A stretch of 64,000 nt of DNA from Escherichia phage vB_EcoM_DE17. The translations under genes were made by a program, and so were the position numbers. Below the pieces are notes generated by a model. The model made no database searches. It worked only from the letters and a program-made list of their open reading frames with translations, and had not been told where the DNA came from. The stretch lies in sequence record OP595146.1; one strand, given 5' to 3'. Of the stretch, positions 1 through 64,000 are shown one piece after another. How positions within the stretch are numbered: position 1 is the stretch's first letter; each line of letters begins with the position of its first letter.

Positions 1-987
1 TTCATAACGAGAGGAACGCATCTTCATATCGTTGTAATCAGTTGGAACAGATACAACATCTCGTGGATGGACACGAACCTTCAGGATGGTATCACCTGAG
101 AAGCAACGAACATAATCCCAAGCACCAACATGAAGACCTTGAGAGCAAGTTACGTTACGGTTGTTATCAACCATCCAACGTGGCATCTCTACAATGTTAC
201 CCAAATCATTAGGTACTTTGTAGGTGTGAGAGTCAACCAGCTTGCCTTCACGAGTAGAGACTTTCTTCCAACCAATGATGTAGCCTTCTTCATCAATTTC
301 AACATCAAGGTGAGATACAAATCCCCAAAGTTGTTCTACAGAATCTTTAGATGGGTTTTCCATCAGTTTTTCGAAGAACATTACAAGTCGTTCAAAACCT
401 TTATCACCAGTTTTCATCATGTGAAGAATACGGTCAACCAGAGTAGAACGCATCTCAACAGCACCGTAGAAGAGCTTGTCACCTTTGATTGTGATAGCGC
501 CCTGAGTGAAGTTTTCGATAGACTTACGAATGTTCATCAGTTCAAATGCTTTCTTGAACTCACCTTTCACAACATGAACTACAATCTCTTGATAGTTCGG
601 ATGAGTAGATTCAACAATTTCAGATTCTGAACCGTAAGTCATAATTACAGAGTCACCAGTAATCATGTACTCAATCTTGTCATCTTTCTGCATAGCTTCA
701 TGCAGTTTATTCACTGGAGCTTTCTGTACAGCGTCTTTAACGACCTTTTCAACTGGTTTGCCAGCTTTCTTCTTAAAGGTCTTAGCAACTTGCTTCAAAG
801 TCTTCGTAGCTGGTGTAGAAGCTGCCTTTTTCTTTCCTTTTAAGGTTGCTTCATGACGCTCTACAGCACGACCAACTGAACGGGTTGAAGTATTGAACTT
901 CTGTGCAATAGCTGTTTTAGTCAGCTTACCTTCTTTAACCAGTTCGTAAATTTCTGCGTCAATCTGTGCTTTAGTTTTAGTAGTCAT
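1..987 (-). CDS. rIIB: rIIB-like protein, 3' end cut by window edge
   Basis: Hand-translated minus ORF from ATG at 987 running off the window; C-terminal motifs LVDRIL and VHPRDVVSVPTDYNDMKMR resemble T4 rIIB as recalled; sits directly downstream of rIIA. Confidence 0.8.
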   Translation of the reverse strand, partial: MTTKTKAQIDAEIYELVKEGKLTKTAIAQKFNTSTRSVGRAVERHEATLKGKKKAASTPATKTLKQVAKTFKKKAGKPVEKVVKDAVQKAPVNKLHEAMQKDDKIEYMITGDSVIMTYGSESEIVESTHPNYQEIVVHVVKGEFKKAFELMNIRKSIENFTQGAITIKGDKLFYGAVEMRSTLVDRILHMMKTGDKGFERLVMFFEKLMENPSKDSVEQLWGFVSHLDVEIDEEGYIIGWKKVSTREGKLVDSHTYKVPNDLGNIVEMPRWMVDNNRNVTCSQGLHVGAWDYVRCFSGDTILKVRVHPRDVVSVPTDYNDMKMRSSRYE

Positions 988-1031
988 CTTATTACTCTCT
1001 CTTGTTAATTAATAAATCATTTTGTAAGGCT

Positions 1032-1062
1032 ATTCTAAGGGGCTTTGAAGCCCCTTGTCAAA
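1032..1062 (-). promoter_or_regulatory. sigma70-like promoter upstream of rIIB with palindrome in spacer
   Basis: Minus strand reads TTGACA-aggggcttcaaagcccctt-TAGAAT; spacer holds perfect hairpin GGGGCTTCAAAGCCCC (1039..1054). Confidence 0.5.
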
Positions 1063-1066
1063 CACT

Positions 1067-3433
1067 TTAATCGTAAATTGTAGTCCCTTCTGGAACACAC
1101 TTCACATCAAAGCCTAAGAACTTACTCACTTCGATGGGTGACACTTTATTCCAATCTAAATGAGAAAGCAAGAAGTTTTCTTGTTTTCTTTTTGAAAGGT
1201 AGTTTGTCACCTTGATGACCATACGGTCACCAGCTTTCTTAATTTTCTTGTACAGCTTTGTATCATTATCAAGACAGCTTTTTAAATCTTGCAACACACT
1301 AATAGTGTAAGTGTATGCAAAAGGTGCAGCAACGTATTGGATTTTACCAAACATTGCCTCTACAGCATCTTCATTACCTTCTAAGAAGATAGTTTTGTTT
1401 GTGTCTCGTGAATAGCAATAACCGCGAGAAATCTTCCTGTTATTGAACGTAAAGTTTCTGGCAATAATCCAACTGCTTGTAAGGTCTAGGACACCATTCA
1501 TATAGATACGTGTCATATACCTGTTATGATTAATCCAGTGAACATCAGTTAAGCTGTCGTTCAAGAGCTTCTCATCTACTTCAATCCAGTCTTCTGGTAT
1601 CTTTTTCCAATTTGCTTTTCGGAAAACATAGACTGTCTTTTCAATGACATTGGCAACTGACTTAGCTACATCTTCTGGAGATGAGCAAAAACATTCACCA
1701 TCAACTGTGTCGCCTACTGCCTTAATATAAAGCTGAGGCTCTTCAATCGTATCTAAGTCTTCTGACACCTCTTTGTATGAAGCTACGCCTTCTGCTGGAA
1801 CAGCTTTCCAAAGTTTTACAACACCTCTTACAGCTTCTTTACGCTGATAATGGTGTTCCTTATCAGACATCTTCACAATCTTTAACAAGCTTTTATCAAG
1901 TTTGTGAAGATTGATTAAATCATCTAGCTCTTCCTCATTAGAGAATACAAAGACGATACCATTGTATCTGTGAAACAGACTTGACTCACTGGCATAGTCT
2001 CGACATGCACCACGCAGAATCTGATTGCGTCCTACAGTCTTCTCAGTACCATTTTTATTGCGACGGTCATTTATAACAAACAAAAACTGTTCAATTTGAC
2101 TTTTACGCATTGCGCCAAAGATATTGAACATACTTGCCTCTTGAGTGTAGGAAAGCGCTGTTGCACGAATCTTACTTTCTAAAGAGTTGAACTTAACATA
2201 AGCAACTGGATTATAAAGATAATCTACTTTAGGGATATTGTTCCCGTTCCTATCAACCTTAATATTGCCTTTACCGTCACGTTCGTAAATGACTGAGCCG
2301 TCTTCTGCGTAGATAATTCCACGACGAATGTTTAGTAATTCTTCTTCCAGAGAATCAAGCTTAACACCACCCCACTCTAGCTTTGGACACACAGCATTAA
2401 ACATCTCTCGTGAGTTCAAGCGTAACTCAGCATAAGCCTGTGCAGCATCCATGAGTGTAGGTTGGCTATTAACTTTCTTGATAACATCCTTTGTAATTGC
2501 TTCAGTTATCTTTTTGGTAGCCTCAATGATAACATTTTTTGTCGTATCATTCATCTGCAATGCTTCACGAGAAGCTGCAATAGCAACTGAGCCAATAGGC
2601 ATGTAGATGTTTACAAGGTCTACGCTCCTGCGGAAAAATTCTGGCAATACTTTGAAGAAATCATCACCAAGTAATGCTTCCATATTAACAGGGTAGGCAA
2701 TGTTACCCATCACCACATTAAACTCTGTCCTGTTACCACTAGAACGCCAGCTTTGTTTGTGAATCATGGCATCATAAACACCTTCTTCACGGGCAATGAC
2801 ATTCATATCTGCTAATACATCGTCATACTCGATATTACTTTCTGGTTTTACAGCAAAGTATGAGTATACGTTACCAGCTTCTTCAAAGAACTTTGAGATG
2901 CGGTGGTCAGCAACTGCTACACGTACAGCTAAACCATTAGGCTCTTTTGTTGGGTTGGTGGTCAGTTTAGTTACTTGAGGAATGCCATTCTCAAGGTAAA
3001 CAGAGTACTTATTAACCACACCATCAACATAGCTAGACACTGTGAATGACTGAGCAATTGCAAATGGGGATTTTGAGCCGATACCCATTGCACCAATGTA
3101 GTCATTAGAGTCATTCTTCGTAGAAGCCCCGTAGTTTAGGTACAAACTCATAACTTTATCATGAGTCAATCCAGTTCCAAAATCACGGACTTCAAAGTAA
3201 GGCTCAAAACGAGTAGGTAAATGCACATGGAACGGGATATTCTCTTTTCCAGCTTCTTTCTGAGCATCTACTGCGTTACATGACAGTTCACGAATCACTG
3301 CCCTTTCTTTAAAGGTATATACACCAGAACTCAAAAGGCTGAACATTTCAGGTGTCATTGTAATCTGTGCTTGAGACGTCTCTAAAGAAGTTGAACTCTT
3401 AATCACTTCTGCGTGGTCATTTACCATGCGCAT
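1067..3433 (-). CDS. rIIA: rIIA-like protein with GHKL-type ATPase domain
   Basis: 788 aa; Bergerat-fold motifs NAVDA, DFGTGL, GAMGIGSKS; followed by rIIB as in T4. Confidence 0.8.
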   Translation of the reverse strand: MRMVNDHAEVIKSSTSLETSQAQITMTPEMFSLLSSGVYTFKERAVIRELSCNAVDAQKEAGKENIPFHVHLPTRFEPYFEVRDFGTGLTHDKVMSLYLNYGASTKNDSNDYIGAMGIGSKSPFAIAQSFTVSSYVDGVVNKYSVYLENGIPQVTKLTTNPTKEPNGLAVRVAVADHRISKFFEEAGNVYSYFAVKPESNIEYDDVLADMNVIAREEGVYDAMIHKQSWRSSGNRTEFNVVMGNIAYPVNMEALLGDDFFKVLPEFFRRSVDLVNIYMPIGSVAIAASREALQMNDTTKNVIIEATKKITEAITKDVIKKVNSQPTLMDAAQAYAELRLNSREMFNAVCPKLEWGGVKLDSLEEELLNIRRGIIYAEDGSVIYERDGKGNIKVDRNGNNIPKVDYLYNPVAYVKFNSLESKIRATALSYTQEASMFNIFGAMRKSQIEQFLFVINDRRNKNGTEKTVGRNQILRGACRDYASESSLFHRYNGIVFVFSNEEELDDLINLHKLDKSLLKIVKMSDKEHHYQRKEAVRGVVKLWKAVPAEGVASYKEVSEDLDTIEEPQLYIKAVGDTVDGECFCSSPEDVAKSVANVIEKTVYVFRKANWKKIPEDWIEVDEKLLNDSLTDVHWINHNRYMTRIYMNGVLDLTSSWIIARNFTFNNRKISRGYCYSRDTNKTIFLEGNEDAVEAMFGKIQYVAAPFAYTYTISVLQDLKSCLDNDTKLYKKIKKAGDRMVIKVTNYLSKRKQENFLLSHLDWNKVSPIEVSKFLGFDVKCVPEGTTIYD

Positions 3434-3461
3434 AATACTTTCCTCTTAGTTTACTGTTAAA

Positions 3462-3638
3462 TTACTTATTAAACATTTTACCAGAACCACCACACATAGG
3501 ACAGCAACCTGCTCTTGTATAGCCTTCTCCATTACAGTAGTCACATTTTTTGTGTTCTGCAAAGTACTTACAAAGAAGATAAACAAGGACTGCTACACCA
3601 CCAAGTGACAGTAAAATTTCTACCCAATATGCTTGCAT
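3462..3638 (-). CDS. small membrane-anchored protein with two CxxCxGxG zinc-finger repeats
   Basis: 58-aa ORF not in supplied track, hand-translated: N-terminal hydrophobic helix then CDYCNGEG and CPMCGGSG (DnaJ-type motif). Confidence 0.4.
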   Translation of the reverse strand: MQAYWVEILLSLGGVAVLVYLLCKYFAEHKKCDYCNGEGYTRAGCCPMCGGSGKMFNK

Positions 3639-3967
3639 GACTCACCTCTCATATTTTTGTAAAGGATAAAGCTTCTGTCATGGACGACACTTGTAGACAC
3701 TGCAAAGTTACTTTCAAGCATCTGTTTGTTTGGATTGTAGAAGCTCTCTTTAAACTCGTCAAGTGCAAATTGGTGATTGTCTGGAAGACCTTTTACACAC
3801 ACCTTTATTGTGATTGCTGCTGCAATCTTCCCAGTCAGTTCTTCTTTAGCTGCTACTAAGATTTTGTTGAGGAACTTATGACCATTTTCAGGCTTCTTGA
3901 TGTTCTCCCAACGCTCTTCTAAGACAATATTGATGTTCATCTCTTTGATTTTCATAATTTTCACCAA
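3620..3967 (-). CDS. hypothetical protein
   Basis: 115-aa ORF in tight co-directional gene array; no recognisable motif. Confidence 0.4.
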   Translation of the reverse strand: MVKIMKIKEMNINIVLEERWENIKKPENGHKFLNKILVAAKEELTGKIAAAITIKVCVKGLPDNHQFALDEFKESFYNPNKQMLESNFAVSTSVVHDRSFILYKNMRGESCKHIG

Positions 3968-4305
3968 GTCCAGTTAACGAGTATGCCATCGAAACCTTTT
4001 ACTAAAGGTACACCCTCATGTTCATAAAATTCAGGATTAACTTCGAATCCACGATTTTCAATATACTCTATCATGTATTTCATTACAAAGCTAATCTCTT
4101 CGTAGTCATCTGGGTCTCTGCCAAAGAACTGTTCTATGACAAACATACCCTCTTTTGTAGCAAATTGGCAGTGGTGATTGTAGATACCTTCACAAAACTT
4201 TTCAAACTTTTCTTTACCGAGAACTTCAAGGATGTCTGTATAGGCAACTTGTAAGTATTTCGGTTGTACAGGTTTCTTATTAAACCATATGGAAAGGTTG
4301 TCCAT
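3961..4305 (-). CDS. hypothetical protein
   Basis: 114-aa ORF, 4-nt overlap with downstream gene; no motif recognised. Confidence 0.45.
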   Translation of the reverse strand: MDNLSIWFNKKPVQPKYLQVAYTDILEVLGKEKFEKFCEGIYNHHCQFATKEGMFVIEQFFGRDPDDYEEISFVMKYMIEYIENRGFEVNPEFYEHEGVPLVKGFDGILVNWTW

Positions 4306-4325
4306 AGCATTCTCCAGAAATTAAA

Positions 4326-4343
4326 AAGGCTCCCGTAGGAGCC
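4326..4343 (-). terminator. intrinsic terminator after NAMPT-like gene
   Basis: Minus strand hairpin GGCTCC-TACG-GGAGCC followed by TTTTTAATTT. Confidence 0.6.
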
Positions 4344-4358
4344 TCTTATCATATACTT

Positions 4359-6140
4359 TTAAAGCTGCTTGTCAATATTATTTCGAATATCACCAAGAGT
4401 TGTGTAGCCGAACTGCTCAGAGTCGCTAAAGACTAAACGTAAAGCACAAGCTGGATGTTCAAGTGCATCTGCAAAGCTCTGGAATCCATAGCCATCTACA
4501 GCTTTCAGATTCTCACCATCCCACATAGGGGCTACACCACCAAAAGCAGACTTCTTAACACCACTATCTGTTTTAGGGTCTTTTGCAAGCATAATCTCTT
4601 TACCACCAATTCTTGCAAGAGTTGCTTTGACAGCAAATGCAAAGGTGTCACGAGTCATGTACTGGTAAGTGTAAGAACCTACACCAAACACTACGTTAGA
4701 GCTTGCAAAACCCATTTCATACAAACGCTTAAGGATTTCGTTTGCGCGTTCCAACGTGATAGAGTCACCATAAATAAGTCCGATATGCTCATCCAGTACT
4801 TTAAAACCTTTAGAGTTGATAGTTCCTCCAAAGATGTTATACAGTGTCTTGATAGCTCCATCAATCTCCGCTACAGGACGTGTTACAACGTTTGCAGAAC
4901 CAACCATATAAGCATTTTTCAACAGCACTGTATCAGCAACTTCAAAGTCTTCTCTGTCAACAACCATTTCGTAACCTTCTGACAGTAGCCATCCAGCAAT
5001 ACCATAATTGATGTTTTCAAGCTTCATGTTCAGAACAGCATTCAGCATTGTGTCGCTGGCTTCCAGCTTACTTAGGTGTTCGTAATAAGCCTTTTTAGCA
5101 CACTCTAAATGGATTGCTTTGTATCCTGTGACAATATGTACAGGGTCTCCAGAATCAGGACGAATTACCAGTTTGCCATCACGTTCCATAATCTCTTTAC
5201 GGAGTTCTGGCAATATGACTGATACAGTTCTCCAGAAGTTATAAGTATCTGAAACAACACTTGCAATACCAGTTGGGTAAGTTTTTGTTAAGAAACGACG
5301 GAAGGTTTGTAACTCACCTTTAAAGCGTCTTTCTTCTTCAATCAACTCGTTACCACCTTCCCAAGCAATGTTTGCACACATTACAGAATGTTCAGTGGCT
5401 GGTACAGAGCTACCAATATCAGAGATTGGGTAGGACTGTCCATAGATGCGTTTAGCTGTATACACAGCAGGGAAGCTATCAGTCCCTTTAAAGCTGGTTA
5501 AGTGACCTACAGCGTTAAATGCGTCATCAGTAAAGCCAGACATACCACGCATAGCAAAGTCATGGCACTGGTAAGGTAAATGTAAGTCGTTGTCACAAGT
5601 AAGGTCAGCCCACTTCTTACAGATACGTTTGTAGTGCAATGCAATAGTTGCAATGGTACAAGCCTTCCAAATCTCAGCAGAGAAAGCATCTTCCAGATAC
5701 CCCGCTACCCAATGGAAACCTGAAACAGTGTTCTGGAAAACAATCATTGGTACACGCATAGGGACAACTGTACCTTCTTCTACAGCGTAGACTTCAACTG
5801 GTAAATAACCTAAGTCGTGGAGTGCTTCCCAATGTTCTCGACCAATAGCATCTTTACCCAGAACACCATTCATGACTTCTAAGATTTCGTCAATTGCTTC
5901 TTTTTTGTCACGTTCAAAGAACGTAGCATTCCAATGGTCTATCAGGTAATCTTTAACAAAACGTTGAATACCAAAAGCAACTACACCATCAATTGCTAAG
6001 GGGCTGTTAAACCATTTGTCACTACGTGGTGTCAGGTTGAACATCAAGTACTCTGTTGCGCTAGGATACTGGTAGATGTGACCAGATTTGTAAGCATCTG
6101 CGTTTAAACCTGCTGGTACTGCATAAAGTGATTTAGTCAT
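4359..6140 (-). CDS. nadV: nicotinamide phosphoribosyltransferase family protein (NAMPT/NadV-like; possibly Namat-type)
   Basis: 593 aa; sequence pattern typical of the NAMPT family throughout; adjacent to a Prs-like gene. Confidence 0.8.
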   Translation of the reverse strand: MTKSLYAVPAGLNADAYKSGHIYQYPSATEYLMFNLTPRSDKWFNSPLAIDGVVAFGIQRFVKDYLIDHWNATFFERDKKEAIDEILEVMNGVLGKDAIGREHWEALHDLGYLPVEVYAVEEGTVVPMRVPMIVFQNTVSGFHWVAGYLEDAFSAEIWKACTIATIALHYKRICKKWADLTCDNDLHLPYQCHDFAMRGMSGFTDDAFNAVGHLTSFKGTDSFPAVYTAKRIYGQSYPISDIGSSVPATEHSVMCANIAWEGGNELIEEERRFKGELQTFRRFLTKTYPTGIASVVSDTYNFWRTVSVILPELRKEIMERDGKLVIRPDSGDPVHIVTGYKAIHLECAKKAYYEHLSKLEASDTMLNAVLNMKLENINYGIAGWLLSEGYEMVVDREDFEVADTVLLKNAYMVGSANVVTRPVAEIDGAIKTLYNIFGGTINSKGFKVLDEHIGLIYGDSITLERANEILKRLYEMGFASSNVVFGVGSYTYQYMTRDTFAFAVKATLARIGGKEIMLAKDPKTDSGVKKSAFGGVAPMWDGENLKAVDGYGFQSFADALEHPACALRLVFSDSEQFGYTTLGDIRNNIDKQL

Positions 6141-6160
6141 CTTTTAATCTCTCTCAAAAT

Positions 6161-6176
6161 GGGGCTTTTAAGCCCC
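6161..6176 (-). terminator. hairpin after Prs-like gene
   Basis: GGGGCTTAAAAGCCCC then ATTTTGAG on minus strand. Confidence 0.45.
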
Positions 6177-6185
6177 TATAAACTT

Positions 6186-7067
6186 TCAATCAAGGTTTGC
6201 TACAGTAACTTGACTATAATGTGTTAAGCCACGGTCTTTAGCTTCGCCTAAAGAGTTTGTAGTGTAAATATGGTCGATACCATTGTCAAGAAGGTTTTCA
6301 ACATCTTTAGAGAAGATACCATGTGTTACATAAAGTTCCACACGTTTTGCACCTGCTTCACGAAGATGTTTCGCTGCTTCTATGAAGGTTCGACCACCAT
6401 CACAGATATCATCCAGAATCATAACGGTTTTATCTGTCAAATCAACATCATCAAGGATTCGCATACCAGTAATTTCACCAGTCTTAAGGTTACGCACTTT
6501 AGACATTGTGATGTATGGTTTATCCACCTCTTTAGCAGTCTCTGCAATCTTCTTAGCAGCACCTGCATCTGGGGCTACTAAGTAATCAATCAGTGGGTCA
6601 TTTGCATAGTGGACTGCAATTTCCTTTTGAGGAATACTCTGGAAGCAGTTAAACAGGTTATCTGGTACATAGCTGTGAGGGTCAACTGCACAGACTGCAC
6701 CAAATCCCATTGCATTTACCTGTTTAGCAAAAACCTTTAAAGCTGCTGCGTCACCTTTAAACATGTGACGGTCATAGCGTGCATTTGGTAAGTAGTAAAA
6801 GATGACAGTCTTTAAAGCATAATCATGAGGAATTAAATCATCAATTGCTTCTTTAGCAAGTGCCACAGCAAACAATGTATCCTTATCATAACCTTTTACA
6901 ATCATAATCACATTGTTGATGGATGATGCTGCATAAGCAGTGAAATCAACAAACTCTGGCGAAAAGTGTCCACCAATCTCACCAGAAGGAAATTGGATGA
7001 TGTTAAACTCTTCTTCATGAGTTCCTTTAGTTGGTGAATGAACTGTAACACGGATAGATGTTTTCAT
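6186..7067 (-). CDS. ribose-phosphate pyrophosphokinase family protein (Prs-like; possibly ADPR-PP synthetase type)
   Basis: PRPP-synthetase-like motifs VDPHS and MILDDICDGGRTF; start moved to the ATG at 7067 with upstream GAGAGAGA; track start at 7082 appears non-ATG. Confidence 0.75.
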   Translation of the reverse strand: MKTSIRVTVHSPTKGTHEEEFNIIQFPSGEIGGHFSPEFVDFTAYAASSINNVIMIVKGYDKDTLFAVALAKEAIDDLIPHDYALKTVIFYYLPNARYDRHMFKGDAAALKVFAKQVNAMGFGAVCAVDPHSYVPDNLFNCFQSIPQKEIAVHYANDPLIDYLVAPDAGAAKKIAETAKEVDKPYITMSKVRNLKTGEITGMRILDDVDLTDKTVMILDDICDGGRTFIEAAKHLREAGAKRVELYVTHGIFSKDVENLLDNGIDHIYTTNSLGEAKDRGLTHYSQVTVANLD

Positions 7068-7078
7068 AGTTTTCTCTC

Positions 7079-7357
7079 TCAATCAAAAGTTACGTTTGTT
7101 ACTGCCATTGCAGATTTGCATTTTGCAGGGTCTACAACGTGATAAAGTACACTACAGTTACCTGTGCTGTCTGGTACAGGTTTAACCCATTGTTGCTTGA
7201 CAGTTGGTTCGCCTAAGTCTTTGTAAGAACCATCTGTAAAGTTGTTTACCATCTCAAGTGCAATTGGCTCTGGAACATGACCACGTATCATGTACATTTC
7301 ACAGCCATTACCACCTTCACTGACTAATGGTAAAATCTCCCACTTTTCTTTAGCCAT
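7079..7357 (-). CDS. hypothetical protein
   Basis: 92-aa ORF in operon context. Confidence 0.45.
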   Translation of the reverse strand: MAKEKWEILPLVSEGGNGCEMYMIRGHVPEPIALEMVNNFTDGSYKDLGEPTVKQQWVKPVPDSTGNCSVLYHVVDPAKCKSAMAVTNVTFD

Positions 7358-7865
7358 TGTAAGTTGCCCTATAAACTATCTCGAACTTCAACAGGAGAGA
7401 TATTGCCAAATCTGTATAGTTGTTGTCAAGCACATCTGGCATATTATTTTTGATATATCTCTCTTGCTCTTCATAGGTCATCTTAGGGGTACTTAAAAGA
7501 CTATCTCCTTGCTTCTGGTTATCAGCTTTAGTCTGAATAAACCAGTTTGCACAGTGATGTTCGCCACCTTTTGTAACAGGTTTGTGGTGGCCTAATGTGA
7601 AGGATTGACTGCCTGTGTATCTGCAAAGTTTATTGAGTACTGTAATGGTGTTCTTCACAACAAAGCATTCATATAGGTTGTCTATGGTGTAGTGTGGGTA
7701 ATATCGAAATAATGCTCTTTCACGAGTACTCTCACGATTCCAGAGAATCATGTGGTTGGAGTTGGAAGGGTCGTATTGGTGGGAGTCAATGAACTCTTGA
7801 CGTTCCTCAAAACTGAGTCTTAACACTGACATTGCAGCAGAACGTTTCAGATTTGACAGATACAT
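7350..7865 (-). CDS. putative HNH-type nuclease
   Basis: 171 aa; GHHKPVTKGGEHHCANW resembles the HNH core (HH..P...GG.....N); second half of motif not clear. Confidence 0.4.
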   Translation of the reverse strand: MYLSNLKRSAAMSVLRLSFEERQEFIDSHQYDPSNSNHMILWNRESTRERALFRYYPHYTIDNLYECFVVKNTITVLNKLCRYTGSQSFTLGHHKPVTKGGEHHCANWFIQTKADNQKQGDSLLSTPKMTYEEQERYIKNNMPDVLDNNYTDLAISLLLKFEIVYRATYNG

Positions 7866-7916
7866 ATTATCTCCAAAATAAAAAGGGAACCTTTACAGTT
7901 CCCTTATAGTATCTGC

Positions 7917-8237
7917 TTACTGAGCTACTTTCAAGATTCTTGTGAATGGAATTTCACTTTCTTCCATTAACTCTTTAGTTTCTTTGGTAACTTTCACAAA
8001 GTTATCTAGGCAGATAATCTTCTTATCTTTCTTACTATAGGTTAATTTAACCTTTTCAATATCTTTCTCAGAGCTTTTCTCTTCATTGAAGAGTTTTACA
8101 GCCTCTTTGAATGGGAGATATGAGCCATCATTATCACTAATGAATCCTGTACCACAATAGTAGGAGTTATGTTCTCTAGCCATAAACTGGCACAGTAAGA
8201 AAATCTGTAATTTACGAGTGTTATAAACTTTGCTCAT
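7917..8237 (-). CDS. hypothetical protein
   Basis: 106-aa ORF. Confidence 0.45.
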   Translation of the reverse strand: MSKVYNTRKLQIFLLCQFMAREHNSYYCGTGFISDNDGSYLPFKEAVKLFNEEKSSEKDIEKVKLTYSKKDKKIICLDNFVKVTKETKELMEESEIPFTRILKVAQ

Positions 8238-8239
8238 GA

Positions 8240-8524
8240 TTATTTAGCCTTCTTATTACGTTTACGGTTACGAGCTTTCTTAGCTGCTCGTTTAATAGCT
8301 GCTGCACCAGACGGACGGTGGGCTTGTTTCTTACCACCTTTGCCACGGCCTACATAGATGTAAGGTTGCTGTTCAATTTGGCTTGTAAGAACCTGTGCAA
8401 CCGCTGAAGCATCTACACCGACCTGCTTTCCAGTCATAGAAACAATGGCTGCTGCTTTTGCCAGTGCCTTCAAGAATCCAGCTTTCATATTACCTAAAAT
8501 TCCCATTTTTAGTCTCTCTCTCAT
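8240..8524 (-). CDS. hypothetical protein with Lys/Arg-rich C-terminal tail
   Basis: 94 aa; C-terminus AAIKRAAKKARNRKRNKKAK suggests nucleic-acid binding. Confidence 0.45.
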   Translation of the reverse strand: MRERLKMGILGNMKAGFLKALAKAAAIVSMTGKQVGVDASAVAQVLTSQIEQQPYIYVGRGKGGKKQAHRPSGAAAIKRAAKKARNRKRNKKAK

Positions 8525-8604
8525 TAAAGTTTAATACAGAACTTATGAAGTTCTTCTTCAGTGATACCAATTGGAGTTATACCTTAGTCCATTTGCCAGA
8601 ATAA

Positions 8605-9090
8605 TCACTCTGCTCTCCACTGACAATCACCTTGCCACCCATACTCTTTTCTCCAGAGGTTTTGATTATCAGAACCACGATACGGTTTAACTGTTGGTTT
8701 AGATGAATCATACTTACCATCAATCACCACGTCAACATATTTCATCACATCTAGGTGAATTTTTTCGTGTAACTGAAAACCTGTCCAGAGCCAGATAGAC
8801 TTCTCTGGATAAACAGTTTTAATACGTTTGCATATGTTGGTAACCTCTTGAATATTTCTATCATCCAGAGGTTCTCCACCAAGTATTGACAACCCACTGA
8901 TGGCCTCATCACCCATTAAATTAATAATGCCGTAAAGGTTTGCATAAGTAAACTCTTTACCAGCATTAAACTTCCAAGACTCCCTGTTAAAGCAGCCTTC
9001 ACAGTGATGTTTACAGCCAGCTACGAAGAGGCTTACCCGAACCCCTTCACCATTAGCTGTGTCAAATGGTCGAATCTCCATGTAATTCAT
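8605..9090 (-). CDS. nrdG: anaerobic ribonucleotide reductase activating protein (radical SAM)
   Basis: CKHHCEGC radical-SAM cysteine cluster near N-terminus; size and position next to nrdD. Confidence 0.8.
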   Translation of the reverse strand: MNYMEIRPFDTANGEGVRVSLFVAGCKHHCEGCFNRESWKFNAGKEFTYANLYGIINLMGDEAISGLSILGGEPLDDRNIQEVTNICKRIKTVYPEKSIWLWTGFQLHEKIHLDVMKYVDVVIDGKYDSSKPTVKPYRGSDNQNLWRKEYGWQGDCQWRAE

Positions 9091-9099
9091 CTAGTTACC

Positions 9100-9399
9100 T
9101 CACCAATACATATAAGTGTTCTTAGCGGCTTTCTTTGGAGACTTGCTATCAATATCAAAATCTTCATCTAAGAAGGATGTCTTAGAAAGCTGCCTTATTT
9201 GTGTTCTTGTAAGACGTTTAGTGGCCTTCTTAATCTCTCTACAAGGCTGACTTGTAAAGTCATAAGAGCCACCTTTTCTGGACATCATATCAGAATGGAA
9301 GTAGACATCTAAAGCATTTTCTCTGTTACGTACCTCATTTCTCCACTCATAAAGTCCATGAACGTTCTTTAAACCTTTTCTTCGAATTGTTTTACTCAT
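9100..9399 (-). CDS. hypothetical protein
   Basis: 99-aa basic ORF. Confidence 0.45.
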   Translation of the reverse strand: MSKTIRRKGLKNVHGLYEWRNEVRNRENALDVYFHSDMMSRKGGSYDFTSQPCREIKKATKRLTRTQIRQLSKTSFLDEDFDIDSKSPKKAAKNTYMYW

Positions 9400-9791
9400 T
9401 CAAACACCACCTGACAAGGAACCTGTTTAGTAATAAATTCTTCACAGTGCTCTTTAATGAAGTTTTGTAATGGTACACAATCTTGTGCGCAAGTCATTAG
9501 CATAATGTACTCTGGATTCATGATGTTTTCAAGACTGTAGAAGACAACATCATCAGATAGTTCGTGACCATCTTCTTCAGACCAAGTTCCAGTGACTACA
9601 GCTAATTTGTCAAGCAATTCATTAGGCAATGCTACACTATCTTCTACAGAATCACTTAGAACATTGTCGCCGATATACAATGTGAAGACCGTGTGGAATG
9701 TTGAGTATCTTACGTGATTCTTTTCACAAGAGCCACACTCTGAGGCATAATCTTTAATCCACTCTAACTGTTTTTGGCTCAACTTAATCAT
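9396..9791 (-). CDS. hypothetical protein
   Basis: 131-aa acidic, Cys-containing ORF; 4-nt overlaps on both sides. Confidence 0.45.
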   Translation of the reverse strand: MIKLSQKQLEWIKDYASECGSCEKNHVRYSTFHTVFTLYIGDNVLSDSVEDSVALPNELLDKLAVVTGTWSEEDGHELSDDVVFYSLENIMNPEYIMLMTCAQDCVPLQNFIKEHCEEFITKQVPCQVVFE

Positions 9792-9988
9792 AATTTCACC
9801 TTAGTCGGTAATGCACTGAATGCTATAGATAACCCTAAAAATGGTTTGAAGCATGACCATAAATCCATCTGACCATGATATGAGAAACCCCATTGTGGGT
9901 CTGAAAAACCCCATACCATAACACTAACCCCAAAGAAGAAGACTAGAATATGGAGTATGTATATCAACGCTTTTGATATCTTAAACAT
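9788..9988 (-). CDS. small hydrophobic protein
   Basis: 66 aa with a predicted transmembrane stretch (ILHILVFFFGVSVMVWGF). Confidence 0.35.
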   Translation of the reverse strand: MFKISKALIYILHILVFFFGVSVMVWGFSDPQWGFSYHGQMDLWSCFKPFLGLSIAFSALPTKVKL

Positions 9989-10141
9989 TTTAACTTACCT
10001 TTCAATTCACAATAAGAGAGTCCTAAAAAGAACCCTAGTAAGACAGAACCTATGAACAACCCAATAATACTCTCTGCCATATCTAACATCCAATAAAAAG
10101 GTGATGTAAGCCTACCAAGACCCACATCACCTTGTCAAGTT

Positions 10142-12286
10142 TTACATAGAGACTCTATCACGAATCTCAGCGATTTTTGCATCGTTCATTCGGGATTCAC
10201 CTTTAATCTTAGTCCATCCAAGATACCCACACACCCTGTTAATCACAGAGATATCATGTGAATGGCAAACCTCACATTCTTCAACATCAGCCTTTGGTCT
10301 GTTACCACAATGTTCACAGATTGCTAAGTCAAAGTTAAGCCCCTGATAGAAACCTTTCAACATCCCTCTGGTAATACAACTTTTAAGTGCTGTTAAGTTT
10401 TCTGGATTAGCTACCCTTACATACTGGATTCTGCCACCTCTACAGATATGGAAGAATGGCTCTTCTAAGTCCTGCTTCTCAAATGGTGAGATGTCTGCTG
10501 CAACATTCATATGAAAACTATTTGTGAAGTATTCCTTGTCAGAAACACCTTTAATAACGCCAAACATATCTCTGAACTGTTTTAACTGAGTTCCGCAAAG
10601 TGATTCTGCTGGAGTACCATAGACGGCATATAAGAAGCCATCTTCATTTTTAAACTCTTCAGTTTTCATGTTGATGTATGCCAGAACATCGTATGCAAAA
10701 CTACAGCTTCCAACTTCATGAAGTCGTTTACCTTCAGCAAGAACAGATAGCTCATCAAGCGCGGTAACCCCAAAAGAAGCTGTGAAGGACTTCACGATAT
10801 CCCAGCCAACCTTGTCAGTAGGTTTCTTATTCCCTTTGTACAGACCACCTTGTGTGAATGCAAGAGGGTTAGAACTTGCTGGCATATTAGCAATCATTTC
10901 GTAACGTTTCTTGTGGAAGCTGCGAATCATCTCTAGGTACTTATCAAGCTCTTTCCAGAAATCTAAGCCATTCTCTTTAGAATACTGGTAAATCATTGGT
11001 AAGTTCAAAGATACAGCACCAATGTTAGCACGACCAACATAGAACTCTTCCCCATTCTCATTAAAATATGGAGATAAGAAGGCTCTGCAACCCATCGGTG
11101 AAATTACCTTGCCAGAACGCTCAAAAGCTTCTGCTACAGCACCATGACCAGATACGCTTAAGAAATCTGGATACATCGCTTTAGAGCAACACTCAATAGC
11201 TTTACTGTACAGGTGTCCTTGACAGATATTTTCATCATGTCTCTTCTGGTCATAGATATAAACCAGCTTAGGAAATACAACAGGTTTTTTACTCTTACCT
11301 TGTCCATTCATACGAACATCTAGGAGAGTACTTGCAATCATGTATTGTAGTCGGTTGTCTTCATTAGACATGTCTGAGTCAAGCAAACCAAATGTTAAAG
11401 TTGTGAATGCAAAATCACCACGGCTGCAAGGTACAGTATTTAGTTTCATCTCTAGTGACTGGAAGCCTTGAGTTAATTCAATCTGTAGCTGCTCCATGAC
11501 ATAGTTATGGTAATGTTCTTTAGGAATACCGTAAGATGCTGCTTTCTCAGCATGATAGCGTAGAGACTTCTTAGCATACGGTACAAGTGCCTTATCAATC
11601 TCTGCTAAAGTAAATCCACCAAATTGCTGTGCAGTTGCTGAAAGAACTACATCACCGATAACTTGTAAGGCTGACAGTACAGACTTCGGTTCACAGTATT
11701 CGATGCCAGACATTTCAAAGCCACCTTTCAGTACTTTACCAATGTCGAACAGGCAACAGTTAATCCCACCAAAAATTAGGTCTCTTAAGTCATGGATGTA
11801 GATAAACCCTTTTTCAATGGCTTCGAGTTCCTCTGGTGTTAAATGGTACTGTTTAAAGATTTCTTTAGTCAGATAACCACGAATAATTGAACCTTTTGTA
11901 GAAATTAAACTACTGTCAAAGTTAGCATTTTCACGGTCACCTAAGAAGAGTGTGTCTCTGGTCTTTTGGTAAAGCTCATCCCAATTTTGAGCAACCTCTT
12001 TACGGTAATTTCTGTATGTTGAGTAAGACTCATAAATCTCGTGATTGACTTCTGCCAAAGCACCCTCAACAATGCTGTGGATATCATTTACCGAGATAAG
12101 CAAATTACCCTGCTTAGTGGACTTTACCAGAATCCTCATAAATGCTGACTCAAGAGCTTGGGTAACATCTGGTGGCAGTTCTTTATATCCAACCCTGTTA
12201 GCTGACTTTGTCACTGCCGCTAAAACTTTTTTGATATCAGGTTCTTCAAGTGAGCCATTCTTTTTAATAATCTGTACTTTGTTCAT
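10142..12286 (-). CDS. nrdD: anaerobic ribonucleoside-triphosphate reductase
   Basis: 714 aa; N-terminal ATP-cone; C-terminal Cys cluster and glycyl-radical motif RVCGYLG. Confidence 0.9.
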   Translation of the reverse strand: MNKVQIIKKNGSLEEPDIKKVLAAVTKSANRVGYKELPPDVTQALESAFMRILVKSTKQGNLLISVNDIHSIVEGALAEVNHEIYESYSTYRNYRKEVAQNWDELYQKTRDTLFLGDRENANFDSSLISTKGSIIRGYLTKEIFKQYHLTPEELEAIEKGFIYIHDLRDLIFGGINCCLFDIGKVLKGGFEMSGIEYCEPKSVLSALQVIGDVVLSATAQQFGGFTLAEIDKALVPYAKKSLRYHAEKAASYGIPKEHYHNYVMEQLQIELTQGFQSLEMKLNTVPCSRGDFAFTTLTFGLLDSDMSNEDNRLQYMIASTLLDVRMNGQGKSKKPVVFPKLVYIYDQKRHDENICQGHLYSKAIECCSKAMYPDFLSVSGHGAVAEAFERSGKVISPMGCRAFLSPYFNENGEEFYVGRANIGAVSLNLPMIYQYSKENGLDFWKELDKYLEMIRSFHKKRYEMIANMPASSNPLAFTQGGLYKGNKKPTDKVGWDIVKSFTASFGVTALDELSVLAEGKRLHEVGSCSFAYDVLAYINMKTEEFKNEDGFLYAVYGTPAESLCGTQLKQFRDMFGVIKGVSDKEYFTNSFHMNVAADISPFEKQDLEEPFFHICRGGRIQYVRVANPENLTALKSCITRGMLKGFYQGLNFDLAICEHCGNRPKADVEECEVCHSHDISVINRVCGYLGWTKIKGESRMNDAKIAEIRDRVSM

Positions 12287-12310
12287 TATTGCCCCTTTAC
12301 ATGCTAAAAA

Positions 12311-12326
12311 GGTCTCCGAAGAGACC
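12311..12326 (-). terminator. intrinsic terminator upstream of nrdD
   Basis: Minus strand GGTCTC-TTCG-GAGACC followed by TTTTTAG. Confidence 0.6.
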
Positions 12327-12334
12327 CTTTCATT

Positions 12335-12541
12335 TTAAATCTTTTTAGAAAACTTCGAAACGAGTTTTCTTAGTTTTTCAGTGATACCTAGCTGTATCTC
12401 TAATATTTCAAAGATAACCCATAGTAACATGGCTCCAAACAATGAACCTTGTTCAAAATCAGTAAATAGGTTAACAACAAGCATACCAATCACAATGGCT
12501 GGTGCATCAACAACCAAGCCTTCCCAAAGGCGTTTAAGCAT
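12335..12541 (-). CDS. small membrane protein
   Basis: 68 aa, two hydrophobic segments. Confidence 0.4.
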   Translation of the reverse strand: MLKRLWEGLVVDAPAIVIGMLVVNLFTDFEQGSLFGAMLLWVIFEILEIQLGITEKLRKLVSKFSKKI

Positions 12542-12776
12542 TATTCACCTCTGCCATAAAATTCTGTAGCGTTCCAACAGGTTTTAGGTTTTGTCCATCA
12601 GTTTTCATGATGAATGGCATCTGACGAACTGGCATCTGTGCAATATCCATCAGGTCTGACAGTTCATAATCCTGCCCTAACATTCTCACAACATGGTCAA
12701 TACCACGAGCTTTTGCAAAATTCTTTGCAGTCTCACACTGAGGGCATCCAGTTTTGGAGTAAATTACATAAGTCAT
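12534..12776 (-). CDS. glutaredoxin/NrdH-like redoxin
   Basis: 80 aa with CPQC active-site motif near N-terminus; lies between nrdB and nrdD. Confidence 0.65.
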   Translation of the reverse strand: MTYVIYSKTGCPQCETAKNFAKARGIDHVVRMLGQDYELSDLMDIAQMPVRQMPFIMKTDGQNLKPVGTLQNFMAEVNNA

Positions 12777-13849
12777 TAAGGAACCTCTAAAAATCCACTA
12801 TTCAAATCATCTACAACAGTATTCAACAGGTACGCACCATTCTGTTGCTCCTGATTAGCATTCTGCTCTTTATCAATTTCCATCTTCTTAATCATATACT
12901 TCAAAGGTGGTTCTTTAGGAGCTATAAAATCTCTGGGAATGCCAAACATATCATACAGTGGGGCAGCATTATAGTAAACCCACTCATGAAGAAGCTTTGT
13001 ATTTAAGCCAACTACAGCACGTCCTTCGGAGAAGATATAATACGACCATTTCTCTTCACTTTCAACTACTTCATCTAAGATTACTTTAATCTCTGGAAGG
13101 ATTTGTTGAAAAGCTTTCTGCCACTCATCATCTCTTAAAGTTTCTTTTAAAACTTCAATATCAATTTTAGTGTGAAGGATTTCGTCAAGCATAATTTTCT
13201 GGACAGCTTGAGCAATACCTTGAAATTTATCTTGGGCATCAAGTGCAAAAGTACATGCAAAAGATGCCATAAAAGAAATACCTTCAAGTGCAGTCACTGC
13301 AAATAGACCTTTTAGAATCACTTTATGGAAGTGTAAAGGGTCTTTGTCCAGAAGTGAGTCACGCACATAACTCAGACGATAGTTTATACCTTCATCCAGT
13401 AATTCTTCAAGGACACGATTCACAGTTTTTAATCGGTCTTGTACAGCAACATTCTGGTTAATCTCATCTAAGATTGTTTCAGGGTTTTTAATACATTGTC
13501 TTACAATCTCTGAGTAAGTAAGAGCGTGTAGGTTTTCAATCTCAGACTGCTTCATAATTGCAGTTGCATAGATGTCATCAGAGATGAAGGGTGCAAAGGC
13601 AAATGCCAAGCTCTTAGCAACTTGAGTGTCTGCCTCCCACTGCCACTTAAGAATCTCAAGCATTACACCTGACATTGATGCTGGGACACTCTCAAAATCA
13701 AGACGTGATTGTTCAAAAGGGAACTCATCTTCTGACCAGTCTTGTGCTTTTTGTTGTTTATAAAGTTCGAAGATTTTTGGGTAGTGCTTATTAAGTGAGT
13801 CAAAAGTTTTTCTCTCACCACCTAAAAAGATTGGGTGCTGGTTAATCAT
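12776..13849 (-). CDS. nrdB: ribonucleotide reductase class Ia small subunit
   Basis: Ferritin-like di-iron protein pattern; start set to ATG at 13849 (MINQHPIF) overlapping upstream stop as ATGA; next to nrdA. Confidence 0.85.
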   Translation of the reverse strand: MINQHPIFLGGERKTFDSLNKHYPKIFELYKQQKAQDWSEDEFPFEQSRLDFESVPASMSGVMLEILKWQWEADTQVAKSLAFAFAPFISDDIYATAIMKQSEIENLHALTYSEIVRQCIKNPETILDEINQNVAVQDRLKTVNRVLEELLDEGINYRLSYVRDSLLDKDPLHFHKVILKGLFAVTALEGISFMASFACTFALDAQDKFQGIAQAVQKIMLDEILHTKIDIEVLKETLRDDEWQKAFQQILPEIKVILDEVVESEEKWSYYIFSEGRAVVGLNTKLLHEWVYYNAAPLYDMFGIPRDFIAPKEPPLKYMIKKMEIDKEQNANQEQQNGAYLLNTVVDDLNSGFLEVP

Positions 13850-14103
13850 AGCGTGATTTCTCCTTTCTTTATCATTTCTAAGGCTTGTTTTCTGTCTAAA
13901 ACTTCCCAATTCTCTTTGTTAAACATCTCATAAGGTCTTGCGTAGATTTTACCATCTGCTGTAGAGATGTAAGAGGCTCCAGTGACCCATAAGTCATCAT
14001 TCTGCTTTATCATGATACCTGTGCTGCTCACATAGTACAATGTTTTGCGGGGTTTGTAGAGCAAGTATATTGGTCGCTCATGTTTTTCTATTAAATCTTT
14101 CAT
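13846..14103 (-). CDS. hypothetical protein
   Basis: About 85 aa from internal ATG at 14103; sits between nrdA and nrdB. Confidence 0.4.
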   Translation of the reverse strand: MKDLIEKHERPIYLLYKPRKTLYYVSSTGIMIKQNDDLWVTGASYISTADGKIYARPYEMFNKENWEVLDRKQALEMIKKGEITL

Positions 14104-14158
14104 GGTCTCTCCAAAGTTATTTTTAGAGGGTCTTTTACGACCCTCATAGTTATTAAAA

Positions 14159-16393
14159 CTAAACACCACAACCCTCGCAATAAGCATCTTGCAGTGCAGA
14201 TTTACCTACACCAATGCGACTGTTAAGGTAGTACATGGTTTTCATACCTACCGAGTTGGCATAAATCATGTACTTCAAAGCTTGAGCCAATGATACCTTC
14301 TTAGCTTTTGCGTAGTCAACATAGAAATCTGAAGAGATAGCTTGACCAGTGAACTTTTGAACAATTGCATAACAATCAATCAGGTCAAAGGTGTCAATAC
14401 CCCAAGCAATTTCATATACATACTTCAACTCTTCATAATCTGGAACAATAAACAGTACGTTACCAGTTGCAGACTTTTTGGTTAAAATAAAGTCACGAAT
14501 TGGGTACAAGCCGTTAGTTGTATTAGTCGCCAGAGAAGAACTCTCGTTAGGCATGTAAGCCTCTAATACAGAGTTACGGATTCCACCATTTTCTTTGATA
14601 CGCTGTGCTAAGTCATCCCAATCATATCGTAGTTTTGCATCATGCTTTTCATCAATCTTCTTGTTGGCTGTCTTTGGAGGAACCCAACCTTCAGGATACT
14701 TAGTGAACTTCATGTACTCTGGAACGCCACGCTCTTTAGCAAGTCTCAGAGAGGCTTCATGCAGATAGTAAGAGTGCATCTCTGCAAGTTCATGAAGCTT
14801 CGTCTTACCTGCTCTTGAAGAATAGTTCACGTAGTTTTTCGCAAGGTAATGAGCCACATTTGTAAGGCCAATCCCAACAGAGCGACGCTTCTGAACATGG
14901 TTGCGCATCGACGGATACGGATAATCCATAAGGTCAATAACGGAGTCAACCATTGCAAGAGCATAATAAGCAACGTCAGCGTATTCATCTTCTGAAATTC
15001 TCCCTGCAACCAAACTAGCTAGGAAGCAAAGAGCTACCTCACCATCCTCTTTCACAGCATCGTCTCTGTAAAGGTCTGTCTCTTTCTCAAAACCATACAC
15101 TGGCAATACAATTTCCATGCAAAGATTTGACATCTTCAATGGCTCTTTAAATGGTGTATGTGTGTTTGCATTATTTGTGAAGAATGGGTACACACGACCT
15201 GTTGCGTAACGCTGCTGGATAAACAGTTTAGCAATTTCACGAGCCTTTACTCGTCTGTGTTTAACACCAGAATGTACTGCGTGACCAACTGCCATAGCAA
15301 ACTCATCAGCGGATGCTGTGTAGAACATGTCATAGAGTTTTGGTGCATCTTTGTAAGAGAATAGCAACCAATCTGTATCATACTGGACACACTGCCAGAA
15401 ATAATCGTTTGTGCCGAATGAGTAGTCCATCTCATTAATACGTTTAGAAGGAACCGTTGTAGGGTGCTTCAAACGCAGTAAGTCTTCAATCTGTGGGTCT
15501 AGAGCGGTGTAGAAGTTGTTAGCTGAACCACCACGGCTCTTCTGTTTGTTTGCCTCTACAGATGAACGTACAAGTTTGTAATAAGGTAGCTTACCCATGT
15601 GCTCAATAGTATTTTGACGGATACCATCACCAATAGTGCGAGTCTCCATCAGCATACCGATACCAGCTTGCTTTGTAGTCATATCATAAGCAACCTTTGC
15701 AGCAATGCCAAGAGATTCAGCAGTATCGTTTGCCTTAATCAAACAGCATGACGCATAACCTGACTTAGTAGCACGTAAACCATTCAGATAAGGCGTAGGA
15801 GCGTTAATCTTCAGGTCAGATAGGTAAGTGTACAGCTTAATCACATCTTGCAGTCTACGGTGTTTTGGTTGCTTCTCAAAAGCTTTCATAGCCATACCCA
15901 TAAACATAAATTGTGGTGACTCAAAAAGTCTTCCAGTTTTAATATCACGGATACCATATTTGTCTCTGAACTGTTTCAACACTGCATAGCCGTAAGAGAT
16001 ATCTTTTGAGTGCACAATATACCCTTGCAGATATTCAAGCTCTTCCTGAGAATAGTCCATCTTCTCCCAAAGTCCTGCTCTCTCCATATTTTTAACGAAG
16101 GTAACCAGCGTAGGAACCTTAGTAAAGCCTCCAAAGGCTTCTTTGTAGATAATCCCCAGAAGTAGCCGTCCAGCCATATCTGAGTACTCTTGAGTTTGCT
16201 TATCAACACAAACATCAATCATGGCTTGGTGCATCTCTTTTGTAGTGCAACCCTCATAGACACGCTTCATGGCTTCCATAGTGACTTCTGACCAGATAAT
16301 TCCACGCTTATCTGCCCATGATGCCCACTTATTCAGTCTTTCTGGGTCAAAGCTGACTACTGTACCGTTTGATTTTTTAATTGTCTTAATCAT
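14159..16393 (-). CDS. nrdA: ribonucleotide reductase class Ia large subunit
   Basis: 744 aa; N-terminal ATP-cone; C-terminal CEGC pair. Confidence 0.9.
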   Translation of the reverse strand: MIKTIKKSNGTVVSFDPERLNKWASWADKRGIIWSEVTMEAMKRVYEGCTTKEMHQAMIDVCVDKQTQEYSDMAGRLLLGIIYKEAFGGFTKVPTLVTFVKNMERAGLWEKMDYSQEELEYLQGYIVHSKDISYGYAVLKQFRDKYGIRDIKTGRLFESPQFMFMGMAMKAFEKQPKHRRLQDVIKLYTYLSDLKINAPTPYLNGLRATKSGYASCCLIKANDTAESLGIAAKVAYDMTTKQAGIGMLMETRTIGDGIRQNTIEHMGKLPYYKLVRSSVEANKQKSRGGSANNFYTALDPQIEDLLRLKHPTTVPSKRINEMDYSFGTNDYFWQCVQYDTDWLLFSYKDAPKLYDMFYTASADEFAMAVGHAVHSGVKHRRVKAREIAKLFIQQRYATGRVYPFFTNNANTHTPFKEPLKMSNLCMEIVLPVYGFEKETDLYRDDAVKEDGEVALCFLASLVAGRISEDEYADVAYYALAMVDSVIDLMDYPYPSMRNHVQKRRSVGIGLTNVAHYLAKNYVNYSSRAGKTKLHELAEMHSYYLHEASLRLAKERGVPEYMKFTKYPEGWVPPKTANKKIDEKHDAKLRYDWDDLAQRIKENGGIRNSVLEAYMPNESSSLATNTTNGLYPIRDFILTKKSATGNVLFIVPDYEELKYVYEIAWGIDTFDLIDCYAIVQKFTGQAISSDFYVDYAKAKKVSLAQALKYMIYANSVGMKTMYYLNSRIGVGKSALQDAYCEGCGV

Positions 16394-16415
16394 TTTTGAA
16401 TCCTACAGATGAGAA

Positions 16416-16433
16416 GAGCCTCCGAAGAGGCTC
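16416..16433 (-). terminator. hairpin between hypothetical gene and nrdA
   Basis: GAGCCTC-TTCG-GAGGCTC UUCG-type tetraloop hairpin; weak U-tract. Confidence 0.45.
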
Positions 16434-16439
16434 CCTAGT

Positions 16440-16772
16440 TTAAATCTTGAAAATTTGCTCATTCTGCCACATATCGTAAAACTTATCACTTACCTTTGTG
16501 ACTGACGAAGTGTGCATACAATTGACGAACCATGATATATTACTATTCATAATTATTTCAAGCTGTTTTGTGACATCCACATTCATGTCTTCAACAACGT
16601 AATTACCTCGCATCTTGCAAACAACTCTTCCAAACAAGATTGCACTTCTGCCTCTTCGGTCGTCACAGTACATAACTGTGTCTCCGTGCTTAACATCTTG
16701 TCCGATACTATCAACACCTAATTTAGCACCTGAGATAATGTCATCATAAGATAACTTTTTTGCTTTAGACAC
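16440..16772 (-). CDS. hypothetical protein
   Basis: 110-aa ORF. Confidence 0.45.
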   Translation of the reverse strand: MSKAKKLSYDDIISGAKLGVDSIGQDVKHGDTVMYCDDRRGRSAILFGRVVCKMRGNYVVEDMNVDVTKQLEIIMNSNISWFVNCMHTSSVTKVSDKFYDMWQNEQIFKI

Positions 16773-17097
16773 GGTATTTCTCCAAGTTTCTTTTTAGATA
16801 TAACCAACCATAGTCAGTTCTTTCTACACCCATGAAGAGTGGAGCCATTACAACTTTACCAAAAGTATTCCTGTGTTGACAGATTTCAAAAGAATACTCT
16901 TTCTCAATATCAATCCCGTATTTGTACAGAACTGCTTTTAAAACTTGTTCATTATCCAGAAGTGTATCTGGAGTCTCACCATACTTCTCAAGTAACGGGT
17001 CATTCATAAACACCGTCATAGAGATATTGTAGTTTGAGAAGTGGCTCTTCTGAGCCACACCTTCTTTATTAATGTTCTGTGAATCCATTATAACCAA
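16765..17097 (-). CDS. hypothetical protein
   Basis: 110-aa ORF. Confidence 0.45.
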   Translation of the reverse strand: MVIMDSQNINKEGVAQKSHFSNYNISMTVFMNDPLLEKYGETPDTLLDNEQVLKAVLYKYGIDIEKEYSFEICQHRNTFGKVVMAPLFMGVERTDYGWLYLKRNLEKYRV

Positions 17098-17824
17098 CCC
17101 CTTTTAACCAGCACTTCAGGTTATTAGCATCATAATTCAGTTTCGGGTATGAGGTTACATGGAACTGCTCACCATCATAGTAGACAATATCTGCAATCCA
17201 TAGTCCATTCTCTTTACAGAAATCTTTATCTGCTTTAGAGGTAATTGGATTAACTTCTACAAAACCATCTACACCCAAATCCTTTAAGCTACATACAATA
17301 CCTTTGCAGATAACGCATGTGTCAGATACTACCACAAAAAGTTCTTGGCTTTCAAGTTCTACAATGTATTCACCAAGCTGAACTTTAGGGAGATTAGATT
17401 GCTTCATAATCTTCCCATCGGCTGCACGAACAATTGCATACCATTCTTTACCATCAACTACTGACATTCTGATGATACACTCTTGACCAGTACGCTTCTC
17501 AATATCTGCAAGACGCTTTAAAGCTTCTTCATAGTCGTCTGTGTACTTCAGGTCATTATTATGGCAAACAGCTTTCATAGCACCGTTATGGTCATGTTGT
17601 GATAGATAAATCAGACCGTCAAGAACATATTGCAAATCTGCCTGAGCATCCAGTGTCTCAATGGGGTCTTTCTCTTCAATTGCTTTTACAAGCTCTTTTG
17701 CTTCTTCAAGCATACATAGAGATTGAGATTTCAAAGACTCCCAATACTCATCACTGTAAGGTTGCTTTTGAGTGTTTCCACAACGAAGATTCCAGTTTTT
17801 TACTGATTCTCTTGAGTTAAACAT
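17069..17824 (-). CDS. hypothetical protein (possible MazG-like N-terminal helical domain)
   Basis: 251 aa; N-terminal helical region with acidic pattern loosely like MazG-type NTP pyrophosphatases; C-terminal CxxC. Confidence 0.45.
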   Translation of the reverse strand: MFNSRESVKNWNLRCGNTQKQPYSDEYWESLKSQSLCMLEEAKELVKAIEEKDPIETLDAQADLQYVLDGLIYLSQHDHNGAMKAVCHNNDLKYTDDYEEALKRLADIEKRTGQECIIRMSVVDGKEWYAIVRAADGKIMKQSNLPKVQLGEYIVELESQELFVVVSDTCVICKGIVCSLKDLGVDGFVEVNPITSKADKDFCKENGLWIADIVYYDGEQFHVTSYPKLNYDANNLKCWLKGVGYNGFTEH

Positions 17825-18063
17825 TTGGACTCCTTAAAATATCTGTTAACCTTTAGCTCTCGTGTTTCAATATATTCCAGATGCTCACGTAGCTCTTGAC
17901 GTTTAAGCATTAGGTGCTGCATTTGAGATTCAACAGCTTCAACCTCTTTAATTATTGACTCTCTGGCATTTGCAAGAATGCGCTCAAGTTCTTCAATCTT
18001 GCTGTCAACTTTTGCTACATGACTCACAGCTTTACTTTTGTTAAACATTTTATTCTCTCTCAA
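17800..18063 (-). CDS. hypothetical coiled-coil protein
   Basis: 87 aa, heptad-like charged pattern. Confidence 0.4.
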   Translation of the reverse strand: MRENKMFNKSKAVSHVAKVDSKIEELERILANARESIIKEVEAVESQMQHLMLKRQELREHLEYIETRELKVNRYFKESKCLTQENQ

Positions 18064-18069
18064 TAGTTA

Positions 18070-18567
18070 TCAAGCACAGTTTGCTTTCATTACCTTATGG
18101 ATTCTTTTTTCAGCATCTTCATAAGTTTCTTTAGTAATAAACTTAATTGCTGCAATATTGGCATTGTAGAAGAGTCTGAGCTTAGAGTCAATCCTTTTTG
18201 TCATTACATCGAATTTATGTTGAAGGTTTGCTTCACCATAAACTAGACCACCTTTTGTGTAGTAGGTTTGAATAATGTAAAAGTCAAAAAATTCTTTTCC
18301 AAAGCTCTCAATATCTTTTTTGATATACTCAGAAGAAGTCTCATAAGTCATCCAATCACTTTCCTTAGTGACTACCTTCTTCCGAGTCTTGCCAGCAACT
18401 TTTCTTTTGGTCACACTATTAAGCTGTTTCTTTCCGATATAGTATTGTCCGGTTTTCTTACAGTATACTAAATAGACAAAGCCAAAATGTTTAGTGGGGT
18501 CAACTTCCCCACACAAAGATACCCAATGACCGTAGGTAGGACAATTGCCAAATCCTTTAATCTTCAT
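18070..18567 (-). CDS. GIY-YIG domain protein (putative endonuclease)
   Basis: GFVYLVY...YYIGKK matches the GIY-(x10)-YIG spacing. Confidence 0.5.
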   Translation of the reverse strand: MKIKGFGNCPTYGHWVSLCGEVDPTKHFGFVYLVYCKKTGQYYIGKKQLNSVTKRKVAGKTRKKVVTKESDWMTYETSSEYIKKDIESFGKEFFDFYIIQTYYTKGGLVYGEANLQHKFDVMTKRIDSKLRLFYNANIAAIKFITKETYEDAEKRIHKVMKANCA

Positions 18568-19597
18568 TCATACACGGCTCCCAATTATATTTCTTAAAAG
18601 AGAAATTATCTTTTGGATTTCTCTCTTGATATGCTATCCAGAAATGTTGCTCCATTAACTCTAATGGTGTTTTGGTAACAGTCTGTCCATCCCATGACAC
18701 ATAGGTGTAAGACTCTTTTTTAGCATAGAGTTCATAGATAGCGTCAAGGCACTCTTTATAGGTCTCTTTACCATCTAAAGCATTCATCACAGCTACTTTG
18801 CCAGCACCTTTAAGGCCGAAGTAGTTGTCTGCATTATCTCCAGCAACAGCCTGATAACACAAAAATTTAAAACCTACACCAACTGTTTTTGCAGCTTTTG
18901 GTTTTGATTTGATAGGACAATCCCAGATATCACCAACATTATTGTCAGCAATAAAAATTAGTGGTGACTTTTCATAGGTCATATCAATACAATAAGTCCC
19001 TTCAGCTTGTCGAAGGTCTTTGTCAATACTCATAAGAGCAGCCTTCTTACCCATCTTTTCAGCTTTAGCAATTACGATTGAGTCTGCTTCGAAGCCACCC
19101 TTTAAGAGTTTAAACTCTGGTCTTGATAAAAGATATTCACGACAAGCAACTAAGTGTGTTGGTGTGACAGCTTCTTTACGGTTACCTTGATATTGGTGCT
19201 CAAGCCCTTTAATGTCTTTATGTTTATGTACACCCTTCTCTGTTAGATAACCTACCCAAGTTCTTTCTTTACCAACAACCTTAAGCCATTCCTGAAGAAC
19301 CTGCTGAGTAGCCATGATAGCTTCTTTTTCACTCTTAGCTTCTTTCCAAGTCTGTCTTTCCCATTCATCTTCATCAAATGTCAGACCAAGTTCTTCCACA
19401 AGGATTCTCTGGTCTGCTAACCATCTTGCAGCGTCTTTTGCATTATCAAATGGTTCAGATTCTTCTGCTGTGAGTTTATTGACATATTTATATTTTGCTT
19501 TCTCAACTACACAAGCACCTTTATAGGCAATACTATCAGAGTCAATAAAGACATGTGTAACTGAATCTGGAAGTTTTGTTAGCGTATACTGCTCCAT
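18557..19597 (-). CDS. 5'-3' exonuclease / flap endonuclease
   Basis: N-terminal VFIDSDSIAYK and H3TH-like AGDNADNYFGLKGAGKVAV match FEN-family motifs. Confidence 0.65.
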   Translation of the reverse strand: MEQYTLTKLPDSVTHVFIDSDSIAYKGACVVEKAKYKYVNKLTAEESEPFDNAKDAARWLADQRILVEELGLTFDEDEWERQTWKEAKSEKEAIMATQQVLQEWLKVVGKERTWVGYLTEKGVHKHKDIKGLEHQYQGNRKEAVTPTHLVACREYLLSRPEFKLLKGGFEADSIVIAKAEKMGKKAALMSIDKDLRQAEGTYCIDMTYEKSPLIFIADNNVGDIWDCPIKSKPKAAKTVGVGFKFLCYQAVAGDNADNYFGLKGAGKVAVMNALDGKETYKECLDAIYELYAKKESYTYVSWDGQTVTKTPLELMEQHFWIAYQERNPKDNFSFKKYNWEPCMNED

Positions 19598-19659
19598 TAT
19601 GAATCTCCATATGAAAAAGCCCCATACTAAGTACAGGGCTTTAAAGTAACTTTTAGAGA

Positions 19660-20517
19660 TTAGTCTTCTGTATCGAAGTCTTCATCTTCTTCGTCATCTG
19701 GGTCTGGCAAGTCTTCATCGTCACCATCATCAGAATCATTTGAAGGTTTGTGGTCTTTTGCGTCTTCTTCAGTGATTTCACCGTTATCTTCAACACCATC
19801 AAGACCAAGCATAGCCAGTTCGTCTTCATCCAGTTCAGGCTCACCGTTAGCACCGTTACCACCAGTGTAAGGTACAAGAGTATCAATGATAAACTGTTCC
19901 TGAATAGGTTTTGTCAGAACATTGTTCTCAAAAGTGTAGAAGTGAGTAGAAAGAATCACACTACCAAAAGAACCATTACCAACTGCAATATCTGGATGAA
20001 TTACATCATAGTTCTTGTCATCTTCATGTTTGTCAGATGCTTGAGCTTTGATTTTCTTCATCGGCTGTTTAACAGCTACACGCTTACCGTTTACTTCTTC
20101 AATCAGCATTACAGGGAATGACTGTTTAGCTGTCCACACAGCACCATCTTTATAAGCTGCTGCACGACTTACTTTCAAGATGTAGTAAGTGTCTGCTTCA
20201 AATGGTGGTTTGCAACCAAACTTCTCTTCGAAGTCATCTGCATCAACTGCTTCAGTAGTAACTTTATCCCAACCTTCTGGGTTTTTCTTAGACTTAGTAA
20301 ACTCTTTAAAGAGCTTGTTACCATCTTCTGCCAGAATTGAAACACTGTAGTTACAGTCTTTTCCTGGGAATTTCTTATCAATTGATTTACCTTTTCCCGG
20401 ACGTGGTGAAGTGTTCAGGTAATAAAACCAGACATCTTTCAGAAGGTAACGCAGAGTTTGACGTTCAGTACCATTGTACTTCTCTACCGGAGCTTTCATT
20501 TTAACAACTTTAGACAT
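19660..20517 (-). CDS. putative single-stranded DNA-binding protein with acidic C-terminal tail
   Basis: 285 aa; last ~60 residues strongly acidic ending DEDFDTED, as in T7 gp2.5 and T4 gp32. Confidence 0.5.
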   Translation of the reverse strand: MSKVVKMKAPVEKYNGTERQTLRYLLKDVWFYYLNTSPRPGKGKSIDKKFPGKDCNYSVSILAEDGNKLFKEFTKSKKNPEGWDKVTTEAVDADDFEEKFGCKPPFEADTYYILKVSRAAAYKDGAVWTAKQSFPVMLIEEVNGKRVAVKQPMKKIKAQASDKHEDDKNYDVIHPDIAVGNGSFGSVILSTHFYTFENNVLTKPIQEQFIIDTLVPYTGGNGANGEPELDEDELAMLGLDGVEDNGEITEEDAKDHKPSNDSDDGDDEDLPDPDDEEDEDFDTED

Positions 20518-20553
20518 TATTTAAACCTCTATCTCAATTTATGAAGAGTACCA

Positions 20554-20582
20554 ATTCTAATTTGTTGATACTCTATTGTCAA
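20554..20582 (-). promoter_or_regulatory. sigma70-like promoter upstream of SSB-like gene
   Basis: Minus strand TTGACA-N17-TAGAAT, about 30 nt upstream of the start at 20517. Confidence 0.5.
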
Positions 20583-20589
20583 ACATTAA

Positions 20590-20739
20590 TTACTGGAAGT
20601 TGTGCTTATCTTTAGAAGCTGCTTTACGTGCAGTTTTTCCAGTTCTTACACGCTTCTCTTCATAGTATTTTGCTGGTTTACCAGCAGTGGCTTTTAAGGA
20701 ATCCCCAAAAACTTTTTCAAATGCTTTAGAGTGTTTCAT
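20590..20739 (-). CDS. small basic protein
   Basis: 49-aa ORF not in supplied track (MKHSKAFEKVFGDSLKATAGKPAKYYEEKRVRTGKTARKAASKDKHNFQ); downstream of a promoter-like TTGACA-N18-TAGAAT. Confidence 0.35.
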   Translation of the reverse strand: MKHSKAFEKVFGDSLKATAGKPAKYYEEKRVRTGKTARKAASKDKHNFQ

Positions 20740-21029
20740 GATATTCTCCGATATACTTGATATTCAAACACATTTTCTTTTATTACAAACAGCCAACCAA
20801 TATTATGTTTAGGTATAGTAATAATGACTGTGATTATGCTGTGATGGAACTTTTCTTCTACCTCAACGCCTCCATCACATTTCATGGAGAGCATTCTATA
20901 GAACCTATCAACCTTTGTCAAACACTCTTCCTGAAATTCATTTAAACTTTTTTCTTCAAAGAAGGGTATAAACCCCTCTCTTTTATAACTATCACTCAGT
21001 TTCGAATGGGCAGTCATCTGCATCCTCAC
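20736..21029 (-). CDS. hypothetical protein (doubtful)
   Basis: 97-aa ORF overlapping the primase-helicase 3' end and containing a promoter-like motif; may be shorter or non-coding. Confidence 0.3.
   Translation of the reverse strand: MRMQMTAHSKLSDSYKREGFIPFFEEKSLNEFQEECLTKVDRFYRMLSMKCDGGVEVEEKFHHSIITVIITIPKHNIGWLFVIKENVFEYQVYRRIS
20893..20922 (-). promoter_or_regulatory. sigma70-like promoter (TTGACA-N18-TAGAAT)
   Basis: Same motif pair as 20554..20582; lies upstream of the small basic ORF and inside doubtful ORF 20736..21029. Confidence 0.45.
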
Positions 21030-22983
21030 TTAATACAGGTGGAATCGTTGAGCTTTGACGCTGTTCTTCAGTATAGACTTCACCAGTCTCACGGTCAAAC
21101 ACTTCATCCTCATAATGAGGTAAAGAGTCGTCATAATGGTCTTCAGCTTCACCAATACCAAACTGTTGACGAATATTTTCTGCTGCGCCATCAATGTCAA
21201 CACCACACCCAGAAGCTTTGATAAGACGTCCTGTGTCTGGATTGTACCAAGTATGACCAGCAATACCTGTTGACTTACCATGACGACGACACTTAGTTAA
21301 CTTGATTTTTGTCAAGTTTTTCTTAACAGGGTCTGGGTCAACCTTGTTACGCATTAACAGAATGTTGTTCATAGAAATCTGGAAATACGCACCAGAACCT
21401 TTAATGTCCTCTTCAGAGATATCTCCACCTTCAGAGTTAGCTTTCTGACCACCTGCACTCTTACGAACGTGACAGACGTTTACCTGTGCATACTGGTAGC
21501 GTTTGCAACGACGCAATAGCTCAGACAAAACTTCCTCTTCATCCGTATCTGAACGTGACAGAGCCAACGTAATAGGGTCAAGAATAATAATCTTACAGTC
21601 TAAACTGTTAACAAGATAGTCAACAAATTCCAGCAGGTTATCTTGGTCAATTGCCCCTTGATGGTCTACGATGTGGATGCGACGACCTTTAGATAGTTCT
21701 GCGTGTGCTTCCTTTAATTCATCCCAATCACGTTCGTCATAAGGAATCTCAGAAATCTGTTTGCTCAGGTGAATTGCACAGAGCATCTCCATCAACTCTT
21801 CATAGGTATCTTCTACCGGAATTACACCAATATTGTAATCGGTTTCCTTCCAAGCTGAATAAATCATCTCACGAGTGTAAGCTGATTTACCTACTGAAGA
21901 TGGTGCTGCCAGAGTTGTAATCTCTCCTAAACCATAACCACCGTAAGTTAGTCTGTTCAAATCCCCGAAAGATTCTGGGAAAGGAATCAATGGAATCTGA
22001 CCACGATTCTTCATTGCCTCAAAACCATCTGCAAAGTTCTTGATACCAGCAGGGCAATAACGAGGTGCATTGTAGATACGCTGCTTAAATCCTTCCAGAA
22101 CTGTGTCTTTCTCTTTATAGAACTTTGTCCACCATTCATTAAGGTCTTTTACACCTTCTGGATACTGGAATAAACGCACCTTCTCAATAGGTAGGATACC
22201 AGCAGCCTCTTTGGTGGCTTTAGCACCTGCTTCATCGTTATCAAAGCACAAGTAAATTTCATCAAATGATGTAATGTACTGATAGTTATCTTTGATAGAC
22301 TTGATGTTTGCACCTGACGGAACAGATACATGACAGTAATTCTTACGACGAGACTTATCCTTAATCGCCAAAGAAGTCATGTAGATTGCTGTGGCGCATT
22401 CCATCTCACCTTCCCAGATGAACAGACGATTCCCACCTTCTGGGGCAATCCATGAACCGAACATTGCCAGTTCACCTTTAATGTCTCCAACACCACCTGA
22501 AAAGTCTTTTAGCTTACCACGTAGGTGTTCTTTTGGATGGTCTTCTGGGTAACGGTGACGAACACGGTAGCCAACATGTTCTAGCTTACCATCTTCATTA
22601 CGTTTGTAAGTTGGATAGAAATGTGCATCAATTTCACCATCACTGTCAATGTCAACCTTGATACCTAAGCGTTCAAGAACTTTTGCAGGAATCTTCCTGT
22701 CTTTCAAGTCCATAGCTTCAAGGTTTTCTTTTACATCATCTAAATCCATTCCACGGAAAGTACGGTTTTTATTATCTGAACCAGTAGAATAAGTGCTCAC
22801 AATTTGTCCTTTATCAAAATCCCACTCTGGAAAACCTTTGTTACAGCTAAAGCAAGTCATTGAATAGGAATCATCGTCATGGTGGTAGATTGAACCAGCA
22901 TCTGATGAACCACAACGTGGACATGCACAATGACCAATAAACTGACCAGCCTCTTTCAATTTGCGACCTTTAGACATTAGCAC
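20992..22983 (-). CDS. DNA primase-helicase (T7 gp4-like)
   Basis: N-terminal Cys4 zinc ribbon, TOPRIM-like CFDNDEAG, Walker A GLGEITTLAAPSSVGKS. Confidence 0.85.
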   Translation of the reverse strand: MLMSKGRKLKEAGQFIGHCACPRCGSSDAGSIYHHDDDSYSMTCFSCNKGFPEWDFDKGQIVSTYSTGSDNKNRTFRGMDLDDVKENLEAMDLKDRKIPAKVLERLGIKVDIDSDGEIDAHFYPTYKRNEDGKLEHVGYRVRHRYPEDHPKEHLRGKLKDFSGGVGDIKGELAMFGSWIAPEGGNRLFIWEGEMECATAIYMTSLAIKDKSRRKNYCHVSVPSGANIKSIKDNYQYITSFDEIYLCFDNDEAGAKATKEAAGILPIEKVRLFQYPEGVKDLNEWWTKFYKEKDTVLEGFKQRIYNAPRYCPAGIKNFADGFEAMKNRGQIPLIPFPESFGDLNRLTYGGYGLGEITTLAAPSSVGKSAYTREMIYSAWKETDYNIGVIPVEDTYEELMEMLCAIHLSKQISEIPYDERDWDELKEAHAELSKGRRIHIVDHQGAIDQDNLLEFVDYLVNSLDCKIIILDPITLALSRSDTDEEEVLSELLRRCKRYQYAQVNVCHVRKSAGGQKANSEGGDISEEDIKGSGAYFQISMNNILLMRNKVDPDPVKKNLTKIKLTKCRRHGKSTGIAGHTWYNPDTGRLIKASGCGVDIDGAAENIRQQFGIGEAEDHYDDSLPHYEDEVFDRETGEVYTEEQRQSSTIPPVLSEDADDCPFETE

Positions 22984-23170
22984 CTCTTCGTTGTAGTTCT
23001 GCCTTCAATCCATTTTCAATCTTGTCAAGTTCATGAATCTCATCTGCAATCTCTTTCCTTCGTGATTCAACTCTCTTAAGACGTTCAATCATTACCTCAT
23101 TGGAAAGAGATGAGAGTTCCACTAAACGATGGTCAATAACCTTAAAATTATCTTTTACTCTCATCTTCAT
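22970..23170 (-). CDS. hypothetical coiled-coil protein
   Basis: 66-aa ORF. Confidence 0.4.
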   Translation of the reverse strand: MKMRVKDNFKVIDHRLVELSSLSNEVMIERLKRVESRRKEIADEIHELDKIENGLKAELQRRGANV

Positions 23171-23178
23171 TCTCTCTT

Positions 23179-23922
23179 TTAAATTTTCAGGATAGCTCTT
23201 AGCTTACTTTCAAGGTCTGCAAGAGTACCATTATTATGGATAATGTCACGCGCATATTTGGTAGAAATTCCATTTTCTGAAACATGTGATGAAACCTTGT
23301 CCACATTGTCTCTTTTTACTTCAATAATCTGGTGTGCAAATCTACTCAGCCACTCAGCTTCAGAGTCAAACCTTAAGTCACTGATTAAAACAACACCCTC
23401 TTGATTCATAAGTGAACAAGATTCAAAGAAGCGAGCCATTCGTTTTTCAAGGTCTTTAGCCCAGAATTTGTCACCCATAACTTTACGGATTACTTCAGTG
23501 CCCCAAATCTGTTGAATTTGTCTTGATGAGAATTTATACTTCTTGCTAAATCCCAGACGTGTCAATAGAGTTGGCTTAGCAACCTTCTTAAGTTCCATGA
23601 TTAATCGTCCGGTTAACTCCGACATAAGCTTAAAGTCCATATGATAACGTTCATCTCTGAAGGTGAACTCCATAGCTTCCGTAACTTTTAACATAAGTTC
23701 AGAGTATGATAAATCAAAAACCTGTGGAGTCTCTTTAGTTTCACCGTACAGGTCATTCCATGTCAAGTCAAATATCTTTGACGCAGATAGCTTAAGATTG
23801 TCTGCATAGGCCATTACTGCAACATTGTAGCCATACTCATCCTCTAAGATGTTCTTCACAATAGAACATGAGGTATCTTTTCCAGAACGTGCCTTTCCAG
23901 TAAATGCGATAATATTGCTCAT
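23179..23922 (-). CDS. deoxynucleoside monophosphate kinase-like P-loop protein
   Basis: N-terminal P-loop IIAFTGKARSGKDT, resembling T4 gp1. Confidence 0.6.
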   Translation of the reverse strand: MSNIIAFTGKARSGKDTSCSIVKNILEDEYGYNVAVMAYADNLKLSASKIFDLTWNDLYGETKETPQVFDLSYSELMLKVTEAMEFTFRDERYHMDFKLMSELTGRLIMELKKVAKPTLLTRLGFSKKYKFSSRQIQQIWGTEVIRKVMGDKFWAKDLEKRMARFFESCSLMNQEGVVLISDLRFDSEAEWLSRFAHQIIEVKRDNVDKVSSHVSENGISTKYARDIIHNNGTLADLESKLRAILKI

Positions 23923-23983
23923 TCTATCTCCCTTAATTACTAAAAAGCCCCCAGCTAAGGAGGCTTGTAAGTTTTATAAAGAC

Positions 23984-24796
23984 TTAGTGCAGTTGGGCAG
24001 TATTAATCTGTGAGTGTTCTTTTTCAGCCATAGCTGAGATTTGCTTAACAAAATCATCACCGAAGTTAATGCGAAGCTTCTCTTCAATGATTGAAGCACC
24101 GATGCTTACCAAAACATCATTGATTGCTTGCATACTCACACCGCCAGTCATTTCCTCAACGAACTCAATGGTTACTCCCAACATCTGAGAAAGTTGGATT
24201 AGTGCAACAATATTCATCATTGTAGAAATAGCTGGAATCATCAGAGCAACCTTCACCTGTAGTGGTTCTACATCAGCTACAGAATCATCTTTCACAGCTT
24301 CTTCTAAAGAATCTTTAGTTTGCTGGATAATCTCTTTGATTCGTGGATTTAACTCTTCTACACCCCAATCAAGTTTTTCATATCGTGACAGCTTCTCTTC
24401 CATGCGCTTCTCAAGAGCAGCCATAACAGCACTCGTTGACGAAATTAACAGGTCAACTAGCTCATTATTATCTAAGAGCAGTAGTAATTCTTTTTCTTCA
24501 GAGGTCATGGCAATATAGTCATTTTTCTGCATCTCATAAAAAATGAACTCTGCAAGAGCATCAACACCTACAACAATAGATGCTAAAGCAAGTGTTTTGT
24601 CACACAACATCATATTAACCTGTTCTGCAAAAGCACCGTTATCAGACTTGTCTTTAGGCAGGTTATAGCTTGCAGGTATAAACTGCTCTGTGTAGTTGTT
24701 TCCACGAAGAATCATAGCCATGCTTTCTACGGCATTGATTAAGAAAGCTTCGTCAATACCTTTTTCTTCAAGCATCTGGTCTACAGTAGTATTCAT
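23984..24796 (-). CDS. hypothetical protein
   Basis: 270-aa ORF. Confidence 0.5.
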   Translation of the reverse strand: MNTTVDQMLEEKGIDEAFLINAVESMAMILRGNNYTEQFIPASYNLPKDKSDNGAFAEQVNMMLCDKTLALASIVVGVDALAEFIFYEMQKNDYIAMTSEEKELLLLLDNNELVDLLISSTSAVMAALEKRMEEKLSRYEKLDWGVEELNPRIKEIIQQTKDSLEEAVKDDSVADVEPLQVKVALMIPAISTMMNIVALIQLSQMLGVTIEFVEEMTGGVSMQAINDVLVSIGASIIEEKLRINFGDDFVKQISAMAEKEHSQINTAQLH

Positions 24797-24797
24797 A

Positions 24798-25220
24798 TTA
24801 TTTCTCTCTCAGTTGGTTAAGTTTCTTTCTAGAACATTTTAAGTTTTCGGATGAAGAAAAGTCAAGTGTCTTTTCAGAACGTGGATAGTAATGTCTATCC
24901 CAAGAAGTTTCAACATCATTAATCAGTGACGCTAGATTACACAGGTCTGTACCACTTTGCAACCTCTTTTTAAGAGAATCTAGTAAAGCAACTGTGTCTT
25001 TAGCTTTACGTCTAGCTGTAGCAACATCTTTCATATGCTCAAATACAGAGCATTTTAAGTCATCTTCATAGTTTTCAGACAACTCTATTTCATGTTGTAT
25101 ATCAACCATTCTCCTGTGATGGTGAGCATATTCCCGTTGAGCAGCAATGTCAAGTTCTTCCAACTTCTGCAAAGCTCTAACAAAGTCAGCTATGTCTGGG
25201 TGAACAAACATTTTCTGCAT
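24798..25220 (-). CDS. hypothetical protein
   Basis: 140-aa ORF; first gene of the leftward unit next to the divergent AT-rich region. Confidence 0.5.
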   Translation of the reverse strand: MQKMFVHPDIADFVRALQKLEELDIAAQREYAHHHRRMVDIQHEIELSENYEDDLKCSVFEHMKDVATARRKAKDTVALLDSLKKRLQSGTDLCNLASLINDVETSWDRHYYPRSEKTLDFSSSENLKCSRKKLNQLREK

Positions 25221-25477
25221 GTAAGCCTCTTTTAAGTAACTATTAAGTTTTAATCTTTTATCTTAACGTATTCTATACGTTATACTTTAAAGCTTTTTAA
25301 AAGCTATTAAATAATCTTTTAAGAGTTTTAAAGTATCTGTATAGTTAAACTGTTAAGTAACCTTTTAAGTAAAAACCCACTTCGCAAAGATTAACACCTT
25401 GTCAAGTACATTGTCAACTTGCTTTTTATAATTTTTTGCAGTAATGTATGAGGTTAATGATTTTAGAGGGAGTAAAA
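25221..25477. promoter_or_regulatory. AT-rich divergent intergenic region between leftward early unit and rightward DNA polymerase unit
   Basis: About 255 bp non-coding; tandem cttgtcaa/attgtcaa boxes at 25399..25418; TATAAT at about 25424. Confidence 0.45.
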
Positions 25478-28177
25478 ATGGAAAACGTAGATTTTAAAAA
25501 CTTACATTTAGTTGGTGATACAGAAACTGATGGTTTACTCCTTGAGTTCACTAAAGTGCACGTAATGGCTTTCGCAGACTATAAATCTGACGATGAAGAG
25601 CCACCTGTATGGGTCTTTACAGATGAGCCTATCCTCGGTCACAAATACACCAAGTACATCAAGGGTGGTTTGCGTGAAGGTATTGAGTTTGCGTTAAAGG
25701 CAAAACGACTTTGCATCCATAATGGTCTGGGTTATGACTGGTGGGTATTCAATCACATTGCACCTGATTTGTGGAACTTTGATAATCCAAAGTGTAAACC
25801 GTGGAGTAATTTCTTTCAGGATTCTCTTATCCAATCTCGTGTTCAGTGGATGGATAGGCCAACTCCAAAAGGCTATAAAGGTGCTCATGGCTTGGCGGCA
25901 TGGGGTGCTCGTGTTGGTGTCCGTAAACCAGAGATTGAACATTGGGGTGTGTGGAATGCAGAAATCTTCACTCGTGTTGTAGAAGATATCCGTATTAACG
26001 CCAAAACTAAACGTGCACTGGATAATGAATACCTGAAGTTAAAGAAGTGTGGTATAGACACTTATGAAACCTATATGCGAGCTAAAGAAACATCTTTCTG
26101 GATGAGTCAACAAGCTATCAATGGTTGGAAAGCCGATAAAGAGCTTATGGAGTTCCATGTAAAGGAACTTGACAAGTTGACTAATGAGCTTGCTTCGGAA
26201 GTTGAACCACATCTTCCTCCAACTATTAAGACCAAAGGTAAAGTTACTGGGGAAGAGTTTGCAAAAGCTTGGAATGAGTATGTTGAAGCATTCGGTCATG
26301 CAGATGGACTGAAGAGAATTACCAAGTACCCTAAGACAAAGTATCGTCAACAGGTACGTAACGGTGAGATGCAGACATACGAAATCAAGCCATTTGGTAA
26401 GCCAACTACAAAGATTTTTAACATTGAAAAGAGAAATTGCTATACACCAACCAACTCTGTAACTGGTGAAGAGTACAAGGAAGGTTTTGTAGCAATGAAG
26501 GATGCTCGTGCAATTTGCAACGAGTTGAATGCAAAGATTGGTAAGAAATGCAAAGACTGGAAGCCAGTAAAAACAGTTAAAACTGTGAAGTACTATAACA
26601 GTCATGTTGTTAATCACTTTGAACTAGAGTCAAGTCGCTACACAGGATTGATTGATGCACCATATACACCAATTGAGTTTGAAGTTTCTCGTATGACTCA
26701 GGTAGCAGTTGTTAAAGACTACTTAAAATCAGTTGGTTGGATTCCAGATGACTGGAACTACAAGAAAGACTCAGATGGTCGCCCTGTCAAAGTTTGTCGT
26801 TTCAAAGACAACAAAAAGATGATTACAAAGCATCCTAAGTGGCAGGAGATGGTGGAACGGTGTGGGTTGAGCTATGTTGAACACGAAGGTGTCCAGTACA
26901 TTGAGCATAACTGGTCTGTGAAGAAATACACAGATTTACTTGAGCCTTGCTTAATCCGCACTTCACCAAAACTTACTGAATCTTCTTATGATACGATTGA
27001 AGGTGAGCTTGGACAGAAGATTGCTAAGTACTATACTTTGATGCACCGACGCAGAACCATTGAGAACTCAAAGGATGATGAAAAAGGTTGGCTAAACCAG
27101 ATTCGTCCTGATGGTCGCCTTAGTGCTGGTGCAATGGTATTTGGTACTTCAACTGGACGTATGACACAATATGGTATTGTAAACGTACCGTCTGGTGCTG
27201 CTGTCTATGGGGAACCAATGAGGGCAGTGTGGATTTGTGAAGAGGGTACTAACGTTGTCTCTGTAGACATGAACTCAGCCCAGCTAGTTCTCCTTTGTAA
27301 CTTTATGGGTGATAAAGACTTCACCAAAGCGGTAACGCAAGGTAAAGAAGAGATTGAGTTTATTCGTCAAGAAGATGGACGCTATTACTGCAAACACTTT
27401 GATGAGTACCTCAACCCAGAGATTGATAAGTACCTTCGCTATGACTCTGAGAATGACCTGTACGTTGTCTATTCAGGGACTGATGCACACACACTGAACA
27501 GTATTTACTTTAGCTTGAATGATGAGCAGGATATCTTGACTTGTCGAGCCACTCAGGATGAGAATCTTCTCCATGAGATTAGTAAGGGTCGTAAAAAAGC
27601 TAAGAATGGTATCTATGCACTACTGTTCGGTGCAGGTGATGAGAAGTTTGCTAAGACGATTAAAGCTGCAACTACTCAGGAAGGTGCACTGACTAAACAG
27701 ACTTACTTTATTCGTTTGCCTAAAATTAAGAAGCTGCTAGATGACTTGGAAGCTGACTACAAAGCGACTAAAAAGGCACTTGAAGAGGTGTTTGGTAAGA
27801 CTGCTGCAATCTCTAAAGGAGGATTTGTAAAGGTTGCTGGGGCTTGGTTGTGGTGTAAATCTCCACACAAACTGTTGAACTATCTTTTGATGGGTTCAGA
27901 GGCTCAGATTCAAAATGAGGCAATTAACCTTGCTTGTCGTCGTATGATTGACGAAGGTTTGATGAAGTTGAATGGTCGTCAACCAGCTATTGGTGCTCGT
28001 TTGCTCTGCGCATATCACGATGAAACAAGCTGGGAATGTCCAGAAAGTATGACGGCAGAAGTGAAAGCAGTTACTGACTGGTATTATGGACAAGCTTCTA
28101 AGAACTTAGGTCTTAAGAAAGAAACACTTGTAACAGGTACTGGTAAGGTTGGTAAAAGCTGGCTTGAAGTGCACTAA
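25478..28177 (+). CDS. family A DNA polymerase
   Basis: Exo motif VGDTETDGL, O-helix-like RKKAKNGIYALLFGAG, motif C YHDE; start set to ATG at 25478 after GAGGGAG. Confidence 0.85.
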   Translation: MENVDFKNLHLVGDTETDGLLLEFTKVHVMAFADYKSDDEEPPVWVFTDEPILGHKYTKYIKGGLREGIEFALKAKRLCIHNGLGYDWWVFNHIAPDLWNFDNPKCKPWSNFFQDSLIQSRVQWMDRPTPKGYKGAHGLAAWGARVGVRKPEIEHWGVWNAEIFTRVVEDIRINAKTKRALDNEYLKLKKCGIDTYETYMRAKETSFWMSQQAINGWKADKELMEFHVKELDKLTNELASEVEPHLPPTIKTKGKVTGEEFAKAWNEYVEAFGHADGLKRITKYPKTKYRQQVRNGEMQTYEIKPFGKPTTKIFNIEKRNCYTPTNSVTGEEYKEGFVAMKDARAICNELNAKIGKKCKDWKPVKTVKTVKYYNSHVVNHFELESSRYTGLIDAPYTPIEFEVSRMTQVAVVKDYLKSVGWIPDDWNYKKDSDGRPVKVCRFKDNKKMITKHPKWQEMVERCGLSYVEHEGVQYIEHNWSVKKYTDLLEPCLIRTSPKLTESSYDTIEGELGQKIAKYYTLMHRRRTIENSKDDEKGWLNQIRPDGRLSAGAMVFGTSTGRMTQYGIVNVPSGAAVYGEPMRAVWICEEGTNVVSVDMNSAQLVLLCNFMGDKDFTKAVTQGKEEIEFIRQEDGRYYCKHFDEYLNPEIDKYLRYDSENDLYVVYSGTDAHTLNSIYFSLNDEQDILTCRATQDENLLHEISKGRKKAKNGIYALLFGAGDEKFAKTIKAATTQEGALTKQTYFIRLPKIKKLLDDLEADYKATKKALEEVFGKTAAISKGGFVKVAGAWLWCKSPHKLLNYLLMGSEAQIQNEAINLACRRMIDEGLMKLNGRQPAIGARLLCAYHDETSWECPESMTAEVKAVTDWYYGQASKNLGLKKETLVTGTGKVGKSWLEVH

Positions 28178-28238
28178 TTAGTATTGACAAGGTGCTCACG
28201 GAAGAGTACCTTATACTGTATCTTGTATAGGAGGTCAT

Positions 28239-28457
28239 ATGACACTTTCAGAGATTGAAGTTCAGTTGCAATGTGCTGGTTACTCTCAAAAAGAGATTGA
28301 AGGGATGTTTATCGTTCTTTGCAGTAGCTGTAGGAATTTGAAGGTAAACCCTGAAGTTCTACGTAGAGTCGATATCTTTATTGCTGGAGGCAAAATCGCA
28401 AAAGACAAGACAGGCTACTTAAAAGGTGAGCGTGTAAACATTGAGAGCTTATTATGA
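28239..28457 (+). CDS. hypothetical protein (paralogue of 28660..28872)
   Basis: 72 aa; C-terminus IFIAGGKIAKDKTGYLKGERVNIESL is near-identical to the neighbouring paralogue. Confidence 0.5.
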   Translation: MTLSEIEVQLQCAGYSQKEIEGMFIVLCSSCRNLKVNPEVLRRVDIFIAGGKIAKDKTGYLKGERVNIESLL

Positions 28458-28663
28458 GCCACCGTGGAAGAACCCATGCAGCGATGATGAAAGGTGCTTC
28501 AAAGGAGACTATCAAGAATCGTAAGCAGAAGTTGTTTGAGAGAATGAACAGGTTAATTGACAATTCATCTCTTTCAGGTTCTGAGAAAGTTTTCTTGAAA
28601 GGTAATCTGAAAAGCATTGCACAAGAACTTATTGACATTGAATATTGGAGACACCAAAAATGA
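28454..28663 (+). CDS. hypothetical basic protein
   Basis: 69-aa ORF between the two paralogues. Confidence 0.45.
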   Translation: MSHRGRTHAAMMKGASKETIKNRKQKLFERMNRLIDNSSLSGSEKVFLKGNLKSIAQELIDIEYWRHQK

Positions 28664-28872
28664 CACTTGCAGATGTTATCCAGCAACTTCACGACAATTG
28701 CTATACTCCAGAGTTGATTCAGGAAATGCTTATTGTAGTGATGCCTAGCAAGTTCGTAAAAGGTTTTAATCGTGACTCCTTAATGTCTGCGCATATCATT
28801 ATCGTTGACGGTAAGATTGCAAGGGACCGTACAGGAGTCCTTAAGGGTGAACGTATTAGTATTGACCTCTGA
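28660..28872 (+). CDS. hypothetical protein (paralogue of 28239..28457)
   Basis: C-terminus IIIVDGKIARDRTGVLKGERISIDL; start at ATG 28660 after GGAGA. Confidence 0.5.
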   Translation: MTLADVIQQLHDNCYTPELIQEMLIVVMPSKFVKGFNRDSLMSAHIIIVDGKIARDRTGVLKGERISIDL

Positions 28873-28891
28873 GTATTGGGGGGACATCAAA

Positions 28892-29047
28892 ATGAAACGC
28901 AAAGTAAAATTATTTAGTTTATATGGAAGAGTCGGTAAAGGTTTTGATTGGCAACTGCTACGTTCAGATGTTAAAAGCAATGAATTAGCACAGCTTATTA
29001 TAAACTATCGACGAACGTACAGAGAGGTAGAACATCGTGAACAGTAG
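28892..29047 (+). CDS. hypothetical small protein
   Basis: 51 aa from ATG 28892 (MKRKVKLFSLYGRVGKGFDWQ) with G-rich RBS. Confidence 0.35.
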   Translation: MKRKVKLFSLYGRVGKGFDWQLLRSDVKSNELAQLIINYRRTYREVEHREQ

Positions 29048-29060
29048 TAGGAGAAGTATT

Positions 29061-29297
29061 ATGTGGAAAGCAGTAATTGTGTTTGGTGTTATCTTTCTGT
29101 CTGGCTGTAACCCATCTTACGAGGACAAAAACGCTTCTTATAGCCTCCCACCAGAGATGCAAGATTGCAAAGTCTATAAGTTAAATGGGGATGCAATAAG
29201 CACAGATATTGTTGTTGTCAGATGTCCAAACTCTCAAACGACAACATCTTATAGATATGGTAAAAATAGCCAATCACACACTACGGTTATTGAGTGA
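29061..29297 (+). CDS. small lipoprotein
   Basis: MWKAVIVFGVIFLSGC: hydrophobic signal plus lipobox LSGC; AGGAGA RBS upstream. Confidence 0.5.
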   Translation: MWKAVIVFGVIFLSGCNPSYEDKNASYSLPPEMQDCKVYKLNGDAISTDIVVVRCPNSQTTTSYRYGKNSQSHTTVIE

Positions 29298-29307
29298 GGT
29301 TTTTACG

Positions 29308-29514
29308 ATGCAGGTCTTAATAAACTATATCTACTGTTATGATGTTGTTCACTCCACTACAACGGTAGCTCAACGTAACCCAATCGTCCCACGAGAGGGT
29401 GAGTTGGTTAGAATCGAGGGTTGGACTTACACTGTGGAAAGCATCATTCATAAGTTTGATGTTGCTGGTGATGTTCAAGTTATTGACGTAGAGATTGGTG
29501 GTAAGAGAAAATGA
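29308..29514 (+). CDS. hypothetical protein
   Basis: 68 aa from ATG 29308. Confidence 0.4.
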   Translation: MQVLINYIYCYDVVHSTTTVAQRNPIVPREGELVRIEGWTYTVESIIHKFDVAGDVQVIDVEIGGKRK

Positions 29515-29714
29515 CTGTAGAAGATAAATTTAAGAACGCAGTTCTTACAGAAGATGGTGAGCTTGAAACATTCATTCTTCGTGTTGATGGTAAGCTATTC
29601 CGGTGTCGTTGTGGGTCAAACTGTTTTCACAAACCTGATAACACAAAGTTAGACATATACGAGTGTAATAACTGTGGGGTAAGGTTCTTAGGTAAGATTA
29701 AGGATATGCAATGA
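29511..29714 (+). CDS. zinc-ribbon protein (paralogue of 30039..30230)
   Basis: FRCRCGSNCFHKPD...YECNNCG Cys4 pattern shared with paralogue. Confidence 0.5.
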   Translation: MTVEDKFKNAVLTEDGELETFILRVDGKLFRCRCGSNCFHKPDNTKLDIYECNNCGVRFLGKIKDMQ

Positions 29715-29977
29715 AGATAACTCAAGAAATGAAGGGATTGTATGAGAAAAGTCTGGTAATCCCTCCAAAGACTAATACTAAGAAATTACTATTTGACTCT
29801 TGGTTAGATAGCTCTACATATGGGAAGTACTACCTAAAGGTTATTTCATTTGGTGAAAGACCAGAATCACCAGAATTTTATGAGAGCTACATAAATGAGC
29901 AAGATAAAAAATGTTTATGTTTCTACGAAAAACACATGGAATTAGTAAATTCAATTAATCACGAAAGAGAGCTTTGA
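29711..29977 (+). CDS. hypothetical protein
   Basis: 88-aa ORF. Confidence 0.45.
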   Translation: MKITQEMKGLYEKSLVIPPKTNTKKLLFDSWLDSSTYGKYYLKVISFGERPESPEFYESYINEQDKKCLCFYEKHMELVNSINHEREL

Positions 29978-30038
29978 TGGTTGTGCTTGGCACTACTTCT
30001 ACTCAAAAGGTTGCATAGCTTGTGAGGCAAGAGATAAA

Positions 30039-30230
30039 ATGAACAAAGAAGATAAACATAAAAATGCTGTACGAACTCCTGATGGAAAGGTTCAATCCTT
30101 CATCCTTACAGTTGGTGGAAAGCCATTTCGTTGCCACTGCGGAGCAAACTGTTTTCATAAACCAGATAAAAATGACTTAGAGCTTTACGCATGTAATGCT
30201 TGCAATACTTGGTATCACTCAGAGGAATAA
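30039..30230 (+). CDS. zinc-ribbon protein (paralogue of 29511..29714)
   Basis: FRCHCGANCFHKPD...YACNACN; same N-terminal KHKNAV pattern. Confidence 0.5.
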   Translation: MNKEDKHKNAVRTPDGKVQSFILTVGGKPFRCHCGANCFHKPDKNDLELYACNACNTWYHSEE

Positions 30231-30231
30231 A

Positions 30232-31335
30232 ATGACAATTCTGTACAAACAAAATAAAGATAACTCTTTTAACGTCTGGTCATGCGTTGCTGTAGGTGAC
30301 AAAGTTATTACAACCTACGGTAAAGAAAATGGCAAGATGATGTTTGAAGAGTATACAGCAGAACCTAAAAACATCGGTAAAAAGAACGAGCGTAACGCTG
30401 AACAGCAAGCTCTCTTTGAAGTCGCTGCTAAGTATAAAAAGCAAGTTGACCGCAAAGGTTATGCTTACACAAAAGAATCTGCACAGAATACTGAGAAGGT
30501 AGGTGTGCAGCTTGCTCATGATGCTGCAAAGGTTAGTCATGCAAAGTATCTGAAGTTCCCTGCTGATGCTCAACCGAAACTTGATGGTGTCCGTTGTAGG
30601 ATTTCAAGGCACTTAAGTATTGGCAGTGTATTCACAGCATACTCTCGTGAAAATACTGTTTACAAAATCCCTACTGAACTAATACCTGATATTATGGCAA
30701 TGTTAAGGCTCCACAAAGATGTTGATGAATTTGATGGAGAGATTTATGCTCATGGGTGGGACTTAGAAGATATTGTCTCTATGATTAAAAATGAAGACAA
30801 TCCTGACCGTCATCTACTTAAGTTTTACTGGTATGATATCTGTGACAGTACTAAGACGTGGCCTGAGCGTAGAGATATTATTGAGACTTCACCATTGAAT
30901 GACTTTAGAGACGGCTGTAAAGTTGTTCCTGTTAAGTCTCGTCGTGTAAATTCTTGGGAAGAGTTTGATGAAGCTCATGATAAGTGGGTTGAAGCTAAGT
31001 TTGAAGGTGCAATGTACCGTTCAATCTCTGAAGACTCCTTCTATGAGTGCTGTCACCGTTCATACTTCTTGATTAAGCACAAGAAGATGCACACTGAAGA
31101 GTTTAAAGTGACTGGTGTAAAGACTGATAAGCGTGGTCATGGCAAGTTCGTTGTAGAGACTCTTCCTAACGTCTTTGTAGATGTCTCATGGAAGACTACT
31201 CATGAGAAGAAACAGTATCTTGCTGAGCATCCTGAAGAGTTTATTGGGAAGCCTTTAACGGTTCAGTTCCAGAAGATGACTCGTAAGGGTTCTTTACAGT
31301 TCCCTGTTGGGCTAGTTATCAGGGATTACGAATAA
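30232..31335 (+). CDS. ATP-dependent DNA ligase
   Basis: Adenylation motif I KLDGVR; size typical of small phage ligases; start at ATG 30232. Confidence 0.75.
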   Translation: MTILYKQNKDNSFNVWSCVAVGDKVITTYGKENGKMMFEEYTAEPKNIGKKNERNAEQQALFEVAAKYKKQVDRKGYAYTKESAQNTEKVGVQLAHDAAKVSHAKYLKFPADAQPKLDGVRCRISRHLSIGSVFTAYSRENTVYKIPTELIPDIMAMLRLHKDVDEFDGEIYAHGWDLEDIVSMIKNEDNPDRHLLKFYWYDICDSTKTWPERRDIIETSPLNDFRDGCKVVPVKSRRVNSWEEFDEAHDKWVEAKFEGAMYRSISEDSFYECCHRSYFLIKHKKMHTEEFKVTGVKTDKRGHGKFVVETLPNVFVDVSWKTTHEKKQYLAEHPEEFIGKPLTVQFQKMTRKGSLQFPVGLVIRDYE

Positions 31336-31341
31336 AAGTTG

Positions 31342-31369
31342 TTGACATAGAAAATTTGGTGAGTATACT
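31342..31369 (+). promoter_or_regulatory. strong sigma70-like promoter
   Basis: TTGACA-N16-TATACT on plus strand right after ligase stop; -10 overlaps inverted repeat ggtgagta...tactcacc. Confidence 0.55.
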
Positions 31370-31543
31370 GAGCAGCATAAACTAACAGGTACTCACCAGC
31401 ATCACTTAAGAGTCTTTTAAGAGGGTTTTAAGTAATGTATTGCACGGCAAGGCGATGTGAAGTCTGGTTTTGCATGGTGTGGTCTGGTATGGAAGGATGG
31501 CAGTAGCCTTATAAAAAATCTGCCAAATAAGCTATAAAATCTG

Positions 31544-31572
31544 TTGACAAGTCAGGTGTTATAGCTTATTTT
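31544..31572 (+). promoter_or_regulatory. sigma70-like promoter upstream of secreted-protein gene
   Basis: TTGACA-N17-TATTTT about 45 nt upstream of ATG 31617. Confidence 0.45.
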
Positions 31573-31616
31573 TATGCTCAATGTAATACAAAATTTAATA
31601 TAACTTTGAGGTCATT

Positions 31617-32000
31617 ATGAAAAAGATTTTATTAGCTGCTGCAATGGTTATGTCAATGAATTTACCAGTCAATGCAACAGAACTCCCAAATGTGGACTTA
31701 TCAGGTGTTCCAGAAGACACTTGTCAGATTGTTAAAGGTGTTGCTTTGACTAATGGTGAGTTACTTAAACCAATCTCTGAAGAGTCTTTAACAGAGATGA
31801 CTGATAAGGTAACTGACTATCAGTATCGTGTTCTTGCAGAGTATTTCCTGCAATCTGCAAATATTAAAGAGAAGCACCCTGATGATATTGATGTACAGGC
31901 TATGCTCAATCATCGTATTCAGTTTAAAGAAGATTTGATGCAAAAAGCTATGTATGGTGTTGAGTATTTCTTAGAAAACAGAAGCTGCACAGGTATTTGA
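31617..32000 (+). CDS. secreted/periplasmic protein with cleavable signal peptide
   Basis: MKKILLAAAMVMSMNLPVNA then TE: classic Sec signal; two Cys in mature part; preceded by strong promoters. Confidence 0.55.
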   Translation: MKKILLAAAMVMSMNLPVNATELPNVDLSGVPEDTCQIVKGVALTNGELLKPISEESLTEMTDKVTDYQYRVLAEYFLQSANIKEKHPDDIDVQAMLNHRIQFKEDLMQKAMYGVEYFLENRSCTGI

Positions 32001-32001
32001 T

Positions 32002-32214
32002 ATGGCTCTTAAAAAGTTACATCCTAGAAGTGGTTATGGTAAGATAATTGATGATACAGACGGCTTTACAGTCTTTACAGTTATCTGTCAAGATGATTCA
32101 CAGATTGAAAAGGCTCTTGATGATTATCTTAACGATGAACGTGAAAAGGTTAGGGCTACAAACATAGATTCATTGATTGACACTTCACGCAAACGGAAGA
32201 AGAAAGATGAATGA
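32002..32214 (+). CDS. hypothetical protein
   Basis: 70 aa, basic C-terminus. Confidence 0.45.
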   Translation: MALKKLHPRSGYGKIIDDTDGFTVFTVICQDDSQIEKALDDYLNDEREKVRATNIDSLIDTSRKRKKKDE

Positions 32215-32506
32215 GACTTTTGACCCTTATGCTCCACAAGATGATTGGGAGGCTGACAGAGAGGTTGAAATGGAGAGTTATATTTGTCCAATGGATGTAG
32301 ACGAAATGAGAGATTTCGTTGCACATCGTTTTAAGAGAGAGATTAAATCCAGAGGTCTTTCTCAAGAGCAAGTTGCTAAAATTTGTGGTATCTCTCAGGC
32401 TCGCGTATCCAACATAATCCACCTCACTGGTAATGTCTCCCTTGAGTATATGTTGGAAGTATGCGAAAAATTTGGTGTTAATTTTAATTTAAGGCTGGCA
32501 GATTAA
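32207..32506 (+). CDS. helix-turn-helix DNA-binding protein (XRE-like)
   Basis: LSQEQVAKICGISQARVSNI is a classic HTH; start at ATG 32207 overlapping upstream gene. Confidence 0.55.
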   Translation: MNETFDPYAPQDDWEADREVEMESYICPMDVDEMRDFVAHRFKREIKSRGLSQEQVAKICGISQARVSNIIHLTGNVSLEYMLEVCEKFGVNFNLRLAD

Positions 32507-32507
32507 T

Positions 32508-32867
32508 ATGAAACGTGAAAATATTATCCACTCTGAAAACTTCGCATTAGGCTTTTATGGTGTACCTACTCACCTTGAAAAGTATTATGGTGTGAAGATT
32601 CTTTCCAATCTCATTATTGCTTATAAAGATGGTAAGATTAAGCATACTGAGAAGAAACGTGTCATGGGTTATATGGCTGTAGGTTCAGCAATCTCAAACA
32701 TTAAGCTGGAAACAACTAGTAGCCAGATTGTAAAAGACCACTTCATCAAAGAGCTTTACCACAATCTTGATGGTGTAGCTGTTCAGGCTGTTTGGCTGGA
32801 TGTTGATGGTCACAATTACACAAGCTTCGTTTTCAAAAATGATGACATTAAGTGTCTGTTCCCATAA
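32508..32867 (+). CDS. hypothetical protein
   Basis: 119-aa ORF. Confidence 0.5.
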   Translation: MKRENIIHSENFALGFYGVPTHLEKYYGVKILSNLIIAYKDGKIKHTEKKRVMGYMAVGSAISNIKLETTSSQIVKDHFIKELYHNLDGVAVQAVWLDVDGHNYTSFVFKNDDIKCLFP

Positions 32868-32880
32868 TAGGTGATTAACT

Positions 32881-33396
32881 ATGATTGATGTCTACTTACA
32901 AGATGCTCATGCAGATTTCCTTAAAGTGATGCTTAAAAAGTTTATGGCTTCACAGTGTGAGAATGAAGCATCTTTTAAAATAGTTACATGTGGCGATGAA
33001 GCTGGTTTTGTTGAGATTGAACATGAAGGTACTGGAAAGATTGTTTGTAAGTTACCTGATAGTATGTTCTCTAACACATTCTTAACAAAGACTAGTATAA
33101 ATGTTAAGCTTGTACCTCAGATTGAAACATACTCTGGTACAGATTACCCTAAAGGTTTTAAGTCACTGATGAAGTACTTCTTAGATGACTTTGTGAGTAA
33201 TCTTCTGAGAGAGGTAAAAGAAAGTCGTACAGTGTTGACTGTAGAGAACATGGGAGGAACTATCAGGGTTACTTCTGACTGTTTTGTTATGAGCCTCTTC
33301 GACTTCGTTCCTAAGAACTTTGATGGTATTCTGGATGAAGAAGATGACTGTGTAGATTTTATATTGGTTCTTGAACCAGTTTTTGAGGTTAAATAA
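32881..33396 (+). CDS. hypothetical protein
   Basis: 171-aa ORF. Confidence 0.5.
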   Translation: MIDVYLQDAHADFLKVMLKKFMASQCENEASFKIVTCGDEAGFVEIEHEGTGKIVCKLPDSMFSNTFLTKTSINVKLVPQIETYSGTDYPKGFKSLMKYFLDDFVSNLLREVKESRTVLTVENMGGTIRVTSDCFVMSLFDFVPKNFDGILDEEDDCVDFILVLEPVFEVK

Positions 33397-33657
33397 ATGA
33401 AAATTGAACACTGCTATGAGTCTGACGGAGCACCTATCCGTTGTCCACATTGTGGATGCACAGACTTACAAGGTGAGGTAAGTGAAATAGTCAACGGTCA
33501 TATTGCTGAAGAGAGTACAAGGTGTACAGGGTGTAGTGAAGTTATTGCTTTCTGGGCTTATGGTTCATACCAGCCTACGCCACACTTAATCTACCATAGC
33601 AATAAAGCTGTGAAGAATGTTATCAACTGGTTCATTAAGAAAGGGTTTACAAAATGA
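33397..33657 (+). CDS. zinc-ribbon protein
   Basis: CPHCGC ... CTGC Cys4 pattern. Confidence 0.5.
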   Translation: MKIEHCYESDGAPIRCPHCGCTDLQGEVSEIVNGHIAEESTRCTGCSEVIAFWAYGSYQPTPHLIYHSNKAVKNVINWFIKKGFTK

Positions 33658-34199
33658 TTAAATTAATCTTTGCAAGTGGTGAAAATGGTGAGTTTGGTAC
33701 TCCAACTGGTATGCCGTGGCCTCGACATAAACAGGACATGCAAGAGTTTAAGAGACTCACTAAAAACAACTTAGTAGTGATGGGTAATGAGACTTTCAAG
33801 ACTCTGGGGAGTAAACCTTTACCAGAACGTGCAAACCTAATCTTAACAAATTCTGTACCATACTTAGGCATAGACTTTGGCAAAGATGAGGTAATGTATG
33901 CTAAGGCCAGCAAAGAATCCTTTGGAGCATTTTTGAACTATCTTGATAGCTCTATTGATGAAGATGTCTTTGTAATTGGTGGTGCAGGTGTCCTTGTCAA
34001 TGCTTTACCATATGCTGGTGTAGTTTTCCATACAGTTTTCCATAAAGTTACTGAAGAGGCCACTGTGTATTTACCTTTTGAAAACTTTTTTGAGAAGTTG
34101 TATGATAACCGTGTATTTACAAAGGTACAGTCAAAACCATCAGAGGATGGTAAAGCAACCTTTGAAATTTATGTTCCACAAGTAAAAGGGCACTTTTGA
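33654..34199 (+). CDS. folA: dihydrofolate reductase
   Basis: N-terminal IFASGENGEFG...MPWP and overall DHFR pattern; immediately upstream of thymidylate synthase. Confidence 0.8.
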   Translation: MIKLIFASGENGEFGTPTGMPWPRHKQDMQEFKRLTKNNLVVMGNETFKTLGSKPLPERANLILTNSVPYLGIDFGKDEVMYAKASKESFGAFLNYLDSSIDEDVFVIGGAGVLVNALPYAGVVFHTVFHKVTEEATVYLPFENFFEKLYDNRVFTKVQSKPSEDGKATFEIYVPQVKGHF

Positions 34200-34200
34200 T

Positions 34201-35100
34201 ATGTCACAAGCAGATACAAGTTACAAAAATATCCTGAACCATGTTTTATCAGTTGGTGAACTGCGTACTACACGAACTGGAGATGTTATCTCTGCTTTTG
34301 CTCCACCTCAGTTTCGATTTGATATGCGAACTGGTTTCCCGCTCTTAACATCTAAACAGGTGTTTACACGGCAAGTTATCGGGGAAGCTTTATGGTTCCT
34401 GAATGGTGAGAATAAGCTGGGTGAACTCCGTTACCGCACTTGGGGTGAAAATGATGGGGAACGCTGGACTATCTGGTCAGATGATTTTAAACGCTGGTTA
34501 AGCTCTAATTATTCTTCTGAACAAGATTGGTTAGAGGATGCAGGTGGAAGAATCTATGGGGTGCAGTGGAGAAACTTTGAAGGTCATAACGGTTGTGTTG
34601 TAGACCAGTTAGAGACCTTAGTAACGAAGATGAAGGGTGATATCACAGACCGTTACATGCTTGTTAATGCTTGGAATGCAGCAGATATTGCAGCAAACTC
34701 AATGGCTTTAGCACCTTGTCATGTTCTGTTTCAGATTTATATCACTAATGAGGGTGAAGTTGACTTACAATGGTATCAGCGTTCAGTGGACACCTTCTTA
34801 GGACTTCCGTTTAATATTGCATCTTACGGTTTTATTCTGGAAGTTCTTTGTAAGATGACTGGATACACTCCACGGTACTTGATAGGTGTCTTTGGAGATA
34901 CTCAGATTTATCAGAACCATATGAAGCAGGTTTATGAACTGATGAACAATGAAGAGTTCCATGCACCAACTTTTGAGATTGGTATCCCACTTAACACTTT
35001 AAGTGACTTAAAACATCTTACAGCAAGTGATTTTATTGGTGGGATTAATAACTACCAACATGCAGGTAAGATTGAAGCACCTCTGTCAGTAGGCAAGTAA
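34201..35100 (+). CDS. thyA: thymidylate synthase
   Basis: ThyA signatures including catalytic-Cys region ALAPCHVLFQ; uninterrupted, no intron. Confidence 0.9.
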   Translation: MSQADTSYKNILNHVLSVGELRTTRTGDVISAFAPPQFRFDMRTGFPLLTSKQVFTRQVIGEALWFLNGENKLGELRYRTWGENDGERWTIWSDDFKRWLSSNYSSEQDWLEDAGGRIYGVQWRNFEGHNGCVVDQLETLVTKMKGDITDRYMLVNAWNAADIAANSMALAPCHVLFQIYITNEGEVDLQWYQRSVDTFLGLPFNIASYGFILEVLCKMTGYTPRYLIGVFGDTQIYQNHMKQVYELMNNEEFHAPTFEIGIPLNTLSDLKHLTASDFIGGINNYQHAGKIEAPLSVGK

Positions 35101-35109
35101 AACAAAAAA

Positions 35110-35129
35110 GGCTCCCGTAAAAAGGAGCC
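35110..35129. terminator. bidirectional intrinsic terminator at convergent gene junction
   Basis: GGCTCC-cgtaaaaa-GGAGCC flanked by an A-run on one side and a T-run on the other, so U-tracts on both strands; between thyA (+) and the membrane coiled-coil gene (-). Confidence 0.65.
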
Positions 35130-35136
35130 TTAAATT

Positions 35137-35508
35137 TTATTTTTCAGTATTCTTTGTGTTCTTTTCAGTAATAGCTTGCAAGGCTGATACTGATTGAGCC
35201 AGATTGTTCACACTGTCAGAGAATTTATCAAGAGTCTTAGTAAGTTTTGCATTCTCACCCTTAACATTCTCTAACTGAACTTTCTGGTTCTCCATCCCTA
35301 GCTGAATCAGTCTCATGTCAGACTGTAAATCACGAATAGCTGAGTAATTACTTTTGGAATAATTATCTAACTGCTGTAACTTTGTTGTGACAGAAACTTC
35401 TTGTTTACCACTTGAAACTTGCATGGTGGTATACATCCCAATAACACTAAAAATACCAACTACAATTGCACCAATATTATTTTTAAAAGCTTCCTCTAGC
35501 CACTTCAT
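35137..35508 (-). CDS. membrane-anchored coiled-coil protein (i-spanin-like architecture)
   Basis: N-terminal TM helix then about 90 aa of coiled-coil-like sequence. Confidence 0.5.
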   Translation of the reverse strand: MKWLEEAFKNNIGAIVVGIFSVIGMYTTMQVSSGKQEVSVTTKLQQLDNYSKSNYSAIRDLQSDMRLIQLGMENQKVQLENVKGENAKLTKTLDKFSDSVNNLAQSVSALQAITEKNTKNTEK

Positions 35509-35702
35509 TTATTCTCCCCCTTAAAAGCTTTTTCTAAGTTATCTACGAACTCATCATCAATAGGTGTGTCTGTTTTACTCGCAAGATATCTTGCAAGCTT
35601 AAAGAACACTTTCTCAATCATGTATTCACTTAGAAGGGATAAAATGAGTTTCCAGAAGAAGCTACCTAGATTTTTTAGAAGAATTGCTAGGATTGTAGGC
35701 AT
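35505..35702 (-). CDS. small membrane protein
   Basis: 65 aa with N-terminal hydrophobic helix. Confidence 0.45.
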   Translation of the reverse strand: MPTILAILLKNLGSFFWKLILSLLSEYMIEKVFFKLARYLASKTDTPIDDEFVDNLEKAFKGENK

Positions 35703-35781
35703 TTAATCACCTCATCAGCCAAGATGGTGAGAATACCCATAAAGAATATTAACACCATCTTAACAATCAGTCAACAAGTGA

Positions 35782-38139
35782 TTAAGCAGTTCTTACCCAA
35801 GCCATTAACTTGTAGAACTGGTTTGTAACACTAAATGCTGAACCAGAACCAGTACCACCTGTGTTACCGCTAACTGTGTGGCTGTGAGCACCAATACCAA
35901 CAGTGTGGCTGTGGTTACCTGTTGTATTCGTTACACCAGACCAAGTTCTTGACGCATTAAAGTTAGCAGGGATACCATAAGTGAAGTTAGAGCCAGTAAA
36001 ACCCTTAGAAGCAGTTGAGCTACCAAGTGTAAATGCACCACTTGCTGTGTAGAAGCTGCTAGAGTCACTTCTAAAGTAACCTACTGTACCAGTAATCTCC
36101 ATAGTACCTCTGTTATGGTTATGGTTACCAGTTGTGCTAGAAGTCTTAGTGCCATAATCAAATGATGAAGTGGTAGCAGAGAAGCTATGCGTGTGTGAAG
36201 GTAAGTTGCCAACAGATAACGTTACAGAGTCTGAACCACCAGTTGTAGCAACATCTGAGCCATTTGCTGCTGCAATTCGGATAGTTCTACCAACACCATT
36301 GTTCAGGTACGTCCAAGTTAGACCAGGAAGTGCTGTATTAGGGTTAACATTGCTGTTAAACCATGTCACAATACCCACTGGGTAGATTTTATTCAGGTCT
36401 GTAGAGTCACTTACTGCTTCTGCAATTCTCTGGTCAGTTTCAGCTTTAGTATATGCACCAATTTCTGAAGGGGTTGGTTTCTGAGCTTCAGTGTAAACCT
36501 TAGACCATTCAGCCTCAAAACCAGACCTATCTCTGGCTGTTCTATACCACATCCCACCATTTCTATAATCAAACCTTAATTGCGCAGTTGGTGTTGATGC
36601 TAACATATTAGCGAATAGGTGTAAGACTAAACGGCTTGAACCACCACCCTTGATAGTCTCTACATAAATTCCTGAAGGTTGGTTCCAAGCCACACCACCA
36701 TCAGACTCCTCCACCAAAGCTCTGGCTGATGACCATAAGTACTTTGCATCGGTTGCAGATTTAACGTAGTATCTAGCATCTAAGTTAGAGAAATCCGAAG
36801 GTTGAACTTGACCCGTGATTGCTAAAGTTGCATTCATTTCAAATACTGAACCAATGCTAAGCCCTTTACCTGTCTTGTAGTTAAACACATTTAAGATATC
36901 ACTGGCATCACCATTACCAATATACCACTTGCTGGTTCCATCAACAGCCTTTCCCCTAATGAATAAGGACGTTGCAGTTTTTGCTCGTAACGCGAGAGCT
37001 TCTCCATCAGAGTTGATAACCTGTTGTGCAGAGAATGTATTAGCAGCATTAGTTCTTGCAATCGTACTTAATGTTGCTGCCGGAATATATCTAGAGTCAA
37101 TATTAGCCCAATCTGAAGGTTGGACTTGTCCAGTGATTTGCACAGTCTTATTGATACCAATAGTAGTACCTAGTGAAATCTGTGAACCTGTAAGGTAGTT
37201 ATAAATGTTTAGACGTGTCTCGTCAGAATCTGTACCAACATACCATTTATTTGTTCCATCAGACTTCTTACCGAGAATGTAAAGTGCTGTACTTGCATCA
37301 GTATTCTGTAAAGTAATAGCATTAGCATTCTTCTTAGCAACAAGGTTAGTGAAAGTGTTAGCACCTGTAAAAGTATTATTGCCAGCTAACTGTGCAAATC
37401 TCTGATTAGCAACTGTCTGAGTAAAGTATCTGGCATCTAAGTTAGAGAAATCTGAAGGTTGAACTTGACCAGTGATTCTAAGTGACTTGTTAAATGCTGC
37501 TGTTGCATCAAGGGTTAACATTGCACCAGTAGCATGATTGTACAAATAAACATTAGTACTATTTGCATTTCCCTGTCCAACATACCAAGTTTGCTGGTTA
37601 TTAGCATCTCTACCTTGAATATATGAAGCACCTGCATTGGTTGCCTTCTTAAGAGTTAACTGCTCACCATCAGTTACAATTGCTTGCCTGATACTGAAGT
37701 TATTTGTAACAGCAATCCTTGCATATCTTGCATCATTCTCTTCATTAGTTCTCATACCAAGCTCATTAGGGCTTGGTTTATTCAAAGTATGATAAACAGT
37801 TGCCGACCTTGTGGCATCTGCAATAGTGAGTTTAAGCCCATTTGAGTTAATTTTAAAAGTCTTTAAAATATCCCCAATAGTAATCTCAGAAGAGCCTGTT
37901 GGGTCAAATACTGCCTTACCACCGTAAAGTAACTTGACAATACCTAAATCCCCAACCATAGTACTCCCAGCAATCTGAACAAACCTTTCTAGTTTGAAGG
38001 AAGCTAAGAAGTCTTGATAGGTCATTCTACGGTCTTCGTCACCCAACATTTCAGGTCTTTTCTTAACTCTGATGTGCAATAGGTCTTCTGAACGAATTGT
38101 GTCGATTGAGTTTAATTGACTCAATTTGTAATCTGCCAT
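35782..38139 (-). CDS. tail fibre protein with His-x-His-rich C-terminal tip
   Basis: 785 aa; three internal repeats each ending ITGQVQPSD(F/W)xN(L/I)D(A/S)RY; C-terminus with HTHS, NHNHN, GNHSHTVGIGAHSHTV. Confidence 0.8.
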   Translation of the reverse strand: MADYKLSQLNSIDTIRSEDLLHIRVKKRPEMLGDEDRRMTYQDFLASFKLERFVQIAGSTMVGDLGIVKLLYGGKAVFDPTGSSEITIGDILKTFKINSNGLKLTIADATRSATVYHTLNKPSPNELGMRTNEENDARYARIAVTNNFSIRQAIVTDGEQLTLKKATNAGASYIQGRDANNQQTWYVGQGNANSTNVYLYNHATGAMLTLDATAAFNKSLRITGQVQPSDFSNLDARYFTQTVANQRFAQLAGNNTFTGANTFTNLVAKKNANAITLQNTDASTALYILGKKSDGTNKWYVGTDSDETRLNIYNYLTGSQISLGTTIGINKTVQITGQVQPSDWANIDSRYIPAATLSTIARTNAANTFSAQQVINSDGEALALRAKTATSLFIRGKAVDGTSKWYIGNGDASDILNVFNYKTGKGLSIGSVFEMNATLAITGQVQPSDFSNLDARYYVKSATDAKYLWSSARALVEESDGGVAWNQPSGIYVETIKGGGSSRLVLHLFANMLASTPTAQLRFDYRNGGMWYRTARDRSGFEAEWSKVYTEAQKPTPSEIGAYTKAETDQRIAEAVSDSTDLNKIYPVGIVTWFNSNVNPNTALPGLTWTYLNNGVGRTIRIAAANGSDVATTGGSDSVTLSVGNLPSHTHSFSATTSSFDYGTKTSSTTGNHNHNRGTMEITGTVGYFRSDSSSFYTASGAFTLGSSTASKGFTGSNFTYGIPANFNASRTWSGVTNTTGNHSHTVGIGAHSHTVSGNTGGTGSGSAFSVTNQFYKLMAWVRTA
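36771..37490 (-). repeat. three tandem about-340-bp repeat units inside the long tail-fibre gene
   Basis: Near-identical DNA segments at about 36771, 37091 and 37431 (tct.gcatctaagttagagaaatc.gaaggttgaacttgacc.gtgatt), each encoding ITGQVQPSDxxNxDxRY. Confidence 0.6.
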
Positions 38140-38159
38140 TATAAATTTTCCTCTTAAAA

Positions 38160-38175
38160 GGGGCTACAAAGCCCC
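38160..38175 (-). terminator. hairpin between the two tail-fibre genes
   Basis: GGGGC-tttgta-GCCCC followed on minus strand by TTTTAAGAGG then the RBS of the downstream fibre gene. Confidence 0.45.
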
Positions 38176-38185
38176 TGTAAAGAAA

Positions 38186-39361
38186 TTAAGCTGTTCTCTG
38201 CCACACATATACTACAAAAGATGGCTGCTCAACACTGAAAGCTTGACCACCACCAACAGAACCAGATGTCCCTGAGTGTGTATGCTCAGAGCTAGAAACA
38301 GTAACAGTGCCCGTATGACTGTGTGAACCAATATTGACAGTGTGGCTGTGAGCACCAATTGCAACAGTATGACTATGAGCACCAGATGATGCAGTTGTAC
38401 CTGAGAAGCTATGGGTGTGAGCACCAGCTAAGTCAGTATATGAAGCATTACCAACCCCAGCATCAGCAGATGCGGTAATAGCATTTGACCCACTTCTATC
38501 ATTACCCCTCAGAGGTACTCTATGGTTGTGGTTACCAGCATTACTTGTCGTTCCACTAAATGTGTGGGTGTGAGCACCAGCACTGTTAGTTGCCTTCGTA
38601 CCGTAGTCAAAAGTTGATGTACTCTTTGAACCATAATCAAAACTAGAGATAGATACACTTGCAGAGTGTGTATGACCACCCCCTGTTAGATAGATAGAGT
38701 GAGTATGTGCTGGTAAATTGTTATTTGTCAATACTACAGTCTGAGAACCAAAAGTTGAACCAACAGGTCTAGAATCTGTATCATAACCAACCAGTGCTCT
38801 ACCTTTAGAAACTAACTCCCAAGTACCTCCACAAAGCAAGTAAGTGGATGGGTTGGCAGAGTTAACAGATAGGTGAATAGTCCCTACTGGATATGATGCT
38901 TGAATAGCTTTGTATAAATTATTCACTGCTCTCGCGGTAGCGTACTTATCAGCATCTTCATTGTACAGATTAGATGTTGTCCAGTTCTGAACATTACTTA
39001 AACCTACCTGTGCTTTCGTTGTATTGTGTGGGTTACTTTTGTCGTCAATATGTTGCTGAATTGAGTTATTCACTTCTTCTGACGACATAATTTGTAGATT
39101 TGCTCTTGCCTCAGCAACATTCACAATGTCTGACAAGTTATTGGCTGCAACTAATTGGAGAGAGTTAATAACATTATCAAGACCCACTTGTGATTTAGTT
39201 ACACCATGAGGATTATTCCTCAGAGATGCGTGAGGTGCTAACAACTGTTCAAGCGTACATCTTTTATCCTCAACACCTTGCTTAAGGTGGAAGATATCAC
39301 TTAAATCAACTGGTAAGGCCGCTTGTGGCAAGGCACTAATTTGAATTTCACCTACTGCCAT
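38186..39361 (-). CDS. tail fibre protein 2 with His-x-His-rich C-terminal tip
   Basis: 391 aa; repeated AHTHS/GAHSHTV/GSHSHTG motifs; C-terminal ~20 aa resemble those of 35782..38139. Confidence 0.8.
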   Translation of the reverse strand: MAVGEIQISALPQAALPVDLSDIFHLKQGVEDKRCTLEQLLAPHASLRNNPHGVTKSQVGLDNVINSLQLVAANNLSDIVNVAEARANLQIMSSEEVNNSIQQHIDDKSNPHNTTKAQVGLSNVQNWTTSNLYNEDADKYATARAVNNLYKAIQASYPVGTIHLSVNSANPSTYLLCGGTWELVSKGRALVGYDTDSRPVGSTFGSQTVVLTNNNLPAHTHSIYLTGGGHTHSASVSISSFDYGSKSTSTFDYGTKATNSAGAHTHTFSGTTSNAGNHNHRVPLRGNDRSGSNAITASADAGVGNASYTDLAGAHTHSFSGTTASSGAHSHTVAIGAHSHTVNIGSHSHTGTVTVSSSEHTHSGTSGSVGGGQAFSVEQPSFVVYVWQRTA

Positions 39362-39363
39362 TA

Positions 39364-39666
39364 TTAAGCTCCTACATATTCATATGTGTAAAGGTTTCCT
39401 GTACTTGTTGATGCAGTCCCTGTCTCAGATTTAATCAGATTCCAGCCATTAGCCACTAAATCTGGTTGCTCAGTTGCATATGAGCGAACTTCACCAACAG
39501 TGCCGTTTACTTTATTAAGCAGGTAGTTGATAATATAGTTGAACCACTGCCTACCCATAGGTTCACCCTTTAAAAGACCTGTCTCTTGAACTTCCGGTGG
39601 TGGTAAAACTTTTAACTGGTTACCATCAGTATCTACTTCATTTGTAGACCAATTTAAAACTGCCAT
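39364..39666 (-). CDS. hypothetical tail-associated protein
   Basis: 100 aa between baseplate and fibre genes. Confidence 0.45.
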
Positions 39667-40520
39667 TAAGAATTTCCTTCTTGTTGTGATTTATCTTTTC
39701 TGCCTTTGACAATTTGTGCAACCTCAGCCATGATTCCATATGCACCACCTGCAATAGCTTCTTTACCAACGATGAAATAGCCACTATTATTGGACCTATC
39801 TACAGTCATATAATCATCACTCTGTGAGTTTGCTGTTCTGTCAACCCTAAAGTAACCATCAATAACACCAGCATCTGCAAGACTACCTACTAAGTTGGAT
39901 TCCAGAGAGCCACCAGTGTTATTTGTGACAAGACCTCTGTTAGCATCAGTTACAAACCAGTTCTCTTTATCATCAACAATAGCAAGTGATGAATCAGCAA
40001 CCTCTACAGGAGTCCAAGCAGTTCCATTTAAAGTAACATCTCTTAAGATGACAGCGGAGCCAGTAGTTGTTGCAGAAATCTTTGACAATGTATATGCAGC
40101 ATCTAGAACGCTTTTTCTAGTGTTGATACGGATAACGATACCACCAGTCTTAGGAGTAATATGCTCAAAAATCTGAGAGAAAGTTGCACCATATAGCGTC
40201 ATAATTGCTTTTTGCAAGAATGTTGGGGTGGTGTCAGAGCGTCTTAGGAAGATTTGGATATAAAGCATAGCCCTATATGTTTCATCATCTGCACCTAAAG
40301 GTCTAGGAACTTTAATCAGTGAGCCAATGTTATCAAGTTGTTGGCCTACTGACGTCCTGATATTTCTCTCTGTGTGCATCTGCCAGCAAACATCCTCTAG
40401 AGTTTGTAATTCATCAGTGATTGCTTTCAAGATACTTGTATAGATAAATTTATCTTTAAACTGTGTTACAGTCCTTTCATCAAGTGTTTTGTAATAAACA
40501 CTATCAATCTTTTCAAACAT
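39666..40520 (-). CDS. putative baseplate/tail-fibre attachment protein
   Basis: Position between J-like baseplate gene and fibres; no motif confirmed. Confidence 0.45.
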
Positions 40521-40522
40521 TA

Positions 40523-41991
40523 TTACTCCTTAGTGATGGTATACTGGCTGCTTTCCCAAACAGTATATTGGTCACCGTCAACAGTAATTCTTGCTGTAGT
40601 ATACTGCCCGTCACTAGGTGGGACTGATTGACTGTTTGATAAGGCTACTTTAACCTCATTAATCTCAATACCTTTAATTACGTCATAGATATATCCATAG
40701 ATTCTGTTAGGGATAACATCATTACCAACCTTAAGAGTTCTCCCATAAGCATTAATACCTTGTACAATGCTGTCTCTGATATCCTCTTCAGGGATTGTCA
40801 AGCTTTCTTCATCATATAAAGAGTAAGAGACTTTAACAAATGCGTATTTTGGTGTTGGTCTGCTAAAATAAATATTATGTGCCAAACCACCTAAATCATG
40901 GGCTGTACCAAAAATTGAGCCATAAGCCCTAATACCAGCAGGTTTTGTATCCCAGATTGCTTGAGCAACATTATCATTTTGACCACCAACTACAACAATC
41001 TTAAAAGATTTTGGTGGAAGACCTTCTGAGCTTGTCTCTTCAGTATCATTCTCAACACCTGAAGCATCTGAGACACCTTGAACTCTTTTAACAGCAGCTA
41101 CAATTGCATCCAAAGTCCCTACACCAGTAACTGCTAAAGATTCTAAATATCTCTGTCTAAGTTCTGTGTCAGTTTCTTCGTTTCTACCAGTTGTTAAGTC
41201 ATACCTGTTATAAATACTGTCAAGACCATCAACAGTTGTCTCAATCTCAATAAGCGTACCAGCCAAAGCAGGGGTAGCACCAACCTCTTCAGCTACTACA
41301 TCTGAAATAGTTGTAATTTTTGTAAAGGTCAGAAATGTTGTTGCAGTGACAACCATAGGGTTTGTTCTTGCAATGATATCACCCTCTTCTTTATAGACTC
41401 TTAGTGAGGCTCCATCATTAATGACTTCTGCTTTTGCTACAATACCACCATTAATAGCTTCTGCTAATTTTGTTAGAAGCGTGGTGATTGTGTCTGATGA
41501 GGTTGGTTTATATGAGAAAATGACGTTATCAATAATAATAACATAATCTGCATCAGTTCGTAAAGAGTTAACTTCAAGGATAGCTTCAACACAATATGAT
41601 GGAGTAAGGGTAATATTATTAACTGGATAAAAGATGTTTCCGGCAGTACTTCTTAATCTTGTTGTTGAAGGAATGGTAGCACCAGTCGTTCCAGTAAACT
41701 CAACTTGACCTCTTGTTGCCTGAGCAACATATCTGTATACCGCATTTAAAGCTGTAATATCATCAAGGTTAAAGCCTTCAGCCTTATCAATTGTACCCCC
41801 ATCGTAGATTTCTGATAGAATCTCATGAGTATCTGCTAAAGACCTTGCAATTGAAGCTAGGAAGAGTCCTAATTGGCTATCTTCAGAAACGTCAAGGTTG
41901 GGTGAAATATCTCTAAGAAGTCTTGATTTGATATTATCAAAAATCTCCTGATATCTTAGAGTTTGTAATCCTGTTGTAGTTAATCCTGCCA

Positions 41992-41992
<1 letters not shown>
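40523..41992 (-). CDS. putative baseplate J-like protein
   Basis: 489 aa; size and position in baseplate block; assignment by synteny. Confidence 0.5.
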
Positions 41993-47376
<5,384 letters not shown>

Positions 47377-47377
<1 letters not shown>

Positions 47378-47616
47378 TACATTTTTCCTGCTCTTCTAAG
47401 TTCGTTGTAAGCAATTTCCTCTTTATACGACCTCTGAATCTCAAGAAATTGTCTCAATGATAATAAATCAGAGAATGTCATAGCAAAGAGTTGGTCAAGT
47501 GTTTCTTTACACCCTTCCATACCATAAATAGCAAGCACAAATTTCATCTCGTCTGCTTCTTCATAGGTTGCCTCTACAGCAGCATCAGTCAGTGGTGTCT
47601 GTAGAGTGTTACCCAT
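47377..47616 (-). CDS. putative tail assembly chaperone
   Basis: 79-aa acidic protein just upstream of tape measure. Confidence 0.4.
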
Positions 47617-47618
47617 GT

Positions 47619-48017
47619 TTACTGAGAAGTTAGGCTTTTGAAAATGCTTGCTTCGAAAAAACTTCCGAAGTTTGCCTCCAGCGCAAATGCTAAGTAATCA
47701 ATAAATTCACCATAGTTTGCTTGGAAGTATGTATCAATATTAAGTGGGAAGTCATCAACAGTTGCCCCTTGAAATAACAGGGTAGCCATTTCTTCAAGGT
47801 TAATTTCTTCAATTCTGTCAAAACAAGCTTCAACAAGTTCTTTAAATGGAACCATTGGAGCTTCTTTCTTATCTTTATCAGTCAGGCTTGACAGCATCTG
47901 TGCAAATGTTGGAACAACAATTTTACCCAACTTCATAGACATCTTAATACCATCTCTTGCCCCAAGCAGAACGATATTTACTTTCTTACCATTAATTACT
48001 CTAGATTCTGTTTTCAT
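47619..48017 (-). CDS. putative tail assembly chaperone
   Basis: 132 aa between tube and tape measure. Confidence 0.45.
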   Translation of the reverse strand: MKTESRVINGKKVNIVLLGARDGIKMSMKLGKIVVPTFAQMLSSLTDKDKKEAPMVPFKELVEACFDRIEEINLEEMATLLFQGATVDDFPLNIDTYFQANYGEFIDYLAFALEANFGSFFEASIFKSLTSQ

Positions 48018-48052
48018 TGTGATTCCTTAATACTTTTAAAAGAAACAAAAAA

Positions 48053-48077
48053 GGGGAAGACCTTTTAAAGTCTCCCC
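48053..48077 (-). terminator. strong intrinsic terminator after tail tube gene
   Basis: Minus strand GGGGAGAC-TTTAAAAG-GTCTTCCCC followed by TTTTTTGTTTCTTTT. Confidence 0.65.
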
Positions 48078-48090
48078 CTTATAGGATTTA

Positions 48091-48537
48091 TTAAACACTT
48101 GACGCTGGAATTGTAGAAGTGTAGTCTAGCTTCTCACAACCAAAAATCCAAGTTTTAGAGTTCTGGTCACGACCAAGTTCAATCTGTGGTAATTCCTGCA
48201 ACCAAGCATTAATACCAGTTGCCAGAACAGAGCCTGATGGGTCGTAGATTACGAAGTTAGAAGAGATATCTTCTTCAAGTTCCATATTGTCTTGTTTAGC
48301 TTGAATTGCAGAAAGCATCTGATTAGAGAGAGAAGTCTGCATTAGCTCAATCTCAATAGTACCTGTCTTGTCTGCATTTCTTGTCAGAGCAACCTGACCA
48401 CCTGCACCTACAACTGGTGTCACAAGTGGTGATGTTCTCTGTAGACGTAAGAATGAGTCTGGGGCAAAGCCTTCAATGGCAATACCATTCCAGCTACACA
48501 CAACGTCTTTAGGGGAATATTGCTGATACATAGCCAT
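48091..48537 (-). CDS. tail tube protein
   Basis: 148 aa directly downstream of sheath; followed by a strong terminator. Confidence 0.6.
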   Translation of the reverse strand: MAMYQQYSPKDVVCSWNGIAIEGFAPDSFLRLQRTSPLVTPVVGAGGQVALTRNADKTGTIEIELMQTSLSNQMLSAIQAKQDNMELEEDISSNFVIYDPSGSVLATGINAWLQELPQIELGRDQNSKTWIFGCEKLDYTSTIPASSV

Positions 48538-48552
48538 TCCAATTTACCTCTA

Positions 48553-49905
48553 TTATTCGTAAGCCACTGTACCTTTCAAGTCAACATCCAAGATAGCCCC
48601 TGCCAAGATACCTGCGAAGGTAACATCTTTCAGGATACGAGCTTTCTTGTCTGCCAAAGCAACTTGAGAGGCTTTAGGAACATTAACTGTGTAAGATGAC
48701 AGGAAGTTTCTGTTGACTGCTCTTTGCAGAGAGGTTTCAATGACTTGACGAATACGGGTAATACCAGTATCATCATAAGTAATCTTACCACCCTTCTGGT
48801 TAATTAGCAAGTCTCTCAGAGAAGTTTTCAGGTCTGATTCTAACCAGTCAACACCACGGATGATATCAATCCATTCCCCACCAGAAGTAATCCCTCTACG
48901 AACCACTGGAACACCACCATCAAGGTCAATAAAGTTACAGTGACGTGCATCTAAAGCTGACTTCTGAATACTTGTCAGAGGTCTCTGATTAGATGGCTGT
49001 AGAGAAGCAGCTACACCAGTTAACTGTGCGTTACCCCAAGCAATTGAACCTGCATCATACGGAGCACCATAAGCAATATAAGCCATTTCTGGATAGTCTT
49101 CTGCTGCTGTGTGATGCCACAAGCAAACTGTACGAGTGTACTGATTCTTAGCAAGCTGTGCTGGAACATCATTTGCACTCGCTAATTCTGTACCTTGCAG
49201 TGCTGCTACATCGGAGTTAGCTGTAAAGAAAATCTTCTTACGAGCTTGAATCTCAGAAGCCATTGCTAAGACAAACTGTTGAGTTCTGTCTTCTGCTGCA
49301 ATGAAATACCAGTCAGTTGAATACGCTTCAATAGCTGCCAGAGCAGTCGATGCTGTGTCAGCAGTTGTGCTTGCAATTGACACTGTTTGTGCTGTAGTAG
49401 TAACCTTCACGAAGTCGTTGACACCAGCTTTGGTGATTACCATTGTTGCTGAACCGCCAGCACCAGTTACATTGACAGTAACAAGGTCTTTTACAGAAGG
49501 TTCTGCTTCAATCTGAGTTTTAAGCTGCTGTAGCACCTTCTCAGCAGTATCTTCTGACTGTGAAGTGTACTGGAATGGCTGAGAAACTCCACCGCTCACA
49601 GCTACAGTTAAAGAATAGTCGGTGCTCTCAGTAACCTCATCAGGAATTGATACAGTGTACTGCATAGCACGTCTACCAATATAAAGCTGAGTTACTTTAG
49701 GAGTCTGACTCCAAAGTTGTTTAGCAGCCTTATATGCAGCAGAATTTTCATCGAAATCTTCAGCAACTTCAGTTAAGGAAGTGTAACCACGGACTCTTTC
49801 TTCAAAGTTATCTGTTGAAGCTAAAAATAGTGGCAGCCCAAAACCTTCTCTTGTAGTTCCTGCGGTGTTCAATGTAATATCTACATTAACAATTGGATTC
49901 CACAT
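48553..49905 (-). CDS. tail sheath protein
   Basis: 450 aa; position upstream of tube. Confidence 0.7.
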   Translation of the reverse strand: MWNPIVNVDITLNTAGTTREGFGLPLFLASTDNFEERVRGYTSLTEVAEDFDENSAAYKAAKQLWSQTPKVTQLYIGRRAMQYTVSIPDEVTESTDYSLTVAVSGGVSQPFQYTSQSEDTAEKVLQQLKTQIEAEPSVKDLVTVNVTGAGGSATMVITKAGVNDFVKVTTTAQTVSIASTTADTASTALAAIEAYSTDWYFIAAEDRTQQFVLAMASEIQARKKIFFTANSDVAALQGTELASANDVPAQLAKNQYTRTVCLWHHTAAEDYPEMAYIAYGAPYDAGSIAWGNAQLTGVAASLQPSNQRPLTSIQKSALDARHCNFIDLDGGVPVVRRGITSGGEWIDIIRGVDWLESDLKTSLRDLLINQKGGKITYDDTGITRIRQVIETSLQRAVNRNFLSSYTVNVPKASQVALADKKARILKDVTFAGILAGAILDVDLKGTVAYE

Positions 49906-50505
49906 TTATTTTACCCCTTTGGAGTCTACATCTAGATGGATAGTATATTCTGGTGGCTCTTGTCCTTCTTCGTAAACTAATTCACCATCAACAATGACAC
50001 GCTCAATAATACTTCCACGTTCATCTTTCAGGACTGAATTTTTTACAAGAGTTACAACAAGAGGTGCAGAATTTTCGAAATCTGTATTAAGATAAGTGTA
50101 GTCATTTGGGATAGCTCCAGTGTCTAAAACTGTAGCTCCTGTCTCTTCAAGAATTAAATCTCTGACTGAACTCATCTCTAATCGTTGTTTAAGCTCAAGC
50201 ATAATACTGTGAGCACCTTTACCATTTACCGTAATTAATACTGGAATCTGAAAAGCAATTCTGTAGCAAACTACATCATCCTCAACAAACTTATCAAGAA
50301 CCCAACCATAAGGTGTTGCAGCATCTTGACAATATACGGTAATAAATGGCTGGTCAGGTTTTAAACCTTTGTCATTTGAGTTATCAGAAGGGTAAGCTCT
50401 AATTACATTTGGTCTATTATTTTTATCACGAGCTAGTCTGTGACCAATAACATCCACTAAGGTTCTAACTAGACCTTTTTCAAGTTCTGCTGTTTCTAAC
50501 TGCAT
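49906..50505 (-). CDS. hypothetical head-tail joining / tail completion protein
   Basis: 199 aa between capsid module and sheath. Confidence 0.4.
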   Translation of the reverse strand: MQLETAELEKGLVRTLVDVIGHRLARDKNNRPNVIRAYPSDNSNDKGLKPDQPFITVYCQDAATPYGWVLDKFVEDDVVCYRIAFQIPVLITVNGKGAHSIMLELKQRLEMSSVRDLILEETGATVLDTGAIPNDYTYLNTDFENSAPLVVTLVKNSVLKDERGSIIERVIVDGELVYEEGQEPPEYTIHLDVDSKGVK

Positions 50506-50881
50506 TCATTTTATCCCTTCTAATAATGATATATTCATAATGGGATGTATGGGCTAATTGCTGTGACCAATCCATAGTCATAAATACTTCATACTCATGA
50601 CCATCAATCATAACAATGTCAGACTCATTCCACTCTACATCATCTGAAGTTCTAAGTTTATATGTGGTATACAGGATTCTTGTATCGGTAAGTCTGATAC
50701 CTTCCGGTAAAGCAATCTGTGTACCATTCTTTACAGAACCTTTGATATATGGCTGGATATTACCTTTACAGTTAACCTCTACAATATCTTGTGAAGCTAC
50801 CCAATCACCATCATCATTGTAATAACCATCTTCAGAGGCTTTGCGCTTTACTACAAAGCTGTGTCTGTTTAAGAGTCTCAT
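50480..50881 (-). CDS. hypothetical neck protein
   Basis: 133 aa. Confidence 0.4.
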   Translation of the reverse strand: MRLLNRHSFVVKRKASEDGYYNDDGDWVASQDIVEVNCKGNIQPYIKGSVKNGTQIALPEGIRLTDTRILYTTYKLRTSDDVEWNESDIVMIDGHEYEVFMTMDWSQQLAHTSHYEYIIIRRDKMNAVRNSRT

Positions 50882-51360
50882 TTTTTAATACCCTTCTTAG
50901 TAGAAATTTTATAAGCAAGGTTATCCCTTAAGTCACCTGTCTCAACAAGAGGTGCATTAAAGCCTTTTTTCTTGACTGTGGAAGGTGCGTTAGGAGGGAG
51001 GATAGCAGAATTACCAAAACCTCTTTTAATTGCCTTTTGAGCATTCTTTGCAAATGCTTCTAAGGTATTTGAAGGGTCTGTGTTGAGACTGCTAAGTTGC
51101 TTATATAGATTCTTCTTAGTCTGCTCTAACAAGGTCTGTTTGTTTAGCATCATAGTGATTTCAAACAACCTACGATATACTTTACCAGAAGCTGAGGGAA
51201 CCCCAATAACTTCTTGCAAATACATTAAAGCAGGATAAGAAAAACCAGAGCTATGTTGACCTTGTTCTTGAAAATACCCAACTTGAGCATTAGCCGTTTG
51301 CAAGTTCTTCATAGCCCCGACTAATTTTGCTCTAGCGGGGTGAATAACCCTTTTAACCAT
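50878..51360 (-). CDS. hypothetical neck/head completion protein
   Basis: 160 aa. Confidence 0.4.
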   Translation of the reverse strand: MVKRVIHPARAKLVGAMKNLQTANAQVGYFQEQGQHSSGFSYPALMYLQEVIGVPSASGKVYRRLFEITMMLNKQTLLEQTKKNLYKQLSSLNTDPSNTLEAFAKNAQKAIKRGFGNSAILPPNAPSTVKKKGFNAPLVETGDLRDNLAYKISTKKGIKK

Positions 51361-51809
51361 TATTCATCTCGCTCGATAATAAATACGCCATTAACACGGT
51401 TGCAGTAATCTCTGCCTTCGTATCTGGCAGCATCACCATATTCTGTGTATTTCTTGACAGAGCAAGGATTCTGACGACGCATATCAATATCGCACTGGTT
51501 AATACCACCTGCATAGGGTAGTCCTGAAACAGAGCTTTTAACAAGGTCATCATAAACAGCTTTCAGAGATTTGAATCTGGAAGAGTTACGTAAATAAACA
51601 CCACCAACCTTCTCATCTCCCATCTTGGCTACTTGAAAGAGTAAATATTTAAGAGCTTTGATGGCTGCTTTCTTTTCATCCTTTCCAGATTCTAGATAGA
51701 ACCACTCTAGCACAGACTGTTCAATAAGAATTTCATCATTATTGGTGTCTGTGCAGAGGATTCTTACTCTATCAAGAGGGTTATTGGCTGGGTCGCCTGT
51801 ATAACACAT
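51360..51809 (-). CDS. hypothetical head-tail connector protein
   Basis: 149 aa directly downstream of capsid gene. Confidence 0.4.
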   Translation of the reverse strand: MCYTGDPANNPLDRVRILCTDTNNDEILIEQSVLEWFYLESGKDEKKAAIKALKYLLFQVAKMGDEKVGGVYLRNSSRFKSLKAVYDDLVKSSVSGLPYAGGINQCDIDMRRQNPCSVKKYTEYGDAARYEGRDYCNRVNGVFIIERDE

Positions 51810-51830
51810 TCATAACCCTCCTTAAGAATA

Positions 51831-52937
51831 TTATTCGTCTTTAGCGTCAGAACGAACGTCTACCAGCAACTGAGGACGAGTACAGTATGGCAGCATGTAA
51901 GAGTGAGCTTCAAAGTCAATACCTTCGTCACGGTCTTTTTCGTATTCGAATACGTACAGTTCCTGACCAAGTGTATTTGCGTAACCCATCTTAGGACATG
52001 GGCCATAAGCCACTTCGAAGATGTTGTTTGCTTCACCAAGCATAGAAACGTTAGGGAAAGCGTGTCCTACACCAACCTCTGCACCAGCACCATCAATGCT
52101 CACCAGAGTATGAACCTTACCACGCTTGTCTTTGAACTTACCGTTGTACTGGACAAACTTAACACCACCGTAGTAGAAGGTGTTCATGTGAGCCTGAACG
52201 CCGTCAGTACCACCAGTTCTCAGAGAACCAGTAATCTGTTGCCAAGCCAGTGGGGTCTGCTGTGCAAGATAGGCATCACGAATCTTAGGGTGTTTAGTCA
52301 GCTTGCTGAAGAATACACGGTCAACAACTACGTGAATTTCTTCACCGTTGATTACAGTGCCAGTCTTAGCTTCGTCTTCCATGTGCATACGCAGTTCTTC
52401 AATAGAAGCGTCGATGTCAGCATTAGGGTTGTCAAGGTCGAAATAAACAGTCTTCTTCTCAACGTCGAACTGCTTGTACAGGTCAGCATACAGAGTACCA
52501 CGAGCATCAACAACTTTACCCTTCAGAGCTTGCATAAACAGGAACTCACGAGTAATATCGAACTTGGTACGAATCTTCATCAGCTTCTTAGCACGTACTA
52601 CAGCTTCAGTAGTCAGTTCGTTTGCAGTGCCTGGCTGACGTACACCCTGAATTTCATCAGGAGTAATGCTTTCAACTTCTTTGAAGTACATCATTGGGAA
52701 GCTGATTTGACGAACACGCTCAGGTGCGCTAGTCTCTGCTTTACGGCTATCACGGTCTACCGCATCAAGCAAGCTAACATCCCAATCAGTCAAGTCCATA
52801 AGGAAAGTAGTTTGGGTGATTGGTGCTGAACGGAACAGACCTAAGTTGGAAATATACCCATAAGTATTTGGGATAGACTGGACTTCACCAGTCAGGTCAG
52901 CAAGGAAAAATCTGCTTTTTTCAGAATTAGTCAACAT
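51831..52937 (-). CDS. major capsid protein
   Basis: 368 aa; position after protease-scaffold and decoration genes; HK97-like size. Confidence 0.8.
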   Translation of the reverse strand: MLTNSEKSRFFLADLTGEVQSIPNTYGYISNLGLFRSAPITQTTFLMDLTDWDVSLLDAVDRDSRKAETSAPERVRQISFPMMYFKEVESITPDEIQGVRQPGTANELTTEAVVRAKKLMKIRTKFDITREFLFMQALKGKVVDARGTLYADLYKQFDVEKKTVYFDLDNPNADIDASIEELRMHMEDEAKTGTVINGEEIHVVVDRVFFSKLTKHPKIRDAYLAQQTPLAWQQITGSLRTGGTDGVQAHMNTFYYGGVKFVQYNGKFKDKRGKVHTLVSIDGAGAEVGVGHAFPNVSMLGEANNIFEVAYGPCPKMGYANTLGQELYVFEYEKDRDEGIDFEAHSYMLPYCTRPQLLVDVRSDAKDE

Positions 52938-52970
52938 TGTAAAATTCTCCAGAATGTCTTATTATTGTTA

Positions 52971-53348
52971 TTACAGGCCAGTTGGTACGAAATCGATACC
53001 TTTAGCAGCCAGAGCTGTCTTGACGCTCTCGGCATTAACACCAGACTCAAGAGTCAGCATGTCTTTCAGTTCTGCGTCACGGTAAATACCAACAACTTTC
53101 AACTGACCGTGGTAAGACAGTTGCAGGTCTGCATAAAAGTTAACGATACATACAGAATCAGCCTGAGCTTCTTCCCCTGCTGCAACTTTAGTACCATCTG
53201 CTTTCAGAACTTCACCTACACGATATTCTGTAGATGCCTGTGGGGTGTACTCTTTACGAGAGTGGCCTGTTGGGGTAACCTGTTCCCAAAGAATGATATC
53301 ATTCAGAGGTTCTCTTTTACCTAACTTAGTAAAACCTTGATATGCCAT
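52971..53348 (-). CDS. putative head decoration protein
   Basis: 125 aa between protease-scaffold and capsid, as lambda gpD sits. Confidence 0.5.
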   Translation of the reverse strand: MAYQGFTKLGKREPLNDIILWEQVTPTGHSRKEYTPQASTEYRVGEVLKADGTKVAAGEEAQADSVCIVNFYADLQLSYHGQLKVVGIYRDAELKDMLTLESGVNAESVKTALAAKGIDFVPTGL

Positions 53349-53359
53349 TATTGTGTTCC

Positions 53360-54706
53360 TTATTTGATAAGAGATTTTAGAGCATTCTGGAGAGCCAGTT
53401 TGCGTTGTTCAGCGGTGTCTTCGGAAGCATTCTTAGCTGGTTCTTTTTCTTCTTCAACTAAATCAGCTTCGCCGTCATTACCCACTTCTTCCATAGCGTT
53501 GGAATGTTCAAGAACAGCACCAGCAGTTTCTTTCAGCTTGGTAATTTCTGATTCTTTTTCTTCCATTGCAGAAGCATGGGACGCGATAGTTTCATTAAGT
53601 TTCTGGTTAGCACCTTCCATAGCATTCATAAACAGAACACTCAGAGGGTTATCAAGACCAGCACCTAAAATAGTCGTTGCAGCTTCTTTTGCATCAAATC
53701 CAAAAGCTTCAGCAGAAGCAGAAATCTTATTAGTCAAATCTGACAAAGCAGCTTCCTGTTCTTTAGCTTTCATTTGAGCAACCTGAAGACGCAAAGCTTC
53801 TAGTTCTTGCTTTTCTTGTTCAGTCATTTCTTCACCTGAATTGTTAACGTTTAAACTTACAGGAGCCTCTTCAGAACCTTGTAAGTAATTTAAGAAATCA
53901 TCTTGAGACATGATTGAGTTAATTAAACCAAGTTCAAGAGCTTCCTGAGCAGAATAAACATTCGCCTCAGTATTCTTTACAGCTTCTTCAGAGATATTAC
54001 GTGATTCAGCTACAAAACCTGTGAAGGTTGCGTAGGTATCATTAATTCTCTTTTGAAGTCTTTCTTTGCTTTCTTCTGAAAGTGCTTGGAATGGTGAACC
54101 CATACCTTTAAACTCACCAGCTTTGATGACGTTAATTGTTACGCCATTCTTTTCAAATGCCTTAGTTAATTCCTGATGAACCATGATTACACCGATAGAA
54201 CCAACATCTGCATCTGGTGATGCAATAATTTCTTCAGCAGAAGATGCAAGAGCATATGCAGCGGAACAAGCGAACTCATCTACATAAGCAATAATTTTCT
54301 TTTGGCCTCTTGAAGCCATAATGTGACGTGCTAATTCAAAGCAACCTGAAGCTTCACCACCACCAGAATCAATGTGCAGAACAATAGTCTTAATTGACTC
54401 ATCTGCTAAAGCTTCGTCAAAGCCTCTGCGTAAACCTTCATAAGAACTTAAACCACCTGTGCACATTGCATCAATGAATGTCATACGATGGGTTAAGCCA
54501 CCCATAATAGGGATAATAGCAATATCATCTTTTACTTTTAAAAGACTTCTTGCATCACCTTTTGGGTTATCAAAGTTTACTGCTGCTTGGACATCACCCA
54601 GCAATCTGTTATTCACATAAGTTGCTGCTGAGTGAGCTAATGATTCAGTGGCTAGTAAAGGTTGGTTGAATAATCTATCAGCAAGTCTGAAGATATTCGA
54701 ACTCAT
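53360..54706 (-). CDS. prohead protease (S49/ClpP-like) fused to scaffold-like C-terminal domain
   Basis: N-terminal half has ClpP/SppA-like pattern (HIDSGGGEASG, serine region); C-terminal ~200 aa Ala/Glu/Lys-rich coiled coil. Confidence 0.75.
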   Translation of the reverse strand: MSSNIFRLADRLFNQPLLATESLAHSAATYVNNRLLGDVQAAVNFDNPKGDARSLLKVKDDIAIIPIMGGLTHRMTFIDAMCTGGLSSYEGLRRGFDEALADESIKTIVLHIDSGGGEASGCFELARHIMASRGQKKIIAYVDEFACSAAYALASSAEEIIASPDADVGSIGVIMVHQELTKAFEKNGVTINVIKAGEFKGMGSPFQALSEESKERLQKRINDTYATFTGFVAESRNISEEAVKNTEANVYSAQEALELGLINSIMSQDDFLNYLQGSEEAPVSLNVNNSGEEMTEQEKQELEALRLQVAQMKAKEQEAALSDLTNKISASAEAFGFDAKEAATTILGAGLDNPLSVLFMNAMEGANQKLNETIASHASAMEEKESEITKLKETAGAVLEHSNAMEEVGNDGEADLVEEEKEPAKNASEDTAEQRKLALQNALKSLIK

Positions 54707-54717
54707 TTTTACTCACC

Positions 54718-55050
54718 CTATTTGTTTAAATCTACAGAGACTGAAGAGATAACATAGATACCTTCTTCAGCAAAGAATTGAGGTTTGCTAAGAGCACCAG
54801 TTGCCACGCATTTATCGTTAGCATCCCACAAGCTATAGTGTGAGACCGTTGCAGAAGCTGGAACAGTAATATTAACTGTGTCTTCTGAGGCAATTAAGCC
54901 ATTATCCGGTTCAGAAAAATAAATAGCCACTGGCTGAGTAACCTTATTTGCTGTAGGGTCTGCCGTTGGGTCTACATTGTGTAAAATAATAGTCGTTGGG
55001 GTTAGCGTGGCGAGGATTTTATTCTTACCATCAATAGTTAATGTTCCCAT
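54718..55050 (-). CDS. hypothetical head protein
   Basis: 110 aa. Confidence 0.4.
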   Translation of the reverse strand: MGTLTIDGKNKILATLTPTTIILHNVDPTADPTANKVTQPVAIYFSEPDNGLIASEDTVNITVPASATVSHYSLWDANDKCVATGALSKPQFFAEEGIYVISSVSVDLNK

Positions 55051-55550
55051 TAATTAAACCTTACTTTTTGTTTAAGGACTGTTGAATGGTTACCAGATTC
55101 ATCTACCACATTTACAATCATATCATATACTTTACCTTTGACAAGTACTTTGTAATCATTTTGTGAAAAAATGTATTCAAGTCTGTTTGTTTCTTTGTTA
55201 ACTGTCATTGGGGATTGAAATGCAGTATCGAGGGTAATGAAAGCGGCTTCAATGCTATTAACATTGATACGTTTATTCTCGCAGTTATATAACTTTACAC
55301 CCAAAAGGCATGAACTGTCAAATGGAATTTTAACAATTTCACTACAATTTCCTGAAATAAACGGTTTACCACTCATTGGTGCATCAAGTAACCTGCAAAT
55401 AGTGAAAACGTCAGAGACTCCACCATCACTAACATAACCTGAAAGGCTGACCCTTGAGCCAGCCTCTACAGATAGCTTATCAGTAATGATAAGGACACCC
55501 CTATACGAATGCACTCGTGTAGCATTTGAAATAGAGATAACTTCAGCCAT
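55050..55550 (-). CDS. hypothetical head protein
   Basis: 166 aa. Confidence 0.4.
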   Translation of the reverse strand: MAEVISISNATRVHSYRGVLIITDKLSVEAGSRVSLSGYVSDGGVSDVFTICRLLDAPMSGKPFISGNCSEIVKIPFDSSCLLGVKLYNCENKRINVNSIEAAFITLDTAFQSPMTVNKETNRLEYIFSQNDYKVLVKGKVYDMIVNVVDESGNHSTVLKQKVRFN

Positions 55551-57025
55551 TATTTATTTGCCTTATTTGCTGTGCTTGGGTCTTTCGCTGAAGGTGTCTT
55601 TGCAGTACCTTCTCCAGCGGTCTTATAACCATCTCCTGAACGGCTTTGGCTATTTGGAGAAAGTTTTTCAGATACTGGCTGAGACTCATCAGCAGGAGGA
55701 AGACCAATATGCTCTCTAAGTTTGTTAGATAGCTCTTTGTCAACTTCCAAAGCACCTACTGCAACAGTCTTCTGAATATAAGAACCAATTACTTCAAGGT
55801 CTGGAGTTTCGATATCATCATATGTGATTTGTACATGTTCTTCATCATCCCACATATTAAGAGCATAAGTTTGTGCAACTAAATCACGGTTAATTACGTT
55901 CTTAATTTGCTTCAGCAGAATATCTACTGACATTGCTAATAGGCTTGTCTTAGAATCTGCAAGAGAGAATGAACCATATTTTGACTGACCCATAGCAAGA
56001 ACATCTGACATAAATGCCATCATAATTTGCTTGGAATATCTGTCAATGATAGAACCTGTATCGTATGCTTTAGCACCCTGTCTAGAAACTAATGAGAACT
56101 CGAAGATATCCTCTTTAGTATCTGGGTCGATATATCTAGGCCAGATTAAACCTGCTCTGTCATTAGCAATCATATCGTTAACAACAGTTTTGCAGTATTG
56201 TACGAAAGCTTTCTTTTCAGGCTCTGCATTTTCATCCAGATAGTCTGGTGGTAAACCAATCTTTGGCATACCTACTAAGTCTCTTGAAACACCAACAGCT
56301 TCATACTCTTCAATCTGTACTTTATATTTCCACGGTACATAAGCATTAAGTAATGGTGAACGACCTTCTGGGTTACCATACTCATCATCATACTTAAACA
56401 GCATGAATTTAGCTCGTGGGAGTTTTCTTGTTAGTGGTCTTTCTCCAAGATTAATTGCTCCAGCAATATGTGAAACATTTCTCAGATTCTGTCTAACACC
56501 AGTAACTTTTCTAAAGTCTTCGTCAAAATACCACTTATCAAGTGTTGACTGGTTTCTGATTGGTAATTTAGCCCATCCAATTAGACCATCATCAAATTTT
56601 GACTGGTACTTTCCTTTTTTACCCTGACGTTTCTTATAAACCTTTTCGTTAACACAGAACCCATAAGTGCAGAATGACATTACAGAGTTAATAAAATCTG
56701 CCCAATCATGCTCCATGTCATCCATTAAAGAATTAAAGAAGTCTGCTCTTTCAAGCATTTTAGGGTCTTGCTCTTTCCCCTTTGGAGGTACGAATCTCCA
56801 GTTGACTTTTCTGACAAACATCTTAATAATATTTACAGATGCTGCTACAGCAGGGTCACGCATCATTAATTGGAAAGTTTTAATACTTTCAGGGAACCTT
56901 AGTGCCTGACGAGGTTCTTCATAGATTCTTCCATTCTTAACCTTCAGACCCAAAGAACCTACTTCACCCATTCTAAATGGTGGTAAGCTTTCTTGTGTTT
57001 CTGTAATATCTGCCATTCTTCTCAC
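55550..57025 (-). CDS. portal protein
   Basis: 491 aa directly downstream of large terminase and upstream of protease. Confidence 0.75.
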   Translation of the reverse strand: MRRMADITETQESLPPFRMGEVGSLGLKVKNGRIYEEPRQALRFPESIKTFQLMMRDPAVAASVNIIKMFVRKVNWRFVPPKGKEQDPKMLERADFFNSLMDDMEHDWADFINSVMSFCTYGFCVNEKVYKKRQGKKGKYQSKFDDGLIGWAKLPIRNQSTLDKWYFDEDFRKVTGVRQNLRNVSHIAGAINLGERPLTRKLPRAKFMLFKYDDEYGNPEGRSPLLNAYVPWKYKVQIEEYEAVGVSRDLVGMPKIGLPPDYLDENAEPEKKAFVQYCKTVVNDMIANDRAGLIWPRYIDPDTKEDIFEFSLVSRQGAKAYDTGSIIDRYSKQIMMAFMSDVLAMGQSKYGSFSLADSKTSLLAMSVDILLKQIKNVINRDLVAQTYALNMWDDEEHVQITYDDIETPDLEVIGSYIQKTVAVGALEVDKELSNKLREHIGLPPADESQPVSEKLSPNSQSRSGDGYKTAGEGTAKTPSAKDPSTANKANK

Positions 57026-57032
57026 CTAGCTA

Positions 57033-58649
57033 TCAACGTCTAAGCCCCTCATATGGGTTTCCTCTCACTAAGTCTGTGTGAGCACCCATTGATGGTGGCT
57101 TGAATAATTTAACTTCGTTAAGACTGTTGAAAGCATCACTGGTAGCATCCACTTGGTCATCTTTAGTTTTACCATCACCACAAAAACCTTCAAGTTCTTG
57201 GAAGTAAGCTTCGTTCCAACTACCTCTCAAGACTTTTACAAGTCCAGCTTCAGAAGCAGCAGAAAACCCCGCAAATCGGGTAACTTTGTCTTTATTTGTT
57301 GGTTTAGCTCTTGCTCGATAACCTTTCTCGGCAAGTTTCCTGATGAGGGATGTTGCGTAGGATTTACCAGCAGCGCCTGGGTCTTGAGGGATAAAAATAC
57401 CAGTTCGCTTACCGTCACTTTCAGCAGTCAAATTAATTTGTGTTTCGACTCCAGAGGGTCTATCTCTAAATCTTACTACATCAATGATATAATAGCAACC
57501 GTCTTTTTTAGATTTACCCATCTTAACACCTGCTGTCCAGTCTGGATTAGGGTTAATCTCAGATGGTAAAGTTGCTGCTAAGTCCCATGCTCTGACATCG
57601 AATACATCTTCTGGGAGTGAATCAACAATTTCACACCATTGTCTTTGCCAATAGTTTGAACCTTCTGCACGAGCCTTCCAGTTACCGAAACGAAGCCTTG
57701 CAACGTTTACAGGGGTGTTGTTTTCCAACTTACCACGATATTTAGGTTCTAAGAAGTCAAGAATTGGGTTATCATCAATCGTACCAGAGATGAATGTATA
57801 TGTTTGAGGAATCTCAAGAGGAAACATTTCAAGAATCTTGTCTCTCTCCCAATCAGAAACCATAACACCATCATTCATTACATACCAACGAATACGACCA
57901 CACTTTTCAGGGTCTGGGTAACCTTCTTCATCTAAGAATGGTTCTACCCAATCGTAAATAAAGTGGTCTCTGTCTGGGTTCATAGAAATCTTCATGTATG
58001 AATCACCTTCAGCCCCAGAACGTAGACGAGTCTGTAGGTATGAAATCTGTGAAGCAGAGAAGTGTGTACCTTCGTCAAAGTAAATAGCTGAATACTCAAT
58101 ACCCTGATGACCTTCAGCGTGCTTTTCAAGTTCTAGATAGGTAAACTTGATAGTTGCCCCAGAAGGGAATGTGATAGTCATCTTCTGCTCGTGAGGAACC
58201 CCACCAAACTTACCAAATAGTTTCTTTGCAGCAGGCCACAAACCACCTTGTAACTGTGTTGTGTTTCGACGGAAATATACAGCATTATAATTAGGGTCTT
58301 CAATAAATCTTAAAGAGTCCATTAACAATGCAGCAGTCTTACCAGCACCCGCAGCACCACCATAGAGAACCAAGTCAGCATTAGTATTTAAAAAGACCTC
58401 TTGAGAACCCGGCTGAGGGGCTACATAGTTCTTATCCGTCATCAATTTGAAGATAAGTCTAACTTGGTCTGGTGTGTATCTTAATAAAGTCAGAATTTGA
58501 GTTGGAAGGAATTTAGAGGGGTCTTTACCGAATGATTTGATAATTTCTTTTACTTCATCAGAAAGCCCCAACTCTCCAGCTAGGACTTTCCTAACATCTT
58601 CCACTCGCTTCTGCTTAACAGCATTTAAGTCCATTAAGCACCTCCGCAA
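57033..58649 (-). CDS. terminase large subunit
   Basis: Walker A VLYGGAAGAGKT; C-terminal nuclease-like acidic residues; 538 aa. Confidence 0.9.
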   Translation of the reverse strand: MRRCLMDLNAVKQKRVEDVRKVLAGELGLSDEVKEIIKSFGKDPSKFLPTQILTLLRYTPDQVRLIFKLMTDKNYVAPQPGSQEVFLNTNADLVLYGGAAGAGKTAALLMDSLRFIEDPNYNAVYFRRNTTQLQGGLWPAAKKLFGKFGGVPHEQKMTITFPSGATIKFTYLELEKHAEGHQGIEYSAIYFDEGTHFSASQISYLQTRLRSGAEGDSYMKISMNPDRDHFIYDWVEPFLDEEGYPDPEKCGRIRWYVMNDGVMVSDWERDKILEMFPLEIPQTYTFISGTIDDNPILDFLEPKYRGKLENNTPVNVARLRFGNWKARAEGSNYWQRQWCEIVDSLPEDVFDVRAWDLAATLPSEINPNPDWTAGVKMGKSKKDGCYYIIDVVRFRDRPSGVETQINLTAESDGKRTGIFIPQDPGAAGKSYATSLIRKLAEKGYRARAKPTNKDKVTRFAGFSAASEAGLVKVLRGSWNEAYFQELEGFCGDGKTKDDQVDATSDAFNSLNEVKLFKPPSMGAHTDLVRGNPYEGLRR

Positions 58650-58655
58650 ATAGAA

Positions 58656-58856
58656 TTATTCAGAGTCTGTAGCAGTCTCTTCTTTCTTAACTTCGAACTT
58701 TGCATCAACAGCATCAAGAAGTGCATCCATAGATGCTTCTTTAATATCAATACCTGTTGCTACAGATAATCTGTCTGCAATTGCCATGATAGTATTCTGC
58801 ATAAATTCTAGCTTCTTATTAGCTTCATAAAGTTCTTTATAAACGGTCTCGCTCAT
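58656..58856 (-). CDS. hypothetical small protein upstream of terminase
   Basis: 66 aa, acidic; too small to call small terminase confidently. Confidence 0.4.
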   Translation of the reverse strand: MSETVYKELYEANKKLEFMQNTIMAIADRLSVATGIDIKEASMDALLDAVDAKFEVKKEETATDSE

Positions 58857-58898
58857 TATGTTTTCTCCAAATAGTTAATCATGTTTCCCCTTAAAAAA

Positions 58899-58916
58899 GA
58901 CGGTACAGAGACCGTC
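58899..58916 (-). terminator. intrinsic terminator at downstream end of tRNA cluster
   Basis: Minus strand GACGGT-CTCTGT-ACCGTC followed by TTTTTTAAGG, between tRNA-Cys and the gene at 58656..58856. Confidence 0.6.
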
Positions 58917-59078
58917 AAGGAGAAACCACAATGTACGTCAGAGACATACTGTATAAGGCTTCTTATAAAGTATAACTCTGTAAAAAAGCCCTGTCTAAAA
59001 ATACTCTTCGGTAGCGAAAGGAAGAATACTTATAGCAGGGCATTATTATTATTTTAATTGAGAGAGAGTAAAATAACT

Positions 59079-59153
59079 TGGAGAATCCGAAGGGACTCGA
59101 ACCCTTATAAACCTGTTTTGCAGACAGGCACATATCCATTTCTGTCACGGATT
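59079..59153 (-). tRNA. tRNA-Cys (anticodon GCA)
   Basis: Hand-folded: acceptor gaatccg/cggattc, T-arm AAGGG-TTCGAGT-CCCTT, loop CTGCAAA, CCA encoded. Confidence 0.7.
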
Positions 59154-59157
59154 CAAA

Positions 59158-59250
59158 TTGGAGGAAGATACCAGACTTGAACTGGTACACCGATTTCTCA
59201 GCTACTGGCAGTTTAGCAAACTGCTCCCTTACCTTTTAGGGTTAATCTTC
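59158..59250 (-). tRNA. tRNA-Ser (anticodon GCT), class II
   Basis: 93 nt; anticodon stem GCAGT/ACTGC, loop TTGCTAA, long variable arm, T-arm ACCAG-TTCAAGT-CTGGT. Confidence 0.65.
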
Positions 59251-59252
59251 CA

Positions 59253-59987
59253 TTATTTCTGTAATGCGTTCTTCATTTCTGGTGTTGCAATAGTGTCAAT
59301 TACACCAGTTTTACAAGCATCATCAAACCAGTCTGGTAAGATACCTGCTAAGAACCCATTGATATTCGTTTTAAGGTACTCTGCAATAAGGGCAGCTTCT
59401 TCTTCAATCATCTGCACAACTTCATCTGCATAAGCTGTAATCTTTGAGATACCTTCATTAATCTTACTAACAGCTTGGTTAGCTAAATCAGAAATAGTAT
59501 CAAGACCTTTATCAATAGCATCCTGTAAGTCACTTAATACATCATTAACACCGTCTAGTGCACTGTTAATCGTATCCATAGCTTTTTGACCATACTCTGT
59601 AGCAACACCCATAATACCACTAAATGGTGTACAGCCAACTTGTTCACCTGCTGCACCCATAACATTAGAATAGCCTTTTGCTACCTGCATACGTGAGGAA
59701 AACTCATCAATGGACTTTTGACCATAATCTGTCAGTGTCTTAGTAGTTGATGTAGTGCTTGTCAGACTCGTTGTAAAGCTGTTAAGCAGAACTGTTGTAA
59801 GTCCAGCAGCAACAAGTTTATCTTTTATTGTAGGGTCTGTTACAGAGCTAATAGAGCTTACAAGTGATGTAGAGGCAGCTACGGTTCCACCGAGAACTGC
59901 TGCACCAGTAATAAGGGGATTAGAAAACCCTCTACCGGTTTTTAAGAGATTAAAAATCTCCTTACCTTGTTCTGTCATCTCTTTCAT
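59253..59987 (-). CDS. hypothetical Ser/Thr-rich protein embedded in tRNA cluster
   Basis: About 244 aa; start set to ATG at 59987 (MKEMTEQ) so it does not overlap the tRNA at 60004..60080; ends 3 nt before tRNA-Ser. Confidence 0.45.
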   Translation of the reverse strand: MKEMTEQGKEIFNLLKTGRGFSNPLITGAAVLGGTVAASTSLVSSISSVTDPTIKDKLVAAGLTTVLLNSFTTSLTSTTSTTKTLTDYGQKSIDEFSSRMQVAKGYSNVMGAAGEQVGCTPFSGIMGVATEYGQKAMDTINSALDGVNDVLSDLQDAIDKGLDTISDLANQAVSKINEGISKITAYADEVVQMIEEEAALIAEYLKTNINGFLAGILPDWFDDACKTGVIDTIATPEMKNALQK

Positions 59988-60003
59988 TAAGCACCTTTGG
60001 AAT

Positions 60004-60080
60004 TGGTAGTCCAGTGGGATTTGAACCCTCTTCTCATGTTTTTCAGACACGCGCTTTAACCATATAAGCTACTTGGACTA
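60004..60080 (-). tRNA. tRNA-Phe (anticodon GAA)
   Basis: T-loop TTCAAAT, anticodon loop CTGAAAA; one T-stem mismatch in hand fold. Confidence 0.6.
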
Positions 60081-60085
60081 TAAAT

Positions 60086-60161
60086 TGGGGTGACCTACGG
60101 GATTTGAACCCGTATAGACCATGTTCACAGCATGGGTCATTACCATTTATGATAAGGCCAC
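60086..60161 (-). tRNA. tRNA-His (anticodon GTG)
   Basis: Anticodon stem CCATG/CATGG, loop CTGTGAA; T-arm ACGGG-TTCAAAT-CCCGT. Confidence 0.65.
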
Positions 60162-60192
60162 ATTTAAGGACTCTCGTAAGAACCCTTAGAAG

Positions 60193-60268
60193 TGGCAGCG
60201 GCATAAGGATTTGAACCTTAATAAGACAGCTTCAGAGACTGCTGCATTGCCAGTTATGCTATACCGCT
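60193..60268 (-). tRNA. tRNA, probably Gln (anticodon CTG)
   Basis: T-arm TAAGG-TTCAAAT-CCTTA; anticodon loop CTCTGAA on a stem with two G-U pairs. Confidence 0.5.
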
Positions 60269-60273
60269 AAATT

Positions 60274-60352
60274 TGGTACTCCATATCGGATTCGAACCGA
60301 TACATAACACAGATTTTAAGTCTGGCCTCTCTGCCAATTGGAGTAATGGAGC
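60274..60352 (-). tRNA. tRNA, isotype uncertain (loop suggests anticodon TAA)
   Basis: T-arm ATCGG-TTCGAAT-CCGAT, CCA encoded; loop CTTAAAA; short variable arm is atypical for Leu. Confidence 0.5.
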
Positions 60353-60354
60353 AT

Positions 60355-60429
60355 TGGCGGGGGATGTTGGAATTGAACCAACTTCTTCGATTTCAAAGAC
60401 CGAGGTTTTAACCTTGTAAACTAATCCCC
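60355..60429 (-). tRNA. tRNA-Gln (anticodon TTG)
   Basis: T-arm GTTGG-TTCAATT-CCAAC, loop CTTTGAA; 1-72 mismatch in hand fold. Confidence 0.55.
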
Positions 60430-60438
60430 TTTAAATCT

Positions 60439-60996
60439 TTACTTTCTCAGTGGATGAATAAAGAATGCCAACATAACTCTTTCCCTTGAGAATGCTCTTT
60501 CTTCTGGGACAACACTTTTTAGCTTCCATCCAACATAAATTCTCCAGTAGAATTGTTTACCAAAGACTTTAATTGATGGGATAAAAGCGAATAATCCCCA
60601 AGCATTACTGTTCCACATTAGGAGATAACCTGTCTGATTATCTTCAGGGTTAGAACTTACGTTGATATTACCTTTCCACTTAGTAACATCTTTTACATCT
60701 CTTCCTAATACATGGTAAGAGAAGTTATAAGCTTTGTTTCTCCAGAGCCAACCAACTCTCTGCATATAGACACCAAGCTTGCCAATCTTTCTAATCTTAG
60801 CCCATCGTTCGACATGCCCTTTATCACCATCAATTGGGTTGTCATATGTCTCCATCCATCTGAAGCCGAAAGGTAAGTGTCCTTTCTTCTCACTGTAAAA
60901 TGGAACTACAAAAGGTGCTAAGATAACTGCTAAGATTGCTGCAAATGGTTCTAACAAAGCTAAGAAAATCCATGAAGCATACTTCAAATATCTCAT
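60439..60996 (-). CDS. membrane protein embedded in tRNA cluster
   Basis: 185 aa; N-terminal hydrophobic helix ASWIFLALLEPFAAILAVILAPFVV; flanked by tRNAs. Confidence 0.5.
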   Translation of the reverse strand: MRYLKYASWIFLALLEPFAAILAVILAPFVVPFYSEKKGHLPFGFRWMETYDNPIDGDKGHVERWAKIRKIGKLGVYMQRVGWLWRNKAYNFSYHVLGRDVKDVTKWKGNINVSSNPEDNQTGYLLMWNSNAWGLFAFIPSIKVFGKQFYWRIYVGWKLKSVVPEERAFSRERVMLAFFIHPLRK

Positions 60997-61015
60997 CTAA
61001 ATAGCCTCTTTAAAT

Positions 61016-61091
61016 TGGCGCAGGATAAGGGATTCGAACCCCTATTAACAGCTTCGTAGACTGTTGCTCTATCCATTTGAACTAATCCTGC
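61016..61091 (-). tRNA. tRNA-Arg (anticodon ACG)
   Basis: Acceptor gcaggat/atcctgc, T-arm GGGG-TTCGAAT-CCCTT, loop CTACGAA. Confidence 0.7.
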
Positions 61092-61204
61092 TTACCTACA
61101 AGAACACCATACAGTTTTTCACAAGAGTTGTTTTTACGCCTGTTTTTGAATGACGCTATAAACTTTTTTGCAATTGACTTATTACTCATAGTGTTCTCCT
61201 AAAA

Positions 61205-61283
61205 TTGGTGTTCCAAGACGGATTCGAACCGTCACTAGTACAAGGTTTGAGCTTGCATCCTCTGCCAATTGGGATACTGGAAC
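61205..61283 (-). tRNA. tRNA, isotype uncertain (loop suggests anticodon CAA)
   Basis: T-arm GACGG-TTCGAAT-CCGTC; D-stem ATCC/GGAT; loop CTCAAAC; short variable arm. Confidence 0.5.
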
Positions 61284-61284
61284 A

Positions 61285-61359
61285 TGGTACTCACTAAAGG
61301 ACTTGAACCTTTTTCTTCATCTTGTAAGGGTGATGTTTTACCATATAAACTAAGCGAGT
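61285..61359 (-). tRNA. tRNA, possibly Val (anticodon TAC)
   Basis: T-arm AAAGG-TTCAAGT-CCTTT; loop CTTACAA with one stem mismatch. Confidence 0.5.
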
Positions 61360-61455
61360 ATGAAAGAGGTCTGAAGTTGTGCCGCTAACTCAACTCCGTG
61401 GGATTTGTTACGGTCTTCAGTTGACTCAAAGCGGTCTTTCACTTGACCTCTAAAT

Positions 61456-61531
61456 TGGTGCTCCCACAAGGATTCGAACCCTGATAAGTTGCTTACAAGG
61501 CAACCGTAATAGCCAATTATACGATAGGAGC
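61456..61531 (-). tRNA. tRNA-Thr (anticodon TGT)
   Basis: Perfect anticodon stem GTTGC/GCAAC, loop CTTGTAA. Confidence 0.7.
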
Positions 61532-61538
61532 ATTAATT

Positions 61539-61613
61539 TGGAGCATCCAGAGGGAATCGAACCCTCAACATCAGTTTGGAAGACTGTAATTTTCCCGTTT
61601 AAACTATGGATGC
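61539..61613 (-). tRNA. tRNA-Gly (anticodon TCC)
   Basis: T-arm GAGGG-TTCGATT-CCCTC, loop CTTCCAA. Confidence 0.65.
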
Positions 61614-61619
61614 ACTAAT

Positions 61620-61695
61620 TGGTGGAGTCACTGAGAATTGAACTCAGTTCCCAAGTTTGCAAAACTCGAATTTTAACCATATAAACTATGACCCC
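61620..61695 (-). tRNA. tRNA-Ala (anticodon TGC)
   Basis: Acceptor GGGGTCA with G3-U70 pair typical of tRNA-Ala; loop TTTGCAA. Confidence 0.7.
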
Positions 61696-61701
61696 ATTGT
61701 T

Positions 61702-61777
61702 TGGTACAGGTGGAGGGAATTGAACCCATCGTCTTACTGATTAAGAGTCAGCCGCATAACCATTTTGCTACACCTGC
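61702..61777 (-). tRNA. tRNA-Lys (anticodon CTT)
   Basis: Loop CTCTTAA on stem GCTGA/TCAGT; T-loop TTCAATT. Confidence 0.6.
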
Positions 61778-61784
61778 ATTAATT

Positions 61785-61862
61785 TGGTAGGAGACAAGGG
61801 ATTCGAACCCTCAAACACCAACTTCTAAGGATGGTAGGTTTACCAATTACCGTCAATCTCCC
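61785..61862 (-). tRNA. tRNA, isotype uncertain (loop suggests anticodon TAG)
   Basis: T-arm GAGGG-TTCGAAT-CCCTT, CCA encoded; loop CTTAGAA; D-arm fold ambiguous. Confidence 0.5.
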
Positions 61863-62116
61863 ATTAAATCTTTTTAGAGAACTTCTAAGAACCTAAGCAA
61901 CAAGGTTCCACAACAAGCTGTAATAACCTTAGAAGCCCTCTAAAAAGACCTAAATTGGTCTTTGCATAGTCTTGTTTAATCCGGTGACTAGAACCTTTGG
62001 AGAGCTTGATATTATCTCTTCTCCGTGACACCTACTAGGTGCTTTATCAGTGTGTACGACAATACACGAGGGATACCAAAGCAACATCCGAATGAAGCTT
62101 GGCTTTAAATCTTATT

Positions 62117-62207
62117 AGGCGGTAAGTAAAGGAGTCGAACCCTCACCGTATCTCTACAGTGGCAACTGTTTTCAAGACAGTTTGGCTACCATTAGCCGCT
62201 ACCTACC
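62117..62207 (-). tRNA. tRNA-Ser (anticodon TGA), class II
   Basis: 91 nt; perfect anticodon stem ACTGT/ACAGT, loop CTTGAAA, long variable arm; 3' CCA not encoded. Confidence 0.7.
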
Positions 62208-62220
62208 CCTAATAAGACTT

Positions 62221-62303
62221 TGGCATGGGACGGAGGAGTTGAACCCCTTTGAAACGGTTTTGGAGGCCGTTGCTCATGCCTTAGAGTCTTAACATCGTCC
62301 CAC
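62221..62303 (-). tRNA. tRNA-like gene, isotype uncertain (possibly Trp, anticodon CCA)
   Basis: T-loop TTCAACT and paired acceptor ends; 83 nt; internal fold ambiguous; candidate loop CTCCAAA. Confidence 0.45.
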
Positions 62304-62445
62304 ACTATAATTCGAAGCTTACCGTATTTTCGCAACACTGTAAAGCCCCTTCTCAGATTATTTACATGTTCTGGAAAACATGAGATACAGACCACCTCCT
62401 TACACGGAGACCCGATAAGGTCGTCTAAGCAATCTGCTAACTATT

Positions 62446-62522
62446 TGGCACACCCTACAGGATTCGAACCTGTAACTAACGATTTAGAAGACCGTTGCTC
62501 TATCCAATTGAACTAAGGGTGC
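62446..62522 (-). tRNA. tRNA-Arg (anticodon TCT)
   Basis: T-arm ACAGG-TTCGAAT-CCTGT, loop CTTCTAA; D-arm near-identical to tRNA-Arg(ACG). Confidence 0.7.
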
Positions 62523-62814
62523 ATTAATCTTTAAAGACTCTCTTAGAAAGCCCTTAAAGATGCCCACCTTATTAATCATACCGTGGGCGAGTACGCCAAA
62601 TTCTTTGATGAGGGATTGGAAGACCTCACTGGTGTTTAGCCTATCAAGCTACTGCCAGAAAAACATTGTCGTTTGCATTTATTTTAAGTTTGCAAAATAG
62701 ACGCTACGCAACGAAAACTATTCAGAATATGTACAACAAATTTCCCCACATTGTGTTACGTCTAACACTCATGTATTGGTGTTTGAATTATACATATTAT
62801 GAAGTATTTTAGTT

Positions 62815-62843
62815 ACTATAAAGTGGTCACACCTCAATGTCAA
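62815..62843 (-). promoter_or_regulatory. sigma70-like promoter inside tRNA cluster
   Basis: Minus strand TTGACA-N17-TATAGT in an AT-rich spacer between tRNA-Ile and the tRNA-free region 62523..62810. Confidence 0.45.
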
Positions 62844-62858
62844 CAACTTTATTGAAAT

Positions 62859-62934
62859 TGGTACTGGTAGGTGGAATCGAACCACCGATGTTCCCTTATC
62901 AGGGGAGTGTTATAACCTTCTTAACTATACCAGC
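62859..62934 (-). tRNA. tRNA-Ile (anticodon GAT)
   Basis: T-arm GGTGG-TTCGATT-CCACC, loop CTGATAA. Confidence 0.65.
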
Positions 62935-62935
62935 T

Positions 62936-63012
62936 TGGAGGTTCAGATGGGAATCGAACCCACATTCATAGGGCTTATGAAACCCCTGCATTACCTTATC
63001 TGCGACTGAACC
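62936..63012 (-). tRNA. tRNA-Met (anticodon CAT)
   Basis: Loop TTCATAA on stem GGGGT/GCCCT; T-arm GTGGG-TTCGATT-CCCAT. Confidence 0.65.
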
Positions 63013-63016
63013 ATAT

Positions 63017-63092
63017 TGGTAGAAGTGGAGGGATTCGAACCCATCGCCTGTCAGATTAAAAGTCTGCCGCATCACCATTCTGCTACACTTCC
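63017..63092 (-). tRNA. tRNA-Lys (anticodon TTT)
   Basis: Loop CTTTTAA; acceptor and T-arm similar to the tRNA-Lys(CTT) copy. Confidence 0.65.
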
Positions 63093-63236
63093 ATTAAATC
63101 ATCTTTGTAGATAAGCTACCCAGACTTGCTTAAGGTCTGTAGCGATGTGCATTGTTGGGTTTAAATCTAGAATTTACCCTTTCACCCTTTGTGGTCGCAT
63201 ACTCACAGGTAAGCTTAATAGCTCACCTACAAAGAT

Positions 63237-63380
63237 AATTACCAGACCGTTGTTTATCATCTTAAGTGCTACCATTACACCAACTCGACATCTGCCGAGT
63301 GAAGGAATCGAACCTTCGCCTTTTCTTTACCGGAGAAATAGATTGTTTAAGTTTTGCTGTAAACGGTCTTCTGTAAATTT
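63237..63380. repeat. repeat copy 1 (attaccagaccgt ... ttttgctgtaaacggtcttctgtaaattt) carrying a tRNA-like T-arm insert
   Basis: Terminal motifs shared with copy 2; the two ends can pair (agaccgt / acggtct); about 95 nt between them includes gccgagt-GAAGG-aatcgaa-CCTTC with no matching 5' acceptor. Confidence 0.5.
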
Positions 63381-63546
63381 GTTGAGCCAGACCAAGTTTA
63401 AATTTTTCAAAATTAAATTGGCTTGAAATTTTAAGTAACTTGCTGAATTTGGTCTTCTGCTCCTTTAAAGAATACTCGTAAGAACTCTTTAAGGGAGGGG
63501 CTAAATAGCCCTCTCAAAACATCATCTTGAAATACTTATTATAATT

Positions 63547-63624
63547 TGGCGGTTACGAAGGGATTTGAACCCTCATCATCTCCCGTGACAGGGGAGTATT
63601 TTAACCAGATTAAACTACATAACC
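63547..63624 (-). tRNA. tRNA-Asp (anticodon GTC)
   Basis: Perfect anticodon stem CTCCC/GGGAG, loop CTGTCAC; T-arm GAGGG-TTCAAAT-CCCTT. Confidence 0.75.
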
Positions 63625-63630
63625 TTTATT

Positions 63631-63718
63631 TGGTGTGCCGTGTAGGAGTCGAACCTACCGAGTCTCAATGACAAGGGATTTACAGTCCCCACCGCTACCA
63701 TCTACGGGATAACGACAC
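63631..63718 (-). tRNA. tRNA-Tyr (anticodon GTA), class II
   Basis: 88 nt; loop CTGTAAA; long variable arm; T-arm GTAGG-TTCGACT-CCTAC. Confidence 0.7.
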
Positions 63719-63788
63719 ATTTATTATTCTATTCAGGCTAAGGACTTGCACCTTACAAATCGGTGAGCAATCGCTTCTCTCCTAAATT

Positions 63789-63865
63789 TGGCGGTTAGTC
63801 AGGGATTCGAACCCTGTGCCATTCGCTTAACAGGCGACCGCACATACCTTATGTGCTTCCTAACC
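63789..63865 (-). tRNA. tRNA-Asn (anticodon GTT)
   Basis: D-stem GCAC/GTGC, loop CTGTTAA, T-arm CAGGG-TTCGAAT-CCCTG. Confidence 0.65.
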
Positions 63866-63872
63866 ATGTTTA

Positions 63873-63951
63873 GTATTACCAGACCGTATCTTTTCAATTT
63901 TTCCGCTAAAAATTTCATTAAATTTTGCTGTAAACGGTCTTCTGTAAATTT
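63873..63951. repeat. repeat copy 2 (attaccagaccgt ... ttttgctgtaaacggtcttctgtaaattt)
   Basis: Same terminal motifs as copy 1 but only about 36 nt between them; abuts the 3' end of the partial tRNA-Met. Confidence 0.5.
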
Positions 63952-64000
63952 GGAGGCGGGTGCAGGAGTCGAACCTGCCGATACCATGCTAATGAGACAT
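63951..64000 (-). tRNA. tRNA-Met/fMet (anticodon CAT), 5' part beyond window
   Basis: 3' half only: CCA, acceptor ACCCGCC, T-arm GCAGG-TTCGACT-CCTGC, loop CTCATTA. Confidence 0.5.

Follow-up and report, generated by a model that had tools for sequence, protein, structure and literature searches.

A solo guide RNA gene of the VIPR type, predicted in a Felix O1-like phage, whose code matches vipr of related phages

Judged by its homology to known guide modules, the intergenic element at positions 31429-31535 of our window (the whole 64,000-nt stretch of DNA from Escherichia phage vB_EcoM_DE17 that was analysed) is a VIPR vrRNA gene of type II, SUSP1 clade, and its guide code spells vipr of wV8-, Moogle- and SUSP-type phages. 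Because no vipr gene adjoins the element, we file it as a solo (orphan) vrRNA rather than as a complete VIPR system, and a solo guide that is aimed at vipr in a Vipr-less phage is a variant absent from the descriptions in the preprints on VIPR. The reading we prefer, and take to be reasonably probable, sees the intergenic region as a guide-only anti-VIPR device, which would use the Vipr protein of a co-infecting rival against the rival's own vipr gene.

VIPR (Viral Interference Programmable Repeats) was introduced in two 2026 preprints (bioRxiv 10.64898/2026.04.26.720920 and 10.64898/2026.04.26.720927; the VIPR preprints from here on) as a minimal RNA-guided DNA-binding system that is proposed to be older than CRISPR and includes a small RAMP protein, Vipr, and an accessory gene, vap. 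The vrRNA consists of 9-16 YNNGG repeats and a tail of ~40 nt, which in the SUSP1 clade contains a pseudoknot (bioRxiv 10.64898/2026.04.26.720920). According to the VIPR preprints, each GGY is bound by one Vipr protomer, the NN pair with double-stranded DNA in such a way that every third base is skipped (the 1-nt-skip rule), and binding represses transcription; most guides of the SUSP1 clade target an E. coli satellite phage. Perturbation of GGY abolishes silencing (bioRxiv 10.64898/2026.04.26.720920).

The window comes from a Felix O1-like phage (Felixounavirus). Around the intergenic site, 1.1 kb are 96-99% identical to Felix O1-like phages, the closest complete genome to the window region being that of Escherichia phage vB_EcoM-Ro111lw (Ro111lw below), and Felix O1 itself is 96% identical. 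The genes are ordered as DNA polymerase, small ORFs, ATP-dependent DNA ligase (30196-31335), the intergenic region of 281 nt (31336-31616), the ORF for a 127-aa protein, a 70-aa ORF, a Cro/C1-type HTH protein, two uncharacterised ORFs, DHFR and thymidylate synthase, and all of them, from DNA polymerase to thymidylate synthase, lie on the + strand. Repeats of the intergenic region were not found elsewhere in the 64-kb window. Rfam at gathering thresholds returned tRNAs only for the whole window, an E-value search of 31300-31650 gave no match, and in the Felix O1 genome paper (PMC3185647) an element at this site goes unmentioned. The features of the region and of the ORF behind it are these:

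31342..31369, + strand: P1, a sigma70-like promoter, TTGACA-N16-TATACT (11/12 match, top in a scan of 28-36 kb)
31358-31365 / 31390-31397, + strand: inverted repeat GGTGAGTA / TACTCACC with a 24-nt loop
31403..31433, + strand: conserved 5' box CACTTAAGAGTCTTTTAAGAGGGTTTTAAGT, a hairpin just ahead of the repeats, found in all modules of the same type (MFE fold)
31429-31535, + strand: predicted vrRNA element between P1 and P2, 13 NNGGY units and a conserved tail of ~45 nt
31429..31493, + strand: vrRNA repeat tract of 13 in-phase NNGGY units (pattern scan; homologous arrays in relatives)
31434-31488, + strand: guide core, units 2-12
31489..31535, + strand: vrRNA 3' tail, near-invariant in all relatives including Moogle and SUSP2
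31525..31575, + strand: 13-bp perfect palindrome AAATAAGCTATAA / TTATAGCTTATTT (arms 31525-31537/31559-31571, 21-nt loop), then a T-run
31544..31572, + strand: P2, a sigma70-like promoter, TTGACA-N17-TATTTT (10/12 match, joint second in the scan with two others)
31607-31612, + strand: Shine-Dalgarno sequence of the 127-aa ORF
31617..32000, + strand: ORF of 127 aa (translation) for a putatively exported protein, homologue of Felix O1 ORF87 (PHROG match, phrog_4332)

Units 1-7 of the array (from 31429 on) read TAAGT, AATGT, ATTGC, ACGGC, AAGGC, GATGT and GAAGT, and units 8-13 (ending at 31493) CTGGT, TTTGC, ATGGT, GTGGT, CTGGT and ATGGA. It is the sole NNGGY run of this kind on either strand of the 64 kb, the longest runs in 20 shuffles having 4-6 units. 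While all 13 units keep the second G and 12/13 the pyrimidine (Y), canonical GGY is present in only 6 of the 11 core units, the others carrying AGT, TGT or TGC. The first-pass annotation of this DNA had drawn up an inventory of the region, and each feature in it could be confirmed; what it had overlooked is the 13-unit run that dominates the region, together with the 13-bp palindrome.

Alignment of 29 relatives shows that the middle of their intergenic region is made up of 1-3 modules, each consisting of a box, (NNGGY)8-17 and a conserved tail. In these homologous arrays the NN are hypervariable and the unit number varies; across 561 units, positions 1-2 are free, G occurs at position 3 in 78% of units and C in none, and T fills position 5 in 82% (with G at position 4 imposed by the detection rule). 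Relatives also have a second box type, AAAAGGTCTTTAAAGAGGGTCTTTT, for which an analogous hairpin, judged by eye, is possible. As for the tail, its stem S1 (TGGCAG 31498-31503 / CTGCCA 31520-31525) is seen in the MFE fold, and a possible stem S2 (TAGCCTTAT 31504-31512 / ATAAGCTA 31527-31534) was picked out by eye; together, the two could possibly give an H-type pseudoknot. Since the tail type of the window hardly varies, the pseudoknot test was run on the internal tails of relatives, which yielded a pseudoknot with 90% of cells paired and 6 compensatory pairs, none of 500 shuffles being as good. Citrobacter phage Moogle shares the 117 nt between array end and ribosome-binding site at ~95% identity, compared with 34% for its ORF product. 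Folding of the RNA that would run from the expected P1 start to the T-run surpassed that of all shuffles (z = -3.7).

In wV8- and ASO1B-type Felixounaviruses, Moogle and SUSP2, two ORFs of 195 aa and 146 aa sit between the ligase region and the arrays. The 195-aa ORF is vipr, coding for the RAMP protein, and is found with its partner vap1 at this site in wV8-, Moogle- and SUSP-type relatives; the profile of its family matches PDB 36pp 'SUSP1 Vipr protein' at E=1e-42, and the Felix-type 195-aa ORF as well as the three diverse IMG/VR members tested all match phrog_4652. The association extends to other viruses. Exact matching of seven phased GGT against IMG/VR brought up, besides simple repeats, many unrelated viral contigs with long tandem degenerate arrays, and among the matches listed an ORF of ~200 aa from the Vipr family adjoins the arrays in at least 26 unrelated loci, mostly just upstream.

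We regard the element as a vrRNA gene because its array and tail are homologous to vrRNA modules beside vipr and because the published description fits. Its 13 phased units fall within the 9-16 described, with the caveat that 6/11 core units have the full GGY. The structured tail of ~40 nt is present as well, covariation being shown for the internal tail types of relatives only, and the NN match to a target under the 1-nt-skip rule, for which >=80% is asked of a vrRNA, amounts to 22/26 (85%) with all units and to 21/22 with the core. What the window lacks is a vipr neighbour; in relatives, the orthologous site is directly downstream of vipr-vap1.

That the G-rich pentamer tract acts without any Vipr, be it through an R-loop or G-quadruplex (e.g. 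at an origin), as a sponge for ribosomes or RNA-binding proteins, or as a Rho site on the other strand, strikes us as very improbable. Past a strong promoter the non-template strand is indeed G-rich and C-poor, with C never at unit positions 3-4, many units resemble Shine-Dalgarno fragments (AGGT, GAGGT), and the tract is located among replication genes. Such roles, however, do not predict strict 5-nt phasing with free NN, nor co-occurrence with Vipr genes across unrelated phages, nor an exact NNx match to vipr in the wobble register (see below), and GC skew across the window tracks nothing but gene orientation.

Several specific pentamer-array candidates were considered and rejected, namely a TRAP-like protein-binding site, a CsrA/Hfq sponge, a Shine-Dalgarno-like ribosome sponge, boxA-type antitermination, an opposite-strand Rho loading site, an R-loop/G-quadruplex replication origin, a primase-site cluster, Chi-like recombination hot spots and the variable repeat of a DGR (diversity-generating retroelement). 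None of them accounts for the strict phasing of units whose NN are free, for the tie to Vipr genes or for the agreement of the code with vipr.

The two sigma70-like promoters that the first-pass annotation had placed in the non-coding stretch after the ligase gene are both where it put them and conserved in relatives, with P1 invariant among Felix-type relatives and P2 kept in all relatives that have a terminal vrRNA. Since promoter-like sites in 28-36 kb are as frequent as expected from shuffles (22 observed versus 22.0), a consensus match to P1 or P2 is weak when taken alone, and the case for them rests on match quality and conservation instead of on site number. Also present is the inverted repeat that had been noted at the -10 of P1; its left arm reaches from the promoter spacer into the -10 hexamer, of which it takes up the first two bases. 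ESh22 and EP1, in which a P1-type promoter stands directly before the ORF with no array between, have an equivalent inverted repeat with other arm sequences (TAGTGGGT/ACCCACTA in ESh22, TCCGGTAG/CTACCGGA in EP1), which amounts to covariation. So the architecture of the repeat is conserved though its sequence differs, and it is probably functional. P1 and its repeat look like the ancestral promoter of the ORF operon, from which, in Felix-type phages, the ORF is set apart by an intervening vrRNA cassette and P2.

The -35 hexamer of P2 is in the loop of the 13-bp palindrome. We infer that this AU-rich hairpin with its T-run is a terminator; a G+C-based terminator scan did not call it at 31525-31575. 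As the separate non-coding gene ends in a hairpin and U-run that enclose P2, P1 most likely drives the predicted guide RNA and P2 the ORF for the exported protein.

This differs from the model of the first-pass annotation, which had taken the whole 280 nt for a promoter-rich regulatory 5' leader with two promoters, in which the repeat at P1, as an operator or leader hairpin, controls the exported protein. Its promoter matches hold good, but the ~105 nt between them would be a separate vrRNA gene without coding function, and as a whole we think the model unlikely. It can point to the strong and conserved consensus matches of P1 and P2, to ESh22 and EP1, whose P1-type promoter and equivalent repeat are directly upstream of the ORF, and to the gene for a Cro/C1-type HTH regulator at 32207-32506, 200 nt downstream of the ORF. 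Yet it leaves the 13 phased pentamers, the conserved tail and the homology to vrRNA modules beside vipr unexplained, and it sits uneasily with an orthologous intergenic length that ranges from 84 to 608 nt across the 29 aligned relatives through gain and loss of whole modules, and with the terminator-like hairpin between P1 and the ORF. Nor does folding of the 5' leader by the inverted repeat survive a look at the promoter: with a start ~7 nt past the P1 -10, the left arm, being upstream of it, would be left untranscribed, so the repeat cannot fold a leader derived from P1.

The ORF product itself is in keeping with what had been proposed for its sequence, i.e. a 127-aa protein with a Sec-type signal and two cysteines. 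Its N-terminus reads MKK-ILLAAAMVMSMNLPV-NA/TE, with a hydrophobic core, a VNA/TE cleavage site (at the slash) and no lipobox, the signal-peptide call being a judgement from sequence. Both cysteines (Cys36, Cys124) and the signal-peptide pattern are kept in orthologues of only 34-41% identity; with a conserved signal peptide and two invariant cysteines, Sec-type export is plausible. Homologues are confined to the Felix O1 subfamily, Ounavirinae (92-99% identity within Felixounavirus, 31-41% in Mooglevirus and Suspvirus), and the protein has no Pfam family and a PHROG match without function label. A confident AlphaFold model (AF2; pLDDT 85) shows a disordered signal peptide and three helices (31-45, 55-86, 93-121). 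Foldseek with this model against the PDB gave no match at E<=0.001, with Spackle not among the 45 listed, and a BFVD fold search retrieved only the orthologue of Shigella phage Sf13. Hence the Spackle-like role that had been suggested for this protein finds no backing in what is a generic three-helix bundle.

Turning back to the guide, its solo status follows from neither vipr nor vap1 being in the window or in Ro111lw. Searches by tblastn (Vipr, Vap1) and by HMM (Vipr) found none in the window nor in the complete 86,950-bp genome of Ro111lw; the HMM was built from 19 diverse Viprs, and the ASO1B positive control scored 2.6e-45. For the ~23 kb of the phage outside the window, we infer the absence of vipr from Ro111lw. 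In a scan of IMG/VR for Vipr, contigs of wV8, Moogle and SUSP type were found and Felix O1-type contigs, in which the ligase abuts the array, were absent. The VIPR preprints define the SUSP1 clade by BLAST with Vipr (bioRxiv 10.64898/2026.04.26.720920, 10.64898/2026.04.26.720927), and vipr-less genomes are therefore outside their survey: as VIPR loci were found by Vipr-protein search, guides in Vipr-less genomes could not be seen. Neither of the two preprints mentions Felix O1 or orphan guides.

Where the guide points can be read off with the 1-nt-skip rule. In 18/18 vipr+ loci its core matches codons 156-166 of vipr at 18-21 of 22 positions, and in all 18 this site is the best match of the core; over codons 155-167, agreement is 22/26 with 13 units, and for units 3-12 alone it is 20/20. 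The skipped base coincides with the codon wobble position. The NNx pattern of units 4-12, in which 18 bases are specified, has 8 exact matches in IMG/VR, all in vipr+ contigs of Ounavirinae and all translating to one peptide, EQITKEELLMVLE; 4 of the 8 were placed by Moogle or wV8 coordinates or in Vipr-anchored loci, and these are on the vipr sense strand. The same pattern gave 15 matches in 596 Gb of prokaryotic genomes, in unrelated MAGs, and ~17 were estimated by chance.

Against four E. coli satellite islands, its own window and Ro111lw, the window guide found nothing above shuffled controls. That the method picks up satellite targets is shown by several Felix-type guides, which match satellite islands far above shuffled-unit controls (27/28, 21/22, 28/32). 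As a tracer of the satellite we used the baseplate gene of the window (44300-45200): of 5,426 complete E. coli genomes, 474 have a 'phage baseplate protein' gene that resembles it at up to 96% identity; the satellite island of strain M19 lies between ymdF and wrbA and has a vrRNA of its own, without Vipr.

The choice of vipr as a target recurs among vipr-less phages, and every single-module one examined has an anti-vipr guide. One guide allele is common to the window, Ro111lw and VpaE1_ev78, and a second allele, for the same vipr site, is found in Felix O1 and Si3. Two further solo guides come from IMG/VR: that of contig 2706796256_000001 (L007) matches the vipr antisense strand at nt 40-65 in 18/18 positions, and that of contig 3300029816_000002 (L017) matches vipr nt 97-125 in 17/20. 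All three target sites (window/Felix O1, L007, L017) are in the wobble register. Of the 14 unique guides from vipr-less loci, 5 match vipr at >=85% of NN, a level that none of the 54 guides of vipr+ loci reaches (Fisher p=2e-4; here and in the allele statistics that follow, counts are small and shared ancestry is ignored), and the remaining guides of vipr-less phages match the satellite.

Guides and targets seem to be paired at the level of alleles, too. The window guide allele (TTx in unit 9) pairs best with vipr alleles having TTG for Leu163, and the Felix O1 allele (CTx) with vipr alleles that carry CTG or CTA. Comparison of 16 vipr alleles gives 18 sites that vary at codon positions 1/2, and 9 of them fall into the 30 of 195 codons that the three target windows take up (odds ratio 6.3, p=4e-4), an enrichment which argues that such guides exert selection. 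Taken together, the excess of anti-vipr guides, the allele pairing and the variability of vipr are suggestive rather than proof. In the opposite direction, 66 Ounavirinae guides were compared with the Ro111lw genome and not one exceeded its shuffled controls; attacks of VIPR+ rivals on the vipr-less phage are thus not obvious, which counts against a ready benefit of the guide.

The anti-VIPR reading builds on what is observed, i.e. an array and tail homologous to vrRNAs, a missing vipr, a guide code that agrees with vipr, and the population patterns, and it supposes transcription from P1, loading of a foreign Vipr, silencing and a fitness benefit. P1 would transcribe the 5' hairpin, the 13 NNGGY repeats and the structured tail into a guide RNA that extends no further than the AU-rich hairpin with its U-run (31525-31575), and P2, within that hairpin, would transcribe the operon of the exported protein. 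In a mixed infection with a wV8-, Moogle- or SUSP-type phage, the rival's Vipr protein would load onto the solo guide and so be directed to its own vipr-vap1 operon, with the result that the VIPR system of the rival is shut down. Such loading on the window guide may, however, be poor, since 5 of its 11 core units are non-canonical and perturbation of GGY abolishes silencing in the published assay.

In its wider form, the proposal is that Felix O1-type phages lacking Vipr, the classical typing phage Felix O1 among them, have guide-only anti-VIPR genes that capture a rival's Vipr in mixed infections so as to silence the vipr operon, and that the ensuing arms race is seen in matching guide and target alleles and in the non-wobble excess at the three target sites; on this broader claim we are evenly divided. 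The excess of anti-vipr guides in vipr-less genomes could, instead of reflecting current use, be plain incompatibility, in that no genome keeps both.

A relic would look similar in several respects. The array may have been left behind after deletion of the vipr-vap1 cassette, perhaps following self-silencing, in which case it would be functionless and the region would only supply promoters to the genes downstream. We consider this rather unlikely, although it accords with the lack of vipr in the window and Ro111lw, with a GGY content of 71% in vipr-less loci versus 83% in vipr+ ones (the window, at 55%, is among the lowest) and with the published loss of silencing when GGY motifs are perturbed, the window having only 6/11 canonical ones. 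Moreover, if vipr and an anti-vipr guide are unstable in one genome, this by itself yields 5/14 versus 0/54. What speaks against decay is its unevenness: the NN code is intact at 21/22 positions though 5/11 first-G positions differ, and neutral decay should hit both alike. The second G (13/13 units) and the pyrimidine (12/13) are retained, Felix O1 and E. coli phages have the guide in conserved form, their Y positions differing by T/C changes, each of two guide alleles goes with one of two target alleles, and variable vipr sites are enriched at target windows.

The existence of solo VIPR guides in a well-known phage group, aimed at vipr itself in the single-guide phages, has consequences for how such loci are sought: phased NNGGY arrays deserve a search of their own in annotation pipelines, whether or not vipr is present. 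If the guide is active, one virus would re-program the RNA-guided effector of another against the effector's own gene, so that conflicts among phages and between phages and satellites would gain a new layer, and this anti-VIPR reading would be directly testable with the published SUSP1 reagents.

Among known systems, the type II VIPR of SUSP1 (vipr, vap1, vrRNAs; PDB 36pp) is closest, sharing with the window the YNNGG unit, a similar number of units (13) and the 1-nt-skip rule, which is obeyed here with skipped bases at wobble positions; in SUSP2, Moogle and wV8-type phages, the terminal vrRNA has the same conserved tail at the same genomic site. The window differs from SUSP1 in that it has no vipr or vap1, that its single guide has a sigma70-type promoter of its own (P1), that nearly half of its GGY motifs are degenerate and that the target is vipr, whereas most guides of the SUSP1 clade target the E. 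coli satellite. The vrRNAs of that satellite, a parasite of Ounavirinae (e.g. L154, 6842-6906, minus strand), resemble the window in being guides without a Vipr gene, and presumably need Vipr from another genome, since the element itself has none. Satellite guides target other satellites (bioRxiv 10.64898/2026.04.26.720920); the window guide, unlike them, is carried by a full lytic phage and targets vipr. Closer in aim is a clade of Pseudomonas fulva prophages, whose vrRNAs target other VIPR systems, which the authors read as defensive (bioRxiv 10.64898/2026.04.26.720920). The guides of these prophages are, like that of the window, directed at a VIPR locus, but they belong to complete systems with their own Vipr, whereas the window phage would borrow the effector of its target.

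As to the neighbouring ORF, T4 Spackle and the 127-aa protein are both small phage proteins with a signal peptide and are probably periplasmic, yet no similarity in sequence or fold was found between them, and the 127-aa family is restricted to Ounavirinae. Guide-only or repeat-only counters to CRISPR include phage-encoded solitary repeats, RNA anti-CRISPRs and mini-arrays. Their logic is the same as proposed for the window, in that the RNA part of a mobile element exploits the effector of another genome, albeit with a different effector family and recognition code. RNA anti-CRISPRs, finally, act as decoys, whereas the window guide would send the effector to the very gene that encodes it.

The island in E. 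coli that is targeted by the guides of VIPR systems, i.e. the satellite that parasitises Ounavirinae, is the one that carries a close relative of a phage baseplate gene. This gene, at up to 96% DNA identity to its phage counterpart and annotated as 'phage baseplate protein', occurs in 474 of the 5,426 complete E. coli genomes and sits inside islands of ~11-15 kb (L154, L179, L180, L181), whose other genes include recombinases, a tape-measure gene and one for an HNH protein. The insertion sites of these islands vary (ymdF-wrbA; yciI-tonB; and, upstream of yecD, the interior of a disrupted DUF72 gene). The M19 island (L154) lacks Vipr, the RAMP protein partner, and has a vrRNA, or guide RNA, of its own.

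Window 44300-45200, minus strand: baseplate gene with DNA identity to the E. coli 'phage baseplate protein' gene
M19 island (L154) 6842-6906, minus strand: vrRNA with its own TTGACA-N17-TAAGAT promoter

Five vipr-less phages (L011, L019, L023, L024, L027) each carry two vrRNA modules. Satellite-matching guides are retained in all of them, with good scores against the E. coli satellite (e.g. 14/14, 21/24, 25/30).

Insertions recur at a hot spot, the junction directly past the stop codon of the ligase gene. Here, phages of the Ro111lw / UAB_Phi87 type have ~150 nt extra, annotated as an opposite-strand ORF of 43 aa, those of the VpaE1_ev78 type a different insert of ~180 nt, and in wV8-type phages the junction is occupied by a vipr-vap1 cassette.

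L001 1637-1790 and L003 1637-1820: inserts at the post-ligase junction in two relatives
Window 31336: equivalent junction
Window 31358-31397, and the intergenic region preceding the exported-protein ORF in L030 and L031: inverted repeat at a P1-type promoter
Window 32207-32506: Cro/C1-type HTH protein gene (Pfam HTH_3, E=5e-10)

The left arm of the inverted repeat ends at the -10 hexamer and the right arm follows ~20-30 nt downstream. Since the arms differ in sequence among three phage lineages while their complementarity is preserved, comparison suggests a conserved promoter-associated structure or operator. Palindromes at P1 or at the second promoter, P2, could be bound by the Cro/C1-type HTH protein, whose gene is the second one downstream from the exported-protein ORF.

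Window 25400-35100, plus strand: ~10-kb gene block from DNA polymerase through thymidylate synthase, surrounded by minus-strand genes
Window 59079-63865, minus strand: 23 clustered tRNA genes, a feature typical for Felix O1-like phages

GC skew changes sign exactly at the borders of the plus-strand block and follows transcription direction, with no origin signal from skew in 25400-35100.

Among the matches listed, very long vrRNA arrays (up to at least 17 modules, >1 kb) are found on unrelated IMG/VR viral contigs (L036, L040, L041, L048, L051, L057, L061, L086, L102, L128, L129, L136, L151), their modules separated by short, lineage-specific punctuation (e.g. GGCAGTT in L129, AAGGCTAATGGGT in L041). 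Frequent neighbours are genes for packaging or for recombination and replication. At least five of the long arrays among these matches adjoin phrog_15946, a family of ~165 aa that may be another vap, or accessory gene.

What the first reader, a model, noticed from the sequence alone, without database searches (positions are those of the whole stretch)
35137..35702. Two small membrane proteins after the tail fibres, one with spanin-like architecture
ORF 35137..35508 has an N-terminal TM helix followed by a coiled-coil periplasmic-type domain, the architecture of inner-membrane spanins; ORF 35505..35702 is a 65-aa membrane protein. No endolysin is recognisable nearby, so a lysis role is only a hypothesis. 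The pair ends at a bidirectional terminator.
Basis: inference. Interest (0 to 1): 0.35.

Follow-up and report, generated by a model that had tools for sequence, protein, structure and literature searches.

The report
Small lysis gene pair, Felix O1-like phage
Two small genes after the tail fibres of a Felix O1-like phage are real and most likely help burst the host cell: one is related to a proven lysis protein of marine phage PM2, the other is this phage group's untested holin candidate, not a spanin.

Summary
The window is a Felixounavirus genome, collinear with Salmonella phage Meda. Both ORFs exist on the minus strand. They have strong ribosome-binding sites, a 4-base ATGA overlap and a bidirectional terminator, and both are under purifying selection.

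**123-aa ORF.** It is not the phage's i-spanin. No conserved lipoprotein ORF is embedded or adjacent, and relatives carry a canonical overlapped i-/o-spanin pair about 46 kb away. Many GenBank records call it "putative holin", with no experiment behind the label.

**65-aa ORF (new here).** It belongs to PHROG 402 / Pfam PF26925 "Phage_PM2_Gpl". This is the family of corticovirus PM2 gp l (P18), an accessory lysis factor that helps breach the outer membrane. Family members sit directly after endolysins of at least three enzyme types. In other phages they sit next to single-helix holins: T in RB49-like phages and gp k in PM2. The SUSP1 ortholog is a fitness gene with a small-plaque knockdown phenotype in a published CRISPRi-ART screen. 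That screen's authors left it unannotated and called Ounavirinae lysis "a mystery".

**Verdict.** This is a PM2-style lysis module. The holin role of the 123-aa protein stays unproven, and its own knockdown was negative.

The parts
35505..35702 (-). 65-aa ORF (Felix O1 gene 78 equivalent; SUSP1 agp027 ortholog, 91% identical). Member of the PM2 gp l / P18 family (PHROG 402, Pfam PF26925 'Phage_PM2_Gpl').
   Evidence: phrog_402 E 1.5e-22. PM2 gp l itself hits phrog_402 at E 8.2e-14. hhalign of the family profile against PM2 gp l: 92% probability, E 5.7e-7. All 77 relatives found carry PF26925. AlphaFold model with three helices, 2-23, 26-43 and 47-64, mean pLDDT 80.
35553..35573 (-). Codons 44-50 of the 65-aa ORF: family signature T-x-T-x-x-D-D (T44, T46, D49, D50), followed by an acidic C-terminal helix.
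   Evidence: T46, D49 and D50 (with F33) are invariant and T44 is >=90% conserved across 36 diverse family members. All four are invariant in the 9-sequence alignment.
35634..35699 (-). Codons 2-23 of the 65-aa ORF: hydrophobic/amphipathic helix 1 (contains K10 and K18). Probable membrane-binding segment.
   Evidence: Kyte-Doolittle 1.56 over residues 3-21. Hydrophobicity varies across the family, from 2.17 to below 1.5. Helix 2-23 in the model.
35137..35508 (-). 123-aa ORF (Felix O1 gene 79 equivalent; SUSP1 agp028). Bitopic membrane protein, PHROG 4038, annotated 'putative holin' in many GenBank records.
   Evidence: phrog_4038 E 1.7e-71. 'holin' labels. The family is restricted to Ounavirinae: 6 hits among 1.84 billion representatives. 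25% identical orthologs in the same position in Erwinia, Hafnia and Yersinia phages.
35422..35478 (-). Codons 11-29 of the 123-aa ORF: single transmembrane helix (NIGAIVVGIFSVIGMYTTM).
   Evidence: Kyte-Doolittle 1.62 over 19 residues and 2.25 over 15 residues.
35143..35403 (-). Codons 36-122 of the 123-aa ORF: one continuous helix with about 11 uninterrupted heptads (coiled coil). No Cys, no Pro.
   Evidence: AlphaFold helix 36-122, pLDDT up to 93. Hydrophobic a/d positions 68% against 44% in shuffles, z 5.1; the same holds in four divergent orthologs.
35708..35713 (-). Shine-Dalgarno GAGGTG of the 65-aa ORF.
   Evidence: Read from the sequence.
35514..35520 (-). Shine-Dalgarno GGGGGAG of the 123-aa ORF, inside the end of the 65-aa ORF. 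With the ATGA overlap this suggests translational coupling.
   Evidence: Read from the sequence.
35746..35774 (-). Sigma-70-like promoter TTGACT-17-TAATAT (with TG) in the 79-nt gap between the tail-fibre stop and the 65-aa start. Function not shown.
   Evidence: Consensus scan. Both hexamers are conserved in Felixounavirus and Suspvirus.
35721..35761 (-). 9-bp perfect inverted repeat AAGATGGTG ... CACCATCTT (arms 35753-35761 and 35721-35729) enclosing the -10 element. Meaning unknown.
   Evidence: Read from the aligned intergenic regions; conserved in SUSP1.
35108..35131 (.). Bidirectional intrinsic terminator closing the pair and the convergent thyA gene.
   Evidence: Annotated as terminators t79/t80 in Felix O1 and in Meda.

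Best explanation
The two ORFs are the last, probably translationally coupled, genes of the late morphogenesis operon of a Felix O1-like myophage. Together they form a small lysis module of the PM2 type.

The 65-aa product is a member of the PM2 gp l (P18) family. It is a three-helix protein with a hydrophobic/amphipathic helix, an invariant T-x-T-x-x-D-D motif and an acidic tail. It is an accessory lysis factor acting on the cell envelope. In PM2 the homolog is needed to break the outer membrane after the inner membrane is permeabilised.

The 123-aa product is anchored in the inner membrane by one helix and carries a ~130 Angstrom oligomerising coiled coil. It is the lineage's best holin candidate. 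It occupies the place that experimentally known single-helix holins occupy beside gp l-like genes in other phages: T in RB49/Phi1-like phages and gp k (P17) in PM2.

Shown: family membership of the 65-aa ORF, the gene contexts, the architecture, and the knockdown phenotype of the SUSP1 ortholog.

Inferred: that the 123-aa protein forms the lethal membrane lesion, that the two proteins act together, and the topology of both.
For: 1. Homology. The 65-aa ORF hits phrog_402 at 1.5e-22. PM2 gp l hits phrog_402 at 8.2e-14. hhalign gives 92% probability and E 5.7e-7. Relatives carry Pfam PF26925 'Phage_PM2_Gpl'.

2. PM2 function. P17 (gp k) punctures the cytoplasmic membrane and P18 (gp l) helps disintegrate the outer membrane (review PMC6356626 citing Krupovic 2007). 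In PM2, k and l are adjacent and overlapping, the last genes after the spike gene.

3. Endolysin adjacency. gp l-like genes lie 0-63 nt downstream of, or overlap, endolysin genes of different enzyme families:
- GH108 + PG_binding_3.
- Phage_lysozyme, in three unrelated contexts plus an 1112-aa fusion protein.
- Amidase_3.
These endolysins have no signal sequence. No lipoprotein ORF is found nearby on the same strand.

4. Holin adjacency. In Krischvirus the order is gp37 fibre, then gp l-like, then holin T (Phage_holin_T 4.5e-61). This mirrors fibre, then 65 aa, then 123 aa in every Ounavirinae genus examined.

5. Shared build with PM2 gp k. The 123-aa protein has the same layout: short N-terminus, one transmembrane helix, heptad C-terminal domain.

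6. Experiment in a relative (CRISPRi-ART, SUSP1). agp027 (91% identical to the 65-aa ORF) is 'Fit', with score 2.27, KS p 0.0007 and 6 guides. A single guide lowers EOP about 3-fold and shrinks plaques roughly 10-fold. No other Fit or Semi-Fit unknown-function gene that I checked (agp089; Meda counterparts of agp010, 024, 054, 130) has a hydrophobic segment.

7. Late-operon position, with its own terminator or promoter-like insulation.
Against: - Knockdown of the 123-aa ortholog agp028 was 'Not Fit' (0.20, p 0.60; only 3 guides). The screen also missed the endolysin, the spanins and the tail fibres, and the authors concede false negatives.
- The agp027 phenotype could be polar on agp028, or could reflect a non-lysis role.
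- The 123-aa family shows no sequence similarity to holin T (BLASTP E 62) or to PM2 gp k (hhalign probability 0.75%).
- Felix O1-like phages and Krischvirus already have spanins, so an outer-membrane role for the gp l-like protein would be redundant there.
- In SU10/7-11-like podophages the gp l-like gene sits among structural genes with no lysis gene beside it.
- Other small membrane proteins exist in the genome, e.g. window 12335..12541, a 68-aa two-helix protein.
- Felix O1 RT-PCR put ORF 79 at 5 min and ORF 78 at 25 min. That dataset is noisy, since it also puts the capsid gene at 5 min.
Confidence: 0.55

Rival explanations
1. The 65-aa gp l-like protein is itself the membrane-permeabilising lysis trigger (the functional holin) of Felix O1-like phages. 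The 123-aa protein is its regulator or partner (antiholin, timing or scaffolding factor) rather than the holin.
For: - Only the 65-aa ortholog scores as a fitness gene; the 123-aa ortholog does not.
- In at least five endolysin-adjacent contexts the gp l-like gene is the only hydrophobic small gene next to a signal-less endolysin.
- Knockdown sensitivity fits a stoichiometric membrane protein. The T5 holin was Fit and the T4 holin Semi-Fit in the same study.
Against: - In PM2, gp k rather than gp l permeabilises the cytoplasmic membrane.
- Several family members fall below transmembrane hydrophobicity thresholds. From memory, Krupovic 2007 describes PM2 gp l as having no transmembrane domain.
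- Krischvirus already has holin T next to it.
- Vibrio phage 1.039.O has a separate holin-like gene (phrog_689, E 1e-4).
Confidence: 0.2
2. One reading: the 123-aa protein is an inner-membrane spanin (Rz-like) that bridges the periplasm to an outer-membrane partner and fuses the membranes at the last step of lysis.
For: - The architecture matches: N-terminal transmembrane helix plus a long coiled coil.
- Weak PHROG hits to Rz-like spanins (E 0.009 and 0.036).
Against: - No conserved embedded, overlapping or adjacent lipoprotein ORF.
- The terminator follows directly after the stop codon.
- Relatives have a canonical overlapped i-/o-spanin pair elsewhere.
- Unlike that i-spanin, the 123-aa protein has one unbroken heptad register and no Cys or Pro.
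- The PHROG hits are at noise level for a coiled coil.
Confidence: 0.05
3. The pair is a moron-like membrane cassette unrelated to lysis, for example superinfection exclusion or blocking of DNA injection. Such genes often sit next to receptor-binding genes.
For: - Its own sigma-70-like promoter and terminator.
- Position right after the receptor-binding fibres.
- Felix O1 ORF 79 transcript peaks early.
- agp028 is dispensable in the screen.
Against: - The 65-aa family includes a lysis protein characterised by experiment, and it travels with endolysins and holins.
- An exclusion gene should not be a fitness gene in single infections.
- Both proteins are 90-100% conserved while the neighbouring fibres vary.
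Confidence: 0.1
4. One or both proteins serve tail-fibre or virion assembly, or are minor virion components.
For: gp l-like genes lie inside structural modules in Ounavirinae, Krischvirus, SU10/7-11-like podophages and PM2.
Against: - Neither gp78 nor gp79 was among the Felix O1 virion proteins found by mass spectrometry.
- The family also lies in non-structural operons directly after endolysins.
- There is no similarity to known fibre chaperones.
Confidence: 0.07

Closest known systems
Corticovirus PM2 lysis pair gp k (P17, holin) + gp l (P18, outer-membrane disruption factor); Pfam PF26925 Phage_PM2_Gpl / PHROG 402
   Same: - The 65-aa ORF is a sequence homolog of gp l.
- In both phages the gp l-type gene is adjacent to, and overlaps, a gene for a small protein with one N-terminal transmembrane helix and a heptad C-terminal segment.
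- In both, the pair closes the late operon after the receptor-binding gene.
   Different: - Gene order is reversed: k then l in PM2, l-like then 123 aa here.
- The 123-aa protein is more than twice the length of gp k and shows no detectable similarity to it.
- The 65-aa protein has about 10 extra hydrophobic N-terminal residues.
- PM2 lacks spanins and is thought to rely on host lytic factors for peptidoglycan digestion. Felix O1-like phages have both an endolysin and spanins.
T4-type class III holin T (Pfam PF11031) in its g37 - (g38) - t position
   Same: - A single N-terminal transmembrane helix with a large C-terminal domain.
- The gene lies directly after the distal tail-fibre genes, far from the endolysin.
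- In Krischvirus a gp l-like gene separates g37 and t, exactly as the 65-aa ORF separates the fibre gene and the 123-aa ORF.
   Different: - No sequence similarity (no Pfam hit).
- T is 218 aa with a globular periplasmic domain, whereas this protein is 123 aa with a single rod-like coiled coil.
Two-component spanins (lambda Rz/Rz1 type); the lineage's own pair is Meda_126/125 = SUSP1 agp086/087
   Same: An inner-membrane anchor plus a coiled-coil domain in the 123-aa protein. The outer-membrane step of lysis is what PM2 gp l is reported to serve.
   Different: - No lipoprotein partner.
- A different heptad pattern and no Cys.
- The genuine spanin pair is elsewhere in the genome.
GenBank 'holin / putative holin' annotation of Felix O1 gp79 homologs
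   Same: It is the same protein, 89-100% identical in about 250 records.
   Different: The label rests on 'small protein with a transmembrane helix' only. The one functional test available was negative.

Membership tests
PM2 gp l / P18 family (Pfam PF26925, PHROG 402), for the 65-aa ORF | Significant profile match over the full length | tested here: met
   phrog_402 E 1.5e-22, residues 5-63. Proteins 97-98% identical carry precomputed PF26925. PF26925 is not in the local Pfam copy, so the direct scan gave no hit.
PM2 gp l / P18 family (Pfam PF26925, PHROG 402), for the 65-aa ORF | Homology to the eponymous PM2 gp l itself | tested here: met
   PM2 gp l hits phrog_402 at E 8.2e-14. hhalign of profile A1 against gp l: 92% probability, E 5.7e-7, 38% identity over 42 columns.
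PM2 gp l / P18 family (Pfam PF26925, PHROG 402), for the 65-aa ORF | Conserved motif F33...T44-x-T46-x-x-D49-D50 and an acidic C-terminal helix | tested here: met
   F33, T46, D49 and D50 are invariant and T44 is >=90% conserved in 36 members. All of these are invariant in the 9-member alignment.
PM2 gp l / P18 family (Pfam PF26925, PHROG 402), for the 65-aa ORF | Required for the outer-membrane step of lysis | not testable with these tools
   Indirect evidence only: small plaques on knockdown of SUSP1 agp027, and endolysin or holin adjacency.
i-spanin (Rz-like), for the 123-aa ORF | N-terminal transmembrane anchor with a periplasmic coiled-coil domain | tested here: inconclusive
   The transmembrane helix and coiled coil are present. 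Which side of the membrane the coiled coil faces cannot be decided, because the flanking charges are balanced.
i-spanin (Rz-like), for the 123-aa ORF | Cognate o-spanin lipoprotein gene embedded, overlapping or adjacent | tested here: not met
   The only lipobox-like embedded ORF has a TTG start, no SD and variable length. It is absent in Seyj1-1, phiEa21-4 and Zyzzx. The terminator follows the stop codon.
i-spanin (Rz-like), for the 123-aa ORF | Profile similarity to known spanin families | tested here: not met
   phrog_739 E 0.009 and phrog_214 E 0.036, partial coiled-coil stretches only. No similarity to the lineage's own i-spanin.
Holins (functional class), for the 123-aa ORF | Small phage protein with at least one transmembrane helix, encoded in a late transcription unit | tested here: met
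   One transmembrane helix. It is the last gene of the 41-79 late unit of Felix O1. The RT-PCR timing data are contradictory.
Holins (functional class), for the 123-aa ORF | Sequence membership in a described holin family (T/PF11031, PM2 gp k/phrog_32586, others) | tested here: not met
   No Pfam, NCBIfam or PHROG holin hit better than E 0.06. BLASTP against Phi1 T gives E 62. hhalign against gp k gives 0.75% probability.
Holins (functional class), for the 123-aa ORF | Forms a lethal, timed inner-membrane lesion that releases endolysin; null mutant does not lyse | not testable with these tools
   The only data are the SUSP1 agp028 knockdown, 'Not Fit' with 3 guides in a screen with acknowledged false negatives.

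The most novel reading that the evidence does not exclude
This two-gene unit is the missing lysis trigger of Felix O1-like phages. It would be a PM2-type system, with a single-helix coiled-coil holin plus a P18-like envelope-disrupting peptide, shared between a membrane-containing corticovirus and at least three groups of tailed phages. In that reading the gp l-like peptide is a widespread, so far unrecognised class of lysis effector that can occupy the 'spanin slot' directly after endolysin genes.
Probability: 0.35. Interest if true: 0.6.

Novelty: new member of a known kind. Interest (0 to 1): 0.45.

Why it matters
Felix O1 is a classic diagnostic and biocontrol phage, yet its holin has never been identified. 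A 2025 genome-wide knockdown study of its relative SUSP1 stated that lysis in this subfamily 'remains a mystery'. The same study listed agp027 as an unexplained fitness gene.

Linking agp027 and this 65-aa ORF to the PM2 gp l/P18 lysis family gives that gene a testable function. It also points to the adjacent 123-aa gene as the partner to test.

More broadly, the gp l family sits directly after endolysins of several enzyme types with no spanin nearby. That suggests a third, under-appreciated solution to the outer-membrane step of lysis, alongside spanins and disruptin-type peptides.

Tried and rejected
- **Embedded o-spanin.** ORF 35367..35459(-) 'MVFLVLLGC...' looked like a lipoprotein. It has a TTG start, no SD and variable length, and it is absent in relatives. 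Rejected.
- **Homology of the 123-aa protein to holin T or PM2 gp k.** None found.
- **DivIC/FtsB mimic.** The Pfam DivIC hit (E 6e-4, 20 bits against a cut-off of 28.9) aligns coiled coil to coiled coil and is out of register with the transmembrane helix. Rejected as compositional.
- **NCBIfam.** Only coiled-coil noise.
- **Exhaustive HMMER search of 1.84 billion representatives with the 123-aa protein.** 6 hits: Ounavirinae relatives or fragments, plus one long coiled-coil protein. No deeper family emerged.
- **The search for related loci.** A single Vibrio homolog returned one locus. I switched to the look-up of encoding contigs.
- **Foldseek of the 65-aa model against BFVD.** Only uncharacterised family members.
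- **DUF5675 neighbour.** In one marine context the upstream neighbour is a DUF5675 protein. It has no PDB relative and only an unknown-function PHROG, so I do not count it as an endolysin.
- **Literature searches.** 'PF26925' and 'PM2 gp l' found nothing usable beyond the review PMC6356626. The primary PM2 paper (Krupovic 2007) is not in the library. Details beyond the review are from memory.
- **Other possible holins in the lineage.** Meda_015 (two transmembrane helices) has no homolog in this window. Homologs of Meda_002 and Meda_018 are present, but they lie in early/nucleotide-metabolism operons and their presumed SUSP1 counterparts are not on the Fit or Semi-Fit list.
Full report
**Identity of the window.**
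- Megablast of 33000..39500 finds 249 phage records, almost all Felixounavirus and close relatives, at 90-97% identity.
- The window is collinear with Salmonella phage Meda. Window coordinates are about Meda coordinates plus 28 around this locus.
- Local gene order: DHFR (+), thymidylate synthase (+, ends 35100), a terminator, then on the minus strand the 123-aa ORF, the 65-aa ORF and two gp37-like tail-fibre genes.

**The observation.**
- Both ORFs are real. They sit on the minus strand, with the 65-aa ORF (35505..35702) upstream of the 123-aa ORF (35137..35508). The two overlap by ATGA, and each has a strong Shine-Dalgarno sequence.
- The hairpin at 35108..35131 scores as an intrinsic terminator on both strands. 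It corresponds to terminators t79/t80 of Felix O1.
- The ORFs match PHROG 4038 (E 1.7e-71) and PHROG 402 (E 1.5e-22). They occur in 260 and 398 phage records.
- Against SUSP1 they show 52:11 and 21:6 synonymous to non-synonymous codon changes. They are genes under purifying selection.
- The pair keeps the same place in every Ounavirinae genus examined: after the fibre or adhesin genes and before the convergent thyA. This holds for Felixounavirus, Suspvirus, Kolesnikvirus phiEa21-4, Hafnia phage Zyzzx and Yersinia phage P778, even where the 123-aa protein is only about 25% identical.

**Anatomy of the 123-aa protein.**
- Residues 11-29 form one moderately hydrophobic helix (Kyte-Doolittle 1.62).
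- AlphaFold gives helix 2-31, a low-confidence linker, and one continuous helix 36-122 with pLDDT up to 93.
- One heptad register runs through the whole C-terminal domain in five divergent orthologs (a/d hydrophobic 65-76%, z 4.6-6.0).
The side of the membrane on which the rod lies is not determined, because the flanking charges are balanced.
- The family is tiny. An exhaustive HMMER scan of 1.84 billion representatives returned six hits: Ounavirinae relatives or fragments, plus one long coiled-coil protein.

**Is it a spanin?**
- An i-spanin needs an outer-membrane lipoprotein partner encoded inside, overlapping or next to it.
- The only candidate is a TTG-initiated ORF at 35367..35459 reading MVFLVLLGC.... 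It lacks a ribosome-binding site and varies from 30 to 48 aa between close relatives. It is absent from a same-genus phage and from phiEa21-4 and Zyzzx.
- The terminator follows the stop codon directly.
- Meda and SUSP1 carry a textbook overlapped i-spanin/o-spanin pair near rIIB (Meda 81153..81663; SUSP1 agp086/087). It has a lipobox (MSGC) and periplasmic cysteines.
- That region and the endolysin (Meda 66230..66694) lie beyond the end of this 64-kb window. tblastn finds no copy inside it.
- PHROG hits of the 123-aa protein to Rz-like families are at E 0.009-0.036 and cover only coiled coil.
- The spanin reading fails a defining test.

**The 'holin' label.**
- Many GenBank records call this protein holin or putative holin.
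- The basis is architecture only. The Felix O1 genome paper lists gp79 as one of five candidates. The BASEL annotators describe the same heuristic. The Meda announcement says a holin was not identified.
- There is no similarity to holin T, to PM2 gp k, or to any holin profile.

**The 65-aa protein is the informative one.**
- Its relatives carry Pfam PF26925. The context tool names this family Phage_PM2_Gpl. The model is absent from the local Pfam copy.
- PM2 gp l itself matches PHROG 402 at 8.2e-14.
- A profile of nine family members aligns to gp l with 92% probability, E 5.7e-7.
- Across 36 members F33, T46, D49 and D50 are invariant and T44 is at least 90% conserved.
- The AlphaFold model is three helices with mean pLDDT 80.
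- In PM2, P17 (gp k) punctures the cytoplasmic membrane and P18 (gp l) helps disintegrate the outer membrane (PMC6356626, citing Krupovic et al. 2007).
- In PM2, k and l overlap and are the last late genes after the spike gene.
- gp k is 53 aa: a short N-terminus, one transmembrane helix and a heptad tail. That is the 123-aa protein's architecture in miniature.

**Gene contexts of the gp l family.**
- *Directly after endolysin genes, with gaps from -4 to +63 nt:*
  - GH108 + PG_binding_3 in Vibrio phage 1.039.O.
  - Phage_lysozyme in a Shewanella prophage, in marine P22-like contigs and in a topoisomerase-bearing phage.
  - An 1112-aa lysozyme fusion protein.
  - Amidase_3.
  - These endolysins lack signal sequences. 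No lipoprotein ORF lies within 3-4 kb on the same strand. The gp l-like gene therefore sits where spanin genes usually sit.
- *Between the distal fibre gene and a single-helix holin or holin candidate:*
  - Krischvirus has g37, then gp l-like, then t (Phage_holin_T 4.5e-61).
  - All Ounavirinae examined have the equivalent arrangement.
- *Inside structural modules:* in SU10/7-11-like podophages.
- Vibrio phage 1.039.O also has a separate holin-like gene (phrog_689, E 1e-4) far from its endolysin/gp l pair. The family is therefore an accessory factor rather than always the holin.

**Experimental data from a relative (CRISPRi-ART, SUSP1, NC_028808).**
- agp027 is PHROG 402 and 91% identical to the 65-aa ORF. 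It is 'Fit', with score 2.27, KS p 0.0007 and six guides. A single guide lowers EOP about 3-fold and shrinks plaques roughly 10-fold.
- agp028, the 123-aa ortholog (92% identical), is 'Not Fit' (0.20, p 0.60, three guides).
- The authors note that no annotated lysis gene scored, that Felix O1 'lacks an identifiable holin', and that Ounavirinae lysis 'remains a mystery'. They list agp027 as having completely hypothetical function.
- Among the Fit or Semi-Fit unknown-function genes that I checked, agp027 is the only one with a hydrophobic segment.
- Caveats: the ATGA overlap means a block on agp027 translation may also lower agp028. The screen also missed the endolysin, the spanins and the fibres.

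**Interpretation.**
- The best-supported reading is a PM2-style lysis module at the end of the late operon. It combines a gp l/P18-family envelope-active factor (membership essentially certain, mechanism inferred) with a bitopic coiled-coil protein that is the most plausible holin (position and architecture support it; sequence and the one knockdown do not).
- I put about 0.55 on this overall.
- About 0.2 goes to the variant in which the 65-aa protein is the real trigger and the 123-aa protein is its regulator.
- About 0.05 goes to the spanin reading.

**Regulatory details.**
- The 79-nt gap upstream of the pair holds a conserved TTGACT-17-TAATAT element, embraced by a 9-bp inverted repeat.
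- In phiEa21-4, Zyzzx and P778 the same gap holds a terminator-like hairpin instead.
- This suggests the pair is expressed at a level set apart from the fibre genes.
- Felix O1 RT-PCR timings for ORFs 78 and 79 disagree with each other, and the dataset looks noisy.

**Novelty.**
- The 123-aa gene is already labelled putative holin. The 65-aa gene already falls in a Pfam family.
- The connection between the Ounavirinae fitness gene agp027, PM2 gp l, endolysin and holin adjacency, and the 'missing holin' problem appears in none of the GenBank records or papers that I checked.
- Rating: new member of a known kind, moderate interest.

Noticed in passing
window 35721..35761 (-): A perfect 9-bp inverted repeat (AAGATGGTG / CACCATCTT) brackets the -10 hexamer of the promoter-like element upstream of the 65-aa ORF. 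It is conserved in SUSP1. In other Ounavirinae genera the same gap instead holds a terminator-like hairpin. It could be an operator or an RNA structure controlling the pair.
   Followed up: partly
window 12335..12541 (-): A 68-aa ORF with two hydrophobic helices and a charged C-terminus (class II holin-like shape), lying between nrdD and glutaredoxin. It is the homolog of Meda_018 ('possible membrane protein') and an alternative holin candidate in an early/nucleotide-metabolism operon.
   Followed up: partly
window 3462..3638 (-): A 58-aa ORF with one N-terminal transmembrane helix followed by a CxxCxGxG...CCPMCGGSG zinc-ribbon-like tail. It is the homolog of Meda_002, which lies next to rIIA in Meda. 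It is probably one of the Felix O1 paper's holin candidates.
   Followed up: no
L005 32864..33413 (-) = Meda 82864..83412 (outside the window): Meda_130 is annotated hypothetical. It has a signal peptide and what looks by eye like a lytic-transglycosylase motif (ALQESELG...GIFQ). This was not checked against any profile. If real, it is a possible second, secreted murein hydrolase close to the spanin genes.
   Followed up: no
L036 1587..1748 = SUSP1 agp089: A 53-aa acidic protein with no hydrophobic segment, two genes downstream of the spanin pair. It is a complemented fitness gene in the CRISPRi-ART screen. Function unknown.
   Followed up: partly
L031 25580..26313 (-) (= L007 3477..4210, +), Vibrio phage 1.039.O: The GH108 endolysin + gp l-like pair sits at the end of the early recombination operon (erf, ssb). 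A holin-like gene (phrog_689) lies with other transmembrane-helix genes at the far end of the record, on the opposite strand. The lysis genes are split, as in Felix O1.
   Followed up: partly
window 35782..38139 and 38186..39361 (-): Both tail-fibre proteins end in long runs of H-x-H / HSHTV repeats, like the metal-binding needle of T4 gp37, with Gp10_C-like domains. The distal fibre varies between otherwise near-identical phages, while the two small genes downstream stay 90-100% conserved.
   Followed up: no
L008 4210..4545, phiEa21-4 gp74: The Erwinia ortholog of the 123-aa protein has a lipobox-like IVGC inside its transmembrane helix. It is not conserved in other orthologs and is probably chance.
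   Followed up: partly

Follow-up and report, generated by a model that had tools for sequence, protein, structure and literature searches.

Two neighbouring, histidine-rich fibre genes of Escherichia phage vB_EcoM_DE17 raise the question of what kind of fibres they encode, and of whether variation in host range could come from their repeated shaft or from their tips. We addressed it in a window of 64,000 nucleotides (OP595146.1), that is, the whole stretch of DNA that was analysed. The reading that we favour, with a probability of about 0.88, is that DE17 carries the Felixounavirus fibre module, composed of a short tail fibre (STF) and a long tail fibre (LTF), with gp37-type tips, a shaft of three units fixed in number, and head replacement as the driver of host range. 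An earlier note on this DNA was largely correct in its observation, which is partly confirmed here; its interpretation is partly supported and is not new (PMC12609058; PMC3185647).

The fibre locus and its neighbourhood

Positions 35782-39361 of the window correspond to exactly two adjoining minus-strand ORFs of the ORF list, encoding proteins of 785 and 391 aa (Table 1). The larger one, LTF, is 100% identical to the deposited tail fibre of Escherichia phage vB_EcoM_DE17 and matches phrog_4277 (1342 bits), and the smaller one, STF, matches the tail fiber family phrog_2097 (E=3e-137). Both are homologous over their full length to fibre proteins of Bas63 (Escherichia phage JohannRWettstein), LTF to gp27 (65% identity, 785 aa) and STF to gp26 (75% identity, 391 aa). 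The surrounding backbone is that of a Felixounavirus, 95-98% identical to KEP1, D4 and EC6. Upstream of the fibre genes lie ORFs of 489, 284 and 100 aa, and downstream ORFs of 65 and 123 aa, thymidylate synthase and DHFR; the resulting order (wedge 2, wedge 1, LTF platform, STF, LTF, two small ORFs, thymidylate synthase, DHFR) is identical to that of Bas63 gp23-gp31. Judged by position and length, the 100-aa ORF appears to be the orthologue of Bas63 gp25, and we transfer to it the role of the Bas63 LTF platform, which is where LTF attaches to the baseplate (PMC12609058). These results show that the locus contains the usual pair of tail-fibre genes, one short and one long, of a Felix O1-like phage of E. 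coli, presumably expressed from the late baseplate operon.

Table 1. Positions in the window of the DE17 fibre genes, of a neighbouring gene and of the fibre parts
Feature	Position	Strand	Basis or remark
LTF gene, 785 aa	35782..38139	(-)	orthologue of Bas63 gp27 / Felix O1 gp77
LTF N-terminal baseplate-binding region (aa 1-117)	37789..38139	(-)	near-invariant in 43 homologues
LTF shaft repeat 1 (aa 118-230)	37450..37788	(-)	Pfam gp37_trimer best stretch aa 158-247
LTF shaft repeat 2 (aa 231-343)	37111..37449	(-)	one of three gp37_trimer stretches
LTF shaft repeat 3 (aa 344-449)	36793..37110	(-)	most variable of the three among homologues
LTF mid-shaft domain (aa 479-573)	36421..36705	(-)	phage Mu protein S / Pfam gp37_C-like
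LTF receptor-binding tip (aa 586-785): collar, short HxH needle, large head, return strand	35785..36384	(-)	STF paralogy, 2XGF
LTF distal head (aa 676-742), hypervariable; large-head, 4-HxH allele	35914..36114	(-)	homologue identity drop
STF gene, 391 aa	38186..39361	(-)	orthologue of Bas63 gp26 / Felix O1 gp76
STF receptor-binding tip (aa 146-391): collar, HxH needle, head, return strands	38189..38926	(-)	2XGF alignment, AF2 model
STF descending needle strand, 4 HxH (aa 219, 230, 264, 278)	38522..38707	(-)	both His in 49-62/66 homologues
STF distal head (aa 281-314), variable	38420..38521	(-)	consensus undefined over 66 homologues; pLDDT 40-49
STF ascending needle strand, 5 HxH (aa 315, 329, 338, 347, 360)	38276..38419	(-)	motif count, 2XGF alignment
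LTF-platform protein gene, 100 aa	39364..39666	(-)	ORF; phrog_4141 E=3e-60; position and length as bas63_0025

Such a two-fibre layout with gp37-like HxH (His-x-His) tips is already known, as it has been published from cryo-EM for Bas63, a close relative (Sci Adv 2025; PMC12609058), and gp52/gp53 of Shigella phage Sf14 have a domain organisation identical to that of the Bas63 fibres (PMC12609058). The gp37 likeness of the Felix O1 fibres has been on record since 2010: gp76 and gp77 of that phage are encoded by adjacent genes and resemble T4 gp37 at their C-termini, gp77 being a proven virion protein (PMC3185647). The Bas63 structure and the analogy with T4 suggest that LTF, held on a gp9-like platform, would probably make the first and reversible contact, with LPS, and that STF, held on the wedge, would probably bind after it. 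For Felix O1 relatives, host recognition is resolved only as far as LPS dependence, according to the BASEL paper (PMC8594841).

Histidine-rich tips of the gp37 type

The two fibres are, as the earlier note had claimed, densely populated with HxH motifs near their C-termini, with four in LTF (aa 649, 673, 743 and 752) and nine in STF. Shuffled sequences contain on average 0.18 (LTF) and 1.40 (STF) such motifs, and the observed counts are reached in 0/20,000 shuffles. The strings that it had quoted are found, AHTHS and GAHSHTV in STF and GAHSHTV and NHNHN in LTF, and the last residues are indeed alike (GSGSAFSVTNQFYKLMAWVRTA vs GGGQAFSVEQPSFVVYVWQRTA). That the two fibres are paralogous holds for the tip (LTF 586-785 vs STF 157-391, 32% identity, E=3e-18) but not beyond it.

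The proposed parallel with the iron needle of T4 gp37 is borne out. [quoted passage not shown] STF aa 146-362 align with residues 18-227 of its 242-residue chain (E=2.3e-27), and each of the seven HxH positions of T4 falls on an STF motif (230, 264, 278, 315, 329, 338 and 347), motifs 219 and 360 being extras, one at each end. These seven motifs of 2XGF coordinate seven irons (PMC12609058). A 9-aa (27-nt) HSHTVxIGx triplet is also common to T4 gp37 and to the ascending strand of STF, where Tandem Repeats Finder (TRF) reports a period of 27 and 2.7 copies at 38313-38384. LTF aa 643-764 match 2XGF weakly (E=6e-4), and the LTF tip matches gp37 of the T-even Mosigvirus vB_EcoM-ZQ3 with E=1e-39 and 66% identity. 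LTF keeps only four motifs, two descending and two ascending, against seven in T4, and is thus a shortened version. The collar-type domain of T4 gp10 (Pfam PF21939, Gp10_C) is found in STF, with 68.7 bits for a gathering cut-off of 27, whereas LTF, with 24.3 bits, stays under this cut-off.

Over 66 STF homologues, some with as little as 33% identity, the histidines are conserved as pairs: in six of the nine motifs, the first and the third position carry histidine equally often. H347 and H349 never vary, and conservation reaches 90% or more at H219, H278/280 and H315/317. In LTF, the motifs are invariant in 43/43 homologues. The AF2 monomer model of STF, of mediocre quality (mean pLDDT 70, head 40-49), contains a long antiparallel hairpin pairing 222-242 with 346-365, and its C-terminal strand 385-389 returns with a pLDDT of 85-88; when this model was compared to the PDB with Foldseek, no significant match was obtained (best E 0.085). 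The AF2 monomer of LTF is poor (mean pLDDT 50, tip <50).

Judged from their sequences, both tips are true homologues of the gp37 needle that binds iron in T4, sharing with it a collar, a needle, a head and a down-and-back chain path. STF and LTF would be homotrimers, in which each chain would run from the collar down a thin beta needle to a small distal, receptor-contacting head and then back up, bringing the last residues (…W-x-R-T-A) to the collar again. Each HxH motif could provide two histidines per chain, so that a single metal ion would be coordinated octahedrally by the three chains (Fe2+ in T4, where the gp37 motifs bind it). Up to nine metal sites are predicted for the needle of STF and four for that of LTF, which is shorter; the metals would hold the needle together like staples and would not bind the receptor. 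In Bas63, both fibres likewise terminate in gp37-like collar-needle-head tips, with seven and six reported HxH motifs instead of the nine (STF) and four (LTF) of DE17, and its metal sites are also deduced, because fibre density in the cryo-EM maps was too weak for side chains to be modelled (PMC12609058).

The DE17 fibres differ from that of T4 in being single short proteins (391 and 785 aa) placed directly on the baseplate, whereas the T4 fibre is kinked, made of four proteins and tipped by a 1026-aa one. T4 has moreover the tip chaperone gp38, of which no homologue was found by tblastn against the whole 64-kb window (best E=2.3), so that the assembly route may differ from that of T4. The query was the 183-aa ORF that follows the gp37 gene of ZQ3, at the place where T4 has gp38, and that was taken to be gp38 by its position and length. 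The 65- and 123-aa ORFs downstream of LTF have no informative family match, and none to a tail-fibre assembly or chaperone family.

Variable heads and mosaicism among relatives

Relatives differ in the distal head, which lies between conserved HxH boxes, in how many HxH layers they have, in the sequence of repeats 2-3 and in a mid-shaft domain. Over 43 homologues, mean identity to DE17 LTF is 0.49-0.51 in the head vs 0.96-1.0 in its flanks. Most LTFs have 4 or 6 HxH motifs, and full-length STFs mostly 9 (range 6-11). The DE17 LTF allele combines a shorter needle with a larger head than the 6-HxH alleles, its inner motifs being ~67 aa apart vs ~25-40 aa in four aligned 6-HxH alleles; the STF distal head differs from that of Bas63 gp26.

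LTF head type tracks host genus. Of the records that contain the DE17 head allele, 36 are from Escherichia, 20 from Shigella and 1 from Salmonella, whereas 79 Salmonella records are matched by the locus as a whole; this allele is thus almost absent from Salmonella phages, of which Felix O1 is one, and the three named Salmonella-phage LTFs that were checked have a 6-HxH tip. The two heads reassort independently among relatives, as their identities to DE17 show: ZX4221 has an STF head at 100% and an LTF head at 73%, D4 at 93% and 100%, and NBEco004 at 95% and 62%, respectively. The dual receptor specificity suggested by the earlier note is therefore plausible, in the sense that the two distinct tips could have separate specificities. 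We propose that host-range variation would result from replacement of the head between conserved HxH boxes, with a lesser contribution of allelic replacement in repeats 2-3 and in the mid-shaft domain.

One possibility, which we hold to be unlikely though worth keeping in mind, is that the main role of the HxH-coding segments, or an additional one, is played at the DNA level, as 'His boxes'. These would be short sequences, well conserved, that provide crossover points at which receptor-binding heads are swapped between fibres and between phage families, an idea that Tétart, Desplats and Krisch reportedly put forward in 1998 for gp37/gp38 of T-even phages. The hypervariability of the head between HxH segments that are invariant in 43 LTF homologues is in agreement with it, as is the mosaic likeness to gp37 of the Mosigvirus ZQ3 (QWY13297.1; JS09-type, Tevenvirinae): LTF aa 646-756, comprising the head and the adjoining HxH segments, are 66% identical to it, while the remainder of both proteins, including the Mosigvirus region N-terminal of the tip, is unrelated. 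HxH-coding DNA blocks of 37-52 nt (families D2-D4) are besides common to the LTF and STF genes, and in Felix O1, exact nucleotide repeats of 32-51 bp that encode such motifs occur in both gp76 and gp77 (PMC3185647). The blocks shared in the window are, however, short and only 61-84% identical, which makes them a poor substrate for homologous recombination, and the pairwise conservation of histidines in STF homologues as distant as 33% identity argues for a structural constraint independent of DNA exchange. Structural and DNA-exchange roles can nevertheless coexist.

It is improbable that STF does not bind a receptor and serves instead as a sheath-side brace or a gp12/gp10-like baseplate element, with HxH sites that bind zinc as the histidines of the T4 gp12 tip do. 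Its Gp10_C domain and PDB matches to T4 gp10 (up to E=3e-6) point in this direction, but only the collar (aa 140-239) resembles gp10; for the needle and head, the alignment to the gp37 tip is far stronger (E=2e-27). Although STF is folded up in the Bas63 virion, its head being tucked in between domains of the sheath, the Bas63 authors read it as a deployable receptor-binding fibre (PMC12609058). The variation of the STF head and its reassortment independently of the LTF head are moreover expected under host selection.

A shaft module in three copies

The N-terminal region of LTF corresponds in position to the baseplate-binding domain of Bas63 LTF (PMC12609058). It is followed by three protein units of 106-113 aa, with 37-43% pairwise amino-acid identity. 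Pfam PF20744 (gp37_trimer) is recognised in three stretches with 182.6 bits (gathering cut-off 21.7), and a profile of the units matches the pyramid domain of T7 gp17 over ~65 residues (4A0T/4A0U/7BOZ; E=3e-7). This domain is present in one copy in T7 gp17 vs three tandem copies in LTF, each unit matching it. Bas63 LTF also has repeated beta-rich shaft domains; five beta-helix repeat domains are described there, whereas three are recognisable as sequence repeats in DE17, and the authors liken the shaft region to the T4 gp34 rod, 5NXH (PMC12609058). PDB searches with LTF or with the unit profile gave no sequence match to gp34 (5NXH).

The triplicated module of about 340 bp described by the earlier note thus exists as three units of protein but not as a DNA-level repeat. 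The conserved block recurs with start-to-start spacings of 318 and 339 nt, nucleotide identity between units is 52-57% pairwise, and TRF makes no call at 36793-37788, even with a minimum score of 30. From these comparisons, the units are best described as copies of a trimeric shaft module that arose long ago and have since diverged; they would set fibre length, and their number is fixed at three.

The earlier note went further, considering the repeats as recombination-prone and as a route to host-range variation; that their copy number varies fibre length and host range is very improbable. Three tandem units are present, and the sole well-conserved junction block (53 nt, 94% identity, 36768-36820 vs 37425-37477) could in principle delete two of them. 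That the units are recombination-prone is nevertheless not supported, their DNA being too diverged, and the comparison of copy number across related phages gives exactly three in the best 120 LTF homologues (120/120, 70-100% identity). LTF lengths cluster at 774-796 aa. Only one class is longer (844-849 aa), and in KEP1 (P0033), the single member of it that was examined, the difference comes from a swapped mid-domain and not from an added repeat. Nor does the Bas63 paper report any variation in repeat number among the ICTV species of Felixounavirus (PMC12609058). In the fibre module that we propose, changes in repeat number would thus not be a source of host-range variation.

Of the two findings that the earlier note had announced as contrary to its view, one, an invariant repeat number, is what we observe, and the other is not, since the His-rich segments are not disordered filler. 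Even if the tips are compositionally biased and HMMER bias scores are high for these matches, we rejected the reading of these segments as chance low-complexity sequence (Gly/Ser/Thr/His-rich) without specific function, which has next to no chance of being right: the motif counts are never reached by shuffling, the motif positions are kept across 66 STF and 43 LTF homologues, and the motifs are in register with the seven iron-coordinating ones of 2XGF.

Finally, LTF aa 479-573 match phage Mu fibre protein S (PDB 8JU3, E=1.3e-22) and Pfam PF12604 (53.5 bits), the LTF counterpart being located mid-shaft, upstream of the gp37-type tip. In KEP1, a segment of ~137 aa with no detectable similarity takes the place of LTF aa 469-545, and this Mu S-like domain is thus exchangeable.

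The fibre locus and its published counterparts

The interval in which the earlier note had placed two tail fibres corresponds exactly, after ORF calling, to two neighbouring minus-strand genes, encoding a short tail fibre (STF, 391 aa) and a long tail fibre (LTF, 785 aa). The fibre genes are preceded on this strand by ORFs of 489 aa (Baseplate_J wedge), 284 aa (baseplate protein) and 100 aa (phrog_4141), the last being the counterpart of gp25, the gp9-like LTF platform of Bas63 (Escherichia phage JohannRWettstein, MZ501086), a relative studied by cryo-EM. Downstream are found two small ORFs, then thymidylate synthase and DHFR genes on the opposite strand. This gene order matches bas63_0023 to 0031, and STF and LTF are, over their full length, 75% and 65% identical to the short (gp26) and long (gp27) tail fibres of Bas63. 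LTF has the same sequence as the tail fibre deposited for Escherichia phage vB_EcoM_DE17 (100% identity). The Felixounavirus genomes KEP1, vB_EcoM_D4 and EC6 are 95-98% identical over a 20-kb stretch around the locus, and of all genomes KEP1 comes closest (98.3% over 20 kb). The number of sigma-70 promoter-like sites (18) shows no enrichment over the 12.3 ± 4.0 expected.

Features of the fibre locus (positions in the window)
Feature	Size or residues	Position	Strand	Remark
STF gene	391 aa	38186-39361	-	ORF call; next to LTF gene
LTF gene	785 aa	35782-38139	-	ORF call; next to STF gene
LTF unit 1	aa 118-230	37450-37788	-	ends ITGQVQPSD
LTF unit 2	aa 231-343	37111-37449	-	ends ITGQVQPSD
LTF unit 3	aa 344-449	36793-37110	-	ends ITGQVQPSD
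Junction block, two most similar copies	53 nt	36768-36820; 37425-37477		
LTF segment not aligned with KEP1	aa 469-545	36505-36735		overlaps Mu-S-like domain
LTF head with flanking HxH boxes	aa 646-756	35905-36195		
Two small ORFs	65 and 123 aa	35137-35702	-	follow LTF gene; 4-nt mutual overlap
Terminator-like hairpin		35108-35131		bidirectional

The Felix O1 genome paper of 2010 already described that the C-termini of gp76 and gp77 both resemble T4 gp37 and that nucleotide repeats are common to both genes (PMC3185647). The Bas63 cryo-EM paper of 2025 describes two fibres with gp37-like collar-needle-head tips, counts their His-x-His (HxH) motifs, and also reports shaft domains present as repeats, tips that vary and a repeat number that does not, Sf14 gp52/gp53 being organised as in Bas63 (PMC12609058). 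The phage P293 paper (PMC13033461) and comparative Felixounavirus genomics (PMC8300805) treat fibre variability in general terms only. As these 2010 and 2025 papers and the GenBank LTF entry cover all the essentials of the fibre pair, we consider them already known, and our findings leave the current understanding of phage tail fibres unchanged. Their value is practical rather than conceptual, this locus being where Felix O1-like biocontrol phages encode host specificity.

The EC6 record (NC_027369; L001:4001-6371) splits the LTF orthologue into two CDSs that overlap, one named 'tail protein' and the other 'tail fiber protein', suggesting that this record carries either a frameshift or a sequencing error. 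Among the matches to the locus are also two records labelled 'Campylobacter' and one labelled 'Staphylococcus', and a Felixounavirus LTF of 73% identity (P0111) is deposited as 'UNVERIFIED_ORG: Staphylococcus phage SA1'; the records so labelled are probably mislabelled or contaminated.

Variable heads between invariant boxes

One variable part of LTF is the distal head between the inner HxH motifs: homologues are on average only about 0.5 identical to the window protein at aa 676-725, against 0.96-1.0 for the flanking boxes. The head is bounded by the invariant HxH boxes LPSHTHSF… and …HTVGIGAHSHTV, and repeats 2-3 of the shaft and the mid-shaft domain also vary among homologues. The number of HxH layers varies too: LTF has four in 82/120 homologues and six in 36/120, while full-length STF homologues mostly have nine (range 6-11). 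In the four-motif LTF allele of this phage the head is larger (about 67 aa), and the four six-motif alleles that were aligned combine a smaller head with a longer needle. The true units of variation are the distal heads enclosed by invariant HxH boxes, the count of HxH layers and the mid-shaft domain; the number of shaft repeats is constant.

The head of this LTF is of an E. coli/Shigella-associated type, common in phages of O157:H7 and other STEC. It occurs in 61 phage records; Escherichia accounts for 36 (many of these phages having been isolated using O157:H7 or another STEC), Shigella for 20, Citrobacter for 2 and Salmonella for just 1, whereas the whole locus is matched by 229 records, 79 of them from Salmonella phages. 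Together, the variable units and the head type suggest clean junctions for fibre engineering.

Outside the Felixounavirus relatives, LTF aa 646-756 strongly match the gp37 tip of the T-even Mosigvirus vB_EcoM-ZQ3 (L007:1310-4450; 66% identity, E=1e-39), the two proteins being unrelated outside this tip segment. Phage CJY920 (170 kb) also has a similar head, at 76% identity to that of LTF. At the level of sequence comparison, this distribution indicates that the receptor-binding head has been exchanged across phage families. In T-even phages, the DNA encoding HxH motifs has been viewed as a set of 'His boxes', at which crossovers exchange the heads. The HxH-coding DNA may also act as crossover boxes in the present fibres; both the T-even match and the position of a variable head between invariant boxes fit this view. 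The histidines are conserved pairwise at the protein level, which shows that there is structural constraint as well: among STF homologues (66, with identities as low as 33%), both His of a motif are gained or lost jointly, H347/H349 are invariant and several further His are at least 90% conserved, and all four HxH motifs are invariant among 43 LTF homologues.

The heads of the two fibres reassort among relatives. ZX4221 has an STF head identical to that of this phage (100%) and an LTF head at 73%; D4, I14.1 and E9 have an STF head at 93% and an LTF head at 100%; and an LTF head at 62% is found with an STF head at 95% in NBEco004 and at 93% in ECOH1 and Shigella phage Tf. This lends correlative support to the view that the phage has two binding surfaces that evolve separately; in this respect the dual receptor specificity proposed in the earlier note is sound. 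STF could alternatively be a purely structural, non-binding fibre, but this is unlikely because its head varies and reassorts. The authors of the Bas63 study propose that the first fibre to sample the surface is LTF and that STF acts like the T4 short fibres (PMC12609058), and the receptor of Felix O1 relatives is known only as LPS-dependent (PMC8594841).

An old triplication in the long fibre shaft

Three tandem repeats of about 340 bp, said to be visible at the DNA level and prone to recombination, had been put forward as a route to host-range variation. The three units are real as protein (37-43% pairwise identity), but the DNA wording was overstated: pairwise DNA identity is only 52-57%, Tandem Repeats Finder (33000-42000, minimum score 30) calls no array across them, reporting only the 27-nt HxH triplet of STF, and a repeat search finds just one conserved junction block. 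The triplication is therefore old. The 53-nt block, spaced by 318 and 339 nt, is 94% identical between its two most similar copies and 74% in the middle copy. It encodes …ITGQVQPSDFSNLDARY…, and the 94% identity is that between the end of repeat 1 and the end of repeat 3, the rest of the units being at about 55% DNA identity; either gene conversion or strong codon-level constraint at unit junctions may account for it.

A model in which recombination changes the copy number is contradicted both by the divergence of the units in DNA and by an HMM built on the three units, which finds exactly three copies in 120/120 of the best LTF homologues (70-100% identity). The variable repeat number expected by the earlier note is thus not borne out, in line with the Bas63 paper, where the variation within the ICTV species lies in sequence and not in repeat number (PMC12609058). 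Pfam assigns the units to PF20744 (gp37_trimer; 182.6 bits, three stretches), and a profile made from 20 diverse units matches the T7 gp17 pyramid domain (4A0T/4A0U/7BOZ, E=3e-7). The domain following the third unit (aa 479-573) resembles fibre protein S of phage Mu (8JU3, E=1.3e-22; Pfam gp37_C).

LTF lengths are comprised between 774 and 796 aa, save for one class of 844-849 aa. In KEP1 (P0033), the sole member of this class examined, with an LTF of 848 aa, the unaligned mid-shaft segment has as its counterpart about 137 aa without detectable similarity, while the N-terminus and the tip are still 97-100% identical (tip 97%).

Predicted metal-binding needles and tip assembly

Between them, the two proteins contain the strings AHTHS, GAHSHTV and NHNHN, and their C-termini are alike, as had been noticed from the sequence (last 22 residues, GSGSAFSVTNQFYKLMAWVRTA vs GGGQAFSVEQPSFVVYVWQRTA). 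Their paralogy holds for the tips (LTF 586-785 vs STF 157-391, 32% identity, E=3e-18) and not for the N-terminal parts, which are without significant similarity. LTF has 12 His, 8 of them inside four HxH motifs (aa 649, 673, 743, 752); STF has 24, with 18 inside nine motifs (aa 219, 230, 264, 278, 315, 329, 338, 347, 360).

The Fe2+-coordinating HxH needle of T4 was reportedly established by Bartual et al. in 2010. In T4, an HxH triad from three chains coordinates one Fe2+ within a six-stranded needle, and the chain reverses at a small distal head (PMC12609058). The likeness to this iron needle is confirmed by homology: the STF tip matches 2XGF, the T4 gp37 receptor-binding tip, with E=2.3e-27, the alignment covering residues 18-227 of a 242-residue construct, and all seven T4 HxH motifs align in register onto STF motifs 230-347. 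Each STF strand has one further layer at its collar end, formed by motifs 219 and 360. The 9-aa triplet GAHSHTVAI-GAHSHTVNI-GSHSHTGTV pairs unit for unit with that of T4. STF aa 140-239, just before the region of this triplet, match T4 gp10 in its C-terminal domain (E=3e-6; Pfam Gp10_C, 68.7 bits) and are the collar. The match of the LTF tip to 2XGF is weak (E=6e-4). By homology, up to nine metal sites would be expected in STF and four in LTF. That the HxH motifs merely reflect chance composition is excluded by the 2XGF alignment, by motif conservation among homologues and by shuffling, shuffled LTF and STF containing on average 0.18 and 1.40 motifs and reaching the observed count in 0/20,000 shuffles each.

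When the last 65 aa of STF are searched against the PDB, the 2XGF match ends ahead of the final strand; a match of the C-terminal motif to the 8KEC 'long tail fiber' is not significant (E=4.3). In the AF2 model of STF (mean pLDDT 70), segments 222-242 and 346-365 form a long hairpin, the head (285-306) is of low confidence and the C-terminal strand (385-389) returns to the well-predicted collar. That of LTF is poor (mean pLDDT 50, tip below 50), reaching 70-88 only in the three units and the next domain, which show beta-rich cores with short helices between. Such monomer models, the only ones predicted, are too poor for judging metal sites, as expected of obligate intertwined trimers. A Foldseek search of the STF model against the PDB gives nothing significant (best E 0.085, a gp10-like collar) and is uninformative, because the long hairpin spuriously draws pore-forming toxins.

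The only loose end seen is that no gp38-type chaperone is detected in the window, despite gp37-type tips on both fibres. In T-even fibres with the same head type, the gene is followed by a 183-aa ORF that is probably gp38, judging by position and length; tblastn with the ZQ3 ORF, presumed to be gp38 on the same grounds, finds no homologue in the 64 kb (best E=2.3). One speculative reading, to which we give about one chance in five, is that Felixounavirus fibres carry metal-stapled gp37-type tips assembling without a gp38-type chaperone, their heads still being exchanged with T-even phages that have a gene at the gp38 position. If so, fibres as short as these, each made of a single protein, would provide a minimal scaffold independent of any chaperone, onto which T-even heads could be transplanted at the HxH boxes, with a freely tunable needle length (4 to 11 HxH layers).

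As regards a chaperone, the only co-oriented neighbours of the fibre genes encode a pair of small proteins, of membrane or coiled-coil type. The 65-aa (phrog_402) and 123-aa (phrog_4038) products both have a hydrophobic N-terminus by eye, and the latter has coiled-coil-type Pfam hits and a weak Rz-like spanin match (E=0.009); beyond this coiled-coil noise and spanin match, Pfam and PHROGs return no tail-fibre assembly or chaperone family for either. They are candidates for lysis proteins or fibre-assembly helpers. They appear to be part of the fibre operon, since the only terminator-like hairpin on the minus strand lies past both of them, and they are conserved in Bas63 as gp28 and gp29.
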